A stretch of 64,000 bases of DNA, taken from IMG/VR virus record IMGVR_UViG_3300027974_001530. The stretch is one strand, 5' to 3'. This stretch comes from a virus. Taxonomy: Duplodnaviria; Caudoviricetes. This document shows positions 1 through 64,000 of the stretch, in pieces (position 1 is the stretch's first letter; every line of letters begins with the position of its first letter). The translations under genes and the position numbers were made by a program. Below the pieces are notes generated by a model. That model was not told where the DNA came from, ran no database searches, and saw only the letters and a program-made list of their open reading frames with translations.

Positions 1-1
1 C

Positions 2-1999
2 CATTAATCTTTGTAATTCAGAATTAATTAGTGGCATCATAGTTTTCATTATTGATTTTGATACCCCATTTTTTCCGTAAGATTCAAGATACATTTTATA
101 AATTTTATCTTTTTCGTCCTCTTCTTTTATTTTAACGATTAATTTTTTATTATGTTCTATTTTTTCTTCATTTGTTTTTATATTGTATTCACAGTTAGAT
201 ATTTCAGTGTTCTTATTCTTTTTTAATCTATCTAATTCCTCTAAACGAAGATCTGCCTTTATTAATTGACCGTCTATTTGGGTATTTAATTTGATCTTGT
301 CTTGTACTTCGGACCATCTTTTTAATTTATCATTTAAACCATTAATCTTAAGGTCACAACTTTCCACACTTAAATCATATTTTTCTTTGATTAATTTGTT
401 TTTTTCATACTCATCAAATTCTTTTTTAAGTCTAACAAATGTTTGTTCTGTGCCGGTTAAAACCTGCATTATGGTATAAATTTGGTCTTTTTGCATGATA
501 TAACCATCAAGTTCGGCAATTTTAGATTGTGTGATTGAGGCCATCATTAAGTCAATTCCACAGTGTTCACATTTGATTCCACCGTCAACAGAACTCTTTA
601 ATTCTTCAATTGATTTAATCTTACTTTCAACCTCAACCATTTGTTTAAATGATTTGTTGTATTCATCTTTAACTTTATCGTGATCATCCTCATAATAAAA
701 CGAAGATGGTTCAATAACTTTAAGTTCGGTTAACTTAACTAAGAATTCTTCTTTTTCTTTTTTTAACTTAACAACCTCGTCTTGAGTTTTATCAGGGTTC
801 ATCAGAGCAATTTCTTTATCAATGTCGTTATGTTTTTTCTTTAACATATCGTCACGATATTCTTTACCTTTGGATATCTTATCTTCGATGTCCTCTAGTT
901 CTTTTTTGTTTTCCTCAATCTGATCATTGTATTCAACAATTTTAGTCGCATAAGTTTCTATATCCGTTTTTAATTGTTCAGAACTATACAAATTTGATAG
1001 TTTTGATTTTCCAAACGAACTATATATTTCTTTCGCGACCTCCTCTTTCCTTTTTAAAAACTCAAGACCCATAAATCTTGATAGGACTTGCCCTCTTGCA
1101 GTTGGTTTTGACTCCAACAACTCTTCAAGATTTGTCGAAGTTGTAAGTATTGTCATTAAAAAATCTTCTTTTGTTCCAATAGAATTTTTAATGAAAGCTT
1201 CGGTTTCTCTTCTTTGTTCACCAGTAAAATTTTGTAAACTACCGTCGGAAAGTTTTTTAAAGAAATCTAATTCTGTTTTTACATTCCAATCACCTTTTTT
1301 TGATTTCTTTCTTTCAATTTTTCTTAAGATTATATAATCTTCACCATCAATTGTGATTTCACCTTTAACAACTACCGAGTCTTTATCGGTAAATCGATTA
1401 AAGATTTCTTCGGCCTTGGTTGTTTTTGTTGTCTCATTAAAGAATAAGAACATTAATAAGTCCACAGACAAAACTGTTTTCCCTCCAAAATTTGGTGGGT
1501 CGGACTCAACAACAATTAATCCATTTAAAGTATCAAAATTTAATTTTTGATTTTCACCATAGGATAGAAAATTTGAGAACTCAATATTTCTAATGTACCA
1601 TTTTTTAAATTGGGTTACATCAACGTCACCTTCTTCCATTTTATGTTCTACAGTTCTGTTTAGATCTAATATTTGGTCTAAGTTTTTATCATAACCTTTA
1701 GATTGTAAAAAATTTTTCAAAAGATCTATTTGATAATTACTATCAGTGATATTAACAGACACATCAACTGTTTGCATTGTTTCTTGATCTACGTTTTTAA
1801 CTTTTGTTAATACGTTGACGTTTGTTGTATTATATTTTTTTTGAAAATAGTATTTAACACTTTTAATTTTATCTTGAGTAAAATTTTCTTGTAAGTCCTC
1901 CCAAACAACTTGTATTGTTGGGTTTTCAAACTTAGTAAAGTCTAAATCTTTTATCATAATTTTGTAGTTGTATATTTTTGGTGGATTAAAGAGATCCAT
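2..1999 (-). CDS. sbcC: SbcC/Rad50/gp46-like recombination ATPase, partial (runs off the window start; absent from the ORF track)
   Basis: Manual translation from ATG at 1999 gives MDLFNPPK..., then after about 130 aa KWYIRNIEFSNFLSYGENQ (Rad50 N-terminal strand). Walker A variant SDPPNFGGKT, long coiled coil, zinc-hook CEHC near 560-575. Frame appears open to the window edge. Confidence 0.9.
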   Translation of the reverse strand, partial: MDLFNPPKIYNYKIMIKDLDFTKFENPTIQVVWEDLQENFTQDKIKSVKYYFQKKYNTTNVNVLTKVKNVDQETMQTVDVSVNITDSNYQIDLLKNFLQSKGYDKNLDQILDLNRTVEHKMEEGDVDVTQFKKWYIRNIEFSNFLSYGENQKLNFDTLNGLIVVESDPPNFGGKTVLSVDLLMFLFFNETTKTTKAEEIFNRFTDKDSVVVKGEITIDGEDYIILRKIERKKSKKGDWNVKTELDFFKKLSDGSLQNFTGEQRRETEAFIKNSIGTKEDFLMTILTTSTNLEELLESKPTARGQVLSRFMGLEFLKRKEEVAKEIYSSFGKSKLSNLYSSEQLKTDIETYATKIVEYNDQIEENKKELEDIEDKISKGKEYRDDMLKKKHNDIDKEIALMNPDKTQDEVVKLKKEKEEFLVKLTELKVIEPSSFYYEDDHDKVKDEYNKSFKQMVEVESKIKSIEELKSSVDGGIKCEHCGIDLMMASITQSKIAELDGYIMQKDQIYTIMQVLTGTEQTFVRLKKEFDEYEKNKLIKEKYDLSVESCDLKINGLNDKLKRWSEVQDKIKLNTQIDGQLIKADLRLEELDRLKKNKNTEISNCEYNIKTNEEKIEHNKKLIVKIKEEDEKDKIYKMYLESYGKNGVSKSIMKTMMPLINSELQRLM

Positions 2000-2002
2000 T
2001 TA

Positions 2003-2236
2003 TTATTTGTCTTCTTCCTTATTTTCTTCATTAATTTCAGGAGTATCTTGATCAACAACATTAAAAGTTAATGGTTGTCCCGATAAACTAACGTCAACCC
2101 CATTATTTTCTTGTAATCTTTCTATTTGTTGTTTCATTAAGATATCAAATGCTTTTTGCATTCCTGATTTTTGTTCTTTTACTTTTGCATTTCTTTTTGC
2201 AACCTTTGCTCTGTGTTCTTTATCTTTTTTTCCCAT
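2003..2236 (-). CDS. hypothetical protein (basic N-terminus, acidic C-terminus)
   Basis: 77-aa ORF tightly packed in the minus-strand operon. Confidence 0.75.
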   Translation of the reverse strand: MGKKDKEHRAKVAKRNAKVKEQKSGMQKAFDILMKQQIERLQENNGVDVSLSGQPLTFNVVDQDTPEINEENKEEDK

Positions 2237-2248
2237 TTTATTTATTAT

Positions 2249-2650
2249 TTAATCGTTTAAAATTTGTTCTTCAGTTTCTGTTGTTTCTTCAACATATTGA
2301 TTTTGTTTCATTGGTCTGTTTTCTTCAAACCATTCAATTATAGAATTTATTGCCCACACAAAACCTGCGGATAATATCCCATCAAAAAATACCGATAAAT
2401 ATTTATTAAGTCCAATGAAACAAGTGTTCGGAGAAAAGTACGCCAAGGACAGGAAGAACCCTACCCAAGTAGATGTACATAAAACACAAGATATTAATTC
2501 AGATAAAAATTTACCAAAGTGATTAAAGGGAGCATATTTATTATTTCCCCATTTATGGATTGAGTTTCTTAATCCGTTAAATATTGACCCATAAACTAAA
2601 ATGTTTGTCATACCATAGGCAACCATTGCCCAAATTACTAATTCTATCAT
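2249..2650 (-). CDS. small membrane protein, DUF1360-like
   Basis: Three hydrophobic segments and CVLCTSTWVG, resembling the CxxCxSxW motif recalled for DUF1360. Confidence 0.55.
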   Translation of the reverse strand: MIELVIWAMVAYGMTNILVYGSIFNGLRNSIHKWGNNKYAPFNHFGKFLSELISCVLCTSTWVGFFLSLAYFSPNTCFIGLNKYLSVFFDGILSAGFVWAINSIIEWFEENRPMKQNQYVEETTETEEQILND

Positions 2651-3297
2651 AATATATCTTTTAAGTTTGATCCTTTCATAAAAAATGCGTTCATCGCATT
2701 ATTGTTAGGTTCTTTGTTTATTTTTTCTAACTCTTCTATTTTTTTATTTTTTTCTGAAATCTCTTTTCTTAATTTCTGTAGTGTCTCTTGAAGTAACTTT
2801 ACTTGGTCGTCATCTTTTTTAATGTCTAAATTACGTCTAAGTTCGTCTAACTCTTTATCCTTTTTAGACATCTCATAATGGAAAATATTTTCTATTTCTT
2901 CCGTCTTAGTGGAAAATATTTGTCTTTCTTTATCTAATTCTTCATCCTTTTTAGACATTTCTTCTTCCAACTGTTGTATTTTTAACAACAGTTCATTTTC
3001 ACCTGTTTTGTCACTAATGTATTCTATTTTTGTGACAATTTTCTCAACTTCTTTAATAACTTCAACAGGTACTTCCACCCGTATTTCACGGATTACCTCA
3101 ATTTCTACCTGTTTTTCACCAACAATACCCGTTTTTAAGTCTTTTTCACCTTCATTAAGTGTTTTACCCAAAAGCCCATAAACTTCAACATCTAACCCTT
3201 TTTTTATTGTTTTAATAATAAAACCGTTTACGTCGGTTATATCATTTAATCTACAATAATTCCAAACTTTGTCTTTTAAGTCTTTTGGTAATTCCAT
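2647..3297 (-). CDS. coiled-coil hypothetical protein
   Basis: 216-aa E/K-rich heptad pattern; internal degenerate repeat EMSKKD(E/K)ELD twice. Confidence 0.75.
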   Translation of the reverse strand: MELPKDLKDKVWNYCRLNDITDVNGFIIKTIKKGLDVEVYGLLGKTLNEGEKDLKTGIVGEKQVEIEVIREIRVEVPVEVIKEVEKIVTKIEYISDKTGENELLLKIQQLEEEMSKKDEELDKERQIFSTKTEEIENIFHYEMSKKDKELDELRRNLDIKKDDDQVKLLQETLQKLRKEISEKNKKIEELEKINKEPNNNAMNAFFMKGSNLKDIL

Positions 3298-3300
3298 TAA

Positions 3301-4080
3301 TTAAAAATTTTGTATTTTTTCCGTTCCTTTTTCAATATCTTCAAATGACTTCATTGAGAATTTTAAAAAAGGTTTTGGGTTAAATAAGTCTCTATAAGTA
3401 TAGTCGTTTGTTTCAACATTATAAACACCATAACCATGTCTACCGATACTTTCACCAATATTGTTTTGTATTGTTGATCCAATCATATAACCTTTACCTG
3501 TCTTAAACTTAAATTCCGCTCTTTTGTGAATATCTCCACATAAAACAACATCAAGTCCATCAAACTTTTCAACATCATACGCCTCTTCCCCAAATTCGAA
3601 ACCTAAATCAGTTTTAAGTCCTGATATTGGTCCATGGAATAATCCAACCTTAATTCCAGTTGCAACATTTAAATCAGGTGGTATGTTTCCTTGATATTGA
3701 GAATAGACACACCAACTTATATTTTCATCCTCATACACACCCCTATCTCTGTAATAAAATATATTTGGGTTGTTTAGTGAATTAATTACGGGTGAAAGTG
3801 CGTCTAATCTTTCTGTATTATTAACTAAGAAATCGTGATTACCTGGTATTATAATTGTTGGTGCAATGTATGAACATTCTTTTAATATCCAAGAAACCAT
3901 TTCAATAAGCTCAGGTGTCATTTGATTTTTAGAGTGTACTAAATCTCCCGTAAATACAATTCTATCAGGTTCAAGTTCTCTCCATTGATTAATAGCCTCT
4001 TCTAAAATTGATTTATATAAGTCGTGATCTTTAAATAATCTTATATGTAAATCAGAAAAATGTATAATAGTTTTTATCAT
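3301..4080 (-). CDS. sbcD: SbcD/Mre11/gp47-like metallophosphoesterase nuclease
   Basis: Motifs HFSDLH, TGDLVH, PGNHD, LFHG, GDIHK. Start placed at ATG 4080 (MIKTIIHFSD) because of the promoter directly upstream. Confidence 0.9.
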   Translation of the reverse strand: MIKTIIHFSDLHIRLFKDHDLYKSILEEAINQWRELEPDRIVFTGDLVHSKNQMTPELIEMVSWILKECSYIAPTIIIPGNHDFLVNNTERLDALSPVINSLNNPNIFYYRDRGVYEDENISWCVYSQYQGNIPPDLNVATGIKVGLFHGPISGLKTDLGFEFGEEAYDVEKFDGLDVVLCGDIHKRAEFKFKTGKGYMIGSTIQNNIGESIGRHGYGVYNVETNDYTYRDLFNPKPFLKFSMKSFEDIEKGTEKIQNF

Positions 4081-4086
4081 ACACAA

Positions 4087-4115
4087 AATATAAACTATTT
4101 TAAATTAATTGTCAA
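4087..4115 (-). promoter_or_regulatory. early/middle-type promoter for sbcD, probably leaderless
   Basis: Minus strand TTGACA-17 nt-TATATT-6 nt-ATG. Confidence 0.75.
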
Positions 4116-4120
4116 TCAAC

Positions 4121-4148
4121 AAAAAACCCACCTTTTTGGGGTGGGTTT
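4121..4148 (-). terminator. rho-independent terminator
   Basis: Stem AAACCCACC / GGTGGGTTT with a T-run after it on the minus strand, downstream of 4169..4525. Confidence 0.8.
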
Positions 4149-4168
4149 AATAATTCTTTTACTAAAAA

Positions 4169-4525
4169 TTAAAATCCTTCATAAAGTCTTAAAATATTTG
4201 TTCCGTCCCCTTCTTCAATATAAAAAGATTCTTCTTCTGTTACACATGTATCTTCACAAACACATCCTTTTACATCATAACTTCCTGCCTTATCTTCGGG
4301 AGTTTTAGTGAATTTATATAATTTTTTTCCATTTTCTTCACCTGAAGGAGTTAAAAATGATATTGACTCGGAAGATAAAGTATTTAAATTACCATCACAA
4401 GATTGCCATTTTATGTCTGTAGGTAGAGTATTTTCAAATAAATAAAATTTAGATGTTGCCTTTTTATGCATTTCAAGAATTCTATTTTTTTCATTGTTTG
4501 TTAAACTTGATAGTATGTTTTTCAT
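4169..4525 (-). CDS. hypothetical late protein with N-terminal EKNRILEMHK motif
   Basis: 118-aa ORF with its own TATTTAT motif (4541-4547) upstream and a terminator downstream. Confidence 0.7.
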   Translation of the reverse strand: MKNILSSLTNNEKNRILEMHKKATSKFYLFENTLPTDIKWQSCDGNLNTLSSESISFLTPSGEENGKKLYKFTKTPEDKAGSYDVKGCVCEDTCVTEEESFYIEEGDGTNILRLYEGF

Positions 4526-4569
4526 AATTTTAATTTACTAATAAATACCTTAATACTTTAAAAAATTAA

Positions 4570-4809
4570 TCACATAATAATTTTTGGTGGTGAACCTAAA
4601 TCATCATAACCATCTTCTTTAAAAGGGTTATGTGGTATTGGTATTTGAATTGGAGAGACCATTGTTCTTGGGTTAGGAAAAAATGGATCGTTATTATTAA
4701 CTTTTTTCATTTTTTCTTTAATACTTTCAATATCAACCTCTTTAATTGTCGTCCAATCTCTGTTGGTCATAAAACCATCTAACCAAACGTAAAATTCTTT
4801 GTGTGTCAT
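4570..4809 (-). CDS. hypothetical protein
   Basis: 79-aa ORF; its ATG overlaps the TGA of the upstream small ORF (ATGA). Confidence 0.7.
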   Translation of the reverse strand: MTHKEFYVWLDGFMTNRDWTTIKEVDIESIKEKMKKVNNNDPFFPNPRTMVSPIQIPIPHNPFKEDGYDDLGSPPKIIM

Positions 4810-4952
4810 ACCAATTCTCTATTATAAAGGTTTACTAATATAAGTCTAGCAAATCTAAATTCCCTAACTCTATTTAAGTTTAATCCATAAGACAAATCCA
4901 CACTTTTAAGGTGTGGGTATGCCTCATTTATTGTCATTTTCCCTATTTCCAT
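4806..4952 (-). CDS. small hypothetical protein, 48 aa (MEIGKMTINEAYPHLKSVDLSYGLNLNRVREFRFARLILVNLYNRELV); not in ORF track
   Basis: Exactly fills the gap; TAATG coupling to the upstream gene and ATGA coupling to the downstream gene. Confidence 0.7.
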   Translation of the reverse strand: MEIGKMTINEAYPHLKSVDLSYGLNLNRVREFRFARLILVNLYNRELV

Positions 4953-5164
4953 TATTCAAAAATTAAAAATTCTTCATTTACGAATCCACAACTATCACAC
5001 ATATAGGTTGGGAACGGTACAATGGTATCCTCTGGGGTTCCTGTCAATAACTTAGGTACTTTTTTTATCATCGTAACTTCTTTGAAGAATTTAGATTCAC
5101 ATTTTTCGCATTTAATTGTTTCTTGTTTTTTAAGATCAATTCTTGGTTTAATAATATCGTCCAT
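4952..5164 (-). CDS. zinc-ribbon protein
   Basis: 70 aa with CEKC...CDSC. Confidence 0.75.
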   Translation of the reverse strand: MDDIIKPRIDLKKQETIKCEKCESKFFKEVTMIKKVPKLLTGTPEDTIVPFPTYMCDSCGFVNEEFLIFE

Positions 5165-5253
5165 TATTTTATAATATAATTTATGTTTATTTTAAATTTT
5201 GGGTAGTCCCAACTAGTGTTGGTATACCAAATAGGTGTGATTGTACTTTCCAT
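5164..5253 (-). CDS. small protein, 29 aa (MESTITPIWYTNTSWDYPKFKININYIIK); not in ORF track
   Basis: TAATG coupling to the zinc-ribbon gene; promoter-like TTGAAA-16-TATATT ends 6 nt upstream of its ATG. Confidence 0.5.
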   Translation of the reverse strand: MESTITPIWYTNTSWDYPKFKININYIIK

Positions 5254-5259
5254 GGTAAA

Positions 5260-5287
5260 AATATAGTTTTTTATTTTATTTTTTCAA
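5260..5287 (-). promoter_or_regulatory. early/middle-type promoter, probably leaderless
   Basis: TTGAAA-16 nt-TATATT-6 nt-ATG(5253). Confidence 0.5.
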
Positions 5288-6130
5288 GTATTTGGTCATA
5301 TCCATTTCAAGGATTGTTTTAATTGTTTTTCTTGAGACTCTGTACTCAACGTACTCTCTTTCGTCCGTTAATCTTACGACTATACAACCCATTAATTGTA
5401 TGTCTTCATACTTAGACCCTTCTAACATTTTTAAAAGTAGTTTACCGTAGAATGGTAACTGAGTATTATAATGTCCGAGAGCGTTATTTGGTAAGTCCTC
5501 AAATGGTTTTCTCATTGGTTTTGTGTATTTGTTGGTAACAAAGTTTTTTTCCTTATTTGTTTTCCAATCTGTTATTAAAATACCAAGTTTACCATTAACC
5601 CCAATAACCAACCAAACCTTATCAGGTTGTCCCGTATATCCTAATTCAGGATGTCCCAAAACAATTTCAGTGTCCAATAAAATACAACCTCTTTCTTTGA
5701 TTAAATCAATGTATCGTTTACCGGCAACTATCATCGAGTCTCCTTTGACTATCTGTTCGGCATCACACTCAAATATTGGTTGTCTTATTTCTTTTTCAAT
5801 ACCAAATTCTTTTAATGTATGAGTTTCAAGTATGTAGTGAACACGAGATCCCATATTTGTTGAGTATGTTCCGGCGTCTGACCATTCTTTTAATAAACGT
5901 TCTTTTTCGTCAGGATTACCACCTGATTTATATTCCGCAATTCCTTCTGAATCAAATTCCTCATAAAACAATTTCATTAATTTTGAAACTGAGGGAAATT
6001 TAGAAGTTAGATTACCCTCAAGGTCAATCATTGTGTACTTGTGAGATTCTTCCTCAAAAGTTAATTGTAATTCTTTTTGTTTTTCTGAAATAATTTGTCT
6101 TATTTCTTCTGCTATTAATAATAAATCCAT
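5276..6130 (-). CDS. PD-(D/E)XK exonuclease (RecB/lambda-exonuclease-like)
   Basis: GQPDKVW...ITDWKTNK catalytic motifs and downstream HYNTQLPFYG (QxxxY) helix. Confidence 0.8.
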   Translation of the reverse strand: MDLLLIAEEIRQIISEKQKELQLTFEEESHKYTMIDLEGNLTSKFPSVSKLMKLFYEEFDSEGIAEYKSGGNPDEKERLLKEWSDAGTYSTNMGSRVHYILETHTLKEFGIEKEIRQPIFECDAEQIVKGDSMIVAGKRYIDLIKERGCILLDTEIVLGHPELGYTGQPDKVWLVIGVNGKLGILITDWKTNKEKNFVTNKYTKPMRKPFEDLPNNALGHYNTQLPFYGKLLLKMLEGSKYEDIQLMGCIVVRLTDEREYVEYRVSRKTIKTILEMDMTKYLKK

Positions 6131-7029
6131 TAATCTCTTATTTCTATAAAGTATTCATTTATATTACCTCTCAAATCACATACGTCTTGATCTTTAGGTA
6201 ATTTTACTATTTTTATTTTTTCATATAATTCTCCACCATTTAATTCGTGGTAAAGTTTAATTGCATTATTCCATGCGTCCCCATCCAACGCAATTATCAC
6301 ATTTCCTTTTGCGTTATTATAAACTTTATCAAATAACATTTCTGACATATGTTTACCCAACATTGGTATTGAGTTCTCTAAGAAAAATCCATCGAATACT
6401 CCCTCAACCAAATAAATGTCTTTTTTCCAATCTATTAGTTTTTCATTAAAGATTATTTTGTCTTTCTCAGCTTCTGGGTTTTTATATTTAAATTTAGTAT
6501 GTGGGTCCCAACTACGGGCAACATAATAATTTAATTCTCCTTTTTTATCGTACGATGGAACAACTATTCTACCAACATGACTTCCCTTATCACAAAAACC
6601 AATACCATATTTTTCAATAATATCATCTGTTATTCCACGACTTTGTAAATAATTATAAGCCTGTCTTCTAACAGGATAAATTTTATGAGAGTCTTTAAAT
6701 AACGTAAAACTTTCAGGTAACTTTAATTTTTTGTATTTTTTTTCTTTTACGGGTACGGTTTCTGGTTTTAAAATATAATATAACTTTTTTTGTTTTTTAT
6801 TACCAAATTTGTCAAATAACTTACCCAAAGATCCGTGAGTATTCTCAATATCACCACAAGACCAACACTTATAAACATTACTTATGTAATTTATTTCCAA
6901 ATTATGTTTATTTCTACCTTCATCGCAAACGGGACAATTGAAGGATATTTGACCTCTGTTGTCATAATGCAACCCGTGGTCTCCCAAAATTTCTTCTAAT
7001 AATTCAACTAAAGCCTCATTTTCTTCCAT
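6130..7029 (-). CDS. DNA primase (DnaG/gp61-like)
   Basis: Zinc-binding CPVC...CWSC, YLQSRGI, GRIVVP, TOPRIM EGVFDG and ALDGD. Confidence 0.9.
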   Translation of the reverse strand: MEENEALVELLEEILGDHGLHYDNRGQISFNCPVCDEGRNKHNLEINYISNVYKCWSCGDIENTHGSLGKLFDKFGNKKQKKLYYILKPETVPVKEKKYKKLKLPESFTLFKDSHKIYPVRRQAYNYLQSRGITDDIIEKYGIGFCDKGSHVGRIVVPSYDKKGELNYYVARSWDPHTKFKYKNPEAEKDKIIFNEKLIDWKKDIYLVEGVFDGFFLENSIPMLGKHMSEMLFDKVYNNAKGNVIIALDGDAWNNAIKLYHELNGGELYEKIKIVKLPKDQDVCDLRGNINEYFIEIRD

Positions 7030-7036
7030 TACCTAA

Positions 7037-7065
7037 AATATAGTCCAAATAATTAAGTTAATCAA
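7037..7065 (-). promoter_or_regulatory. early/middle-type promoter for primase, probably leaderless
   Basis: TTGATT-17 nt-TATATT-7 nt-ATG(7029). Confidence 0.65.
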
Positions 7066-7113
7066 CTTCACAAGTTTTTTCAATTTTCTATATTTATTAT
7101 AGATAATATATTT

Positions 7114-7329
7114 ATGCCAACAAACGTAACAATAACAAATTTAACAGGATCTTCACCTTATAACGTGTGGGTTTGTGATACAACTTTAACAACCTGTATA
7201 TATGTTAGTACATTTAGTACGGTACCTTACACATTTGAGGTTCCTTACGTATACTCTTCTTTAACAGATTTTATTGTAAAAATTGTTGACAATAATAATT
7301 GTATAAAAACTAATACCATTACCGTATAA
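7114..7329 (+). CDS. small beta-rich Cys-containing virion-type module (paralogue of 17482..17790 and of the N-terminus of 17790..19982)
   Basis: YNVWVCD...C...P...VP...IVKIVDNNNC pattern; TATTTAT at 7091-7097 upstream. Confidence 0.7.
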   Translation: MPTNVTITNLTGSSPYNVWVCDTTLTTCIYVSTFSTVPYTFEVPYVYSSLTDFIVKIVDNNNCIKTNTITV

Positions 7330-7330
7330 T

Positions 7331-8953
7331 ATGACTTGTGTTTTACTTGGAACGTTTTCCTACTCATCAACTAGTCCTGAATTACTTTGTGACGAAATTA
7401 AAACTATATCAATTTATGGTGATGATTTAAACTTGGGATCCTTAATCTATTCAGATTCCTTATGTACAGTGTTGGTAAATAATGGATTTTATTCTGACGG
7501 GATTAATACATATACAGTTGGTGAAACAAGTGACAGGGGAACCATAGAAACCATAGAACCTTGTGCCGAATGTAATACAGAATACTGTATCTCAGGTACA
7601 GACACGTATGACGATAACTATACGTTTAATGGATCTTATAACGGTTTCCCATATTATACAGGACAAAGTGGGAGTTATTTGATTTACTATTCGACAGGCG
7701 AGACTTGTTGGTGCGTTTCTTCCGTATTAGATGGCCCTTGTGAACTTTTTGGTAAATCGCCTTGTCTTAGTAATTGTCCTGATTTATGTGAAACATTTTT
7801 TACTGAAGGATATTGTGTTGTAAGTACAACAACAACATATAATAGTTGTGACATAATTGATTTTGAGGCATTATTTAATTGTGATGTCACTCCAACTCCA
7901 ACTGTTACTCCAACATCAACACCAACACCAACCCCTACAGTAACTCCAACACCATCTAATGTGTGTAATAGTTTAAATTTTGTCGCAACAGGTATAACAT
8001 ATACCCCAACACCCACACCAACACCTAGCGACACACCAAGTCCAACTCCAACACCAACAATAGATTGTTTGGTTTCAGGTTTAGTTACATTTAATATTAT
8101 TGATGATTACATAAGATGTTCAAATAGTAAGAAATTTAGAGATTGTTTTACAGGAACTGAATATTTTAGTGCCGATCTAATTCTTATAAATGGTGAAATC
8201 CCTATACAAGGTTATGTTTATAAAACAATAATTAATGATGAATCTATTTGTGCAACTTTCTTAGGTTTAGTGGATAACATAAGTGGTGTTGATAAAATAG
8301 AATTAGTGTCAGAACTTGGTCCTGAAAATGAAGGTAAGTGTTTGGATTGTATTCCGAGTCCTTCAAATACCCCAACACCTACACCGACATCAACCCCAAC
8401 ACCTACACCGACAACTCCGGTTGGTTGTATTGAGTGTTCATCAATAACTAACTTACCTCAAGTCGGTAATTCAATTACGGTTAATGGTATAACAATTACA
8501 GGTAATGGAACAGGTACCATAGAAGAAGGAATACTTGGTGGTTTCTTGGGTTGGTGTCTTACGGGTCCTTTAATACAAAACGGGTTTTTATATTTAGGTA
8601 ATGGTGTTTTACCTGTGAATTACCCATTCTCATATACTTTAACATTTAGTCAACCCGTAAATAATATAAGTTTAAGAATAAATGGTTATAATTATTTAAG
8701 TCCAACAAATTATGAAACCTTTGCGTTTACGACAAATTCAGGTAACCCATCTATTTCAAGTTGTAGTTATTGTTGCGCTAAAATTAATAGTAATAACATA
8801 GAGGCATCTCCTTGTCCTCAAACATCCCCTCAAGGTAATATTGGTTCAGGTATATTCACCTTTACAACTTTGACACCATACACAACTCTTACAATAACAG
8901 GTAATGGAGCTGCAAATTGTGGAGGTACTGTTTTTGATTTATGTGATTTTTAA
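7331..8953 (+). CDS. Cys-rich, Pro-Thr-linker multidomain putative virion surface protein
   Basis: 540 aa, 31 Cys by manual count, three TPTP tracts; follows 7114..7329 after a 1-nt gap. Confidence 0.7.
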   Translation: MTCVLLGTFSYSSTSPELLCDEIKTISIYGDDLNLGSLIYSDSLCTVLVNNGFYSDGINTYTVGETSDRGTIETIEPCAECNTEYCISGTDTYDDNYTFNGSYNGFPYYTGQSGSYLIYYSTGETCWCVSSVLDGPCELFGKSPCLSNCPDLCETFFTEGYCVVSTTTTYNSCDIIDFEALFNCDVTPTPTVTPTSTPTPTPTVTPTPSNVCNSLNFVATGITYTPTPTPTPSDTPSPTPTPTIDCLVSGLVTFNIIDDYIRCSNSKKFRDCFTGTEYFSADLILINGEIPIQGYVYKTIINDESICATFLGLVDNISGVDKIELVSELGPENEGKCLDCIPSPSNTPTPTPTSTPTPTPTTPVGCIECSSITNLPQVGNSITVNGITITGNGTGTIEEGILGGFLGWCLTGPLIQNGFLYLGNGVLPVNYPFSYTLTFSQPVNNISLRINGYNYLSPTNYETFAFTTNSGNPSISSCSYCCAKINSNNIEASPCPQTSPQGNIGSGIFTFTTLTPYTTLTITGNGAANCGGTVFDLCDF

Positions 8954-8970
8954 CTTTTATGATAAAAAAA

Positions 8971-8995
8971 AATACCATCTAAAAAGATGATATTT
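8971..8995. terminator. possible bidirectional terminator between convergent genes
   Basis: Imperfect hairpin AATACCATCT-AAAA-AGATGATATT flanked by A/T runs. Confidence 0.35.
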
Positions 8996-9020
8996 AAAAT
9001 TATTAGTATTTTAATAGATA

Positions 9021-9620
9021 TTATTTCCAAATTTCTTTTGATTTCATATATCCAAGAACACAAGCATATGCGTCAGTTTGATCAAAGTTTTCTTTTTTAA
9101 GGGTATTGTTTCTTGTGTATAGCCATTTTATTTGTGGTTCTCTTTTTGCAACTTTTTCCCATATCAACATCTTCTTATCAACGTCTTTTGGTAATCCTCC
9201 AAATAAAACATATTTACCTTTATCATTTTCTTTAACCAACTCAGGAAAAGCAAATTTCCTTGAATTGTATGTTGATATAAATTCGGGTACTATATTTAGA
9301 GTTTCATATATTTCTTTAAATATAAAACTGTTAAATCTTAATAAAGTTTGTACTGTATACACATTATTAGAGTTCATTAACGGTTCTTCAATAATAACAC
9401 TAACAACCCCTAAATTTTTATATTGTATTAACTTTTCTCTAAAAATCTCACACTTAAGTAATAATTCTTTTAACTTTTCGTCCTCTTTCATTTTTGGTCT
9501 TGGCGACACATGTGTTAACTCCAACAATTGTTGTGATTGAATGTCAAATAACGCCCATCCTATTGTCTTAGTTGATATATCTAAACCAAGGACCTTTGGT
9601 GAATTTTTTATTTTTGCCAT
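9021..9620 (-). CDS. ruvC: RuvC-like Holliday junction resolvase
   Basis: VLGLDISTKTIGW, IIEEP and C-terminal DQTDA acidic catalytic pattern. Confidence 0.8.
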   Translation of the reverse strand: MAKIKNSPKVLGLDISTKTIGWALFDIQSQQLLELTHVSPRPKMKEDEKLKELLLKCEIFREKLIQYKNLGVVSVIIEEPLMNSNNVYTVQTLLRFNSFIFKEIYETLNIVPEFISTYNSRKFAFPELVKENDKGKYVLFGGLPKDVDKKMLIWEKVAKREPQIKWLYTRNNTLKKENFDQTDAYACVLGYMKSKEIWK

Positions 9621-9666
9621 AAAGTGTTTTTATTATAAAATAAATTAAACTTTAAAAAATTAAAGT

Positions 9667-12372
9667 TTAAAAATCTATTTTAACTAAGTACTGTTGGATT
9701 CCCTGTCTTAAAACAGGTGATTGTAATTTAGACATAACTAATATATCTTTATCTTCATCTAACAATGCAATTTCGGTTATATAAGATTTTGTACCTTGTT
9801 TCCAAGTTGGGTTTGTTGTATTTTGGAACTCGGTAAAATTTAAATTAATTTTATATTTCATCTCATATATTGTTGCCATAATATCAGACTCAAAAGACCC
9901 ATAAAAATAGTATTCATCACCAAAATTTAAATCAGGTACATCATTACCAATTTTTGTTAAATTAATGTAATTACCTAAATCATAATATGGTGCTTTATCA
10001 TATTGATCTTTAGTTATAACAAATGTATTATTTGTTAATGTGTCTTGGGTTACTATACCTCCTAAATCACTCGTATAATCAATTACTCTCCAATTTGATG
10101 GGTCAGGTCTTTGACCTGTTACCACTTTTTGACAAATTATTTGGAAGTATTCCGCAAAATAACCTTTTGTGATGTCACAAGTTTGTGGACATATTGTTGT
10201 TGTGGTGGTGATTGGGTAATAAGTAGTGGTTGTACTTGTGATTGGATAATAAGTGGTACTTGTAGTTGTGATTGGATAATAAGTTGTAGTTGTTGTTGTT
10301 ATTGGATTTTCCCCCAAACAATTAAACTCTCTTCCAAATCTTACCGCCACGTTTTGTGAAACATTAGGACTACAATCATTATTATTACCGACTAATTTAA
10401 CATAGTAATTACAATGTAGTGAATTAGTACTACATGTTTTATTTGTAAATCTATAAGTTACATACATAGTTTCTCCATTACCTGTAAGAACCCCATCAGC
10501 ATTTAAAGATGCTTGTCCACAAGTGTTAGGGGTTATTAACGATAGTTGTGGTGCTGGTAATGTAAAGTTTCTATTTGACTTGTAAGACATTGCAGCAATT
10601 ACCTCTTCATCATCAATAATAATTAATTTACTATCAGGGAATACTTTACCAATTCTATTAGGTAGTCCATTTTTATTTTTATTGTTATCCCAAAGATGAT
10701 AATATCTAATTCCAGGATTATTCATATCATCATTTTTAGTTGTTTGTACATATCTCACTTGGAATAGTCCCTTACCTTCAAATTCTGGAGGATCTACCCA
10801 AAACGTTTGTCCAAAACAACAATCGGGATTTTTATGCCACATTAACCATGGTATATGTAGTCTAAAATTTCTTGCTTGACCTGTAGTATCATCAAGATTT
10901 GACGGATCATAAGGTTCTAACGCAAATTTTTCACCATAGAAGAAATCTATGGTTTGATTAGTGTAGTGTATAATTGCAATCGCTTTTTGTTCTTCAGGTT
11001 CAACATCAACAACTTCACCTAAAGAGTTATAATAGAATGTATCTGTTGTCTCAGCACTTAAAGTGTTATTAATAAAAAATGTCTGACCTGAATTTGAATT
11101 GTACCCAAAGTATTCTTTAGACCCGATATAATCTACAGATCCAAAATATTCATACCCTTCATATTTTGTTGGTACTAAACCAGCAGGATTTTCAGTCCAT
11201 GGAATGTTCATATTCCAAATTTTTACATCAAACTGATCGGTATCACATATTGATTCAAAATCAATAACTTGTTCACCCCAATGTGGGTTTGGTGTTAGAC
11301 TATCATATATAGATGTCATGTTTGGCGGATAAATTAAAGTTCTCGCATAACAATGACTAATAACGGTACCGCAAAAATCAGGTGTATTTCTATCTAATGT
11401 TATTATATCTTCACAAACATCAACAATTCTATATGTTAATATCTGATAACAAGAGTTCATAGAGACCACACAATTAGGTGGTGGTGGTGCCGGACACAAT
11501 CTACTAGGTGTAGGTGTCAAACATGGTGTTTTAGTTGGCGTAGGTGTAGGTGTTGGCGACTCACAAGGATTATAATTTTTAGTAACACTTGGTGTCGGTG
11601 TCGGTGTTGGTGTTTGAGATGATGTCGGTGTAGGTGTTAATGCCGGAACGTCTTGACAATCTCCCCATACCAAGAAATCTCCATCTTCTGTTGTTAAAAA
11701 TTCAGATAATTCTGTCATTAATATACATGTCTCTGAAATTGGCATTTGAGATGATGTGGGTGTTGGTGTGAGTGTTGGGGTTACGCTTGGGGTTGGTGTT
11801 GGTAAATTAATACAACTACAGTCATACTCTCCAAAACCATCATAATAAATTGTTATAATATCACCTATAGATGGTTTATTTAAATTCGTATAGTTACATC
11901 CAGAATATATTATTTGTACTTTATTTGACCCACTTAATGTGGACATATCTATAACATAATTAGAACTAACAACATACTGATCATTAGTTAATGCACTCCA
12001 AACTATTGTGTCGGCGGTGGTATTACCCGTAAAAAAACCTCTTAATGGGGCTCTATTATAAACAGGTTCAACAACAGAGTCCATATATGGTATACCATAT
12101 GTTGATCCACTAGATCCATCAACATAATAAGGATATTTAATACTTTGTCTATTTGATTCAGGTACTCCCGCAGAGTTTTGTGTATTGAACGCAGGTTCTA
12201 ACACAAATAAATTATTGTAATTATAATTTGATGGTAATTTATCGTACGACACTTCACTATCCCCTACTTGGAAATACGCAATCTTAAAACTACCCTGTGA
12301 TAATTTTTTTCTACCTGTGTCAGTAACTCTAGTGTTAACTAACCCTGATGTATTTTTAATTATATATGCCAT
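9667..12372 (-). CDS. large tail/baseplate-associated structural protein with inserted Pro-Thr and Thr-rich tracts
   Basis: N-terminal VTDTGRKKLSQGSFKIAYFQVGDSEVSY and C-terminal YITEIALLDEDKDILVMSKL resemble conserved ends of large-myophage tail/collar proteins; TATTTAT upstream. Confidence 0.6.
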   Translation of the reverse strand: MAYIIKNTSGLVNTRVTDTGRKKLSQGSFKIAYFQVGDSEVSYDKLPSNYNYNNLFVLEPAFNTQNSAGVPESNRQSIKYPYYVDGSSGSTYGIPYMDSVVEPVYNRAPLRGFFTGNTTADTIVWSALTNDQYVVSSNYVIDMSTLSGSNKVQIIYSGCNYTNLNKPSIGDIITIYYDGFGEYDCSCINLPTPTPSVTPTLTPTPTSSQMPISETCILMTELSEFLTTEDGDFLVWGDCQDVPALTPTPTSSQTPTPTPTPSVTKNYNPCESPTPTPTPTKTPCLTPTPSRLCPAPPPPNCVVSMNSCYQILTYRIVDVCEDIITLDRNTPDFCGTVISHCYARTLIYPPNMTSIYDSLTPNPHWGEQVIDFESICDTDQFDVKIWNMNIPWTENPAGLVPTKYEGYEYFGSVDYIGSKEYFGYNSNSGQTFFINNTLSAETTDTFYYNSLGEVVDVEPEEQKAIAIIHYTNQTIDFFYGEKFALEPYDPSNLDDTTGQARNFRLHIPWLMWHKNPDCCFGQTFWVDPPEFEGKGLFQVRYVQTTKNDDMNNPGIRYYHLWDNNKNKNGLPNRIGKVFPDSKLIIIDDEEVIAAMSYKSNRNFTLPAPQLSLITPNTCGQASLNADGVLTGNGETMYVTYRFTNKTCSTNSLHCNYYVKLVGNNNDCSPNVSQNVAVRFGREFNCLGENPITTTTTTYYPITTTSTTYYPITSTTTTYYPITTTTTICPQTCDITKGYFAEYFQIICQKVVTGQRPDPSNWRVIDYTSDLGGIVTQDTLTNNTFVITKDQYDKAPYYDLGNYINLTKIGNDVPDLNFGDEYYFYGSFESDIMATIYEMKYKINLNFTEFQNTTNPTWKQGTKSYITEIALLDEDKDILVMSKLQSPVLRQGIQQYLVKIDF
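10208..10307. repeat. 30-nt tandem repeat (about 3.3 copies) encoding PITTTxTTYY
   Basis: Units start at 10208, 10238, 10268 and 10298 (partial), core gtgattgg(g/a)taataagt. Confidence 0.9.
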
Positions 12373-12400
12373 TTAAATTATAAATATTAAATAACTTTTT

Positions 12401-13405
12401 TTATTTGTTAAAAACTACCTTCGTAACATTACAACAATTGCAATTAATTACTTGTAAATTTTTTAAAGTTAATGTCAAATCTTGACTACCATTATAACAT
12501 AAAGTTTTAACGTCAATATTTGGACTAATACTACTCATAATATATCCTATTAACGTGTCCCCACTTTCAATGGTTAAATTTTGCCATTCTTTTATTTTAA
12601 TTATTCTATAATTACTACCAATACATGGTCTTTGTAAGTTAGTAACTTGGGTGTTTTCACTAAAATTTGTGTATTCACTTATATCTCTATTATTAATATA
12701 GACTTGTTCGGTATAATTTTGTATAACAGAATTTACTTCTGGTCCATAATTTAAAACATTTTGATAAACAAGATCAAATTTTAATTTTATATTATTTGTT
12801 AATTCAGGATTACAAACAACACTAAATTCTCCATTAGTTTTATTATAATTTAATGTAACAAAATATTGTGTAGATTTATTTTTTGGTATTATAACTTCCT
12901 TAATTGTTTCCGATTCTTTACTATCAACAACTTTAACAACATATTTACCTTCACATAGATTTTCAATTATGTTTCCAAGTTGTTTTTTATCATTTAAAAA
13001 ATATTTAAAAGGTCCTATCCCACTAAAAGTATCAATGATTAAAGATCCGTCACATTTACAAGAACTGTTTTTTATGTTAACACTATAATCAACTATCACA
13101 TTATTAACGCAATCTCCTGTTGTAATTCTAATATTTTTTATTTGTTTAGGTGGTCTTGATCCCAAAATCTGCCATCCAGATAATGGAACATCATTTGTGG
13201 TATATGTGAAAATAAAAGTATTTTCAACCCCACTTAATACCCATTGGTTTGTATCTCCCGTATACCAAAATATGGTATATCCATTAGAATTAACCCAACT
13301 ATTTTTTCCATTAACTTCATTTGATGGTTCAAAAGCGTAAGTCTCAACTTTTCTAACGTTATTCTCCAATACTTCAGATAAAAGACATAATTCCATACTA
13401 TTCAT
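12401..13405 (-). CDS. putative virion protein with one SprB-like repeat and an aromatic NGK..W module
   Basis: CDGSLIIDTFSGIGPFKY...IENLCEGKYVVKVVDS. Confidence 0.6.
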   Translation of the reverse strand: MNSMELCLLSEVLENNVRKVETYAFEPSNEVNGKNSWVNSNGYTIFWYTGDTNQWVLSGVENTFIFTYTTNDVPLSGWQILGSRPPKQIKNIRITTGDCVNNVIVDYSVNIKNSSCKCDGSLIIDTFSGIGPFKYFLNDKKQLGNIIENLCEGKYVVKVVDSKESETIKEVIIPKNKSTQYFVTLNYNKTNGEFSVVCNPELTNNIKLKFDLVYQNVLNYGPEVNSVIQNYTEQVYINNRDISEYTNFSENTQVTNLQRPCIGSNYRIIKIKEWQNLTIESGDTLIGYIMSSISPNIDVKTLCYNGSQDLTLTLKNLQVINCNCCNVTKVVFNK

Positions 13406-13406
13406 A

Positions 13407-14462
13407 TTATACGCAATGACCTAAAGTAGATTCGTTTATTCCGTATATTACAGATGGATTATTAATCCAATTTTCGGTGATAGTACTATTAGGATAATCA
13501 GAAGAATTACTCAAATATGAATAATAAGACCCTGAAGGTCCTGCCGTTGGGTTAAATATTTGCCAAAACTCCCATCTATTATCAACATCATCCCAAAATA
13601 CGTATCCAATTAATGATGGTGGGAATGTTGAAGGATTATATACTCCATAGTAAAACTTATTATTATACGTTCCTGCAACATAAGCATTACTTGTAATTAT
13701 TATAGGTGTTGTCCCATTTTTAACCACAGTAAAACACATATCTGTTGGCGGATAACTACATAAACCATATGATGTTAACATATATGTAACTCTTTCACTA
13801 ACCCAATCAACTGTGTTATCAACAGGGAAACTATTTGTTGATGGTAAATACGCAAGTAGTAACCCTCCACCTAAAACTAAAGTCATTTCCCATCTATTTA
13901 ACGTTGAGTTCCACCAAACGTAAGCATTTCCTCCAACACCAACTAAAGTATAATAGTACTTACCATTATAAAGTCCTGTTGATGGTATTGTTGTATATAT
14001 TGGGCCCAAAAATTCATATTCAGTTGTAAAACAAATGATTGGTTCTGGAGTTGCCGATGGTGTTAGACTAGGTATCGGTGTTGCCGTTGGTGTTAAAGTA
14101 GGTGTAGGCGTAATGGTAGGTGTCGGTGTAGGTGTTGGTGTTCCTGTTGGTGTGGGCGTTGGTAATGCCGTAGCACTTAAAATACATGTTGTATTAACAA
14201 TAAAATCACCATAAGAATCTGTTATTGTAACAGGGTATTCTCCAACCCCTAAATTTGTAATTGCTGGAGCTATATTTCCGTTTTCCCAAGAAATTGTATA
14301 TGGTGGTGTTCCTCCCGTAACTCCAACCGCAATAGATCCATTAAAAGTTGTAACATTTGTTGGTTCTTTACTGAAGCATTTAGCCCCCATAGGAAATATT
14401 GTGAGAACGTCACATTCATTTCTTGGTTCAATACTTGGTTTTGGTCTATCAGGTGATGCCAC
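13407..14462 (-). CDS. putative virion protein: SprB-like repeat, Pro-Thr linker, two aromatic modules
   Basis: GSIAVGVTGGTPPYTISW...ITNLGVGEYPVTITDSYG; GTG start; TATTTAT at 14477-14483. Confidence 0.65.
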   Translation of the reverse strand: MASPDRPKPSIEPRNECDVLTIFPMGAKCFSKEPTNVTTFNGSIAVGVTGGTPPYTISWENGNIAPAITNLGVGEYPVTITDSYGDFIVNTTCILSATALPTPTPTGTPTPTPTPTITPTPTLTPTATPIPSLTPSATPEPIICFTTEYEFLGPIYTTIPSTGLYNGKYYYTLVGVGGNAYVWWNSTLNRWEMTLVLGGGLLLAYLPSTNSFPVDNTVDWVSERVTYMLTSYGLCSYPPTDMCFTVVKNGTTPIIITSNAYVAGTYNNKFYYGVYNPSTFPPSLIGYVFWDDVDNRWEFWQIFNPTAGPSGSYYSYLSNSSDYPNSTITENWINNPSVIYGINESTLGHCV

Positions 14463-14486
14463 TTTCTTTTTTATTTATAAATACAA

Positions 14487-15464
14487 TTATTTGTCGTTTT
14501 CAATGAAAGATTTCATAACTTCTATATATTTGATCGTTGAATTATTAACTTCAACATAATCAAAATGATTAGGGTTATTCCTTAATTTTTCAATTGGGTC
14601 TACATTTATATACTCGCCCTTGTAAAACTTAATTCTTTTAAGATTGTCAGTTACTCCGGCCATGTGTAGTATTGGTTTTTTTTCGTACACTTGTATTGGG
14701 TCTGTTGCCCAAGAAAAATCTAACTCTTTTGTTATTTTTGTGTCGTTACCGTTTAACCAAAGATTCCAAAGTAATGACCACATCTCTGCAGTCCAAAATT
14801 GGATCTCTCCTGGATTTATTGGGAATCTTTTTTGATAATCTAACATTTGGTTATACAAAGGAGTACAATCGGTATATATTTTTTTCCACAGATTATGATC
14901 TGTATTTTTGATTAGGTACTGTCCTCCTCCTGAATTTTCTTGATTACATTTAACACAATCAACACTAACTCCAATAACATCAACCATTTCTTGTAATAAT
15001 TGACCTTTTTCAGATGTTGGGTGGTTTTTTTCATATCTATTACAACAATCCATAATATAATTGTAACCTATGTAACCAATTGTGTCTGAAAGATATGTTA
15101 TATCATCATCTAATAATAAATTAAAATTAGGTAAATAATTAAATATAATATCGGCATCGTGTAGAAAAAATAACTTACCAAATTCAGGATATTCCTCTAA
15201 CCATTTAGAGATTAGGTAAGGTTTAACGCTTGGTATATACGTTTTTACGTCTCTATTATCCTCATAAAAATGAATGTTTATTCCAAAATCTTTTAATTTT
15301 AAGGCATCTTCAGTCGGGGTTTTAGCTCCGTGTACCATGGCAAAAATTACGTGAATTTGGTTTGGGTCAATTCCTTTTTCTATAAAATTGTGAACATAAA
15401 GTTTAATTTGCCAATGAAAATATGGAACATCGGGTTGTGCGGTTACAAATACAATATCTTTCAT
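14487..15464 (-). CDS. GT-A glycosyltransferase resembling peptide O-glycosyltransferases (SGT1/GT96, HPAT/GT95)
   Basis: TAQPDVPYFHWQ, YIPSVKPYLISKWL, FFLHDADII (DxD), SGGGQYLI, WTAEMW and PILHMAG occur in the order recalled for plant SGT1/HPAT motifs; no signal peptide or TM segment. Confidence 0.7.
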   Translation of the reverse strand: MKDIVFVTAQPDVPYFHWQIKLYVHNFIEKGIDPNQIHVIFAMVHGAKTPTEDALKLKDFGINIHFYEDNRDVKTYIPSVKPYLISKWLEEYPEFGKLFFLHDADIIFNYLPNFNLLLDDDITYLSDTIGYIGYNYIMDCCNRYEKNHPTSEKGQLLQEMVDVIGVSVDCVKCNQENSGGGQYLIKNTDHNLWKKIYTDCTPLYNQMLDYQKRFPINPGEIQFWTAEMWSLLWNLWLNGNDTKITKELDFSWATDPIQVYEKKPILHMAGVTDNLKRIKFYKGEYINVDPIEKLRNNPNHFDYVEVNNSTIKYIEVMKSFIENDK

Positions 15465-15470
15465 ATTGAA

Positions 15471-15498
15471 AATATATTCGTAAAAGTAAAAAAGTGAA
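15471..15498 (-). promoter_or_regulatory. early/middle-type promoter for the glycosyltransferase, probably leaderless
   Basis: TTCACT-16 nt-TATATT-6 nt-ATG(15464). Confidence 0.45.
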
Positions 15499-15499
15499 T

Positions 15500-17458
15500 T
15501 TAATAAATTTTGTTTAACGTGAATATCTCTGAATATATTGAGTTTCCTGCGTTATTAGTATTCCATTCAGCAGTGACAAGAAGTGTATTAGATATTGTAG
15601 TATCAAAAGTTGTGTTGTTTACAATACTGAAATTTACTCCTTCAAAGTCAAGTCCTCCATTTTTAGTGTATGAAAACAATCCCCCTGATGCTATAGAACC
15701 TACACTTGCAACTCCTAATTGTCTAATAGTGAAGTTCACATCTAGTTTCCAATGTTTATTAGTGGTGGCATTCATTGCCATTACCCCTGTTTCCGCTAAT
15801 AATACACCCGAATCCGTTTTAATTCTAATATGTAAAGTGGCAGAACCCACACAAGATAGATGCCCTATTAACACTCCATGAAAACCATCACCCACACTAA
15901 ACCCATTTGCGGGAATTATAATAGATCCTACTCCCCCACTTATTAATGTAGTCTCAACAGTTGTTGCACTTACTGCAACGCTGGTTCCTGTTTGAGAAAA
16001 TAAACCATATACCGTTGGTCCAGGAATTGTTTTAACTTTAACTTCACCCGTTGATCCGTCTCTTGTTAAATAATTTAGGGTTGTTCCCGTATCTGTTGTT
16101 GGTGTTGATGATATGTTTAATGTTGTTGCCGTAAGTCCACTTGATATAATAGTATTACCACTTACGTGTAGTTTTTTTGATGGTGTGGTTGTCCCAATAC
16201 CAACGTTACCTGTACTAGTGATATTTATTACACCAGATGATGGTGCAGACGTTCCAATACCACCTATTGACATAGTACCACCAGAAGGGGTATTAATCCA
16301 AAAAGATGTACCTAATCCATATTGTAATCTTAAACCGGTATTAGTATTACCTGACCCCCATATAAATTGATTACCATCTACTATGGACACTTTTTCACCG
16401 GGGTTTGTTATTCCAATACCAACACGACCAATTGAGTCAATTACAAATGGTGTTGAATCAGGGTTGGTGCTATCTTCTACTAAGAATGAGTTACCGGCAT
16501 TTAAATTATTTATGTGAAGTTTAGCAGTTGGTGATGTTATACCAATACCCACATCACCTGATGAAGAGATAACCATTCTAGGTGTACTGTTTGGTCTAAA
16601 TGATATACTATTACTTCCTAGAGTTCCTATAATAAACTCATTACCTGCGTTAAATAACTCATTATTATCTATACCAATACCGTTATTAATTGTACCAACT
16701 AATAATGTTGAACCTGATAAACTAGTACCACCAATTGTTGATGATCCACTAATAGCGATTTGTAATCGTTGAGTAGGGTTTGAATTACCAATACCCACAT
16801 TACCAGATGATGATATATACATTCTAGGGTTAAATTCAGTACCGAATATAAGTTTTCCACCAGAAACTTGATTAAAAACATTTAAATTAGTACTACCAGA
16901 TGTTTCATACCCAATAAAACCAAATCTACCGGCTGATATCCCTTGTGGGTAATATTCTTGATATACATGATCAATACCTTCATATCTAACAGAATTAGCG
17001 TTACCACTGATCTGTAGGGCAACTGCTGGTGTAGGTGTTCCAATACCAACACGACCAATTGAGTCAATTACAAATGGTGTTGAATCAGGGTTTGTATCAT
17101 CCTCTACTAAGAATGTATTACCTGATGTTGTGTTGTTTATATGAAGTTTTGCTGTTGGATTTGCAATCCCAACCCCTAATCTATTATTTGCTAAATCAAT
17201 GGTAACCGCACTTGTAGACCCAAAATAAACATTTCCTTCATCTAAAGGGTTTATGTTAAGAGGTGAACAAGAATGGATGTTAGAAACGTATAAATCGGTA
17301 ATACAATAACCTGTTATTGAGTCGAAAACTTGTGATATTTTAGCCTTATAGGAAGATCCCGCCGGGTTTCCTTGTGATGTGTCACCTGTTATAACAATAT
17401 GAATTAAATCATTTAATGTTACTCCTGTCGCTAAAGATCTGTCTGTTAAAAATGCCAT
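15500..17458 (-). CDS. tail fibre-like protein with G(N/R/D)VGIG repeats
   Basis: Repeated GRVGIGTPTP / GNVGIGNSNP / GDVGIGITSP / GNVGIGTTTP beta-fibre units and a globular C-terminal domain. Confidence 0.7.
   Translation of the reverse strand: MAFLTDRSLATGVTLNDLIHIVITGDTSQGNPAGSSYKAKISQVFDSITGYCITDLYVSNIHSCSPLNINPLDEGNVYFGSTSAVTIDLANNRLGVGIANPTAKLHINNTTSGNTFLVEDDTNPDSTPFVIDSIGRVGIGTPTPAVALQISGNANSVRYEGIDHVYQEYYPQGISAGRFGFIGYETSGSTNLNVFNQVSGGKLIFGTEFNPRMYISSSGNVGIGNSNPTQRLQIAISGSSTIGGTSLSGSTLLVGTINNGIGIDNNELFNAGNEFIIGTLGSNSISFRPNSTPRMVISSSGDVGIGITSPTAKLHINNLNAGNSFLVEDSTNPDSTPFVIDSIGRVGIGITNPGEKVSIVDGNQFIWGSGNTNTGLRLQYGLGTSFWINTPSGGTMSIGGIGTSAPSSGVINITSTGNVGIGTTTPSKKLHVSGNTIISSGLTATTLNISSTPTTDTGTTLNYLTRDGSTGEVKVKTIPGPTVYGLFSQTGTSVAVSATTVETTLISGGVGSIIIPANGFSVGDGFHGVLIGHLSCVGSATLHIRIKTDSGVLLAETGVMAMNATTNKHWKLDVNFTIRQLGVASVGSIASGGLFSYTKNGGLDFEGVNFSIVNNTTFDTTISNTLLVTAEWNTNNAGNSIYSEIFTLNKIY
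16411..17092. repeat. 55-bp perfect direct repeat inside the fibre gene (16411-16465 and 17038-17092)
   Basis: ttccaataccaacacgaccaattgagtcaattacaaatggtgttgaatcagggtt occurs twice, encoding NPDSTPFVIDSIGRVGIG. Confidence 0.95.
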
Positions 17459-17481
17459 TTAAGTTTTTTTTAATAAATATT

Positions 17482-17790
17482 TTAAGTTTGGAAATCATAT
17501 TCCTCGTTATCCATAAAATAAAAGTCGTCTCCGTCTTGAAATTGTTTTATTGTAAGAGATTGTTGTGTACAATCAACTATTTTAAATATTTCACAACCTA
17601 ACGAGTCAATTAGTTTTATACCAACCGCAGGTGCGGTGTTAAATTGTGATGGTATTGTTAATACTATTGTTGGTGGTTGTGGTGGTAACACATTTGCAAC
17701 CAAAACACATTGATTACCATAGACATCACAAACAAACACATTATATGATGTGAAAATAAAACTTGTTGTTTGTATCTGTATCTGTGCCAT
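17482..17790 (-). CDS. small Cys-containing beta module plus acidic aromatic C-terminal tail
   Basis: YNVFVCD...C...IP...GIKLIDSLGC; TAATG coupling to the upstream gene. Confidence 0.7.
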   Translation of the reverse strand: MAQIQIQTTSFIFTSYNVFVCDVYGNQCVLVANVLPPQPPTIVLTIPSQFNTAPAVGIKLIDSLGCEIFKIVDCTQQSLTIKQFQDGDDFYFMDNEEYDFQT

Positions 17791-19982
17791 TATATAAAAT
17801 AAGTTGGGTCTATTATGTTTGGTACTCCTCCAATGTTTTCGTAAATTTTAAATAGGGTTGTTACGTACTGTGAGGGATATGTTGCGGTATCATATGTCCA
17901 TATTTCAAAGTCACCACTTAAACTTGTTATTCTAAATTGATAACAAACCATTGTCCAACTATATGTTCCAAGATTTTTAGTTGGTGTGTAGTTATAAAAA
18001 TAAAAATTAGATAGGTCACATGTTTCGGCACTTAAAGATGGTATTGTCGTTAGTGGTGATCCGGAATATGGGATTGTTTGAATAACATATTTTGGGATCT
18101 CCACAGAAGCGGTCACAGTAGTTGAGGAAAAAGTATTAGTAGATGAGTTTAGTAATCTAAAACGGTAAAACGGATTATCTACTTTTGATCCAGTATTGGT
18201 TATAATTGATATATTATTTGTTACTGCCGTTGAGGAATTGTTTATAAAATCACATATCCCATTTGTATAACCACTACAATTAATGTCACAACTTCCCCAC
18301 GTTAAAGAATTTGAGATTGTTGGCATTGTAATTGACATTGTCCAAGGACCGGTCCCTCCTGTTGTTACTACTGAAGATGGGTGAATGTAGTATTCTTGGA
18401 ATCCAGTTATATCCCCACATTGTTGTGTGCCTGAAGCTAATGGTATTCTAAGATTAAAAAATCTATAATAATCAATATCTAATGGGTTTGTTGGGTTTCC
18501 CGAATAAGAAGTATAAAAATTATCCCAACTAAAGTTATAATGTTCTAAATCAGAATATGTATTAAATGTCATGACAATTAAACCCTCACCAAGAACCACA
18601 GATTTATCATATGTAATTGTATTTGTATTTGGAACATCACAAGTCGGGGTAAATATATTAAAGAATGGGTTTCCACATGTAGTTATTGGGTTATAATATA
18701 AAATTGACGTGTTTAAATCATATGGTACTGTATCATAAATAAACCCATTTATACTTCCATTATATGACGTACCGTCAATAAATCCATTATCGGTATTTAG
18801 ATATCTAAAAATATTACTATCGTTACATCCCGAAATTTTAAATCCATAATAATACCCATCACATGGTTGTGAAATTTTATTTATGGTAGATTCGACAATT
18901 CTAATTGGGGGTATTAATGTATCGTAACACAATTCACAATCAAAAGTCTCTAAACACTCACACAGTAATCCCCAATTTGTGTTATTATTTAAAGGGTTAG
19001 GGGTTATTTCTATTTCTAAATAATCCCCACTATTTACAGTAATTCCTGTTAAACATAAAACTTTTGGGAAAAGCGTATATGTTGTTAGGTTTTTTATAGT
19101 TTTTGGGGTAACTAATGGACTAAAATTTGTTTCTGATTGGTTCATCCCCATACTAATATACTCCAAAACTATAGGGACAGAATAATTAGACCCAAAAAAA
19201 GTAATTTTTAAGTCATCATAAATTTGTTGTCCCTTAAATGAATAAGCAAAATATGGCTTTAATGGATCCAAAGCAAATGTTGTCACAACAGGTTGTGGTG
19301 TTATACTTGTGGTGGCACTAAAACTAAACCCGTGAGAATAATAAGGACTTGTTGATCCAGGTCCGTTATCACAAGTTAACGCATCTACATTAACTGTAGT
19401 AGAGTTAAAACAATTAAGGTCCGTATATTCCGTTCCATTTAATTTAATTTTTTGTATTACAGGAGTATAAACTCCGGCAACTATAGGAACTTCGCTTGAT
19501 CCTGTTAATGGGTGTGTATATAAATAATCACCAACATAATCCGTCCCATATCCTGACGTGAAAGCAACTGTTGTACTTACAATTCCAGGTCCGTACCATT
19601 CAATGACGTAATCAGTTACACTAGGATCACAACTTGCGGTAATTATTCCCACTGAAATTACTCCTATTGGGTTTGTATCATAAAAATCAAATCCAATATC
19701 ACAACTAACACATAATGGATTAATGGTTGTTGTTGATGTTGTCGATGTTGATGTCGTGGTCGTTCCTTGGAACGTTTGACAATATTCACAATTTGCTGCG
19801 TCTATAATTTTAACACCAAAAGATGAATATCCACTATATGGTCCTGGAATTGTTATTGTTGCGGGGACAGAACTAATTGTATCAACTAAAGTACAATCTA
19901 TATCAGGACAATCTCTACATACATACACATCAACAGGATATGTTACTTGTGATATATTTGTTATATTAACTTCTAAAGGCAT
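17790..19982 (-). CDS. Cys/Thr-rich putative virion surface protein
   Basis: 730 aa; N-terminal paralogous module YPVDVYVCRDC...GVKIIDAANC followed by a TTTTSTSTTSTTT linker. Confidence 0.65.
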   Translation of the reverse strand: MPLEVNITNISQVTYPVDVYVCRDCPDIDCTLVDTISSVPATITIPGPYSGYSSFGVKIIDAANCEYCQTFQGTTTTSTSTTSTTTINPLCVSCDIGFDFYDTNPIGVISVGIITASCDPSVTDYVIEWYGPGIVSTTVAFTSGYGTDYVGDYLYTHPLTGSSEVPIVAGVYTPVIQKIKLNGTEYTDLNCFNSTTVNVDALTCDNGPGSTSPYYSHGFSFSATTSITPQPVVTTFALDPLKPYFAYSFKGQQIYDDLKITFFGSNYSVPIVLEYISMGMNQSETNFSPLVTPKTIKNLTTYTLFPKVLCLTGITVNSGDYLEIEITPNPLNNNTNWGLLCECLETFDCELCYDTLIPPIRIVESTINKISQPCDGYYYGFKISGCNDSNIFRYLNTDNGFIDGTSYNGSINGFIYDTVPYDLNTSILYYNPITTCGNPFFNIFTPTCDVPNTNTITYDKSVVLGEGLIVMTFNTYSDLEHYNFSWDNFYTSYSGNPTNPLDIDYYRFFNLRIPLASGTQQCGDITGFQEYYIHPSSVVTTGGTGPWTMSITMPTISNSLTWGSCDINCSGYTNGICDFINNSSTAVTNNISIITNTGSKVDNPFYRFRLLNSSTNTFSSTTVTASVEIPKYVIQTIPYSGSPLTTIPSLSAETCDLSNFYFYNYTPTKNLGTYSWTMVCYQFRITSLSGDFEIWTYDTATYPSQYVTTLFKIYENIGGVPNIIDPTYFI

Positions 19983-20009
19983 ATATTATATATGTTTAAT
20001 TTTATTTTT

Positions 20010-23000
20010 TTAAGGTATAAAACTTATTGTTTCACACGATGATATTTGAGATGCCCCCCCAAACGGTATTGTTGCGGTTTGTAAATATGTTAAAGTATAT
20101 GGTGAATTTTCATCTATTTGATAGACTTCTCCCCCATTATTTAATATATGTATTTTACCTGAGTCAGTGAATAAACCGTATGGGTTTAGTATGGTTGGGG
20201 ATATTAATTGGTCAAATTCTAATGTTCCTGTTGAGTAGTCATACTGTGAAATATATCTGTCAAACCCAATTTGGGTTGTTAATATTAATTTATTACTTGT
20301 TGTATAAATAAAATCCCCTGAAATTGTTCTACCCGCAGGTATATTAAATTTATTTGTTACTATGGGACTAACACCACTTATATCAATTTCTACCACAGTT
20401 TGAGGGGTACTAAAATTTGTAACTCCTGTTGTTGTGATAAGAGTAGTATCATCAATTGCGGTTAATCCAGCACCAATAGTGCAGTTACTAATAACAATAT
20501 TTCTATTGTAAGACCCACTAAATGGACTTAAAATTATGTCATATTCTGTTATTGCACTTGTGGATGCATAACTTAACCACATTTTATTTGAGGTATGTGC
20601 AATATCTCCAGGTCCAGCATCTAAAGTTCCACTTATAAATGGTGTTAATAATATATTAGTATTTGTTAATGGATAATAAACATATATACTATTGTCCAAA
20701 TAAAAAGATGTCATTATATCACATGTCAATAAATTTGGTGGTGTAGGAGGTATAGGGGATGGGGTTGGTGTAACAGGAGGCCCACAAACATCGGCAACAC
20801 AAGTATATAGAGATAAACTATAACCACCTGTACCACTATCTAATGTAGGTACGGTACTTGCACAAACATATGTTGTTGCGCCTCTTCCAACCCCAACTCC
20901 CTGAGGAATAGGTTTACAATCGGTATAACTAAATGTTGACCCAGTTGATGCCGAACCACCACTTAACTCATAACAATCACAAGGAAAGGCCGGAGTTTGG
21001 GTTGGTGTTGGTGTTACTGTTGGTGTTGGTGTTGGATTTAAACAGTTACCCAAGGTTGAGTCTTCTATTACACATCCAAAGGCAATCATAAGATCAGTAA
21101 CCCATGGATACGTTACATTACTTTCTGGAAAATATGATGGATTATCATTATGTTGTAAAATTATTGTTGGTGCCGAAATGTTAACATGTTCCCATCTGTT
21201 TGTTATATCATTCCAATATACAATACTGTTACAACTTGTTGTACAGTCTGATTGATAAATTATATAGTATGGTTTACCGTTTATTATACCAACAGGATTT
21301 AAACTACAATCCCAAGAAGGTAATACCATTAAGTCAGTATTTACGGTAAAACACATAATTGTTGCGGGAGTTGCGGTTGGGGTTAACGTTGGTGTAGGTG
21401 TAACGGTTGGTGTTGGCGTTAATGTGGGCCCCACTAATGTCATATCTGCATTAAACCCTAAACATTCAGGTGCCTTACCACAATCTTTACAAGAAATTAA
21501 ATATTCAATTAGTAAATTGATTTTAACGTTTGTATCCCCTAAATCATTAAAATTTGTTAACTGACAATCCTTAATTTTCTCATTACAGTTATTTGTGATT
21601 GTTATCTTATTTTTTCCAAGATCAATTATAACATCACCAATTTCAGGATATTCTTGTATTGTGTCTTTAAGACTTTGTATCCATATTGTGTCCGCATATT
21701 GAGCAAAACTACCACCTGTATATGTATAAAATAAATCTTCTTTTATAACCCCATCGATTTCTACTTGGGTTCTGAATGTCGCATTTACAATATAACAACC
21801 AATATCTCCTGATGTTAGATCAAAAAACCCTTCATTCATCATTTGTAGTATTCCTCTCTTACCATATATTCCGGTATTAACAAAATCATCAGAACATACT
21901 GTATATGAAGCATAACTAGTTGTTAATTCAGTACCATTTAATATTATTGTATCACTTTTTAAACAACCTTCACTATCTGTCACTAATACAGAGTAATTTC
22001 CATTTGATAACCCCGTTAAATGTAGTCCTGTTTGAGCCCCAACATTTGAACTCCAAACAATTGTGAAAGGTGGTACTCCACTTGTTATATTTAAATAAAT
22101 TTCACCGTCATTACCAATAGTTGGTTGTACACCAACTAAAGTAAAATCAACAGGTTGGGAATCTGCAATATAGAAATTTTCAGTTTGTGTACAGGTAGGT
22201 GATCCCGAATCTGTTACTGTTGCAACATAAAACCCAGAACTTAAATTGTTAAATACATTTGTTAATTGGGTTGTTGTTGTAACGGGTGTTCCTCCTGATA
22301 AATTATATGATAACGGTAATGTTCCTCCTGAAGTAGCGGTTATTATTGCGGTACCATTATTTAAACCACATGTTGTATCTGAATAACTTACTGATATTTC
22401 ATATTTATTTACATTTACAACAGTAAAATGTCCAGTATATATACATCCCGAATTATTAGGGACATCTTGTATTAATATTGTATAACTTCCACTTTCTAAA
22501 CCAAAAAAATCACAAATTGAGTTTGTGGTAGTTACGGTAGAATTTCCGTTGAAGTCATATAAAGTGTATTGGTAGTTTCCCGGAGATAGTCCATTATTTA
22601 ATTCTATGTGAACAGATCCATCACTTGAATTACAATTAGAGTTTGTTACTGACATTGTCGTAACAATAAAACCATTTGGTGTTAATAACGAAACGGAACT
22701 TATCACATTACAAAGTCCTGCATCTGTTACTGACACTGTAAATACTCCCGAAGATAAACCTGTAAAAGTATAGATATTACTATACTGTATTGTTATTTCA
22801 CCGTTTGAACCTGAAAAATAATAAGGTGCGGTTCCTCCTGAAACAATAACCTCAACCTCTCCATCATTTGAAAAACAAGAGGGTTGTATTGTTGTTAACA
22901 TTGCGGCAACTCCCAAATCAGGAACATCAGATAGTACAACACTTTTAGTTATCGTACATCCTTCAAAGTCGGTTATTGTAAGTGTGTAGGTTCCCAAAGT

Positions 23001-23681
23001 TAGTCCTGTAACTTCAGGGCCTGTTTGCGTTCCAACATTAGGACTCCAACTATACGTATAAGGCGGATTTCCTGTTAGACCTGTCACAAATATTTTTCCT
23101 GTACCATCAATAGGTACACAACTTGCATCATTTACAACATATAGACCAAAGTCCAAAGGACTTGTTTCTTTAATTAAACAAACTTCACTTCTTCCTGTAC
23201 ATCCACCACCATCATCACCGATCACATAATATAGTCCTGGTGAAAGATTTGTAAAAACATTACTTGTACTGTCACCACTTGTTATATACCCTAAAGTGTT
23301 TTCGTATAAATAAAACGATCCAACACCATAATAATTTGTTGTTGATGCGGTAATCGTACCATTATTTAGTCCACAAGTAGTCCCACTACTTTCTATAGAC
23401 ACACAGGTTCCTGAAGATATTGTAAATTCAACATATCTAGGAATAAAAGGTGGTTCTAAACAACTATCTATAATCTCTAAAATATAAGTATCAGGAGTTA
23501 GACCTGTAACAAAATAAGTTGTTGTATTTGATGATAGCGGTAATAAACCTGATGTTGATATCTCACTTACAGTATAATTTGGGGATCCTCCTGTAATAGA
23601 AAAGGAAACTCCCCCAAATCCTGAGTTTGTGCAGTCTCCACTTACACTATAATTATATATATTTATTGACCCACAACTCAT
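20010..23681 (-). CDS. large fibre/adhesin-like virion protein: about 7 SprB-like repeats, Pro-Thr linkers, C-terminal beta-propeller-like region
   Basis: Repeats of C...G.I.V...GG..PY.Y.W...TGL..G.Y.V.VTD..GC in aa 20-585; three PT tracts. Confidence 0.7.
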   Translation of the reverse strand: MSCGSINIYNYSVSGDCTNSGFGGVSFSITGGSPNYTVSEISTSGLLPLSSNTTTYFVTGLTPDTYILEIIDSCLEPPFIPRYVEFTISSGTCVSIESSGTTCGLNNGTITASTTNYYGVGSFYLYENTLGYITSGDSTSNVFTNLSPGLYYVIGDDGGGCTGRSEVCLIKETSPLDFGLYVVNDASCVPIDGTGKIFVTGLTGNPPYTYSWSPNVGTQTGPEVTGLTLGTYTLTITDFEGCTITKSVVLSDVPDLGVAAMLTTIQPSCFSNDGEVEVIVSGGTAPYYFSGSNGEITIQYSNIYTFTGLSSGVFTVSVTDAGLCNVISSVSLLTPNGFIVTTMSVTNSNCNSSDGSVHIELNNGLSPGNYQYTLYDFNGNSTVTTTNSICDFFGLESGSYTILIQDVPNNSGCIYTGHFTVVNVNKYEISVSYSDTTCGLNNGTAIITATSGGTLPLSYNLSGGTPVTTTTQLTNVFNNLSSGFYVATVTDSGSPTCTQTENFYIADSQPVDFTLVGVQPTIGNDGEIYLNITSGVPPFTIVWSSNVGAQTGLHLTGLSNGNYSVLVTDSEGCLKSDTIILNGTELTTSYASYTVCSDDFVNTGIYGKRGILQMMNEGFFDLTSGDIGCYIVNATFRTQVEIDGVIKEDLFYTYTGGSFAQYADTIWIQSLKDTIQEYPEIGDVIIDLGKNKITITNNCNEKIKDCQLTNFNDLGDTNVKINLLIEYLISCKDCGKAPECLGFNADMTLVGPTLTPTPTVTPTPTLTPTATPATIMCFTVNTDLMVLPSWDCSLNPVGIINGKPYYIIYQSDCTTSCNSIVYWNDITNRWEHVNISAPTIILQHNDNPSYFPESNVTYPWVTDLMIAFGCVIEDSTLGNCLNPTPTPTVTPTPTQTPAFPCDCYELSGGSASTGSTFSYTDCKPIPQGVGVGRGATTYVCASTVPTLDSGTGGYSLSLYTCVADVCGPPVTPTPSPIPPTPPNLLTCDIMTSFYLDNSIYVYYPLTNTNILLTPFISGTLDAGPGDIAHTSNKMWLSYASTSAITEYDIILSPFSGSYNRNIVISNCTIGAGLTAIDDTTLITTTGVTNFSTPQTVVEIDISGVSPIVTNKFNIPAGRTISGDFIYTTSNKLILTTQIGFDRYISQYDYSTGTLEFDQLISPTILNPYGLFTDSGKIHILNNGGEVYQIDENSPYTLTYLQTATIPFGGASQISSCETISFIP

Positions 23682-26680
23682 TGGTTACAAAGTAGATTAA
23701 AGTTTATTCCAACATTTATTTTAAAATCTTGAGTAACACTTAATGGAATACAATTACCATTATATACAGTAACAGTATCATCAGTATTAATAACATAATT
23801 TAAACCTTCTGATTGTAAATTACTTAAACTCGATTCAAGTGCGGTTATCCAATCGTTTTGAGATGGGTAACTAGCAATAGGACTTGTATTACCATATCCC
23901 GTAAAAAATTCATCATGAACTAAAGTATTACCATTTAAAACTAAATCAATATACCAAGTACTTTCTAATGAATTAAGATCACAACCAGTCAAAACATATC
24001 CTTGAGATTGTAATAAACTATTTAACACAACCGCAAATGAGGTCACTGTTGGATTAGACCCCCAAGGATAGATAGGACAAGTAACTTCTTGTATAGGACA
24101 ATCAACCGCAAATAATTGACCAACCAACGCACAAGGTTTACATGGTATTGGAACTATTTGACAACCCATTTGTCTTCTCCAAACAAATTTTTGTCTATGA
24201 AATATAGAATTTTCCAATCTTACTCCTGATGTTACCAATGTTGTTGCTGGTATCATTTGTCCAACTAATTTTATCCAATAATCGCCTATTCCATTAACAT
24301 AGTCGATCATTGTTCTATATGTAAAGTTATCGTTAGGGATATTAATCGCCTGTTCAGATTCTAAGTATTTCCAATATATAGACTGTAATGTTGGGTATCC
24401 TCCTGTTTTACCATCGGTAATAAATTGTCTATTTCTAACATTGATCATGTTATGCCAAAATGTTTGAGCAAACTCAAAGAATGTTTTTTGTTTTGGTTTT
24501 GGGTTAATTTCAGTCCAATCTATACCTCCCCTATTTGGGTATGGTCCGTTTGGATTAGGGTTACAATATGTTGGTTCAACATAGTCTAATCCCTCATTTG
24601 GTATTGGGTAATTATACTGTCTTGACATTGACCAAACATCATAAACCAACCCTTGAGCCGGATTTAAAAATACGTCAACATTTTTAACGTTTACAACAAA
24701 TCTTTCATCATAAACCCTATAGTATGCAGTAAATCCACCATCAGACGTATTTCTTAAACCAACATTATCAATAGTCCAACTTTTTTTATTATCAATTACT
24801 TTAACTAAATCATAACCTAAAGACATAAATGGAAATTTACGATACCTATCAAGGTATGTTTGACCATAATTAAATGGTAATAGAACAGTTTGGTAATTAG
24901 GGTTTTGACCAACAAATACTTGATTTGTCTCTACAACTTGTTCAGGCATGTGATGATCAGGTGTTGATTCATACCAACCTCCTCCTATTTGGAAGAAATA
25001 CCCTTCGCTTTCTTGTGCTGCGGTTGGGTAACCTAAACTATCCATTGGATAATCTAACCTTGTTGTTGTTACTCCACTAATAGTCGTTTGTAATGTAAAA
25101 CCGCTATATAGGACTCCCATTATTGAAAATGTATCTGTAGGGTCTGAAACAGGAAGTTGTTGTACATACAGACCACCTGAAATATTTAAATATTGATTTT
25201 CAAACTGAGAAAGGTTTATTCTTTCATCTGCAATGTATATGTATTCATTAAAATCAATTAAAGCCTCAGGTGCTCCAATCAATCTTAATAAAATTTCAAT
25301 AGATCTTCTTGTTCCCTTTGATTTAAACAAATAGGCGGCATTTAAAATTAAATTTTTATAGAATTGGTAATTAATTTCATCAGGAGTTAACGCTCTTGAG
25401 TATCCAGGAAAATTACTTTCTTGATTGGTACCAAAAATTGAATCTAAAAGCGATTCATTACTTATTGGTGAAATGTTTGTTTTCCACCCTAATGTTTCTG
25501 CAAGATTTTTTAATAATTGTGATGGTATGTCATTACCTGTATTGTAATTAACGGATGTCATATTTGCCAATGACATAACAAATTTTCTCACCTCATCAAA
25601 ACTTCTTCCGTATATCTGTAATACCTTTTCTAATTTTCTATCACCAGTATCAAATTCTTTTAATGCTCCTGTGGTTAAAAACCTTGATATTAAATTAGTA
25701 TTATATGAGTCTAAGTTTTCACATAAGTCATTTAAAGTTGTTAAATATTTATCAAAATCGTTAGTTCTAATATCTAAATTCCACAATCCATCCAAAGGCC
25801 ATGTAATGTTTTGACTTGTTGTTGTGTAAGTACCATCATTGTTTTCTTGTGGAACTTGGAAAGTTGCGGTATAAATTGGTTGTATTAATCTATTTAAAAG
25901 AAATTTTTCTACCTCATCAAAAAAATCATTAAACGATTTTTCCGTATAAGTAGTGTTGGGTCTTAATATGATATTATCTGTTGTTGCGGACATCCCTGAA
26001 AAAGGATTTCCATTTACATAAAGTTTTAAATAATTATCAGTTTCATCAGTAGGATCTAAAAATACTACGTTATATTCGGAATTATTAACAAATATTGAAT
26101 AGTTCCTATATTGAACTGTTAAATTTCTTAAAGGTGATTGCTCAACCTCACTTAATTCAAAGTTTCTTGTTGCGTTTGTTGTAAAATCAATATCAAATGG
26201 ATTTCTTATCCAATTTAAAGGTATCTCTAAATATGTTTCATTTAAAATTTTGTTATATAAAATATTAACTGCCGTTAGTCCTGTTTGAAAATTAAGGTTA
26301 TTCTTTAAACATTCTACGGATGCCGGAAAATAATTAATTATTCTTGTTATAGACGTTGAAATTCTTTTTGTTAGTGATCCAAATAATGTAAAGTTGGTTA
26401 TTTCACTTAAATCAAAATTTGGGTAAACTTGTAAATTTTTAGCAATTAAGACTTTTGACTCTTCGATACTTTTTAAATCTAAATCAGATAAACTTATCGG
26501 ATCTGAAAAAGCACCAATATTAAATGTTCTGTTTTGTTTTTCAGTAATTCCTGTTGTGAACTCAAAATTAGCGTTAGTTAATCCCCCACCGGCAACTAAT
26601 TGAACCCCAACTAAATCGTCAGAAAATGTACTATCTCCTGTATCAGTTTGTGGAGGCCATTTATATTTTATTACTGCCAT
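23678..26680 (-). CDS. baseplate wedge protein (P2 gpI / T4 gp7-like domain)
   Basis: LLKNLAETLGWK...AYLFKSKGTRRSIEILLRLIG resembles gpI-like wedge proteins; lies in the baseplate cluster. Confidence 0.6.
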   Translation of the reverse strand: MAVIKYKWPPQTDTGDSTFSDDLVGVQLVAGGGLTNANFEFTTGITEKQNRTFNIGAFSDPISLSDLDLKSIEESKVLIAKNLQVYPNFDLSEITNFTLFGSLTKRISTSITRIINYFPASVECLKNNLNFQTGLTAVNILYNKILNETYLEIPLNWIRNPFDIDFTTNATRNFELSEVEQSPLRNLTVQYRNYSIFVNNSEYNVVFLDPTDETDNYLKLYVNGNPFSGMSATTDNIILRPNTTYTEKSFNDFFDEVEKFLLNRLIQPIYTATFQVPQENNDGTYTTTSQNITWPLDGLWNLDIRTNDFDKYLTTLNDLCENLDSYNTNLISRFLTTGALKEFDTGDRKLEKVLQIYGRSFDEVRKFVMSLANMTSVNYNTGNDIPSQLLKNLAETLGWKTNISPISNESLLDSIFGTNQESNFPGYSRALTPDEINYQFYKNLILNAAYLFKSKGTRRSIEILLRLIGAPEALIDFNEYIYIADERINLSQFENQYLNISGGLYVQQLPVSDPTDTFSIMGVLYSGFTLQTTISGVTTTRLDYPMDSLGYPTAAQESEGYFFQIGGGWYESTPDHHMPEQVVETNQVFVGQNPNYQTVLLPFNYGQTYLDRYRKFPFMSLGYDLVKVIDNKKSWTIDNVGLRNTSDGGFTAYYRVYDERFVVNVKNVDVFLNPAQGLVYDVWSMSRQYNYPIPNEGLDYVEPTYCNPNPNGPYPNRGGIDWTEINPKPKQKTFFEFAQTFWHNMINVRNRQFITDGKTGGYPTLQSIYWKYLESEQAINIPNDNFTYRTMIDYVNGIGDYWIKLVGQMIPATTLVTSGVRLENSIFHRQKFVWRRQMGCQIVPIPCKPCALVGQLFAVDCPIQEVTCPIYPWGSNPTVTSFAVVLNSLLQSQGYVLTGCDLNSLESTWYIDLVLNGNTLVHDEFFTGYGNTSPIASYPSQNDWITALESSLSNLQSEGLNYVINTDDTVTVYNGNCIPLSVTQDFKINVGINFNLLCNQ

Positions 26681-27588
26681 TATTGTGTTATATTTGCAAA
26701 GTTTTTACTAAAATCTATGTTATCACCTCTATCTTGTTTTACTTCATATAAAAGTTCGTTATATTGATCTCTAATTTCAAATAAATTGTATTGTTTGTAA
26801 ATGTTATTCTGAGTATCGTAAAGTGTATAAATTCCATCATTAAGAGACTTAGTCTGATTACCAAACAAAGAAATTGCCAATGTGGAAATGTCGTGTTCAA
26901 CCATTTCAATCTCCATAGTAACAGGATTAAAGAATGTATTACTTATTATTATTTCTTGATCTGGTTGACCAATAAATGGTGTTGCGTTTGGTTTGTTAGA
27001 TGGTGATGAAGAAGGTGATAATGTACAAAATATTAAATTTGTAACCCCATTCACATATTGATATCTAACAGTGCTTGTTGAGGTGTTTGTGGTATTTTGG
27101 ACCACGGGTTCGCAGTAAAAAGATGAGGTAACTATTCTGAAAAAATTTGGTATTTTAGCCCCACTTGTCTGTAAGTATTCAACCCTATAACCAATTAAAC
27201 CTTGATTAACAAATTTATCTCTGAATGAAACGGGAACGTTACTTATATCTATTACTATCCCTTTTATGTTTGGTAGTGCTGCCAATATACCACAATCAGT
27301 TATTCTAGTTCTAATTTCTGCGGGTCTTATATATAATGTATAAATCCCTAATTGATTAAAAATATTTGATGGTAGTCTTAAATTATATAGTCCACCTAAG
27401 ATTTCTACACCTGAATTACCTCCAGTATTTGTGTTGTGAAAATAAGGGGTCAAAACCGCAGAAGAATTTAATTTTGTCAACTGAAAGTTGTTTGTAACGT
27501 CTCTTGACTCCGTATAATTTAATATAATATCAACGTCAGTTGGACTTACGTCCGCCGGTCTTATTGTTCCATATGTTCCTGTTGCCAT
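26680..27588 (-). CDS. putative baseplate/tail structural protein
   Basis: 302 aa, TAATG-coupled, TATTTAT at 27610-27616. Confidence 0.55.
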   Translation of the reverse strand: MATGTYGTIRPADVSPTDVDIILNYTESRDVTNNFQLTKLNSSAVLTPYFHNTNTGGNSGVEILGGLYNLRLPSNIFNQLGIYTLYIRPAEIRTRITDCGILAALPNIKGIVIDISNVPVSFRDKFVNQGLIGYRVEYLQTSGAKIPNFFRIVTSSFYCEPVVQNTTNTSTSTVRYQYVNGVTNLIFCTLSPSSSPSNKPNATPFIGQPDQEIIISNTFFNPVTMEIEMVEHDISTLAISLFGNQTKSLNDGIYTLYDTQNNIYKQYNLFEIRDQYNELLYEVKQDRGDNIDFSKNFANITQ

Positions 27589-27623
27589 GTAATTTTACTT
27601 TGTTATTTTATAAATATTAATAA

Positions 27624-28766
27624 TTAAGTTTCCACGTTAAAAAAACCATAACCATATTTGACTAAATCTCCTATGTTATCAACTTCTCCTAATCTTTCGA
27701 TAGATTCTAACGCCGAATTTTTCCCCCTTTCAATAAATAAATCAGATCTTATTTCAGGTTCATAAGCCACCCCAATTAATGCTTCTTCTTTTGTCATCGC
27801 AGATAAAACCAAATCATTTTGTGTTAATCCCGAAGATTGAACAAAATATAATGTTGTACCTCCACTTAGGTCCCAATAATCCACACCATTTATTGTATAC
27901 GCAGAATACGATCCATTTGGTACTGATCCGTAATAGATACCAACAACTCCTGTTTCTCCTGTTACTTGTATTCCTAATGGGTATGGTACTGGTCCATACT
28001 GTTCTAAGTCAGATAATGTAGAATTTGTCGTTCCTGTTACCAAAAATGGTACTCCAACATAACTTGAACTTATATAATCTATAATATTTGGGTTCGAGTC
28101 TCCTGTAAATAAGAAATCATAACTTACGGGAATGTTTGCCCAATTACCCCCTTGTTGGTAAAATACTACCGTTCCATTTGGATTAATTGGTACTATATTT
28201 TGGTAAGGTACGTTTATGGTTTTTGTAACTTCAGTTATCCCCCAAGGTGTAGTTCCTTTAATTTTTATTGTATAAATACCATTAGATGCGGGGTACGTAT
28301 GGTTTAATGATGAGGGTGAAAAAATATTAATAGGGACTATCGGCGATCCATCCCCCCAATCTATTTCAAATACCGATTGAGTTACATTATTTGATGTATT
28401 AAAAACATAAAATGTATATGGATTAATAGTGTCAGATGAAAAAATAAAGTTATTTAAAGTTTCTTTTTGGTAAATTAAACCATCAAACACAGAATACCAT
28501 CCCATATCGTATGTTGTCTGTGTTAACATGATTGGAATAGTTAACCCTGTTAAGGTTGAGTCTCCGTTTGTTCCCCCTGATAATAATTGGGTCATGGAAG
28601 AATAAACATATGTTGTCCCTGTTTCACAATTAACGTAAGTTACCCCTGTAGGACAACAAGGATCTTCCACATATATTTCTTCACAATCTCCTGTCCAATT
28701 AATAGGAAATATTTTATTCTTTATATCTTCAAGACCAATCTGTATATAATATCTTTGTTCTTCCAT
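27624..28766 (-). CDS. putative structural protein with PKD-like Ig domain
   Basis: FEIDWGDGSP...LNHTY...YTIKIKG PKD signature. Confidence 0.6.
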   Translation of the reverse strand: MEEQRYYIQIGLEDIKNKIFPINWTGDCEEIYVEDPCCPTGVTYVNCETGTTYVYSSMTQLLSGGTNGDSTLTGLTIPIMLTQTTYDMGWYSVFDGLIYQKETLNNFIFSSDTINPYTFYVFNTSNNVTQSVFEIDWGDGSPIVPINIFSPSSLNHTYPASNGIYTIKIKGTTPWGITEVTKTINVPYQNIVPINPNGTVVFYQQGGNWANIPVSYDFLFTGDSNPNIIDYISSSYVGVPFLVTGTTNSTLSDLEQYGPVPYPLGIQVTGETGVVGIYYGSVPNGSYSAYTINGVDYWDLSGGTTLYFVQSSGLTQNDLVLSAMTKEEALIGVAYEPEIRSDLFIERGKNSALESIERLGEVDNIGDLVKYGYGFFNVET

Positions 28767-29548
28767 TATGGGTTCATATATTCATACCAGTTTATTGGTG
28801 TTGTTGTTCCAACTCTATTATTATTGTTGTCTTTAATAGTATATGTAAAATCACTGTAATCTAAATTAACTTCATAATAAAAATACTCAGCGGGATCAAA
28901 ATTATATTGTGTAGGTAAAATACTTGTTTGTGGAGTGTTTGTCATAATAACATAACTTCCCGTTTTACCGTTAAAGAATTTGGCCCTCATATAAAAAGTA
29001 TCTATATCAATAAAATCTCTACTTCTAACCCAATAAATAAAAAACCCTTCTTTATCTCCAACAAAGTCTAACTTAAATTCAGGTTTTTTTATGTTAACAG
29101 TAGGGATGGACGGACTTAAAACTAAACCGTTTTCTATTCCCCCTTGTTGTACTGGTAAAATTATTGTTAAATAATTTCTTTGTGTTGCAGAATCTTTAGT
29201 ATCATATAGGTCTAACTTGAAGAAACTTTTTGTGAATGGTTTTGTGTAATAATAGACTTCATTAACGGAAAATCCTTCGGTTAAATAAGAAGAGTTCCAT
29301 AAATTAAGAGATTGATCAAAAAATCCAAAATCGTAATTTATATCGGTCTTATCAGTATTATCATGTTTTTTATGTGAGAATCTTGCAACCTCAAAATCAT
29401 TTTCTTTACCAATAACCTCATCAATAGTTTTAAGAACAAATTCATCAATGGCGTCATCATTACCATCTATGTCCCACTTAACTTCAACAGGTATATTAAT
29501 ATAAACGTCTGTTGGTTTTTTCAATATTTTATAATTATTCACAATCAT
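28766..29548 (-). CDS. putative structural protein
   Basis: 260-aa aromatic-rich ORF in the coupled baseplate operon. Confidence 0.55.
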   Translation of the reverse strand: MIVNNYKILKKPTDVYINIPVEVKWDIDGNDDAIDEFVLKTIDEVIGKENDFEVARFSHKKHDNTDKTDINYDFGFFDQSLNLWNSSYLTEGFSVNEVYYYTKPFTKSFFKLDLYDTKDSATQRNYLTIILPVQQGGIENGLVLSPSIPTVNIKKPEFKLDFVGDKEGFFIYWVRSRDFIDIDTFYMRAKFFNGKTGSYVIMTNTPQTSILPTQYNFDPAEYFYYEVNLDYSDFTYTIKDNNNNRVGTTTPINWYEYMNP

Positions 29549-31268
29549 CTATAATAGGTTCTGCAATTACGTTTGGATTATTTATATTACTTCCGTCTCC
29601 AATTAATCTGAATATAATTTGATCGTAAGGGTAATGACTACCATTTAAAAATGGGTAATCAACTCCGAATCCTTCACTATCTTTGTACCCATATGGGTAA
29701 ATATCTCTCCATCTAAAAGTTTGACTTGTTATTGAGAAATATGAGTAGTCAGGAACTAAATCTATATTTTGATATCCTTCTTCATTTACAGATGTTGAGA
29801 AAACTTTAATTGTCATTGGGTGGTGTACTTTATAGTAATACCCTAATTGATTTGATGGTGTTAACAAACTTGTTGATGTAAAGTAGTTAGGATTAAATGT
29901 GAATTTTTGATAGGTACTTGATATAACTCGTTCTTTTTGTTCATAAGGATTAAATTCACAAAAGTCTCCATTTATGTTATCTCCAATATTTAAATTATCG
30001 ACATAATAAAAAACATTACCATTAGATGTGTAATTGTTTGTTAAAAACCCTGTATCCGATTGTGTATTTGTTTGATCCCACCAAACACTAGGTTGGTTAT
30101 TCTCTAAAGGTAAATTAAATTCGTAACCCTCTTTAAGATTTGTATTCGGACCTAATGTCCACCCAAAATATCCTTTCCAAATAAAACTAAAAAATAACTC
30201 GCTTACAGGTCTGTTAAGGTTATCCCTTAAACCGTCAATATCAATGTTATTATTAAACATTAAATTGTAACTGTCATTACCTTCTTTAATTGAAGATCTA
30301 TCAACCCCATTTGGTGTTAAGACCGCTTTTTCAAATTTAACGGCTTTACTAAAAATATTTTTTTCAAATCCGGCATTAACTAAAACAGAATCTTCAATAC
30401 TAGTTAATATTTTGTGAACCCTAACATAATAGTTTGAGGTTGTGTCTATTTCATTAGTTGCGTTTATAATTCTTTTAAATGTCCCTGTTGTGTTCACACT
30501 GAAAGTGGTACCTAAATACCCTATATTTTGTATGTTAAAAATGTAATCTTCAGAATCATAATTTTCATTACCCAAAGAAGTCACTTGAAAGGTGTCTGTT
30601 CCATTGTAATTAAAGTTAAGTTTAACTGATTCTCCAACAGATAATCCATGATTCATAGGACATCTAAATGATATTACATCGTCACCATATAAAGTGTTGT
30701 TTTCAATAATAAACGGTATTCCATCAAAAGCCTGCCAAGACCATGTGTTTGTAGTATCTTGATCATCAGCATATAATTGTCGATCAACATTTAAATGTGG
30801 GTACGTTAAATAATACATCCAATTATATGTTGTTGCACTTTTATTAATAAAACTAACATGATTACCCACACCTGTTGTGTATCCATTTACATTATTATCT
30901 GTCCTAATAAGATCAAATTCATAATATTGTGGAAATCCATCCCAAGGTGCTGATGGATTACCTATTGATGTAACCGCATTTGATATAGCGTTTGTGTAAT
31001 ATAAATTATTTCTATATGGAACATAAGACGTTCCTCCACTGTATTGGTTTTTAAATAAAAATACTATCTTTGTTGTTGGTCTAAATATTGTAGATTCTCC
31101 TCTTTCTTTTTGAAACAACTCAGCCAAATTTATTTCTTCGGTTCTATCATATTCAACTTGTTGTTTAAACGTTTGATTTAGAGGAACTCTTACCGCTTCA
31201 TCAACATTTGAGGATATTTTATTCTTTTTAGATCCTAATAATATTTGTATAGTTTCATTATTACCCAT
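29535..31268 (-). CDS. putative structural protein
   Basis: 577-aa Asn/Tyr-rich ORF overlapping both neighbours. Confidence 0.55.
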   Translation of the reverse strand: MGNNETIQILLGSKKNKISSNVDEAVRVPLNQTFKQQVEYDRTEEINLAELFQKERGESTIFRPTTKIVFLFKNQYSGGTSYVPYRNNLYYTNAISNAVTSIGNPSAPWDGFPQYYEFDLIRTDNNVNGYTTGVGNHVSFINKSATTYNWMYYLTYPHLNVDRQLYADDQDTTNTWSWQAFDGIPFIIENNTLYGDDVISFRCPMNHGLSVGESVKLNFNYNGTDTFQVTSLGNENYDSEDYIFNIQNIGYLGTTFSVNTTGTFKRIINATNEIDTTSNYYVRVHKILTSIEDSVLVNAGFEKNIFSKAVKFEKAVLTPNGVDRSSIKEGNDSYNLMFNNNIDIDGLRDNLNRPVSELFFSFIWKGYFGWTLGPNTNLKEGYEFNLPLENNQPSVWWDQTNTQSDTGFLTNNYTSNGNVFYYVDNLNIGDNINGDFCEFNPYEQKERVISSTYQKFTFNPNYFTSTSLLTPSNQLGYYYKVHHPMTIKVFSTSVNEEGYQNIDLVPDYSYFSITSQTFRWRDIYPYGYKDSEGFGVDYPFLNGSHYPYDQIIFRLIGDGSNINNPNVIAEPIIDDCE

Positions 31269-34200
31269 TTGTATCTGCGTTATTTACATAAAGTTTAATG
31301 AATCTATCAAGTGCGGTAAAACCGTTATTCAATCCAAAATAAAAATGGAACGGTGCCCCAACAAGAATAGGGTCTAAACCAGGTGTGTTTGGTGCTCCAT
31401 AAGTAACGTTAACTGTTGTTGGGTTAGGTCCTGGGGTAAAGTTTGCAATATGACCTTCTTGTGTTGTTGTGGTTTTAAAATAATCTGAGGTTTGGAAATC
31501 TAAACTCTGGTATTTGTTTTTATAAAACCCTCCACTTGTTATAAATGGGGATGTATACCAATTATTATTCTCCGTCCCAAAAATGTAATTTGATGGGGAA
31601 GTAATTTGCCATTTATAGAATGGAACTTCTTGTGTGGATGGATACCCATAATTATAACCAACAAATGGTGAAATGTTATATGTTTGTATTCCAGGTGTTA
31701 ATTTTTTTCTTGTTATTTTTTCCTCGTTATTGTCTTGAAAGAAAATACCAAAAATAGGTCTTGATGGTGATTGGGTGTCGTCTCCAATGAATAAGTAGTT
31801 ATTTGGGTAGTTCTGTTCTAAATAAGGATTTACTTTAAATTCACTATTTGTTGAGATTGCTTGTGCAAAATCTCCGTCAATTCTATCACCACCTCTCGTA
31901 CTATTAAAGAACTGAACAACACCTATACCTTCTCCTTGATTTCCGTTTGTAGATACCGGAAACATTTGTTGTATTATAGTTTGATTCAGTAATCTAGAAA
32001 TGAATCCCATTTGCATAATATCAGAATCATCACTATATGAAGTTGATTTTAATTGGTTTGCAAAATAACCCTCTAAATTTTCATTATTACATATTTGATT
32101 AATGAATTCATCTCTTGGTCCTAAATCTACAATTGTTGTTGGACTTTGTATTTGTTTGTCGTTATATCCTGGATTATTGATAAATAATGCCGCCAAGTTA
32201 TTTGGTGGGGTTGGTGATGGTTTACCAATGAATTGGTTAACAAATCTATCCCAAGGAGATGATCTATAATAGAAAGTATTTTGTGCGTCATCAAAAACTA
32301 CAGTATCTTTACAGTAATTGTATGTTGGGTCAGTAACTGAATTATTTGCATATGTGGATGTCTTATTAAATGAAGGCATATATAAAAATCCATTTATCCA
32401 ATTGTTTTGGAATACTCTTGCAAAGACCCCTCTACATGCCGCTAACATTAACAAGTATCTAACTTTCCATTCTAAAAATAATTTCACATCTTCATCGTAT
32501 TGTGAAATATATTTTTTATTTAAAAGGCAATAACATCCTTTAACAACTCTATTACTTGGTACATCACAATTTGGGTTTACGGTAATTCCGGTACCTGAAC
32601 CTGAGTAACATTGTAACGAAACCAAACCATCACAAGTTAATGTTGAGGTTAATCCCGTAACTAATCCTGTTGAGTCAGCATAATTACCTGTTGGTAGTGT
32701 TCCTGGACCACCAATACTAGGGTTTGACTGAACCCCACTACCCTTAAAGAAATAAAAGTTATTATTTTGATGTAGTCCATATCCTGTTTGAGAATCGTTA
32801 CCATCTTGAGTTCTTGTTGATGTTGGTATTCTATCACTTCTCATCACAAGTTTAGTTTCATCCAAGAAGTTAACTGTCGTAGTTAAATATCTATAATATG
32901 CTCTTGAGTATAATCCATTATACCCATCGAATGGCGTACCATAATCATTATTCGATCCAACTGAATCATAAAAATTATATATTACAGGGTTTAATGCTGG
33001 TCCTGCCTGTGAAAAAGAACCTATAAACGTACCACCAACAAAATAGTCTTGAACATATTTTGGTATAACCCAATTATATGGTGATGATGTAAACAAATTG
33101 TATGGTGATGATGATATTGTTGATAACGGAGGGAACGTTATGTCAGGTCTATAAGAACCTGAGTTATCATCTGTTGATAAATAATAGTAAGGTAATGTTG
33201 ACGTAAATCCTGTATATTGACCTGGTGTAAGATCAAATATTAATGATGGAAAATATAAATTGTTTGTTGTATTATCAACAGTATCGTGAGATAATGGTTT
33301 AATATTATTTGTTGATAATGGTTGTATAGGGTAATTTAAATAATAGTTACCAGTAATTATAGGTCCAACCCCATATGAAGAATTACCAAATATTATTGAT
33401 AAATCGTATTCTATTTCTTGTTTAGGGGTAAAAGGGTCCACCCCTCTTGTTAATATTATAACCTCTAAAGTATTTCTAACACTATTTTCAATTGCATCTA
33501 TTGCGTTACCCGATGAATATAATGCTGGAGTTAATAACCCCACACTACATTCATCACCATAAACAAATCCTATATCGTGTAATAAGTATTTCTTAGGGAA
33601 TTTATTTAAATCGGCAATACTAAAGTTTGTATTACCTGTAAATGAATTAACCGTATATCCAGTTATTACTTGAAAATACTCAATGTCGGTAGGGTATTCT
33701 AAATAATAGTCAGTTTGACCTGTATTAATTACGTATATTGTTGACTGCAGTAGTCCTGACCCATTTGATGCGGGGTCGGCATAATCTATTGTTCTAACTA
33801 TTGGTGTTACAGAATCACCTGTAAATGTAGTACCTGTAATTGAGGTGTTATTAAATTGATTTTGGGTTGCTCCTGTTAAATTAACCCAACCTCCCGACAA
33901 TTTTGGGTCTTGGAAGGTTATTACTTCTCCCACACCTAATTGTTGGATCATACCAGCTTTTGCAATAACAACTAATACCTGATCTTCAAAAGGGTCACTT
34001 GGTGTTCCAACTAAAGATGGATTTACCTTGGTTTTAACTTTATTAACACCTGAGTTTGCACCTCCTGAAGGAGAGTTTTTAAAATATTTATCTCTAGTAT
34101 TAAACTCATTTAATTTTTGTGGGTATGTTTCTTTAGTGGGATACGCAAACCATCTTTCATCACTACCGACACTTTTTTCGGCACCAAATAGAAATGGTTG

Positions 34201-36729
34201 TGGGGCATGTAATTTATAAAGATTTGTGGAATCTATTAGATCATAACCTGAAAATATTCTTTGATAATCCAATAATGCTTGTGTTAACACATCTCCTGTT
34301 ATTTCCTCCTCAAAAACTCTATTAATAAGTGACTTATACTGAAGGGTACCTCCACAATAAAATTTACCTTTATTATTTTCATCAGTATTATCGTCAGGAC
34401 TAGCTTGTGGGTAGTTAGGGTGTTCAGCTAAAGAATATGTACCAGGTGAACTTAATGGAGCTAAGAACGTATTATCTGTTGTTGTTGTTGCGGGATTACC
34501 GGCTTCTGACTGCTGGTTATTATATTCATTATTTACTTGTTGGGTTACGGAACTAATATCAAAATCATCATCAATTTCCGCACTTCCACAGTCGCATGAA
34601 CAGGCGTTACATTCAGGATAAGATAACATAGGTAATCCAATTCTAGGAAAACCTTTTAATCTTACTATGAATACAATTACAAAAGCAAAGAAAACCAAAT
34701 ATAATGCTAATTTAAATACCGCCTGTAATATTTGCCAAGCGGTTCTAAGTATTACCCCAATATTAAATACGGGACCTCCTGGAATTGCCGTTGCCGCACT
34801 TTCAAGTGCTGATTGTACCGCATCTATGGTTTCCCTAACTTGTATGTATAAAAAATACAAACATAATATAACTAAAACCCATTTTAAAACAGGCCAAGCC
34901 CAAGCTACAAAGTGAGCCACAAATAATAACACTAATATTGGGAATGTTAATATGTTTAATAGTAACATCGCCAAGAAATATATAAAATCAAATTTTTGTA
35001 CCGCATCATTAACAGGGAATGGATTATTTTTAGAAATACACTCTCTATCATCAATCTCTTTAATCCCTAAATGTCTTGCTCTAGATATACCGTTCTTATA
35101 ACGGTCTAAAAACATTGCGGTAGTATAAACCTTATTATAATTAAGTTCAAAAAATCTATCCTCACAATTGATTGCCTCTTGAATCATTGTGGAATCCCCA
35201 TAATCGTCCCAATCTAAACTAAATGCGTATGACCTAAAAGAATCGTACGCAGCCTGATCGTAGAATGTGAATTCAAAGTCTTGTGTTTGAGTTGTGTCTA
35301 CCGCATTTGAGTTTATTCCTATGTTGGCTCCAGGGGTGTTAATTGGTATACTAGTTAAACTTCCTGTATATGGTACACCGTTTATTGTTATAGTAACGTC
35401 CTGAGAGTTAACATAAGATTGTAAAATTAATCCACCTGTTTGTGCAGGTAATACTATTGCCGGGTTTAAACTTGTTGTGGTACCAGGAACTGAAACCGAA
35501 TAATTTAAAGGAACACCTAATGTTGGATCCGCGTTTGGTGTTGTTGATGCCCAACCATACTCTTTAATATTTGGAACTAAGAAATTTGCTCTCAGTATTT
35601 CGTTTTGGATTCCTCCGTCATTTTGCCAACTAACTTTAAATCTGTATTTACCTTTTGTTGGAATCCCTACTGTGGGGTCCAAAGAAATAATTTGATTACC
35701 AAACTCATCAGTAACAATATAATCTAAGTTCATAGGGACTTTTAATAAGTAAGTTCCGTCACCGTCAATTATTTTACCCCCTTGTTCTATTTCATATTCT
35801 TCAAGTGCTGGATACCCATTTCCATCAACATTTATTGTTTGTCTTATTGCCGATACTCTACCTTGTCCCGCCTTTAATGAACAGAATGTACCTGCCGCCA
35901 ATGGAACTCTACAATTTGTTTTTAACGCTTGTTCGTCTTGGGTGGTTGCAATTGACCCCATAAATGCCGCAGTTGGTTTTATGGTTAAATTTATCTCTTC
36001 AGACAAGTCAAAATCTTGTCTTGTAATTCCAATGAAACAAATATCAGGTTCTCCCCATAATGGTTCAACATTAACTTGTTTAACTAATGTTATAATTTGT
36101 GGTAACTCACTTAAATTGTTTGATGATTTAAACTTAGAACCGTTAAATTGACTTTCAACCGCAAATCCACTATCTATTAAATCTTGTGGTGTTAACGAAA
36201 AACATCCTATGTTTGAAAGGTCAAGGTTCATGACAAGGGTTTGTTGTCCTGTAGGTACCCCAAAAATCATAAAGTCACCACTATCGTTTGTTGTTACTGT
36301 GTACTTATAATATTTGTCATAAACTTCTATTACCGATCTTTCAAGAATTGCTTCGTCTCTATCAAAGAAACTACCCGTTGGTACGTGACCTAAATACTCA
36401 GGAGATTTAGGTAATAAATTATATTTATACCCATCTTCATTTTTATTATTTAATGTTTTGTAAGGATATAATTCACTTATAATTGGGTTTAACTCATCCT
36501 CATTTGTTAACGGTATAAAAACAGATAATTTTGCGTTTGCAAGTCCAAATCCTCCATTAACTGAAACTCTACCTGCAATAACACCATAATCGGCACATCT
36601 TCTTTCGTATATTTCTGCTTGTGTTAATTTAAGTGATAGTATTTCTATAAAGTCAAAATCTTGATCAAACTTTAAATTTACAGATTTATCTACACCTATA
36701 TTAGTTCGTATTCTATATGAATGTGGCAT
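31261..36729 (-). CDS. giant baseplate/tail-associated protein with internal transmembrane segments
   Basis: 1822 aa; N-terminal beta-sandwich (GVIAGRV...YTVTTNDSGDFMIFGVPTG); strongly hydrophobic block at about 34650-34990; TATTTAT at 36745-36751. Confidence 0.6.
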   Translation of the reverse strand: MPHSYRIRTNIGVDKSVNLKFDQDFDFIEILSLKLTQAEIYERRCADYGVIAGRVSVNGGFGLANAKLSVFIPLTNEDELNPIISELYPYKTLNNKNEDGYKYNLLPKSPEYLGHVPTGSFFDRDEAILERSVIEVYDKYYKYTVTTNDSGDFMIFGVPTGQQTLVMNLDLSNIGCFSLTPQDLIDSGFAVESQFNGSKFKSSNNLSELPQIITLVKQVNVEPLWGEPDICFIGITRQDFDLSEEINLTIKPTAAFMGSIATTQDEQALKTNCRVPLAAGTFCSLKAGQGRVSAIRQTINVDGNGYPALEEYEIEQGGKIIDGDGTYLLKVPMNLDYIVTDEFGNQIISLDPTVGIPTKGKYRFKVSWQNDGGIQNEILRANFLVPNIKEYGWASTTPNADPTLGVPLNYSVSVPGTTTSLNPAIVLPAQTGGLILQSYVNSQDVTITINGVPYTGSLTSIPINTPGANIGINSNAVDTTQTQDFEFTFYDQAAYDSFRSYAFSLDWDDYGDSTMIQEAINCEDRFFELNYNKVYTTAMFLDRYKNGISRARHLGIKEIDDRECISKNNPFPVNDAVQKFDFIYFLAMLLLNILTFPILVLLFVAHFVAWAWPVLKWVLVILCLYFLYIQVRETIDAVQSALESAATAIPGGPVFNIGVILRTAWQILQAVFKLALYLVFFAFVIVFIVRLKGFPRIGLPMLSYPECNACSCDCGSAEIDDDFDISSVTQQVNNEYNNQQSEAGNPATTTTDNTFLAPLSSPGTYSLAEHPNYPQASPDDNTDENNKGKFYCGGTLQYKSLINRVFEEEITGDVLTQALLDYQRIFSGYDLIDSTNLYKLHAPQPFLFGAEKSVGSDERWFAYPTKETYPQKLNEFNTRDKYFKNSPSGGANSGVNKVKTKVNPSLVGTPSDPFEDQVLVVIAKAGMIQQLGVGEVITFQDPKLSGGWVNLTGATQNQFNNTSITGTTFTGDSVTPIVRTIDYADPASNGSGLLQSTIYVINTGQTDYYLEYPTDIEYFQVITGYTVNSFTGNTNFSIADLNKFPKKYLLHDIGFVYGDECSVGLLTPALYSSGNAIDAIENSVRNTLEVIILTRGVDPFTPKQEIEYDLSIIFGNSSYGVGPIITGNYYLNYPIQPLSTNNIKPLSHDTVDNTTNNLYFPSLIFDLTPGQYTGFTSTLPYYYLSTDDNSGSYRPDITFPPLSTISSSPYNLFTSSPYNWVIPKYVQDYFVGGTFIGSFSQAGPALNPVIYNFYDSVGSNNDYGTPFDGYNGLYSRAYYRYLTTTVNFLDETKLVMRSDRIPTSTRTQDGNDSQTGYGLHQNNNFYFFKGSGVQSNPSIGGPGTLPTGNYADSTGLVTGLTSTLTCDGLVSLQCYSGSGTGITVNPNCDVPSNRVVKGCYCLLNKKYISQYDEDVKLFLEWKVRYLLMLAACRGVFARVFQNNWINGFLYMPSFNKTSTYANNSVTDPTYNYCKDTVVFDDAQNTFYYRSSPWDRFVNQFIGKPSPTPPNNLAALFINNPGYNDKQIQSPTTIVDLGPRDEFINQICNNENLEGYFANQLKSTSYSDDSDIMQMGFISRLLNQTIIQQMFPVSTNGNQGEGIGVVQFFNSTRGGDRIDGDFAQAISTNSEFKVNPYLEQNYPNNYLFIGDDTQSPSRPIFGIFFQDNNEEKITRKKLTPGIQTYNISPFVGYNYGYPSTQEVPFYKWQITSPSNYIFGTENNNWYTSPFITSGGFYKNKYQSLDFQTSDYFKTTTTQEGHIANFTPGPNPTTVNVTYGAPNTPGLDPILVGAPFHFYFGLNNGFTALDRFIKLYVNNADTNG

Positions 36730-36801
36730 TAATTTCTTTTCTTGATAAATAGTTTATTTCCTATTTTAAAAGGATAACCCTTTTATAAAAAAAGGAAATT
36801 A

Positions 36802-38643
36802 TCAAGAATATGTTACTGAAGATAAATTAACAACACTTACTCTAATATCTTTGTTTCCAAATCTAACTTGGTATATTTGCGTTGGGTCAGCAAAAATAGT
36901 GTCGGATATCAACTGAATTTCTTTTGTTGATTGATTAGAATATGGTTGTGATGTTTGTGATGAAGAATACTGTCCCCCAACTTTGTTAAAGACCTGTATA
37001 TCCGATATTGACAATACTCCGTTTTCCGCTTGTATTAGTCTTCTTAATTCAGAAATATTAACATTTTGACCTAATTGTCTTGACGTTGGTGACATATATG
37101 TAGATACAATATCTATGATTTTTGCAATTATAGATCCCTGACTTTGTGAAGAATCTAAAACCACCGCAATGTCAAACCCTAAGTCAATAACATTAGCACT
37201 TTCTACAGATATGTAATCATTTATCATTCTATAGTTTGATAAATAATTTGCAATATTAGTTTTTAATGCGTTTGGAACTACTGATGTAAGTGTCCCACTT
37301 GAGTCATAAGAAAGTAATTTTATTTTTATTTTGTTATTTTCCTCTACTATCGACACTTTAGATGGTGCCCCAAATTGTGAAGGCATATTTCTTAATAATG
37401 AATCATAGTCATTAACCGTTACCGCTCTATTTTGTGATGAGAAGTTGAAAGAAACAAAATTTCTAATTTCCTCTAATGTTGGTGCTGCCGCTCCACCAAC
37501 CGCAGCGATCGGGTTTGTACAACTTAATGAGTTTGACGTACTTGTATTAAGACTCTCAGAAGGACCGTTAACAAAGAAATTACTTTTCTGTACTTGAGTA
37601 ATAACCCCAACACCGACATTACTTGATATTCCCCCACCAATTCTATACTGAATAAACAATGTTGAGTTTGATTTAAGTGTACTTCCTAAACCTAAATTAT
37701 TAACGTATTTGTTTATGTTAATTGATTGTCCATTCCTTGCAAATTCCCTTAATTGTTCTTCCGCAGAATTATTACCACCACCAAAAGTTAATTTCATAAA
37801 ACCTTGTGGGGTATATTCTGTAATAAATTTATCACTTGTTGTAATGTATCTACCGATTTTAATACCAGGAGCATCCGAAGGTTTTGTTGGGTCTTCAACA
37901 AAAACTCTGTCTTCAACTAAGGCCCTTACTTCATAAAATCTGTTATTAGGAGATAAAAAATCTTGATCTGAAGGTACGTTACTATATTGTGATCCGTCTT
38001 TTACAATGACACTAGTTACTCCCAACACATTTCTTTCAGGTAAAAATAACTCAAAAAATGGTTTAACATCGTTAGGTGTTATAACTCTTTTAAAAACTTT
38101 AGTTAAACCATTAAGAACTACTTCTCTTTTGGTTACTGTGTAATTTTGTATTGTACCATTTGAATCTATATTTGGTCTTACTATTCTTGAATTTGGTTGT
38201 CCTTCTCCATTATATTGAGATGAAAAATCTATATCATACACAGTTTCATATGATTGACCTGCACCATTAACTTGAGTACCTCTTCTTAATATACCACAAT
38301 ATCTTATATCTTCCTTATCTCCAAACGCAGGTACAACAATAGAAAAATCAACTAATGATATTGATGGTCTTTGTCCCGGTATTTTTAAACCGTATGTTCT
38401 TGCAATGTTAAATAATGAAGTCTTTTGTTGTGCGTATTGTAATACAGTCTCTTGTATACTTCTATCAATTTGAAAATTAAGGTTGTCGGCAACTGCGGCA
38501 TTTAAATCCATTAAAACGGAAAATACCGAAGCATCATTAAAATTTTGTATTAATTCAGGATAATAAGTTTTTACGTAATTAACTAATTCTGTTCTAACTC
38601 CTTGAAAATCCCTTGTTGTATATGATATTTTTTTATCTGCCAT
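36802..38643 (-). CDS. baseplate wedge protein (gp6 / baseplate J-like)
   Basis: YTTRDFQGVRTELVNYVK, YRIGGG.SSNVG, AVGGAAAPTLEEIR and QNRAVTVNDY. Confidence 0.85.
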   Translation of the reverse strand: MADKKISYTTRDFQGVRTELVNYVKTYYPELIQNFNDASVFSVLMDLNAAVADNLNFQIDRSIQETVLQYAQQKTSLFNIARTYGLKIPGQRPSISLVDFSIVVPAFGDKEDIRYCGILRRGTQVNGAGQSYETVYDIDFSSQYNGEGQPNSRIVRPNIDSNGTIQNYTVTKREVVLNGLTKVFKRVITPNDVKPFFELFLPERNVLGVTSVIVKDGSQYSNVPSDQDFLSPNNRFYEVRALVEDRVFVEDPTKPSDAPGIKIGRYITTSDKFITEYTPQGFMKLTFGGGNNSAEEQLREFARNGQSININKYVNNLGLGSTLKSNSTLFIQYRIGGGISSNVGVGVITQVQKSNFFVNGPSESLNTSTSNSLSCTNPIAAVGGAAAPTLEEIRNFVSFNFSSQNRAVTVNDYDSLLRNMPSQFGAPSKVSIVEENNKIKIKLLSYDSSGTLTSVVPNALKTNIANYLSNYRMINDYISVESANVIDLGFDIAVVLDSSQSQGSIIAKIIDIVSTYMSPTSRQLGQNVNISELRRLIQAENGVLSISDIQVFNKVGGQYSSSQTSQPYSNQSTKEIQLISDTIFADPTQIYQVRFGNKDIRVSVVNLSSVTYS

Positions 38644-38647
38644 ACTA

Positions 38648-39106
38648 TTAAATATTTAAAATAATGAAATCACTACTGTTAAATGCGTCGGAAGTTATTT
38701 TATAATCAATCCTAACTCTTGCAGTATGTTCTTTTTGTGAAATGTTTGGTACGGTAAACTCTCTTTGATCCTCACCGTTTATAAAAGTACCTTTGTCTTC
38801 ATACTCTGTTGAGGCGTCTGTAATTAAAACATTAGTAATTAAAACCCCAGGCATAAATTCCTCAACGGAATCTCTAATTTCAGCCTCTATTTCGGCAAAT
38901 GTTGGTCCGTCTAATGGTTCAAAAATATATTCATATAATCTTGATCCAAAATCAGGTAAATAATATCTACTTCCTTTTCTTGTTAATAATAAATGTATAA
39001 GATTAGTTCTAACTTCTTCAGAAGCGTAATCTGTTAAATCTAAATATTTACCGTTAAAGGAATCCCTAAAAGGGAAAGTAATCCCGTAAGTTATACCATT
39101 TGCCAT
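38648..39106 (-). CDS. gp25-like baseplate wedge / sheath initiator
   Basis: VRTNLIHLLLTRKGSRYYLPDFGSRLYEYIFEP signature. Confidence 0.9.
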   Translation of the reverse strand: MANGITYGITFPFRDSFNGKYLDLTDYASEEVRTNLIHLLLTRKGSRYYLPDFGSRLYEYIFEPLDGPTFAEIEAEIRDSVEEFMPGVLITNVLITDASTEYEDKGTFINGEDQREFTVPNISQKEHTARVRIDYKITSDAFNSSDFIILNI

Positions 39107-39148
39107 ATCTAATAAATATAGTATTCGGATATTTTATATAAATAAAAA

Positions 39149-39170
39149 AATCACTGATTTCTCAGTGATT
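39149..39170 (-). terminator. rho-independent terminator
   Basis: AATCACTGA-TTTC-TCAGTGATT followed by a T-run on the minus strand; ends the nrdJ operon. Confidence 0.7.
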
Positions 39171-39380
39171 CTTTAATCTTGTGTTTCCTCTTTCAGACAT
39201 AGGTTCATAGGGACAATGTAAACATCCGTTTCCACAACATCTACCCCTTTTCATATGAAAAGATTCTGTCATTACTATATTACCGTTTTTATCCTTATAA
39301 AAGTCAGGTTCAGGAGATTTTTTTGTTATCTCCCGAACATATAACTGTTGTATCCAATCTTTAGATGCGCTTACTGTCAT
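39162..39380 (-). CDS. DUF5522-like small Cys-cluster protein
   Basis: FHMKRGRCCGNGCLHCPY motif. Confidence 0.7.
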   Translation of the reverse strand: MTVSASKDWIQQLYVREITKKSPEPDFYKDKNGNIVMTESFHMKRGRCCGNGCLHCPYEPMSERGNTRLKNH

Positions 39381-39390
39381 TTTAATTTTA

Positions 39391-41250
39391 TTATACTATT
39401 TCACAAGCCCCACCAGCACAGGCGGCTTCCCCTCTAAGGTCGGTATTATCTTGTAACTCAATAACTTTTGTAAGATCCACATCTTTTAATGTGTTTAATA
39501 ATCTATCAAAATCTTCTTTTGTACAATCTTCAAAAGGTGCTTGGGTATAAGTTCCTCCGTTATAAGGTAATACAGATAGTCCATTATAAAACTTACGGTT
39601 ATCCCACATCCATTCACCAACTAATTCCCATTCGTCTTCTTTAATTGAAACTGTTGCCGATACGTTATGAGTATTTTGTCCTGTTCTATGACCTGGTTTA
39701 ATCCATTCTTGTGCAACTTTTTTAACTCTTTCCAACATTTGGAATACTGATTCGTGTCTTATGATAGCACCTTCAGGGGCTTTTTGTGGTATACCAATTA
39801 CTGCAGTATCGTGAGGACGGAAAAACTCATCTTCAATCAACTCAGGGTGATTAATCGCCAAGTAATTATAGATTGATTCATTTTTACCTACACGGATTCT
39901 TCTTAGGTAATAATCGTTATGCCAAGCGTGGATTCCTGACGATGTGCCCAATACCAATGATGAGGTTCCGGATGGTTTAACTGTCGTTGATCTTGCAGAT
40001 TTGTTAATTCCAATAAGACCTGCAACCCTTTCATTTTCTTCTTTAACGGCTTGAGCCGCCGCTTTCATATCATATCCTAAAACAACACCCGAACCGATTC
40101 CTGTCATTCCAACACCAATAAGTGCGTCTTTTTCAGTTGTTCTTTTCCAAACGTCTCTTAGGTAATGGAAGTCAGTATAACCTGCTTGTAATGTTCCAAT
40201 GAATGCGGCCCCTTTAACTCTTTGTTCAAAATCTTCTTGTGATTCAATATCAGACGCATTTACTTCACATAAGTTACAGAATTGGTTAGGACGAAGTGCA
40301 ATCTCACAACAAGGATTAGTTCCCCAATCTTTATCGTTTGACAAATAGATACCAGGTTCTCCTGCTCCTGATAACTCAATACGTTTCCAAAGACCCATAA
40401 AGAATTCTTTTGTAATTTTGTGACGAAGAAGTACTGCCGAGTTATTTGCTCTACCTCTTTGTGCATTTTGTTCCCACCAATTACCTGACTTACAAGAAAT
40501 CATTTCTTCATCATCAGCCGAGAATAATGAGATAAGTGCCGCTCTTCTAATACCACCTGCAAGTACTGCGTCTGCAATATGACATATAATATCGTGAGTT
40601 TCAATTGATGTTAATTTTTCACCATCTTTTTTGTTATTTAAAACTTTTGTTATGTGGTGGATACAATCTTTTAACGGTTGAGGTCCTGGAGCTTTTCCTC
40701 CAGAAGTAACCAATAAGGCTCCTTTATGTCGGATATCCGAAAAATCAAACACAGGGGTTGACGCTTTTGTGCCCATATATGACTCAATAAGTACTTTAAT
40801 TGCGTCTGCCCATCCTTCAATTGAATCTCCAATTAAGTACCTTCTTGTTCTTGTTGGATTTGGTTTTTTAATTTCTGGTAGTTTATCTACGTGGTGTCTT
40901 TGTACCGAGAACCCTACTCCTGTACCTCCTAAAAGTAAGAACATTGTCTCCGAAAATGCGTCCGTATGGTCAATAGGTAAATAAGCACAGTTATAAACTC
41001 TATTTGGTGAAATCTCAATTGGTTTACCTCCAAATTGTAATGATCTCATTGATGGAAGAATTTTTTTATCATATACCATTTTGTATACGTTTTCAATTTC
41101 TTCTTTAATTTGTGGGTATTTTTTTTGGTGCATTTCTTTGTTTCTTGTTACCAATTCTTCCCACGATTCCCTTCTATTTAATTCAGGTACAAATTTAGCG
41201 TATTTCATATACACCGTAATATCACTCAATATTTTTTGTGAAATATCCAT
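39391..41250 (-). CDS. nrdJ: class II (adenosylcobalamin-dependent) ribonucleotide reductase, RTPR-like
   Basis: PSMRSLQFGG, YNCAY, GGIRRAALI, NPCCEI, FCNL, TVKPSGT and C-terminal CAGGAC redox pair; no nrdB partner nearby. Confidence 0.9.
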   Translation of the reverse strand: MDISQKILSDITVYMKYAKFVPELNRRESWEELVTRNKEMHQKKYPQIKEEIENVYKMVYDKKILPSMRSLQFGGKPIEISPNRVYNCAYLPIDHTDAFSETMFLLLGGTGVGFSVQRHHVDKLPEIKKPNPTRTRRYLIGDSIEGWADAIKVLIESYMGTKASTPVFDFSDIRHKGALLVTSGGKAPGPQPLKDCIHHITKVLNNKKDGEKLTSIETHDIICHIADAVLAGGIRRAALISLFSADDEEMISCKSGNWWEQNAQRGRANNSAVLLRHKITKEFFMGLWKRIELSGAGEPGIYLSNDKDWGTNPCCEIALRPNQFCNLCEVNASDIESQEDFEQRVKGAAFIGTLQAGYTDFHYLRDVWKRTTEKDALIGVGMTGIGSGVVLGYDMKAAAQAVKEENERVAGLIGINKSARSTTVKPSGTSSLVLGTSSGIHAWHNDYYLRRIRVGKNESIYNYLAINHPELIEDEFFRPHDTAVIGIPQKAPEGAIIRHESVFQMLERVKKVAQEWIKPGHRTGQNTHNVSATVSIKEDEWELVGEWMWDNRKFYNGLSVLPYNGGTYTQAPFEDCTKEDFDRLLNTLKDVDLTKVIELQDNTDLRGEAACAGGACEIV

Positions 41251-41276
41251 ATTATTTAAATTTAATTATTTTATTT

Positions 41277-42662
41277 TTATTCAGTTTTTTGATTCTCTCG
41301 TTCTTTTCTTTTTTCTAACAATTCTTTAACCCTTTGTCTTTGTCTTTCTTCTTTTTGTTCTTCAAGACCTAAGAATGTGGTTGTAGATTCGGTATCAATG
41401 TCAATCATAGCGTTATCAAATTTGCAATTTTCAAAAACCACACCGTCATCTCCGACACGAGACTTGGTAATTGCAATTGTGGCTAATTTCATTTCTTTTT
41501 GTTGTAACGTTTTTGCTACTGTAATAATAACGTGACCTACTTGAGCCTTTTTGATTGATCCTCCCATTTGATCGGTTGTAACAACTTGAGAAGATATAGA
41601 TGCTCTATTACCTTGTGTTGCGGTCCAACCAACAAGATTTAATTCATGACACATAGACTCAAATCCTCTCATAACCGAACCTTCACTTTTCCATTCGTCA
41701 CCCAAATTTTTATCAGGAACGATACAGTCAATATAATCCAAAACAATCATGTCTATCTTAATTCCGTCCGCAATCATTTTTCTGATTTCGTTCTTTATTT
41801 GAGTCATTGTTTTAGTATCTGAAGGTAGTTTTTTCAAATCTAATGTGTTTGGCATTTTTTCTTTGATTTCTTTTACCTTATTCATCACCTCTTCTTTTTT
41901 TTCTGATAATTCATCAGGGTGAATCTTTGTCCAAAGGGTAAAATGTTTCCTTTGTATCACTTTTGGGTTGTCTTCAAAAAATATTTGAAGAACGTTAAAT
42001 CCTAAGTTAAATGCGTGATTTGAAATCTTTGTGAGGATGGTAGACTTACCTACTCCTGTTGGCGCCAATATAACACCGATCTCACCTTTTGCTAATCCTC
42101 CTTTTAACAACCTATCAATTCCTGGAATTCCCATTGGGATAGGGTGTCTGTAATCCTCGTCCAAGACTTGGTCTAAATTTGAGAAGACATCCATTGTTGT
42201 AGTGTCTTTTGACCCAACAAGTAGGGCTTCTCTAACCAGTTCTTCTAGTGTGTCATAGTTTTCAAACTCACCACCGTCTATGATTTTTTGTGCCTTTTTC
42301 ATTACTTTCTGTAACTCTTGTTGTTTACAGAATTTAAGTGCCTTTTCTTGTACGAAATCTACACCATCGATAGGTGCGTCCTTGATTTTTTTAATTGTGT
42401 CAAGAACTACTTTAACTGCGGTTTCTTGTTGTAATTCGGATTTTGCGACTTGTTCTAAGGTATCAAACGATGGTGTATGCTCGTATTTTGTATAATACTC
42501 TTTTACCATCTGAATGATAATCTTAAAGTACTTATTCTCAAAATAATTATTTTCAATAACGTCAATAATTGAGTGAGAAAATTCTTTGTCTAAAATGATT
42601 TGATTAAGTAATTGTATCTGAAAATTGTTACCGAGATATTCAAAATTTTTATTAGTCGCCAT
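41277..42662 (-). CDS. replicative helicase (DnaB/gp41-like)
   Basis: APTGVGKST Walker A, IVLDYID Walker B, WTATQGNR. Confidence 0.9.
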   Translation of the reverse strand: MATNKNFEYLGNNFQIQLLNQIILDKEFSHSIIDVIENNYFENKYFKIIIQMVKEYYTKYEHTPSFDTLEQVAKSELQQETAVKVVLDTIKKIKDAPIDGVDFVQEKALKFCKQQELQKVMKKAQKIIDGGEFENYDTLEELVREALLVGSKDTTTMDVFSNLDQVLDEDYRHPIPMGIPGIDRLLKGGLAKGEIGVILAPTGVGKSTILTKISNHAFNLGFNVLQIFFEDNPKVIQRKHFTLWTKIHPDELSEKKEEVMNKVKEIKEKMPNTLDLKKLPSDTKTMTQIKNEIRKMIADGIKIDMIVLDYIDCIVPDKNLGDEWKSEGSVMRGFESMCHELNLVGWTATQGNRASISSQVVTTDQMGGSIKKAQVGHVIITVAKTLQQKEMKLATIAITKSRVGDDGVVFENCKFDNAMIDIDTESTTTFLGLEEQKEERQRQRVKELLEKRKERENQKTE

Positions 42663-42695
42663 AGTTTTTCTTTCTGTTAGTAATGATAAATACTC

Positions 42696-43145
42696 TTACT
42701 TTTGAATAAATTGTGGATAGAAATAATTAAATTTTTTACCTGAAAAAATGTCAGTTAGGTCTGTAAGTACCTGTTTTAACTTTGGCCGTAGATCTACGGT
42801 ATATCTTACCTTTGGTGGGTACACTTTAGCGTCAAATGATCTCTGACAAATTATCATGTTATCAACTTTAACATAAAGGTTAAAGTTTTCAAGTCCTTCT
42901 GTAATTGAAGTGTTCAATACATCTGGATTTTCAGTAATCTCATATCTGTTTTCCAACATATAAACTACCGATCTCATTTTTAAATCATACTTAAGGTCAT
43001 TACAAAATGTCCTTATATAATCATAAAACTCTTCCGATTTGTGGGCGTGTTTATTAAACCCTTTTACATTAAAAAATCTTTGTACTACGATGTTGTCATT
43101 ACACATCAACAAAAATTCTAACTTAGTTACGTCTTGTTCTTTCAT
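42696..43145 (-). CDS. hypothetical protein in the replication operon
   Basis: 149-aa ORF, 2 nt downstream of the exonuclease gene. Confidence 0.75.
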   Translation of the reverse strand: MKEQDVTKLEFLLMCNDNIVVQRFFNVKGFNKHAHKSEEFYDYIRTFCNDLKYDLKMRSVVYMLENRYEITENPDVLNTSITEGLENFNLYVKVDNMIICQRSFDAKVYPPKVRYTVDLRPKLKQVLTDLTDIFSGKKFNYFYPQFIQK

Positions 43146-43147
43146 TT

Positions 43148-44164
43148 TTACTTTTTTGTTCTGTTTCTAAAATTTGTTTTTTCTTTTCTTGATAGTTTTA
43201 AAAATGGCTTTAAAAAATTAACCCAAGCATCATCACCCTTTGGTAAATATTTAAAGAATCCGTCATCCATCATCATTCTAATTAAGTTCCTGTGACCCCT
43301 TCCATCAGGATCCAATGACTCTGAGTAATACGACTGAACTAATTCTTTTCCTTCTTCGGAAATTAAAGGTTTTGATAAATCAATTAATTTTTCGTTTATT
43401 ACAAAAAACTCATCTCCAAATATCCCTTCCTTTGTTTTTCCACTTAAAAGATTTTTTAAAACCATATTATCTTTTTGTTCTTTAAGTAACTCTTCACCCT
43501 TTGTTAAAATATCGGTAAAACTAATTTCCTTTTCAAGTATTTCAGGAAATAATTTTATAAAAGTTTTTTCACCAAGATAAAAGATACCATCAATATTATC
43601 CGAACTATCACCGGTTAATATCTTATAAGTTTTAACATTATAATGTGGGATCTCTGTTTGATCAATTTTGATTGTATCCCCATTTTTAAAGTACTTCTTT
43701 GCTTGTGGCGAATAGATACTTACCTTTTCAGAAATAAGTTGTGTGAGGTCTCTATCTGACGAAAAAATTGTTTTATCCTCGTCTTCAGAAATCTGACAAT
43801 AATAAGCAATTAGATCATCGGCTTCCGAATTCTCAACATCTAATTGTCTTACAAACATTTCTTCAAGATATTGTTTAACCCTTTGTTTTTGGTTTGAGAA
43901 GGACTCTTCTCTAAATTCTTCGGGTTTAACGGATTTACGGTTTAATTTATATTTTGGGTATAACAATCTTCTTTGTGAAGAACTTGTTTCTCCGTCCCAA
44001 AATACAACCACTTTATTGTAGTTATTTTCTTCAAGGAAACGTCTTACGGTATTTAGAAAGTGCCAAATACCGCCAACGTGTTCTCCTTTATTAAAGAAAT
44101 CTTTTACTCCGTGAAATCCAATTTTTAATAGGTTGTTTCCGTCAACCAATAACGTTTTTGTCAT
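43148..44164 (-). CDS. 5'-3' exonuclease / flap endonuclease (T4 RNase H or Pol I N-terminal-like)
   Basis: LLVDGNN, VFWDG, YPKYKLNR, EADDLIA, SSDRDLTQL and GDSSDNIDG. Confidence 0.9.
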   Translation of the reverse strand: MTKTLLVDGNNLLKIGFHGVKDFFNKGEHVGGIWHFLNTVRRFLEENNYNKVVVFWDGETSSSQRRLLYPKYKLNRKSVKPEEFREESFSNQKQRVKQYLEEMFVRQLDVENSEADDLIAYYCQISEDEDKTIFSSDRDLTQLISEKVSIYSPQAKKYFKNGDTIKIDQTEIPHYNVKTYKILTGDSSDNIDGIFYLGEKTFIKLFPEILEKEISFTDILTKGEELLKEQKDNMVLKNLLSGKTKEGIFGDEFFVINEKLIDLSKPLISEEGKELVQSYYSESLDPDGRGHRNLIRMMMDDGFFKYLPKGDDAWVNFLKPFLKLSRKEKTNFRNRTKK

Positions 44165-44187
44165 TTCTGTTAATTACAGGGTTCTTA

Positions 44188-45192
44188 CTATGATTCTTCT
44201 TTTTCTGTTTTCAAATCAAAATCACCATCAACTCCGATAATTTCTTTCCAATACTCAGCGTATTCTTTTTTGTATTGTTCAATTGAAGCCTTCTCTTCAG
44301 AAGCCTCTTTTCCAGGTAAAAATCCATGTGGTGTTATAATTATTTTCCCGTCTTCAAACCCAAGTCCGTTGATGTGGTTTTTCATAACAGATACCTTTGT
44401 TCTCGATGCAAATTTAATTGTTCGTTTGTCTTTGGTTGCCGTGATTTTAGTTGTCCCAGCCCCTTTCTGATTTCCAAATAAGAATACCAACGATGAGTTT
44501 AACCAAATTGCTTCACCACCTTTTGCTTTAATTTTTGGTTGTCCAAAAGGATTATCAGGTAATTCAACCCAAGGTTGGTTTACAATGATTAATGTATTTT
44601 CGAATTTAGAATCAGATTTACGTGATCCTGAAATACGTTGGTTAATCCCCATACCAATTTTGTCGGCTAAAGTAGACGCATTATGTTGTTTACCTCCTTT
44701 ACCTTCAAAAGTCATTTTACAAGGAACAGAACCAACTGAATCCCACATAAAACATAAACTATAATCTAATTCTCCTTTTTCTTGTGCATCTAATAAAGAA
44801 TTTATGTAATCGGTAATTTGTTCTATATAACTAAAGTTATTATTGAATATGTAAAACCCGTCCCAATCTAATTCTCCTGTCTCTTCATCAACAACTTCTT
44901 CACATTCAAATCCCATAAGTTTTGCGTGTTCAAAACTCCATTTTTGTTCTGTAATAATAAACACAGGAAGAATACCTTTCTTTTGTGCATCTACTGCGGT
45001 TTTAACTAAGGCAGTTGTCTTACCAGTATCAGAATGTCCCAAGAACATATTAATATGCCCCATCGCCGGACCTGGTAATCCAACTGCGTCTAAAAATGAC
45101 TCTCCAAGATCAAAAAATCTTTGTGGTTTATATTTTGCAGACGTGGAAAATTTCTTCTTTAATAAACCGAAATCTGTTTTTTTAATTGCCAT
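44188..45192 (-). CDS. recA: RecA/UvsX-like recombinase
   Basis: GHSDTGKT Walker A, WDSVGS, IIVNQ, KAKGGEA, VMKNH. Confidence 0.85.
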   Translation of the reverse strand: MAIKKTDFGLLKKKFSTSAKYKPQRFFDLGESFLDAVGLPGPAMGHINMFLGHSDTGKTTALVKTAVDAQKKGILPVFIITEQKWSFEHAKLMGFECEEVVDEETGELDWDGFYIFNNNFSYIEQITDYINSLLDAQEKGELDYSLCFMWDSVGSVPCKMTFEGKGGKQHNASTLADKIGMGINQRISGSRKSDSKFENTLIIVNQPWVELPDNPFGQPKIKAKGGEAIWLNSSLVFLFGNQKGAGTTKITATKDKRTIKFASRTKVSVMKNHINGLGFEDGKIIITPHGFLPGKEASEEKASIEQYKKEYAEYWKEIIGVDGDFDLKTEKEES

Positions 45193-45472
45193 CTTTGTTT
45201 TGTTCTTTTAATACGTTTAACATTTCCTCAGTTATTTCAAACTTTTCTTCCCTTTTAATGTTGTACTTGTAAATAATTTCCAACATTTCAAGTTTACCTT
45301 TAGCATTTGACATTTTTTCTATCACTTTATCTATTTCTTCTAAATGTTGTGGGTGTTCTCCAATAGCAACGGGATTGTTGAAATAGATTAAAATAGTCGC
45401 TTCGGCTTCCGCCATTTCAGACCTATACTTTAAGCATAGTGCCTCATACATTTTTTCAATTATTTTATTCAT
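45182..45472 (-). CDS. small helical hypothetical phage protein
   Basis: 96 aa with a VAIGEHP motif between helices; overlaps the recA start. Confidence 0.7.
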   Translation of the reverse strand: MNKIIEKMYEALCLKYRSEMAEAEATILIYFNNPVAIGEHPQHLEEIDKVIEKMSNAKGKLEMLEIIYKYNIKREEKFEITEEMLNVLKEQNKDGN

Positions 45473-45495
45473 ATATTTTTGATTTTAAAAAGTAA

Positions 45496-45532
45496 GAACT
45501 TGGACACCTTGTCTAAGTAGATGTCCAAGTTC
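45496..45532 (-). terminator. stem-loop downstream of the SSB gene
   Basis: Perfect 11-bp inverted repeat GAACTTGGACA / TGTCCAAGTTC with a 15-nt loop. Confidence 0.6.
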
Positions 45533-45538
45533 AATAAA

Positions 45539-46402
45539 TTAGAATGGTAATTCTTCATCCACTTGGTCGTTAGACTGTGGATCCTTTACATCATTAATTG
45601 ATTTTTTACCTCCACCCATTGTAACATTTGATACTTCGTTATTTGAGTAAGCGTATTTTCCCGCATCAGAATCCCATCTTGGTGTTTCTCCTCTTGCGAT
45701 TGACTCAAGGTATTCGATAGGTTTTTTAGAATAAACATCCTCCCAAGTAAGTTTGTCAGAAACCCACTCATTCATAGTGTTTTCATCTTCATGAACAGAT
45801 GTAGGATCATCATACATAACCGTTTGAATTACGGTATAGAATGCTCCTTTTGGAGTTTTTGCCTTTGTCAACTCAAGGATAAGGTCTCTTCCTTTTTCGG
45901 AATCAGCAACGTCTCCTTTTGCCTTATAGATAGGAATAATTTTATCAAAAATACCTTCTTGTTTGTAGTTGTGCTTAAATCTCCAAAATTTAACTCCATC
46001 TTCTTCTCTGTCTCGGTCAATAACTTTAACAATATAAAACTTACGAGGTTTGTATTGTTTTGCAAGTTCTTTATCAGAATCCTTACCTGTTGACATTAGT
46101 TCGTCATAAACTTCACTTAATGGTGAACGCTCATTGTCATTCTTGGCAGGATCATAAAACTTTTGCCATTTTCCGTCGATAAAAATTTCATGGAACCATA
46201 CTTCTTTAAATGGTGAAGAACCATCTGGTGTAGGTAAGATACGGACTCTTTTTTGTCCTTGTTTTTCGTTATCCTTAAGGATTGCCGCGAAATACTTTTT
46301 CATTCTTTCTTCTTGTGTAAATTTTGAGGTGGAAGAAGAACCACCTTGTTTTGAGGTCTCGTATTGAGCCAAAACTGCATCTAAAACATTGTTTGTCGCC
46401 AT
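45539..46402 (-). CDS. single-stranded DNA-binding protein (gp32-like)
   Basis: RVRILPT...PFKEVWFH, FYIVKVIDR, GVKFWRF, GRDLIL and acidic C-terminus DEELPF. Confidence 0.8.
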   Translation of the reverse strand: MATNNVLDAVLAQYETSKQGGSSSTSKFTQEERMKKYFAAILKDNEKQGQKRVRILPTPDGSSPFKEVWFHEIFIDGKWQKFYDPAKNDNERSPLSEVYDELMSTGKDSDKELAKQYKPRKFYIVKVIDRDREEDGVKFWRFKHNYKQEGIFDKIIPIYKAKGDVADSEKGRDLILELTKAKTPKGAFYTVIQTVMYDDPTSVHEDENTMNEWVSDKLTWEDVYSKKPIEYLESIARGETPRWDSDAGKYAYSNNEVSNVTMGGGKKSINDVKDPQSNDQVDEELPF

Positions 46403-46434
46403 TGTGTATATATTTATTAAAGGTTTACGTAGAA

Positions 46435-46463
46435 AATATAGTTATAAAAAATAGGGTAGTCAA
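46435..46463 (-). promoter_or_regulatory. early/middle-type promoter for SSB
   Basis: TTGACT-17 nt-TATATT, 32 nt upstream of the ATG. Confidence 0.7.
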
Positions 46464-46480
46464 TAAAGTATTTAAAAAAA

Positions 46481-46510
46481 TTTGAGAGAGACACTGATGT
46501 CCCTCTCAAA
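46481..46510 (-). terminator. rho-independent terminator
   Basis: TTTGAGAG-AGACA-CTGA-TGTC-C-CTCTCAAA with a T-run on the minus strand. Confidence 0.7.
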
Positions 46511-46514
46511 AGTG

Positions 46515-47216
46515 TTACATCATATCATCTTCATCTTGACCGTACTGATTAAACGTGTCCTCGATTTGATTTGGTGAATATTGTTTTACTTCATCTGTAG
46601 TTAAAATATATTCATTTTTTCCTGATTGTTCCATTTCTTGTTGTTTATCAACAAAGAAATCAGATAGTTTTTGTTTGAATGGTCCTGAATCTAAACTTCT
46701 TAATTCTAATTTTTCTTGTGGAGTTTTAGGTCTGTACTTTTCAATTTTATCTTCAATAGATGTTAATCTATTTGTTAGTCCATCCATTTCTTTAAGTTTA
46801 GAGTCCATACCCTCTAATTGTTTAAACAAGTTTTGGAAATATTCTTCTTGTTTATCCTCAATATTTTTTTGTGCGGTAACTAAATCAGTAATATCTAATT
46901 CTTCTCCTTCTTCTTCTCCTTCTTTACCAACTTCTTCAACGTCAGGATCTGTCGCAACATCAATAGGTGCCGGTGCTCCTCCTGCGTCAGGTGCCGGTGC
47001 TCCTCCTGCGTCAGGTGCCGGTGCTCCTGCGTCAGGTGTGGGTAATCCTCCTGCGTCAGGTGCAGGTGCTCCACCTAAACCCGCCAAAGGATCTTCAGGT
47101 TCCGGTGCTCCACCTAAACCCGCCAAAGGATCTTCAGGTGCCCCTTGTTCTGTTATATAATTAGTGATAAAATTCACCCTTCTAATTTCTTCTAAAATTT
47201 TTCTGTCTATACTCAT
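46515..47216 (-). CDS. acidic Pro/Ala/Gly-rich coiled-coil protein, possibly head scaffold or internal protein
   Basis: GAPAPDAG repeats, poly-Glu, then a coiled coil. Confidence 0.45.
   Translation of the reverse strand: MSIDRKILEEIRRVNFITNYITEQGAPEDPLAGLGGAPEPEDPLAGLGGAPAPDAGGLPTPDAGAPAPDAGGAPAPDAGGAPAPIDVATDPDVEEVGKEGEEEGEELDITDLVTAQKNIEDKQEEYFQNLFKQLEGMDSKLKEMDGLTNRLTSIEDKIEKYRPKTPQEKLELRSLDSGPFKQKLSDFFVDKQQEMEQSGKNEYILTTDEVKQYSPNQIEDTFNQYGQDEDDMM
46966..47139. repeat. GC-rich intragenic tandem repeats (24/21-nt units, then a 39-nt-period duplication)
   Basis: ggtgccggtgctcctcctgcgtca arrays from 46966; identical 36-mers at 47065-47100 and 47104-47139. Confidence 0.9.
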
Positions 47217-47217
47217 T

Positions 47218-47442
47218 TTATCCGTTTAATAATGTTTTTATACCAGTTTTAGTTTCTACCTGGATTTTTTTAAATTTATTCATAGTATTGTCTACTCTTT
47301 CTATAAGACCATCTTTCATTCTTACAACATAACATTCGTTTGTCTCTAAATCACAAACTTGTTTGGTTCCGTCACCCATATCTTTTTCAGAAATCTTGGT
47401 GTTTTTACCCAAATAATTGTCTAAAATTAATTTTGTATTCAT
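47218..47442 (-). CDS. hypothetical late protein
   Basis: 74 aa; TATTTAT at 47458-47464. Confidence 0.7.
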   Translation of the reverse strand: MNTKLILDNYLGKNTKISEKDMGDGTKQVCDLETNECYVVRMKDGLIERVDNTMNKFKKIQVETKTGIKTLLNG

Positions 47443-47489
47443 AGTTATTATTTTATTATAAATATATCGTTAGGTGTAAATGTTTTAAA

Positions 47490-50400
47490 TTATGCACCTA
47501 ATCCTAATCCATTAGCCCTATTAATCGCACTTATTATTTTATTGTTTAATGATGTTTGATCAGATGGTTGTAATTGTAAGTACACATTATCATCAACAAG
47601 ATTAGGCCATGTGGTAATATATAATTTACCAAACCCTTGGGCGATTGGTAATAATGCTGGATTTGTGGTTAATTGGGCGGTAGTTAAATTAGAAAGGAAA
47701 GTATCTCCATTAGGATTTTTAGCCAAACTTAAAAATTTATTAACTAAAACTGTAATTGGATTTGTTACCGAGCTAAACGCCGCGGTTGGTATTATTTGCC
47801 CATTACCACTACTTTGACAATAGTAACTATTTGTTACTCCTGATATATATAAATCATTATCACCTAAATGTGATTGATTTAAAGGTATATTTCCAAAATT
47901 ATTTGAGTTCACTTTAAATGTGGTTCCATCATAATTAGCAATATATCCGATTATGAATATATAATATCTTAATGCAGTATTTTGGTTACCTAATGGTAAT
48001 TTACTATTTACGGTTGTTTTAATTGTGTCAACAATACTTGCTTCAGAAATTACTGTTTGGGTTGATGCGGAGTAGTTAAATACATCAAACGGAGAAACTA
48101 AGAATTGACCACATTGATTTGAACTTGGGGTATTAGGTCCGTTAACAGTATTCATTTTACTATTTTGTTGTCCAATTATGTTTGTTGTTATATTTGCACT
48201 TGTTGTATTTTTAACTTTATTTAAAAGTGGTGTAACAAAATTCTTATATATTGTTTGTAGATATGAATCTTGAGCCGATATCTCATAAACGGGTTGTCTT
48301 GTTCCTGAAAAAGATGTTGTAAAACTTCCAGGTCCAATAGAGTGTGAAACACTTTGTATTTGGTATGGTCCTGAGAACATGGGGACATTTCTTAGGTTAA
48401 AATACATTTTTGGTTGTATTAAAGCATTACCTAACATTGAGACATCACAAGTATATACTCTATATTTGTAAAAATTATACATTGATTGACTTTGTGGAGT
48501 AACATTAATACCTCCCGCCTGATTTGCGGTATATTCTAACATTCTTATTTCTTCTGCGGTTTTTTGACCTGAATTCATATTAATGTCAAAACTTGTAAAG
48601 ATACCTTGATTAAATCTACCAACATCCATATTAAAAGCAACTAATTTATTAGACTGACCCCAATCTTGTTTTTTACTTTGATTTTCCAATAATGGGTTTT
48701 CAGATTGTCTATTAATTTGGAATACGTCGTTTCTAAAGTCACTATTAGGGATATCTAAATTCTTACTTGATTCATTTGCAAAAGTACAAACCATTTTAGT
48801 TTTAGAATTTCTAAAATCAACATTTAAGAATGTACCAAAAATATCATTAGCAATTGACGTTGATCCTTGATTAGATGGGTTTGGTCTTACTGATATATCA
48901 TTTACATCATAATAATTAACATATCCGGCGTAATCCAAAACGGTAAATCCACTCGCCTCTATTAGTTCTCTTAATATTTGCCAAAGTGGTCTATCAGGAG
49001 TTTTTAAAATAGATTCTTCAAGTTTATCTTTCCAAGCAACTACATCACAATAAACTTCACCTGCAATATTTCTTGATGCCCTATCTATAAATAAAAAGTC
49101 TTCAAAAAGAGAATTTTCTTTATAATCATTTCCCGCAATCCATTTATCGTTAAATGCCTTCATTTTTTCCCAAGTCTCAATTCTACCAATATTTCCAGTA
49201 TAATTCGCCCTATTTGGTTGTGGGGTAATAACCTGTGAAGGTAAGTTTTTAAGGACTTCAGGCATTAATGTGTTTATAATATCATTCTTAAACAAATTAC
49301 AACTTTCAAAATGACTATTTAATAATTCTCTAAATTTAAACTCATTAAACGTATTATCATTTAATTTTTGTGTTGCATATATTTTAATTAATGGGGCAAA
49401 ATCTCTAATGTTATCAACAGAAAATGATATATCAAGATCAATAAAGAAATCGGTGATAAATGATCCTATATTTGTATATTCTAACTGAGGTATTGTTGAG
49501 AACCCAACATAGGTCTCTAAAGCTCTCCACTCATCAGGATAGGCATTCTGTGATTGGGCTAAAGTAGTCGTACCGTTTAATGACGGTAAAGAATATGGGG
49601 TATCTAAATTATAGGATTTAGGTACTATCTTGTCCACCAAAGGTAAACTAGTTAAACTATAAAATACTCTTTTATTGTAAAAAGAAGGATTACCATTATC
49701 AAACAATAGATCGTAATTTATAAATTTATTAAGTAAATCATAAACTAATTCTAATTGTTTATCTTTAATTGCGGTAATTGCGTTGTCACTTATATTTTCA
49801 CTTATAAAAACCGATTCAGGTACTTTAAATAATTCAGTTGCTAATAATTGAAAGTTCCTATACTTTATTAAAACCGAATCTTCAGCTGATGGGGTTCCCT
49901 GTGGTGTTTTTATTATGTTGGTATAGTCATATTTTGATTTAGAAAAATTTAAAAAGTGTTCTTCGAATAAATCTAAAACTCTCTTTTCAAAAATAGAAAA
50001 TATTTCGTCTATTTTTGTATATTTTGTAACGTCTCCGTCTATTAAAAAGTTTTGTTGTTTTGACTCATCAAGAATAATACTTTTTAGGTACTCATCTGGT
50101 GAATTAATTCCTAATCTATTATTATCAAAATACCCGTAATTTGGTAATGCCCAAAACATTCTAACAGATCCGTTAAAAACCGCAGGATTATTTTTTACCT
50201 CAACTTTTAATTTTTCTTGACCTTGTGGACCACTAAAACATTCATATTTTGTTTGATTAAAACTAGATCCAAATGATGGGGTAATAAAATAATTTGATCC
50301 TGAATCCTCCTTAATCATTGTTGATAACGTAGAAATCTTTAAAGCTCTATTAGGGTCCGCATCATCAAACCCAAAATCATAATTCATTAATGAGTTATCG

Positions 50401-53400
50401 GATAAATTTAAATACAATTTTTTACTGTCAATATTTTCTTGTATTTCTAAATCAGTATAGTTTTCAAATAGGGTTAACCCATTATAAAAAACATTCAAAT
50501 CATTAATAAGTTTTGGGTAAAACCCTACATTCATTTGAGTTGCAGTTAAAAATCCTGATGTAATATCTCTTTGTAATGATACTTCGGTATTAGCACTTGT
50601 AACTGTGGTGTATCCAGATAAGTTATATATCTTTGATATGTTTTGAGTTATTGGGTCAAAATTTGTTGTGTAGTCAAAATTATCCCAAGGGGTTGTCATA
50701 AAATCAAATCCATTATCAATCCAACTTTTATATCTGTGCCATATTGATCCGTACTTTAAAACCCAAGCGTATGGTAATCTATGTACTGACCCAAATTTTT
50801 TAAAAGTAGCAAACATATAATCCAAATCAGTTGTTGCGGTACCGTCAAGTTTTTTATATTTTTCCCTTAAAGTTGTTAGTGGTAATGAATTTAAAAACAA
50901 ATAGGCGGCTTCTTTATAAGGATATAAATTACTATTTCTAAAATTTTCAACCCCTTTTGAAATTGAGTTAACAAAATATGGGGTATTTAACATTGATGTT
51001 GTTTGGTTATATAACAATTCGTTATCGTACTCAACATAATTTACTGTTCCTTCCGTTAAAAATTGTTTTTCATATTTTTTACTTCTTTCTTCATAAAAAT
51101 TATATAAACTTTGTTTTGTGGTTAAATTTATTGTTGGGTCTGTAACTCCATTATTGTTAAAATATGTAAATGGTCTAACAAAATTAGAATCGCTATTATC
51201 TTTAAAGTTGGCAGTTTGGACTATTGTTGTATTATAAAAAATTGTATTATTAGTATTAAATGCTAATTTAGTGTCTCCACTAACACTAAGTGAGTTTGCT
51301 AAATTTTTATTTACCCAATCAACGTTAACATACGGATAAATGTCTGTTCTATCAAACTCATTATTTTTTGTTGAGTTTAGAAAGTTACCAACGTCTGTTG
51401 AATTTCCAAGAACAGGTTGTGATGGTGGTTCATATGAAGATAAATAGAATGGGGTTTCAGTCACACTTTTAAGATAAGAAGTATTATAAATCCCTCTTCT
51501 AAAATTTTGCCAACTTTCCCCATTACCCTCATTTGAGATGTGTTTTAATATTAATTCAAAGTTTCTTGCATTAAAATTATAGTTCTTTAAAAGTTCAATT
51601 AAAAATGGATTGTCTGTACCTAAAGAATTTTTTATATTCTCGGCTTCCATATCTATTATAACTTTATAGATACTATTTTCATTACTACCACCCCTATTTA
51701 ATTTAGAATAAAAGGCGTAGGTTAAAACTCTTTCATATATTTCATATATAAATTTAACATCTTCAGTACTTGAGAATATTTCAAAAGTTATCGGATACTC
51801 AATAGAGTTTAAAGTTGTGTATGGTAAATTAACTTTTTGGTTCTGTGTTGTTATAAAATTAGTTTGAGCATTCCTTTGTGTGAACCCATAAAGGTACTCT
51901 TCCACAAATTCAACTTCGGGCCAAATATTATAATCGTTTGATCCTGTTTCTGCGGGATAGTCTCCGGGGTATTTTAATTGATAAGTTGTTTTACTCGGAT
52001 TAGAATTGTCTTCCACGATAAATTGTGGCCAAGGAAAAACAGGGGAGTTAGATCTTGCAATCTTAGGTCTATCAACTGAAGTACTGTTAGATACACTATC
52101 TATTATCGCCCTTCTCCTTGTTGGGTCGTCTCTTTTGTTCCAAGCACTTTTATGGACCTCATCCAAAATTCTTAAAAACGCTTCTGAATTGGCTAACAAA
52201 ACTCCGGCCATGTTTTTTATGGTCGGTTTAAACCCAAGATTTAATTCTAAAGTATCTTTAAGTGCGTTTGTTAATTCTTGTTCTATTTCAGTTTTTTTAG
52301 TTTTTAACTGTTTTTCTAAATCATTAATTTTTTCAATAAAACTTTTATCTCCCTCACTTATACCATCAAAAATAAAATAATTTTCTGTCGGTAATTGAGC
52401 CGCGATTTCTGTCTTATATTTAACAAAATTAGGATCGGTATCTCCTGTTGGTGAGGTATTATAGATAAATTGGTAGGATTGTTTATAATCTATAGGATCA
52501 CTAGTTGTTAATATACTATCGTTTTTGTCATAATAAAAATCTTCTAATTTAATATTAAGTGGTATTGTCGATACTGTTGTTTTTCCCGCAATAGTATAAT
52601 TTGCGGTAGCACTAGAACCAAAGGTGGGGTTATCTCCTAATTTTTTTAAATTATCGGATATTATACTTTGTAATTTATTTAAAGTCGTGGCCGTTAATCC
52701 ACCTGTCACTATTTCTTTTTTAAATTTATAATTTTTTACAAAAGTAACAGTGTTATTAGAAGTGTATGAACTTAATACTAATGGAGCTTGTATGTATAAA
52801 TTTTGATTATACCAAGAATCTTTGTTATAATATATTTCATTTTTAAACTCTGTTAATTGGTTAAGATATAATTCAGAATTAGTTAAAGCACTTAAAGATT
52901 CTTGATTTTGATAGTTATTTAATATGTCCGTAATAAACGTTTTAAGTTTTTCTTTAAACTCATAAACAGTATATTCAGGCATATTTTCATCCATCAATTT
53001 TTTCTTTTTATACTCTTTGTAAACCTCCCTTATCTTTTGATATCCTCTTGTTAATTTTGCACTTGATGCAACACTATTTTGGGTAGCAACATTTGGTGTT
53101 GAGGTTACAGTTGCATTTGCCTCATACATGTGAGGTAATGCTAATGTATCGGAAAGTTTAATCTCATTTAATACTGTAAATTGATATGGTTGAAATTTTA
53201 GGTCTATGTTAAAACTTCCTGATTCGGCATCAAATCTACTTTTAAAATCGGATAACTGTAATTTATATCTAATTGCCTTTCCATACCACCCTTTTAAAGT
53301 TAAGGTAAATGGTGGGTATGGAAATTGGAAAAAGACTGCATAGGGCGAATTATCCGCTAATTCAAATAATGCTCTTCCTCTAACATCAATTAGTGAAATT

Positions 53401-53885
53401 GACACTTCAGTTCTTAAACTTGTTTCAGTACTAACTTTAATACTTCTAATCCCTAATAAACCAGTGTCTGTTGTTTGATTTTTACCTTCACTTAAAAAAG
53501 TTTGATTTAAATAAAACTCATTTGAGTTTTTGGGGTTTTTTACCGCAGTTTGATTTGCTTGGTTAACTCCTTGTCCTTGTAAAGCCCCTTTACCTGTAAT
53601 TTGATCTGTATATGAATTATCTAAAAATTTTTTATTTCCAGGGTTTAAAAAATTAATAGTTGCTATTGATAAGTTTTGTAAGTCTGTTGTGTCAGGTGTT
53701 GTCCCAATAATTAATTTTGTTCTTGGTAATACCTTACACTCTAAATTTGCATACATTACCAAATTTTCATGTTTAACTGCACGTTCTTTTACATTACCGT
53801 CGTTATCTATAATTTTATTGGGATCTATAATTATTATATTCTGGTAATCAAAGTCTACTAAAATATTTTCATTTTCAATCGCCAT
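47490..53885 (-). CDS. giant baseplate hub protein (gp27/gp44/VgrG-like) with large insertions
   Basis: N-terminal GIRSIKV...VSISLIDVRG...FTLTLKGWYG and distal CDVSMLGNALIQP...GPYQIQSVSHSI...FTTSFSG hub-like barrels; follows the LysM gene. Confidence 0.6.
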   Translation of the reverse strand: MAIENENILVDFDYQNIIIIDPNKIIDNDGNVKERAVKHENLVMYANLECKVLPRTKLIIGTTPDTTDLQNLSIATINFLNPGNKKFLDNSYTDQITGKGALQGQGVNQANQTAVKNPKNSNEFYLNQTFLSEGKNQTTDTGLLGIRSIKVSTETSLRTEVSISLIDVRGRALFELADNSPYAVFFQFPYPPFTLTLKGWYGKAIRYKLQLSDFKSRFDAESGSFNIDLKFQPYQFTVLNEIKLSDTLALPHMYEANATVTSTPNVATQNSVASSAKLTRGYQKIREVYKEYKKKKLMDENMPEYTVYEFKEKLKTFITDILNNYQNQESLSALTNSELYLNQLTEFKNEIYYNKDSWYNQNLYIQAPLVLSSYTSNNTVTFVKNYKFKKEIVTGGLTATTLNKLQSIISDNLKKLGDNPTFGSSATANYTIAGKTTVSTIPLNIKLEDFYYDKNDSILTTSDPIDYKQSYQFIYNTSPTGDTDPNFVKYKTEIAAQLPTENYFIFDGISEGDKSFIEKINDLEKQLKTKKTEIEQELTNALKDTLELNLGFKPTIKNMAGVLLANSEAFLRILDEVHKSAWNKRDDPTRRRAIIDSVSNSTSVDRPKIARSNSPVFPWPQFIVEDNSNPSKTTYQLKYPGDYPAETGSNDYNIWPEVEFVEEYLYGFTQRNAQTNFITTQNQKVNLPYTTLNSIEYPITFEIFSSTEDVKFIYEIYERVLTYAFYSKLNRGGSNENSIYKVIIDMEAENIKNSLGTDNPFLIELLKNYNFNARNFELILKHISNEGNGESWQNFRRGIYNTSYLKSVTETPFYLSSYEPPSQPVLGNSTDVGNFLNSTKNNEFDRTDIYPYVNVDWVNKNLANSLSVSGDTKLAFNTNNTIFYNTTIVQTANFKDNSDSNFVRPFTYFNNNGVTDPTINLTTKQSLYNFYEERSKKYEKQFLTEGTVNYVEYDNELLYNQTTSMLNTPYFVNSISKGVENFRNSNLYPYKEAAYLFLNSLPLTTLREKYKKLDGTATTDLDYMFATFKKFGSVHRLPYAWVLKYGSIWHRYKSWIDNGFDFMTTPWDNFDYTTNFDPITQNISKIYNLSGYTTVTSANTEVSLQRDITSGFLTATQMNVGFYPKLINDLNVFYNGLTLFENYTDLEIQENIDSKKLYLNLSDNSLMNYDFGFDDADPNRALKISTLSTMIKEDSGSNYFITPSFGSSFNQTKYECFSGPQGQEKLKVEVKNNPAVFNGSVRMFWALPNYGYFDNNRLGINSPDEYLKSIILDESKQQNFLIDGDVTKYTKIDEIFSIFEKRVLDLFEEHFLNFSKSKYDYTNIIKTPQGTPSAEDSVLIKYRNFQLLATELFKVPESVFISENISDNAITAIKDKQLELVYDLLNKFINYDLLFDNGNPSFYNKRVFYSLTSLPLVDKIVPKSYNLDTPYSLPSLNGTTTLAQSQNAYPDEWRALETYVGFSTIPQLEYTNIGSFITDFFIDLDISFSVDNIRDFAPLIKIYATQKLNDNTFNEFKFRELLNSHFESCNLFKNDIINTLMPEVLKNLPSQVITPQPNRANYTGNIGRIETWEKMKAFNDKWIAGNDYKENSLFEDFLFIDRASRNIAGEVYCDVVAWKDKLEESILKTPDRPLWQILRELIEASGFTVLDYAGYVNYYDVNDISVRPNPSNQGSTSIANDIFGTFLNVDFRNSKTKMVCTFANESSKNLDIPNSDFRNDVFQINRQSENPLLENQSKKQDWGQSNKLVAFNMDVGRFNQGIFTSFDINMNSGQKTAEEIRMLEYTANQAGGINVTPQSQSMYNFYKYRVYTCDVSMLGNALIQPKMYFNLRNVPMFSGPYQIQSVSHSIGPGSFTTSFSGTRQPVYEISAQDSYLQTIYKNFVTPLLNKVKNTTSANITTNIIGQQNSKMNTVNGPNTPSSNQCGQFLVSPFDVFNYSASTQTVISEASIVDTIKTTVNSKLPLGNQNTALRYYIFIIGYIANYDGTTFKVNSNNFGNIPLNQSHLGDNDLYISGVTNSYYCQSSGNGQIIPTAAFSSVTNPITVLVNKFLSLAKNPNGDTFLSNLTTAQLTTNPALLPIAQGFGKLYITTWPNLVDDNVYLQLQPSDQTSLNNKIISAINRANGLGLGA

Positions 53886-54198
53886 AATAAAAGTAATAAT
53901 TTTCTATCGTATTTTTATAATCTTGTAGTGAACCAACTAAAGGGAAAGGTACACGTAAAATTGATCCGTCAGGAATATTCCATTCTTCACCCCCAAACTG
54001 AGGGTTTGCCGCTAATACCAACCAACCAAAAAATGGTGTTCCATAATATTGTTGTGATATCTTGTCAAGTCTAGATTGTCCGACTTTATAAATATAGTTC
54101 TTATCTGACGGTTTTGTATCTAATTTTACAAAAGGAACAATATTTTGTTCTCCATTAATTAAAAATTGGTTATACCTATTATAATATTGTAATCCCAT
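53875..54198 (-). CDS. LysM/gp53-like baseplate protein
   Basis: YIYKVGQSRLDKISQQYYG...LVLAANP...IPDGSILRVP. Confidence 0.75.
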   Translation of the reverse strand: MGLQYYNRYNQFLINGEQNIVPFVKLDTKPSDKNYIYKVGQSRLDKISQQYYGTPFFGWLVLAANPQFGGEEWNIPDGSILRVPFPLVGSLQDYKNTIENYYFYYGD

Positions 54199-54199
54199 A

Positions 54200-57100
54200 T
54201 TAATTTAATTTAACTTTACCATCAAAGGTATTTTTTTTATTATCCCAATTTGTTTGACCGTATATTTGAGTGATTTGAGTTTTCTTATCTTTAGATAAAC
54301 TATCATTACTATCTAATGGTTGTGTTTCATATTTTAATCTTCTATTCACATTATCCTCAAATTTAAAAGTTTTTAATTCTTTAAGAATATTGTCATTAGA
54401 ATCTTGTGTCATTTTTTCTTTATCCCTACCGTAAGCCTCCTCAAAATTCACCCTTAAAGCATCATATTTTTTTGTTAGATCGGCCTTTGCTCCTGATATG
54501 GCTTCTATTTCGGGGGTTGAGACAAATTCTATAAACAATAGTTCATATTTATCTTTATTTGTAAATGTTTGTGATAATAATGTGTATAAACGTTTATCTT
54601 CGTCTTTATCTAATTCAGAAAGGGAATAGTCTGTTATTTCAAAACAATTTTCATTATCATAAAATTTTTCATTAGGTAATGGTATTATTTTTAAATCACT
54701 TTTTTCAATCGCATAATCATTTAATTTTTTGGCGACTGTTAAATAATCATCTATCATTTTCTCAAATACTGTAATATCTCCCGTTAAATTATAAATTTTT
54801 ACATTACCATCTGATAATATCTTACCATCAATTCCTGTTAATGTTTGTACGTTTCCTAATTTTTTTGTTGTGACAACATTAAGTTTGTTAAAAGTCTTTA
54901 TTAGGTTTTGTTCATTATCGGTTATAGTATTTATTGGTTGAGCTAAATCTCTTATAATTTCTTTTTCAACACTTTCTACATAGGCCTTTAATTTCCTTTT
55001 AGTGTCTCTAATTATATTTTCTTGACCAGATAAAGATAAAATTTCTTTAAAACAACTTATTAACGAATTTGTTTCATTATCTATATCTTCTTTTATTTTA
55101 GAACTTAGTTTATTTATTCTTTTTTCAAACTCATTTGGTTTTCCATAAAGTTTTGTATCAATTTTACTTGCGGTATTAATTATTGTATTCCCTGAAGAAT
55201 AATTCCTTTCAAAAGTTACTAACTGTAACATACTATAATTAAATTGATCTACAATAGTATTATATTGGTTTGTACTAACATTAATATAATCTCTAGTTTG
55301 ATCTGCCAATTGTGTGTAAATTTTTGTATAATCAATATCCCCACTTTCAGTATCCCCACTTTTAATTGTTGTTAATACCGAACCTATAGTATCTCCACCA
55401 TCATTAGTTTGTTCATTATTAACTGTTGCATTTGCAATAGCCTTATCAACCAACTCCACTAAAGCGTAGTTAAGTTCAGTTTCTTCCGCCCTTTCATCAT
55501 ACATTTCTGTATTTGCATAAAAATTAAACGACAATGCATTTTGTAAACTTTCTATTGGTCTTGCCAATCCGTGTCCTCCAATAAATTTAAGATCCAAACT
55601 AACCTTAACAACCATTGGTTGTATACCAATACCTTCAGGGTTTATATCAAAAAATGGTGCTTCATAAGTTATAGATAAAGTTCCGGGTATTGCCTTAGTA
55701 TGGTAGAAATCTCCAACTCTAATTACTAAAACAGGTGGGGCCCCAAATGTTGTATTTAACGCATCATCATATTTTGGTCTACCATCACTTCCAATAACAG
55801 GAATTGTTTGACCAGGTCTAACACATTGATTTAAAAACGTAAGTCTTGAATTTAATCCTTCAGGTGTCATTGAGTGAAATGCCGGATTGAAGAACTTTAA
55901 TTTATCTTTTAGTGTTTCAAGAACCATCGGGTCACTTTCTTTCAATAATTCAAAATAATCACATTCAGTTAATAATCTTCTTATTAATTTTTTACCTATA
56001 GCCTGTTTAAGTTTATCTTGAATGTCTGTATTTGGTTGTGGTTTAACTGCTTGTGAATTAACTTGGTCAGGAGAACTTTGGTTTACATTGTTTTGGTTTG
56101 TGGGGTCAGTCGAAGTAACATCATCAACTATAGTTATTTTACTAACTATTGCCGCATTTACCGCCAAATTAGGATAACTATAAAGTATTTCTTTTTGAGT
56201 TAGGTTTATTGTAGAACTTAATGGGGCAACTATAGTTTGGTTTGTATTAAAGTCTTGTCCATTTTGTGGTTGATTAGAGTCAAAATAATTTTTTATAGTT
56301 ATTTTTGATAGACCTCCGCTTGCCGATATTGTTAATTTTTTATTATCTATTTCTGATTTAAGTTTTTCAGAAAGGAAAGTTTTTGCGGATTCCGCAAATT
56401 CAATTGTTTTACCTTCAATTTTTATGTCAACAATATTTTTATTTGAGACAATACTTCTAATTCCGGAAATAAAGTCATTATTAATTGAATCGTAATTTGT
56501 TTGTACTATAGTTTTAATAAACGATTCAGTGTTAGATTTAAGGTATGTTGCGTTTGTGTTTCCTTGGATTAAACATTCAACTGGCGATAATGCGGTAATT
56601 GTATTAACATCTGAAATGTATTTTGTTACTTGTTGTTCAAAGTTAAAATTTGTAGTTTCCGGACCAAAATAAAACCCTAAACCTTCATAGTTTAAACTAA
56701 AGTTTTTTTCTTCTTCAGGAGTATTTCCTATTGTATTTGCGTTTTCGGGTGATGTATTTTCTGCCGGTATTTCATTTTGTATTTGATCTAATTCTTCAGG
56801 TGTTAGTCTTGGGTCGTTCAATAAGTTCTGATACATCTCAAGTTCCCTTAGTGGTAATGTGTTAAATTTGGCGGCCAACTCATATAGATCATATTTTGTA
56901 CAACCCGCAATAAATGATTTAACAACATTATCAAACTTTTCTTTACCCAATTTTTCTAATTGTTTATTCACCAATAAATTCATTATAGATGGGTGATCAA
57001 CAACTATTTTAAACCCTAATTTTCCTGTTCTTGTTGTGTTCTTATACGTATATATTGGTTCAGGTCTACCTAAGAAAGGTATCTCGTCAAAGTTTGCCGT

Positions 57101-59044
57101 ACTACCATCACTAAACTCAACATCATATGGTGGAAACCACATAATACGACCTCCGTTAGGTCCTCTTTCACATAATGGTAATTCATCAACAGTAAACCCC
57201 GGTCTATCGGATGTTCTCCAAGCCAAGTTCTCAATTGAGATCATATACTTTTTGGCCCCCTTAGATGTTACATTTGTTGATCCAATTCCTTTTATCGGTG
57301 CAATATTTAAATTATATGTTTTGTCAAGAACTGAATATGAAAATCTTCTATTTTCAGTTGTTATACCTTCTGACTTTTGAAGATCATTAAATGTATAATA
57401 TGGTGTATCTTTAGTAAAAATTCTACAGTATTCTATTCCCGCTTCTTCCCCTGTTGAATTATCAACATATGACATTACTTTAGAACCTTTAGTTATTTCT
57501 TTATACCCATCATGGAATACTTTACTAACTTGATTAATCGCATTACCTGCATGTTTTAATCTTCTTTTACCAAGTAGATTATCTGCAGAATTAACTAATC
57601 TTTGTGTGTTATCTAATATTGAACCTTGTTTTAATCCAAAGTTTGTTGATTCGTTAAATAAGTAAGAAGAGCTTATTTGATTAAAGTCCCCATCTTGGGA
57701 CACTAAGTCCCCCCCTTTTTTAACTTTATATCCTGCGGCCTCTTTAAATCTTGGTGATGTCCAAACAAACCCACCATCAGGTTTTCCTCCGTTTTCAGAT
57801 GCGATACTGTTAAGTCCAAATTTGGCCTCTTCCATTCCGTTACCTTCAAATTGGTTACCCATTTCATCAGGACCAAAGACAATCGCATTTGTTAATTTAC
57901 CATATGAATTAACGGGCACTGCATTTACAGGTGATGTTATATATTCAGGATTATTAATGTCAGAACCTATATAATAACCTCCACTAACTGTGGCTCCAAC
58001 CGCTCTTAATATTGAGTTTACGCCTGCAATTGCTACGTTTCCTAAACCTCCTATTTCATAAGATGGTCTATATAAATTTTTATTTAATAATGAATATAGT
58101 GTAGATATTTGTCCCGCTCCTGTTTGTTCTAATAATCTTTTAGATGGTTGTAAAAATCTACTTGACCCATCCGATAATAAATTAAATGATCCAGCGGCGG
58201 TATTTTGTAAAACGTTTGCAATTTGATTTCCTGTTGATGGATTTCTATTTGAGTCTTCGTCAATAAATAATGGACCAACTAATGGTGATCCAGGACTAAA
58301 GTCTCCTCTTAATCTATCTAAAAATGTTATTGTACTTGATGGTATTGTAATTCTATAATCTCTACTTCCACCAAGACCACTTCCTGCTAAAGCGGAAGGT
58401 GATGTTAAATTTGTATTTGTTTCTCTAAATAATTGTCTTTGTTCTTCGGCCGCAACGTTAGCATTAAAATTTGTCTCTAATTTTGTTGCCGATAATCTCA
58501 TCAAATATGAATCACTTGATAATGAACCGTCACTACCTATAGGATTACTTTGAGTATATAATAAATAAGGATCGTATTTTGATGGTGTAAAAAATATTGG
58601 GTCAAAGTACGGTTGATGAACCTGATTTGCTAATAGAAATTCAGTAACATCAAACATCTCATTAAATCCTCCAATAGGTCCGTACTTGTTTTTACTATAG
58701 GCCGAGTCAATGAAAAATTCATTTATAATATCTAAATTTGTTTCAGATGGGTTATACTCCCCCGCATTTGTTGCGGGTATTATTGGGTCCTGTTGTAATC
58801 CAATAGTATTAACAAATCCACCATTTGGTCCGTATTTGTTTAACGTATAAAATTCATCAGCAACATTTGTTGATCCTATGTTCGGTAAATTTACATTCGA
58901 ATAGTCAGATAATGTTTCCTCAAAGTTTTGTGGTCCTAACGGGGCACTAAACGCACCACTAACATTATAGGGCGGTAAGGTTCTTGAAACTAATGAATTT
59001 CTAAAATCCGAACTATTATTAAAACTTAAACTACTTTCTGGCAT
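54200..59044 (-). CDS. large tail-tube-initiator-like protein with two tube-like domains
   Basis: FPPYDVEFSD...FLGRPEPIYTYKNTTRTGKLGFKI and GAPPVLVIRVGD...TLSITYE...QPMVVKVSLDLKFIGG; located between TMP and LysM. Confidence 0.55.
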   Translation of the reverse strand: MPESSLSFNNSSDFRNSLVSRTLPPYNVSGAFSAPLGPQNFEETLSDYSNVNLPNIGSTNVADEFYTLNKYGPNGGFVNTIGLQQDPIIPATNAGEYNPSETNLDIINEFFIDSAYSKNKYGPIGGFNEMFDVTEFLLANQVHQPYFDPIFFTPSKYDPYLLYTQSNPIGSDGSLSSDSYLMRLSATKLETNFNANVAAEEQRQLFRETNTNLTSPSALAGSGLGGSRDYRITIPSSTITFLDRLRGDFSPGSPLVGPLFIDEDSNRNPSTGNQIANVLQNTAAGSFNLLSDGSSRFLQPSKRLLEQTGAGQISTLYSLLNKNLYRPSYEIGGLGNVAIAGVNSILRAVGATVSGGYYIGSDINNPEYITSPVNAVPVNSYGKLTNAIVFGPDEMGNQFEGNGMEEAKFGLNSIASENGGKPDGGFVWTSPRFKEAAGYKVKKGGDLVSQDGDFNQISSSYLFNESTNFGLKQGSILDNTQRLVNSADNLLGKRRLKHAGNAINQVSKVFHDGYKEITKGSKVMSYVDNSTGEEAGIEYCRIFTKDTPYYTFNDLQKSEGITTENRRFSYSVLDKTYNLNIAPIKGIGSTNVTSKGAKKYMISIENLAWRTSDRPGFTVDELPLCERGPNGGRIMWFPPYDVEFSDGSTANFDEIPFLGRPEPIYTYKNTTRTGKLGFKIVVDHPSIMNLLVNKQLEKLGKEKFDNVVKSFIAGCTKYDLYELAAKFNTLPLRELEMYQNLLNDPRLTPEELDQIQNEIPAENTSPENANTIGNTPEEEKNFSLNYEGLGFYFGPETTNFNFEQQVTKYISDVNTITALSPVECLIQGNTNATYLKSNTESFIKTIVQTNYDSINNDFISGIRSIVSNKNIVDIKIEGKTIEFAESAKTFLSEKLKSEIDNKKLTISASGGLSKITIKNYFDSNQPQNGQDFNTNQTIVAPLSSTINLTQKEILYSYPNLAVNAAIVSKITIVDDVTSTDPTNQNNVNQSSPDQVNSQAVKPQPNTDIQDKLKQAIGKKLIRRLLTECDYFELLKESDPMVLETLKDKLKFFNPAFHSMTPEGLNSRLTFLNQCVRPGQTIPVIGSDGRPKYDDALNTTFGAPPVLVIRVGDFYHTKAIPGTLSITYEAPFFDINPEGIGIQPMVVKVSLDLKFIGGHGLARPIESLQNALSFNFYANTEMYDERAEETELNYALVELVDKAIANATVNNEQTNDGGDTIGSVLTTIKSGDTESGDIDYTKIYTQLADQTRDYINVSTNQYNTIVDQFNYSMLQLVTFERNYSSGNTIINTASKIDTKLYGKPNEFEKRINKLSSKIKEDIDNETNSLISCFKEILSLSGQENIIRDTKRKLKAYVESVEKEIIRDLAQPINTITDNEQNLIKTFNKLNVVTTKKLGNVQTLTGIDGKILSDGNVKIYNLTGDITVFEKMIDDYLTVAKKLNDYAIEKSDLKIIPLPNEKFYDNENCFEITDYSLSELDKDEDKRLYTLLSQTFTNKDKYELLFIEFVSTPEIEAISGAKADLTKKYDALRVNFEEAYGRDKEKMTQDSNDNILKELKTFKFEDNVNRRLKYETQPLDSNDSLSKDKKTQITQIYGQTNWDNKKNTFDGKVKLN

Positions 59045-59085
59045 TATCCAATTTTATTTAATAAATAGAATTTAAGAATGTTTTT

Positions 59086-61095
59086 TTAATAAAAACTTGT
59101 TCCTTCGATTGATTTTGTTGCCGCCCTTACTTTATCTAAAAATTCGGGTTTAAGTATCATTGTCTCAAGAACGCCTTTTAATTCGTTTTGATTCATATTT
59201 GTTGGCACATTTTTTAAATCAATTGTCATATCCAATTTATGGTTAATATCGTTTGTCGACTTTATTTCTTTTGCCGTTGTTTCAACTTCTCTTTTGTCTA
59301 TACCCATAGTCATCATAATATCCGTTAAAGATTTTTCTCTTTGTTTTTCTATTGAGGACATTCCCATAGTCTCATTTGTTAAAATGGGTTTTGTTTCTAT
59401 TGTTGCCGGAGTAACGGATCCTTGCGGATTTTTAATAAGGTCCATCATCATCTTAACCTCATCTTCACTTTTTGGTCCATCTGTAGTTGATATAATAGTA
59501 TCTTTATCATTTATTCTACCTATTGATCCTTCAGGTCCCATAATTAATCTATCATTACCAGGTAAACTAATAAAGTCATCTAAATTAAATGTATTGGTTA
59601 AAAACGTAGTAACACTACCTATAGCATTTGTAAAACCATCCAAAGCGGTTGTCATTCCGGCCAACATAATACCTATACTTGATTCTACTGTATTTGCAAT
59701 ACCCTCTAATTTAGGCGTTATTTTAGTAACCGCATCTCCAATCAATTCAATTTTTTTATCAATAATTTGTCCGGCTTCATCACTTAATTTATCAAGTTGG
59801 GTTAAGGATACGTTAGCCAACTTATCAGTGCTTTCCGCAATTTGGGCTATCATTTTTTCTCCTGTTTTAGATCCGGCGATTTGAGATGGAATTACAGTTT
59901 CTAAAGCTTTTAATGTTTGATTAAATTTAGTGTTCACATCCATTTGGGATTCCACAAGTTTTATTAAAGTTTTATCCTCACCAGGTTTTGCCTCAAATGT
60001 TTCTTTTATTTGTTTATTTTGGGACGATAAGAAATCTTGTAATTTTGTTTTTTCATAGGCATTCATGTCTTGAAGTGCCTTCGTAACTTGTTGTCCATCT
60101 TGTTCATACGTAACTTCAAATTTACCATCTTTACCTTTGGTAAGTAAGTTGGTAAGTTTCTCCATCTCTTTAGGGTCGGCAATTTGGAGTCCTGTTGTAT
60201 TAATTAAATCTTGTTTATCTTGTAGTTGTGACATTGAGATACCCATTTTCGCTAACTCGTCAGCACTATAACCTGCCGCAGTTTCTATTTCTTTTAAAAA
60301 GTCCATACCGATTGCAGACATTTTACCTGTTTCGTCAACAAATTTTGATGACATTTTTGCAATCTCTTCTTGTAGTTTTGCGGGTTCATTTCTTGCCAAG
60401 AACCTAACCCTTTCAACATTCATCAGTTCAGAAGAACCTGTTGCCCCCAATCTTGATAGTGTGTTTACAAATTCTTGAGCCTTTTCAGGTTTATAAAGTA
60501 GTTCAGCCGAACTAACCGCCTTACCCATATCAACTCTTAAAACCGCAGATTTGGCTGCCATGTCGGCAAGTCCCATAACCCCGTCTTTAAAATTAAATTT
60601 AGATAATGCGGACATGTTTGTACTAACCGCATTGGCAACTGCCTTAGCATTAACACCAATAAGATTAGCACTCTCCATTATGTTTGCCATCTCAGAGTTC
60701 GCCTCATAAATTGATTTACCTAAATTTGCATAATTTTCAAATAAGACTTTTGATTCAATTCCTGTTGCCTGTGTTGTTGCAAATAATTCATCTGTTGCGT
60801 TTTTATTTAAAACTATTTGAGTTCCAAATGTTTCAAATAACGCCGATTGTTGTTTTACTATTGAGTCTACACTACCTCCTAATCTTGTAATTTCGGTAAG
60901 ACCTTCTGTAAGAGTTTGTTTTAAAAGAAATGCCTGTTCCCTACCGGCCCCAATTGAGCTGGCCATTTTTGAAAACTCTTTATCGATGTTTTCAACCATC
61001 TCTTGGATTCCGGTTAAATTTTTCTTTAGAGCATCTGCAAAATCTTTTCCTGTCCCAGAATCAAAAGTAGTACCCGAAGCAAAAAACATCATCAT
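59086..61095 (-). CDS. tape measure protein
   Basis: 669-aa Ala/Lys/Met-rich helical protein directly after the chaperone; TATTTAT at 61110-61116. Confidence 0.7.
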   Translation of the reverse strand: MMMFFASGTTFDSGTGKDFADALKKNLTGIQEMVENIDKEFSKMASSIGAGREQAFLLKQTLTEGLTEITRLGGSVDSIVKQQSALFETFGTQIVLNKNATDELFATTQATGIESKVLFENYANLGKSIYEANSEMANIMESANLIGVNAKAVANAVSTNMSALSKFNFKDGVMGLADMAAKSAVLRVDMGKAVSSAELLYKPEKAQEFVNTLSRLGATGSSELMNVERVRFLARNEPAKLQEEIAKMSSKFVDETGKMSAIGMDFLKEIETAAGYSADELAKMGISMSQLQDKQDLINTTGLQIADPKEMEKLTNLLTKGKDGKFEVTYEQDGQQVTKALQDMNAYEKTKLQDFLSSQNKQIKETFEAKPGEDKTLIKLVESQMDVNTKFNQTLKALETVIPSQIAGSKTGEKMIAQIAESTDKLANVSLTQLDKLSDEAGQIIDKKIELIGDAVTKITPKLEGIANTVESSIGIMLAGMTTALDGFTNAIGSVTTFLTNTFNLDDFISLPGNDRLIMGPEGSIGRINDKDTIISTTDGPKSEDEVKMMMDLIKNPQGSVTPATIETKPILTNETMGMSSIEKQREKSLTDIMMTMGIDKREVETTAKEIKSTNDINHKLDMTIDLKNVPTNMNQNELKGVLETMILKPEFLDKVRAATKSIEGTSFY

Positions 61096-61122
61096 ATTCT
61101 TTTTATTTTATAAATACCTATT

Positions 61123-61290
61123 TTATTGTTTTGGGTTATTCATTTCAATAACCTTATCTATCATATAATTTCTTTGATATGTTGGTACTTTAAGAAAATC
61201 AGAATATGACATTCTAAGAAATTTCGCTAAAAATATATATTGATCTAATAGATATTGTTTATATGTCAAAGAAAGGCCGAAAAAAGTCAA
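61123..61290 (-). CDS. tail assembly chaperone second ORF (T/gp51-like), 55 codons in the +1 frame; not in ORF track
   Basis: LTFFGLSLTYKQYLLDQYIFLAKFLRMSYSDFLKVPTYQRNYMIDKVIEMNNPKQ overlaps the chaperone 3' end; YSDFLKVPTYQR resembles the gp51/T-segment pattern. Confidence 0.7.
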   Translation of the reverse strand: MTFFGLSLTYKQYLLDQYIFLAKFLRMSYSDFLKVPTYQRNYMIDKVIEMNNPKQ

Positions 61291-62014
61291 CCCCAAACGT
61301 TATCGAGGTCGATACGTTTTCTCCAGACGGGGCTATTACTTCTAAGGTTAAATCTAACCCTGGCTCATTTTGTGAAATGAATCTTTTTATATATTTTGAA
61401 TCCATAATTGGCATGTTCTGAACAAACTCAATTATTTTACCTCTATCTGATTCACCATTTAATTCAACAATTTGTTCTTGTAGTGTCCATATTGTTAATG
61501 GAGCAACTCTACCTTTAGGATATTTGGTTTCCATATCAGTAATTTTAGTCTTATCTCCCAAAGTTAAAAGTCTTAATTTAACTGTCGCTCCAGTTCTTGG
61601 TAAAGTCGTTGTAAAAGTACCGTCTTCGTTTGGTGTTGTGTTTGGTTTTTTAAAATTAATCTCATCAATAATAAAAGTGTGTTGGAACATCTTTCCTGTT
61701 GCGGGATCCATTAAATTTATTGTGTACTCAGGACCGAATGACGTATTTCTTAAGAAGATTAAAATTGCTTCAATGTCTCCATCCAAAAGATCTTCAGGTT
61801 TTATTTCAGGTTCATATAATTTATTTCTTAACAAAGTTATTAATAAATTATTATTTTTTACTCCCGAACTTAAAACGTCCTCATCTGTTGCGTTTAAGTA
61901 ACCAATTTTTACCCCAGATTTTTTATTTTTATAATATAAACCTCTAGACGGTAACTCAACAACATCGTGAGGTAAATTAAAATTAGTCTGTCCATATAAA
62001 ATTTCATTTTCCAT
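61259..62014 (-). CDS. tail assembly chaperone / baseplate hub assembly protein (gp26/G-like)
   Basis: VELPSRGLYY, DLLDGDIEAILIFLRNTSFG, ends GVDFFRPFFDI; lies between tube and TMP. Confidence 0.75.
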   Translation of the reverse strand: MENEILYGQTNFNLPHDVVELPSRGLYYKNKKSGVKIGYLNATDEDVLSSGVKNNNLLITLLRNKLYEPEIKPEDLLDGDIEAILIFLRNTSFGPEYTINLMDPATGKMFQHTFIIDEINFKKPNTTPNEDGTFTTTLPRTGATVKLRLLTLGDKTKITDMETKYPKGRVAPLTIWTLQEQIVELNGESDRGKIIEFVQNMPIMDSKYIKRFISQNEPGLDLTLEVIAPSGENVSTSITFGVDFFRPFFDI

Positions 62015-62062
62015 ATACTTTTTTATTATAAAAATAATTACATTTGTTTTATAGTAAATAAA

Positions 62063-62092
62063 AATCCATACCGTTCAAGACAATATGGATTA
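62063..62092 (-). terminator. stem-loop/terminator after the tube gene
   Basis: AATCCATA / TATGGATT inverted repeat, T-rich downstream on the minus strand. Confidence 0.55.
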
Positions 62093-62117
62093 AATATTTT
62101 ATATGTAAAAAGATTTT

Positions 62118-62606
62118 TTAGTAAACAAGAATTGCTCTATCCATCTTTAAGGTCATTGAAACTTCAACAGGACCGTCAGTACCATAACCAACTGAACCAA
62201 AATCGGCACTTGTTGGGAAAGCGTTAACTAGAATCCATCTTTCAATTACAACCCCTGTAGGATCTAACATTTCTAAATCTACATTTCTTTTATATCCTGC
62301 AGCGTATCCCATACGACCAGTTACTGATTCCGCAACCAATCTTACCCATTCCATAACCGCTTGGGTTGATGAAGGTCCAATTGGGTCCAACATCTTAACA
62401 GTAATATCACCCCAACTAAATGAACCTGCAACATATGTTTCAGTGTTAAGGAATTTTATTGTATTTGGTGTTATGGTAATTTTTGGTCTTGATGCAGTTT
62501 GAACGAACCATTCATTGATACCCAAATCAGTAGGGAACCTCAATATAAATCGGTTCTGTTTTTTTGGTTCATACGGTATCGGCATTTTCATTAAAAGATC
62601 AGCCAT
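62118..62606 (-). CDS. tail tube protein (gp19-like)
   Basis: EPKKQNRFILRF, SRPKIT, YVAGSFSWGDITV, AVMEWV, NAFPTS. Confidence 0.9.
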   Translation of the reverse strand: MADLLMKMPIPYEPKKQNRFILRFPTDLGINEWFVQTASRPKITITPNTIKFLNTETYVAGSFSWGDITVKMLDPIGPSSTQAVMEWVRLVAESVTGRMGYAAGYKRNVDLEMLDPTGVVIERWILVNAFPTSADFGSVGYGTDGPVEVSMTLKMDRAILVY

Positions 62607-62692
62607 GTTTTCAATTTTTTAATTTAAGTTTATTTTTATTTTTATTATAAATATACGGTAGAAAAAATTTTTCTATTTACTTCAAGTTTTTT

Positions 62693-63595
62693 TTAAAATA
62701 TTCTTCTACTAGACCGGTGCTCATATAATCTTTTTTCACCTCCTTTAGTTAAATATATATTTAAATCTTTATTACCTATATCTGAAAATCTTTTCTTTAC
62801 TGATTGTACATTTCTTTCATCATCATCTGAAAAACCAAATGAAGGTTTATTGAATTTAAATAGACCTCCTCCAATAGACTCTTTACCTGTGTTAACGTGA
62901 TTTACAAATTGAGCCTTTTGGAATTTTTTGGACGACCTCATCATTTTATTGTAGTATTTTAATAATTCATTAAATTTGGCCTCTTCTGGGTTTGACGCAG
63001 ATCCACTACCGTAAGACACGGGAGAGAATTGACATCTGTCCAAGTAATCAGTTATTAACCAACTTTCATTTTCAATTTGTTTTAATCCCGAAAGTCTCCT
63101 GTATTCCTTTAAATGTCTAACCAACTCACTTTTTTCAATACCGTACATATTATTTTCTATAATATATTTAACGGCCTTTTTAAGTGTTGCCGGTGAATGT
63201 CCTCTAGCGGTTACAATTGCAATCACAGAACCATTGTTAATAGCCTCTTTAAAGTCATTCCATACTTCCTTAGACGCTATTGGTGCTTGTTTGATATCTT
63301 CTAAAAACTTTCTATCTCCCGTAACACTAAAGTCTCTAAATGGGTCTGTATCATAACCAACTATAGTTTGTCCTTCATACTCAAAAGGATTTCCTATTAA
63401 AGTTCGATACTCAGCAAAATCCTCCGTATTCATTCCTATAACATTACCGTCCTCATCTTTAAAATAAATTTTAGTTGGCATTTTCATGAGGTTATCATCC
63501 CAATCAAAAGCGTAATATTTAGAAGCATAATTTGTTGATTTTTGATCAACCACTTCTTTTAATATTTTTTTTGCTAAAAATTTGTAATAATTCAT
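62693..63595 (-). CDS. HAD-superfamily hydrolase/phosphatase
   Basis: YAFDWDDN (motif I), IVTARGH (II), GFSDDD (IV). Start moved to ATG 63595 (MNYYKF), just after TATTTAT at 63601-63607. Confidence 0.7.
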   Translation of the reverse strand: MNYYKFLAKKILKEVVDQKSTNYASKYYAFDWDDNLMKMPTKIYFKDEDGNVIGMNTEDFAEYRTLIGNPFEYEGQTIVGYDTDPFRDFSVTGDRKFLEDIKQAPIASKEVWNDFKEAINNGSVIAIVTARGHSPATLKKAVKYIIENNMYGIEKSELVRHLKEYRRLSGLKQIENESWLITDYLDRCQFSPVSYGSGSASNPEEAKFNELLKYYNKMMRSSKKFQKAQFVNHVNTGKESIGGGLFKFNKPSFGFSDDDERNVQSVKKRFSDIGNKDLNIYLTKGGEKRLYEHRSSRRIF

Positions 63596-63624
63596 ATCAT
63601 ATAAATATGTCATATGTATAAAAA

Positions 63625-63648
63625 AAAAGAGGGAATTACCCCTCTTTT
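63625..63648 (-). terminator. rho-independent terminator after the sheath gene
   Basis: AAAAGAGGG-AATTAC-CCCTCTTTT with a T8 run on the minus strand. Confidence 0.8.
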
Positions 63649-63668
63649 AAATTTAGATTTTTTATTTA

Positions 63669-64000
63669 TCAAACATCTTCGAAAGAAGCTCCCGTTGGTG
63701 TTATAAAGAATGTAATATCTATGAACTCTAACGATCTTGTTGGTTTGATGTAAATTTTACCTGTCATTTGATTTCTATCTAAATCAGCAGTGTCACTTGA
63801 AACCGTTACTCTAAAGTCGTAAAGACCTCTGTCTCTTCTGATTCCGTCTAAAATAGGGTTAACCGCATTTAAGAAATCTTGTCTTACTTTTTCATCGTTT
63901 TGATCGAAAAGTAATCTAACTGAAACCGCAGATATTAATTTACGTGCTTGTAATAACAATCTTCTAACGTTGATTCTATCAAGGGCTGATTGTCTAACTT
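63669..64000 (-). CDS. tail sheath protein (gp18-like), C-terminal part; begins beyond the window end
   Basis: SALDRINVRRLLLQARKLI...LFDQND...RGLYDFRV...GKIYIKPTRSLEFIDITF. Confidence 0.95.
   Translation of the reverse strand, partial: VRQSALDRINVRRLLLQARKLISAVSVRLLFDQNDEKVRQDFLNAVNPILDGIRRDRGLYDFRVTVSSDTADLDRNQMTGKIYIKPTRSLEFIDITFFITPTGASFEDV

Follow-up and report, generated by a model that had tools for sequence, protein, structure and literature searches.

The gene at 14487..15464 (minus strand) of the window, the 64,000-nucleotide stretch of viral DNA analysed here, encodes a glycosyltransferase that most likely O-glycosylates Thr-rich tracts on virion proteins. The acceptor is best supported by gene context. 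Phages carrying the enzyme probably sugar-coat their particles, because it occurs beside Thr-tagged virion proteins in many unrelated phages.

ORF calling and translation identified 14487..15464 as a genuine, ATG-initiated gene with a 325-aa product. The 19-residue Kyte-Doolittle mean peaked at 0.92, and the protein exhibited no hydrophobic segment and no signal-like N-terminus; lacking such a segment, it is expected to be soluble. The original prediction had described a soluble 325-aa GT-A enzyme, and the reading frame, the maximum hydropathy of 0.92 and the predicted fold all agree with that description. The window comes from a 91-kb IMG/VR contig with a CheckV completeness of 31%. Relatives with an 82%-identical enzyme have genomes of 274-291 kb, and a relative with a 72%-identical enzyme has one of 318 kb. 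Because these close-enzyme relatives span 274-318 kb, we consider the source to be an AT-rich jumbo phage.

The enzyme is a full-length member of phrog_4417, a family listed as 'unknown function' (E 2.4e-68, residues 6-319 on positions 3-290 of the 293-position profile). Sequence searches of Pfam, NCBIfam and PDB chains with the enzyme, and of PDB chains with the family profile, returned no meaningful match. The best sequence-search matches were SwrA (E 0.065), the sole Pfam hit of the enzyme at E<=1 and attributed to chance, and a TALE-repeat artefact (E 0.034); both were dismissed. The family comprised 832 clusters at 50% identity (E<=0.001) and was matched by 77 isolate phage records. Metagenomes held more than 1000 family clusters at 90% identity, the best 120 of which were 71-98% identical. 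The position of the gene in phage VPE25 suggests a major capsid protein. That assignment was ruled out: the protein has an enzyme fold, and the capsid gene lies upstream.

An AlphaFold2 model built with a 60-sequence family alignment showed a GT-A fold (pLDDT 97.5, pTM 0.94). At least 335 PDB structures matched the model at E<=0.001, and the best 50 listed were all GT-A enzymes. The PDB neighbours listed included WbbM, GT6 GTA/GTB, glycogenin, UGGT, LgtC and LARGE1, all of them retaining GT-A enzymes with a DxD motif and a His. Six motifs, at residues 14-19, 76-89, 101-107, 178-181, 224-229 and 265-268, formed the most conserved columns of the 60-sequence alignment. Conservation in that alignment was 91% for Y15, 96% for W18, 91% for Q19, 100% for Y76, 98% for D103, 100% for D105, 100% for G180, 98% for W224, 98% for M228, 96% for W229 and 100% for H267. 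In the model, the protein is a metal-dependent GT-A enzyme by its fold, its conserved DxD (D103-A-D105) and its conserved distal His (the invariant H267), and it is a candidate peptide O-glycosyltransferase.

The closest structural relatives were plant enzymes acting on cell-wall proteins. The top Swiss-Prot match of the model was Arabidopsis SGT1, a peptidyl-serine alpha-galactosyltransferase (E 7e-11, TM 0.63), and seven HPAT-family entries, which are hydroxyproline O-arabinosyltransferases (RDN1, PLENTY, NOD3, RDN2 and HPAT1-3), matched at TM 0.53-0.63. The SGT1/HPAT structural alignments covered query residues 4-324, with E values from 7e-11 to 1e-6. Among Swiss-Prot models the GT8 galactinol synthases ranked below these entries, at TM 0.43-0.47. 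Fold clusters in AFDB placed the enzyme's own family first, followed by algal 'HPAT-like domain' proteins, and in two ESM-Atlas neighbour clusters the Pfam HPAT model (PF23452) was present in 10% and 58% of members. The expectation that GT95/GT96 enzymes would be the nearest fold matches was confirmed, with SGT1 and the seven HPAT-family entries outranking GT8. At the sequence level, PF23452 did not match the enzyme and matched only 1 of 60 relatives, at E 0.09; the Pfam models for GT8 (PF01501) and GT6 also left the enzyme unmatched. Since the Pfam HPAT model fails, we file the enzyme as the closest structural relative, not a proven member, of GT95/GT96. The motif correspondence that had been proposed with plant SGT1/HPAT stands in part: all six motifs are present and conserved, and their line-up with the plant enzymes comes through the near full-length structural alignments of the model, not through sequences. 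Judged by these models, phrog_4417 appears to be a prokaryotic and viral structural counterpart of plant HPAT (GT95) and SGT1 (GT96).

The glycosyltransferase gene was embedded in a long minus-strand series of virion-type genes. Directly upstream lies a 652-aa tail-fibre-like protein (15500..17458, minus strand; PHROG tail-fibre matches at E 3.9e-17 and 5.8e-13), in which the tract scan found a single short tract, SSTPTTDTGTT. A PHROG baseplate wedge match was seen at 36802..38643 in the minus-strand run. Five ORFs around the glycosyltransferase contained (TP)n or Thr/Ser tracts, and each encodes a candidate acceptor. The 351-aa protein directly downstream (13407..14462, minus strand) showed a SprB repeat (Pfam, E 1.8e-7), a (TP)n linker at residues 101-129 and a C-terminal domain. 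The 901-aa fibre-like protein (9667..12372, minus strand) carried three (TP)n tracts within residues 191-283 and, towards its C-terminus, four Thr/Ser runs of 5-6 residues each with 'PI' and 'YY' flanks. A 540-aa protein on the plus strand (7331..8953) had (TP)n tracts at residues 187-210, 223-244 and 342-364. On the minus strand, a 730-aa protein (17790..19982) had the Thr/Ser run TTTTSTSTTSTTT at residues 74-87, and a 1223-aa virion-type protein (20010..23681), with a weak PHROG 'virion structural protein' match, had (TP)n tracts at residues 752-772, 883-897 and 968-983. The tail-fibre and baseplate wedge matches, together with the five tract-bearing ORFs, uphold the claimed placement of the enzyme inside a PT-rich structural cluster. 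A complex prediction of the enzyme with Mn and a 58-residue (TP)n segment of the downstream protein scored 0.01, a 'no answer' result that we counted neither way.

The association with Thr-rich tracts extended to isolate phages of other hosts. All 10 enzyme carriers examined had poly-Thr tracts on tail-tube, capsid, decoration or other neighbouring virion-module proteins, and in most of the 10 these tracts were C-terminal tails. The hosts were Enterococcus, Lactococcus, Lactobacillus, Lacticaseibacillus, Clostridium, Mammaliicoccus, Arcanobacterium (as recorded) and Chryseobacterium. In Lactococcus phage 1706, Enterococcus phage phiFL1A and Clostridium phage phiCTP1, the tail-tube gene was followed directly by the glycosyltransferase gene; the Mammaliicoccus and Arcanobacterium phages had a single short poly-Thr ORF between these two genes. 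The capsid gene was followed directly by the glycosyltransferase gene in Enterococcus phage 4995_1 and Lacticaseibacillus phage R3.3. Lactobacillus phage Bacchae carried the enzyme downstream of a 116-aa protein that is 45% Thr, and Chryseobacterium phage MA9V-3 had two neighbouring ORFs with Thr/Ser tracts of 20-60 residues. Overall, the glycosyltransferase directly followed a tagged gene in at least eight lineages.

Nine phages that lack the enzyme but encode a tail-tube protein with 36-60% identity to the phiFL1A protein served for comparison, and none of them had Thr tails; they were three Streptococcus Javan prophages, SPP1, SplendidRed, Bassarid, phiJL-1, ATCC8014 and AS1. The difference between 10 of 10 carriers and 0 of 9 enzyme-less isolates had p ~1e-5, in a statistic that ignores kinship; the clean independent contrasts among the isolates number two, within one tail-tube family, and several further carrier lineages are unrelated. 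The genus Coetzeevirus provided a direct comparison: in R3.3, where the enzyme is present, Thr tails are appended to alignable capsid and tail-tube C-termini, whereas in Bassarid, phiJL-1 and ATCC8014 the same C-termini end plainly. Even inside one genus, the Thr tails come and go with the enzyme.

The same coupling was seen in a blind scan. IMG/VR loci were chosen solely by the presence of (ACN)x12 DNA, with (GAR)x12 loci of equal total length as control. In a family-profile search, 8 of 118 poly-Thr loci proved to encode the enzyme, compared with 0 of 119 poly-Glu loci (Fisher p 0.003). The eight enzymes were 31-36% identical to that of the window and fell into three clades. In all eight cases, the ORF directly upstream of the enzyme gene lay on the same strand and had several poly-Thr linkers between its domains. 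Among bacterial genomes, MAGs and prophages, 30 of 41 single-domain copies had a Thr-tract ORF within 150 bp; the background in control viral DNA was 6 Thr-tract ORFs in 1.08 Mb. Within the window's own lineage, T/S/P tracts were seen in the flank of 77 of 80 relatives; a tract-bearing ORF lay within 100 bp downstream of the glycosyltransferase in 39 of the 80 and within 100 bp upstream in 12. The original prediction had put forward co-occurrence with Thr/Pro-rich virion proteins as a check, and this co-occurrence holds in the lineage, in unrelated isolates, in the controlled blind scan and in prophages. The phage glycosyltransferase is genetically coupled to tagged virion surface proteins.

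Across phages the tag is mainly poly-Thr, and the (TP)n form is particular to the window's lineage.

The original prediction had placed the sugars on Thr and Ser of the TPTP linkers. Its core, an enzyme coupled to Thr-rich virion tags, is supported; its extension to (TP)n repeats is an extrapolation, because the cross-phage association is with poly-Thr and the tracts of the window are mostly (TP)n. An alternative reading is that this is a virion glycosylation enzyme with a narrower target: it would modify only the pure Thr/Ser runs, here those of the 901-aa and 730-aa proteins, and the (TP)n segments would serve as unglycosylated flexible spacers. Poly-Thr or Thr/Ser runs, and never TP repeats, account for all the cross-lineage associations found, and bacterial multi-domain proteins often have PT linkers as unglycosylated spacers. 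We nevertheless consider this narrower reading unlikely. In the window's own lineage, the tract ORF abutting the glycosyltransferase usually has T/S/P tracts; the 351-aa protein encoded next to it downstream here contains a (TP)n tract only; and mucins and cellulase linkers are classically O-glycosylated at Thr in a TP context.

A tree of 106 catalytic domains assigned the window's protein to a separate jumbo-phage clade. Next to it stood several aquatic-phage clades and a Bacillota-phage clade, with Thr tags adjacent to 30 of the 32 members of the latter. Two further clades consisted of long multi-domain cellular proteins without adjacent Thr tags. The family is accordingly not tied to Thr tags everywhere, as the large Bacteroidota multi-domain cellular clade has no adjacent Thr-tract gene. 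Internal Thr tracts, which would be a fusion clue, were seen in just 1 of about 80 multi-domain homologues. Some long cellular forms were fused to GT60 'GlcNAc' (PF11397), protein O-FucT or GT6 domains; GT60 is the family of Skp1-hydroxyproline and mucin-Thr GlcNAc-transferases. In Acidimicrobiales and one Myxococcales MAG, a prolyl-4-hydroxylase-type 2OG oxygenase (PF13640) adjoined the relative, with an epimerase nearby, and Chitinophaga relatives had radical-SAM and LanC-like neighbours in a RiPP-like setting. By analogy, the long cellular forms point to peptide or protein acceptors.

The original prediction had also called for a search for nucleotide-sugar genes elsewhere in the genome, with a divided outcome. 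None was found in the 91-kb contig, nor any gene of another glycosyltransferase family. As the contig is only about 31% of the genome, three relatives that are 93-100% complete were searched as well: each had 6-7 GT2-type matches, and a nucleotide-sugar epimerase/dehydratase was present in two of the three. These genes could extend the glycan or serve other purposes. The near-complete relatives also carried a thymidylate-synthase-like gene. Given this gene and the GT2-type matches, other acceptors may be glycosylated in these genomes as well.

In a second alternative, the enzyme would act on a non-protein acceptor (bases of the phage DNA, a small molecule, or a polysaccharide or teichoic acid of the host envelope) and its proximity to Thr-rich genes would reflect module hitch-hiking. 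Most characterised phage glycosyltransferases target DNA or host surface glycans (PMC12619734). The LPS/O-antigen enzymes WbbM and LgtC are among the PDB neighbours, and the thymidylate-synthase-like gene of the relatives also speaks for this alternative. Hitch-hiking fits poorly with the joint gain and loss of enzyme and Thr tails, even within one genus, and with the position of the enzyme directly after the tagged gene across so many lineages. The enzyme also has no membrane segment, flippase or Gtr-type partner, the small temperate siphophage carriers have no base-hydroxymethylase next to the glycosyltransferase, and the nearest structural relatives are peptide-directed enzymes. We regard a non-protein acceptor as quite unlikely.

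Hydroxylation of the (TP)n prolines followed by glycosylation of Hyp, as in the plant HPAT route, is very improbable: HPATs are among the closest structural relatives, and Actinomycetota/Myxococcota relatives adjoin a PF13640 2OG oxygenase and are fused to a GT60 domain, but no PF13640 oxygenase gene was found in the contig or in the three 93-100% complete relatives, and the tags of most other phages contain no proline at all. A host enzyme could supply the hydroxylation. With the oxygenase gene absent, Thr/Ser O-glycosylation is the better reading here.

Expression of the enzyme was considered separately from its acceptor. The 35-nt gap between the glycosyltransferase gene and the upstream fibre gene (15500..17458) does not contain the TATTTAT element found before many neighbours. 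Since a DnaB-like helicase gene is preceded by the same element, TATTTAT does not mark late or structural genes specifically. Sigma-70 sites were not enriched, with 70 found and 70.9 expected from shuffled sequence. No terminator was seen in the gap, which makes co-transcription of the two genes equally likely. The proposal of a promoter of the 'non-structural class', with possible expression of the enzyme ahead of its neighbours, did not survive: TATTTAT is absent but non-specific, sigma-70 sites occur at chance level, and nothing in the gap would end transcription from the fibre gene.

Taking Thr-rich virion tracts as the acceptor, we propose the following mechanism. The enzyme would be a cytoplasmic, Mn/Mg-dependent GT-A glycosyltransferase, probably retaining, that takes its sugar from a host nucleotide-sugar during infection. 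It would transfer this sugar to hydroxyls of Thr, and of Ser, in unstructured Thr-rich tracts of virion proteins; in the window these would be the (TP)n and Thr-run linkers of the surrounding fibre-like proteins. The enzyme presumably initiates the glycan, with transfer taking place before or during assembly. The products would be short mucin-like glycosylated stalks or tails, and these may be stiff, protease-resistant and hydrophilic. Adhesion and shielding, which the original prediction proposed beside stiffness and protease resistance, would be further possible roles. A broader proposal is that phrog_4417 is the founding phage and bacterial branch of the plant GT95/GT96 peptide O-glycosyltransferase superfamily, initiating mucin-like O-glycosylation of poly-Thr/(TP)n virion tags in phages of at least four bacterial phyla, with cellular cousins that glycosylate Hyp or ribosomal peptides; we judge the chances for and against this proposal to be evenly balanced. 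Among the papers available to the search, none described the phrog_4417 family or poly-Thr tags on phage virions.

On this broader proposal, sugar-coated virions would be common well beyond mycobacteriophages. If phrog_4417 enzymes do glycosylate so simple and recognisable a tag, whether poly-Thr tails on capsid and tail tube or Thr/Pro stalks on fibres, sugar-coated particles would be a widespread feature among phages that infect Enterococcus, Lactococcus, Lactobacillus, Staphylococcus-group hosts, Clostridium and aquatic Bacteroidota. Consequences would follow for phage-therapy pharmacology (immune clearance and mucus adherence), for dairy phage biology and for virion stability. Protein glyco-engineering would gain a compact 'tag plus transferase' pair, and the phage and bacterial enzymes would be connected to plant enzymes of obscure origin that glycosylate extensins and CLE peptides.

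Among known enzymes, the GT8/retaining GT-A group (glycogenin, LgtC, galactinol synthase, UGGT of GT24, GT6 GTA/GTB and WbbM) shares the fold class and the metal-site layout. This group provided the best solved-structure matches (Foldseek E 1e-6 to 2e-5), at TM 0.37-0.47, below the GT95/96 models. The plant and algal enzymes HPAT1-3, RDN1/2, PLENTY and NOD3 (GT95) and SGT1/SERGT1 (GT96) share with the phage enzyme the GT-A fold, the DxD and the C-terminal His. Their acceptors are hydroxyls in Pro/Ser-rich unstructured peptide repeats, and similar sequence is encoded beside the phage glycosyltransferase. Sequence identity between the phage enzyme and GT95/GT96 is only 13-16%. Plant HPAT and SGT1 are Golgi type II membrane proteins; the phage enzyme has no membrane segment, and thus differs from GT95/GT96 enzymes in having neither the type II anchor nor the secretory location. 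The phage lineage also has no prolyl hydroxylase gene, and its acceptor is likely Thr, in contrast to the Hyp or Ser of the plant enzymes.

The closest parallel on virions comes from mycobacteriophages. According to the account in PMC12619734, which cites Freeman et al. 2023 (Cell Host Microbe 31:1216), experiments have demonstrated virion glycosylation in these phages only, and the modification changes recognition by antibodies. By that account, phage-encoded glycosyltransferases of Che8, Corndog and other mycobacteriophages decorate virion surface proteins; the same is proposed here. In the Firmicutes relatives, capsid and tail-tube subunits bear C-terminal tags, and in mycobacteriophages, too, it is the C-termini of these two proteins that are tagged. 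The tag itself differs, being poly-Thr or (TP)n in the phrog_4417 system. In the jumbo phage analysed here, the tracts are internal linkers of fibre-like proteins, as opposed to C-terminal tails. The hosts differ as well: Bacteroidota-type bacteria and Firmicutes for the phrog_4417 phages, and Actinobacteria for the mycobacteriophages.

Investment in glycosylation is heavy in the window phage lineage, and possibly extends to base modification. Two near-complete relatives, G001 (291 kb) and G003 (274 kb), carried glycosyltransferases (GTs) 82% identical to the window enzyme. Each genome showed seven GT2-family matches spread over two islands, together with one nucleotide-sugar epimerase/dehydratase and one thymidylate-synthase-family gene. 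In G001 (the record of locus L011), the glycosylation-related and thymidylate-synthase-family loci lie on contig C1 at C1:218992-220652, C1:271701-280704, C1:121854-122561 and C1:148562-149659. A third relative, G002 (318 kb; GT 72% identical to the window enzyme), had six GT2 matches and a thymidylate-synthase-family gene; an epimerase match was not found in this genome.

Replication and structural genes are interleaved on one strand in the window, because a ribonucleotide reductase gene (39391..41250, minus strand; phrog_367, E 5e-133) and a DnaB-like helicase gene (41277..42662, minus strand; phrog_19, E 6e-60) directly adjoin the baseplate module. An element, TATTTAT(A/T/C)(A/T), recurs in the window 10-25 nt 5' of many start codons, including those of the minus-strand genes starting at 12372, 14462, 17458, 27588, 36729, 39106, 42662, 59044, 61095 and 62606. 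It stands before genes for virion proteins as well as before the gene for the DnaB-like helicase, and so may serve as a phage promoter element of general rather than late-specific use.

A copy 69% identical to the window GT was located on a 5.3-kb contig (CAYGYN010000024.1; L338) assigned to an archaeal MAG with the label Candidatus Woesearchaeota. The most likely origin of this contig is a phage of the window lineage, with the fragment placed in the wrong bin. The Aeromonas host label of 'Aeromonas phage AS1' (PV831789.1; L336) looks doubtful: the region that encodes its capsid and tail tube closely resembles that of Lactobacillus Coetzeevirus phages. Over the last 50 residues its capsid protein matches that of the Coetzeevirus phage Bassarid exactly, and the tail-tube proteins of AS1 and Enterococcus phage phiFL1A share 52% identity.

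A 582-aa cellular relative of the window enzyme in Chitinophaga niastensis carries a second GT domain (Glyco_transf_7C). It has a radical-SAM enzyme on one side and a LanC-like protein on the other, and a GT1 comes next (L348:2562-10107; also loci L361 and L400). This cluster looks like RiPP-type peptide modification with glycosylation. In Acidimicrobiales MAGs and one Myxococcales MAG, a relative of about 1000 aa is fused with two further domains, one of F5/8-type-C and the other GT60 'GlcNAc'. This fusion protein adjoins a 2OG-Fe(II) oxygenase of prolyl-4-hydroxylase type (PF13640, E 7e-21), and an NAD-dependent epimerase is a further neighbour. The arrangement was seen at L342:3155-4468 (minus strand) with L342:5980-9021 (plus strand), and also at L344, L353, L359 and L349. 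The layout of these bacterial fusion, oxygenase and epimerase loci is similar to that of eukaryotic hydroxyproline glycosylation pathways.
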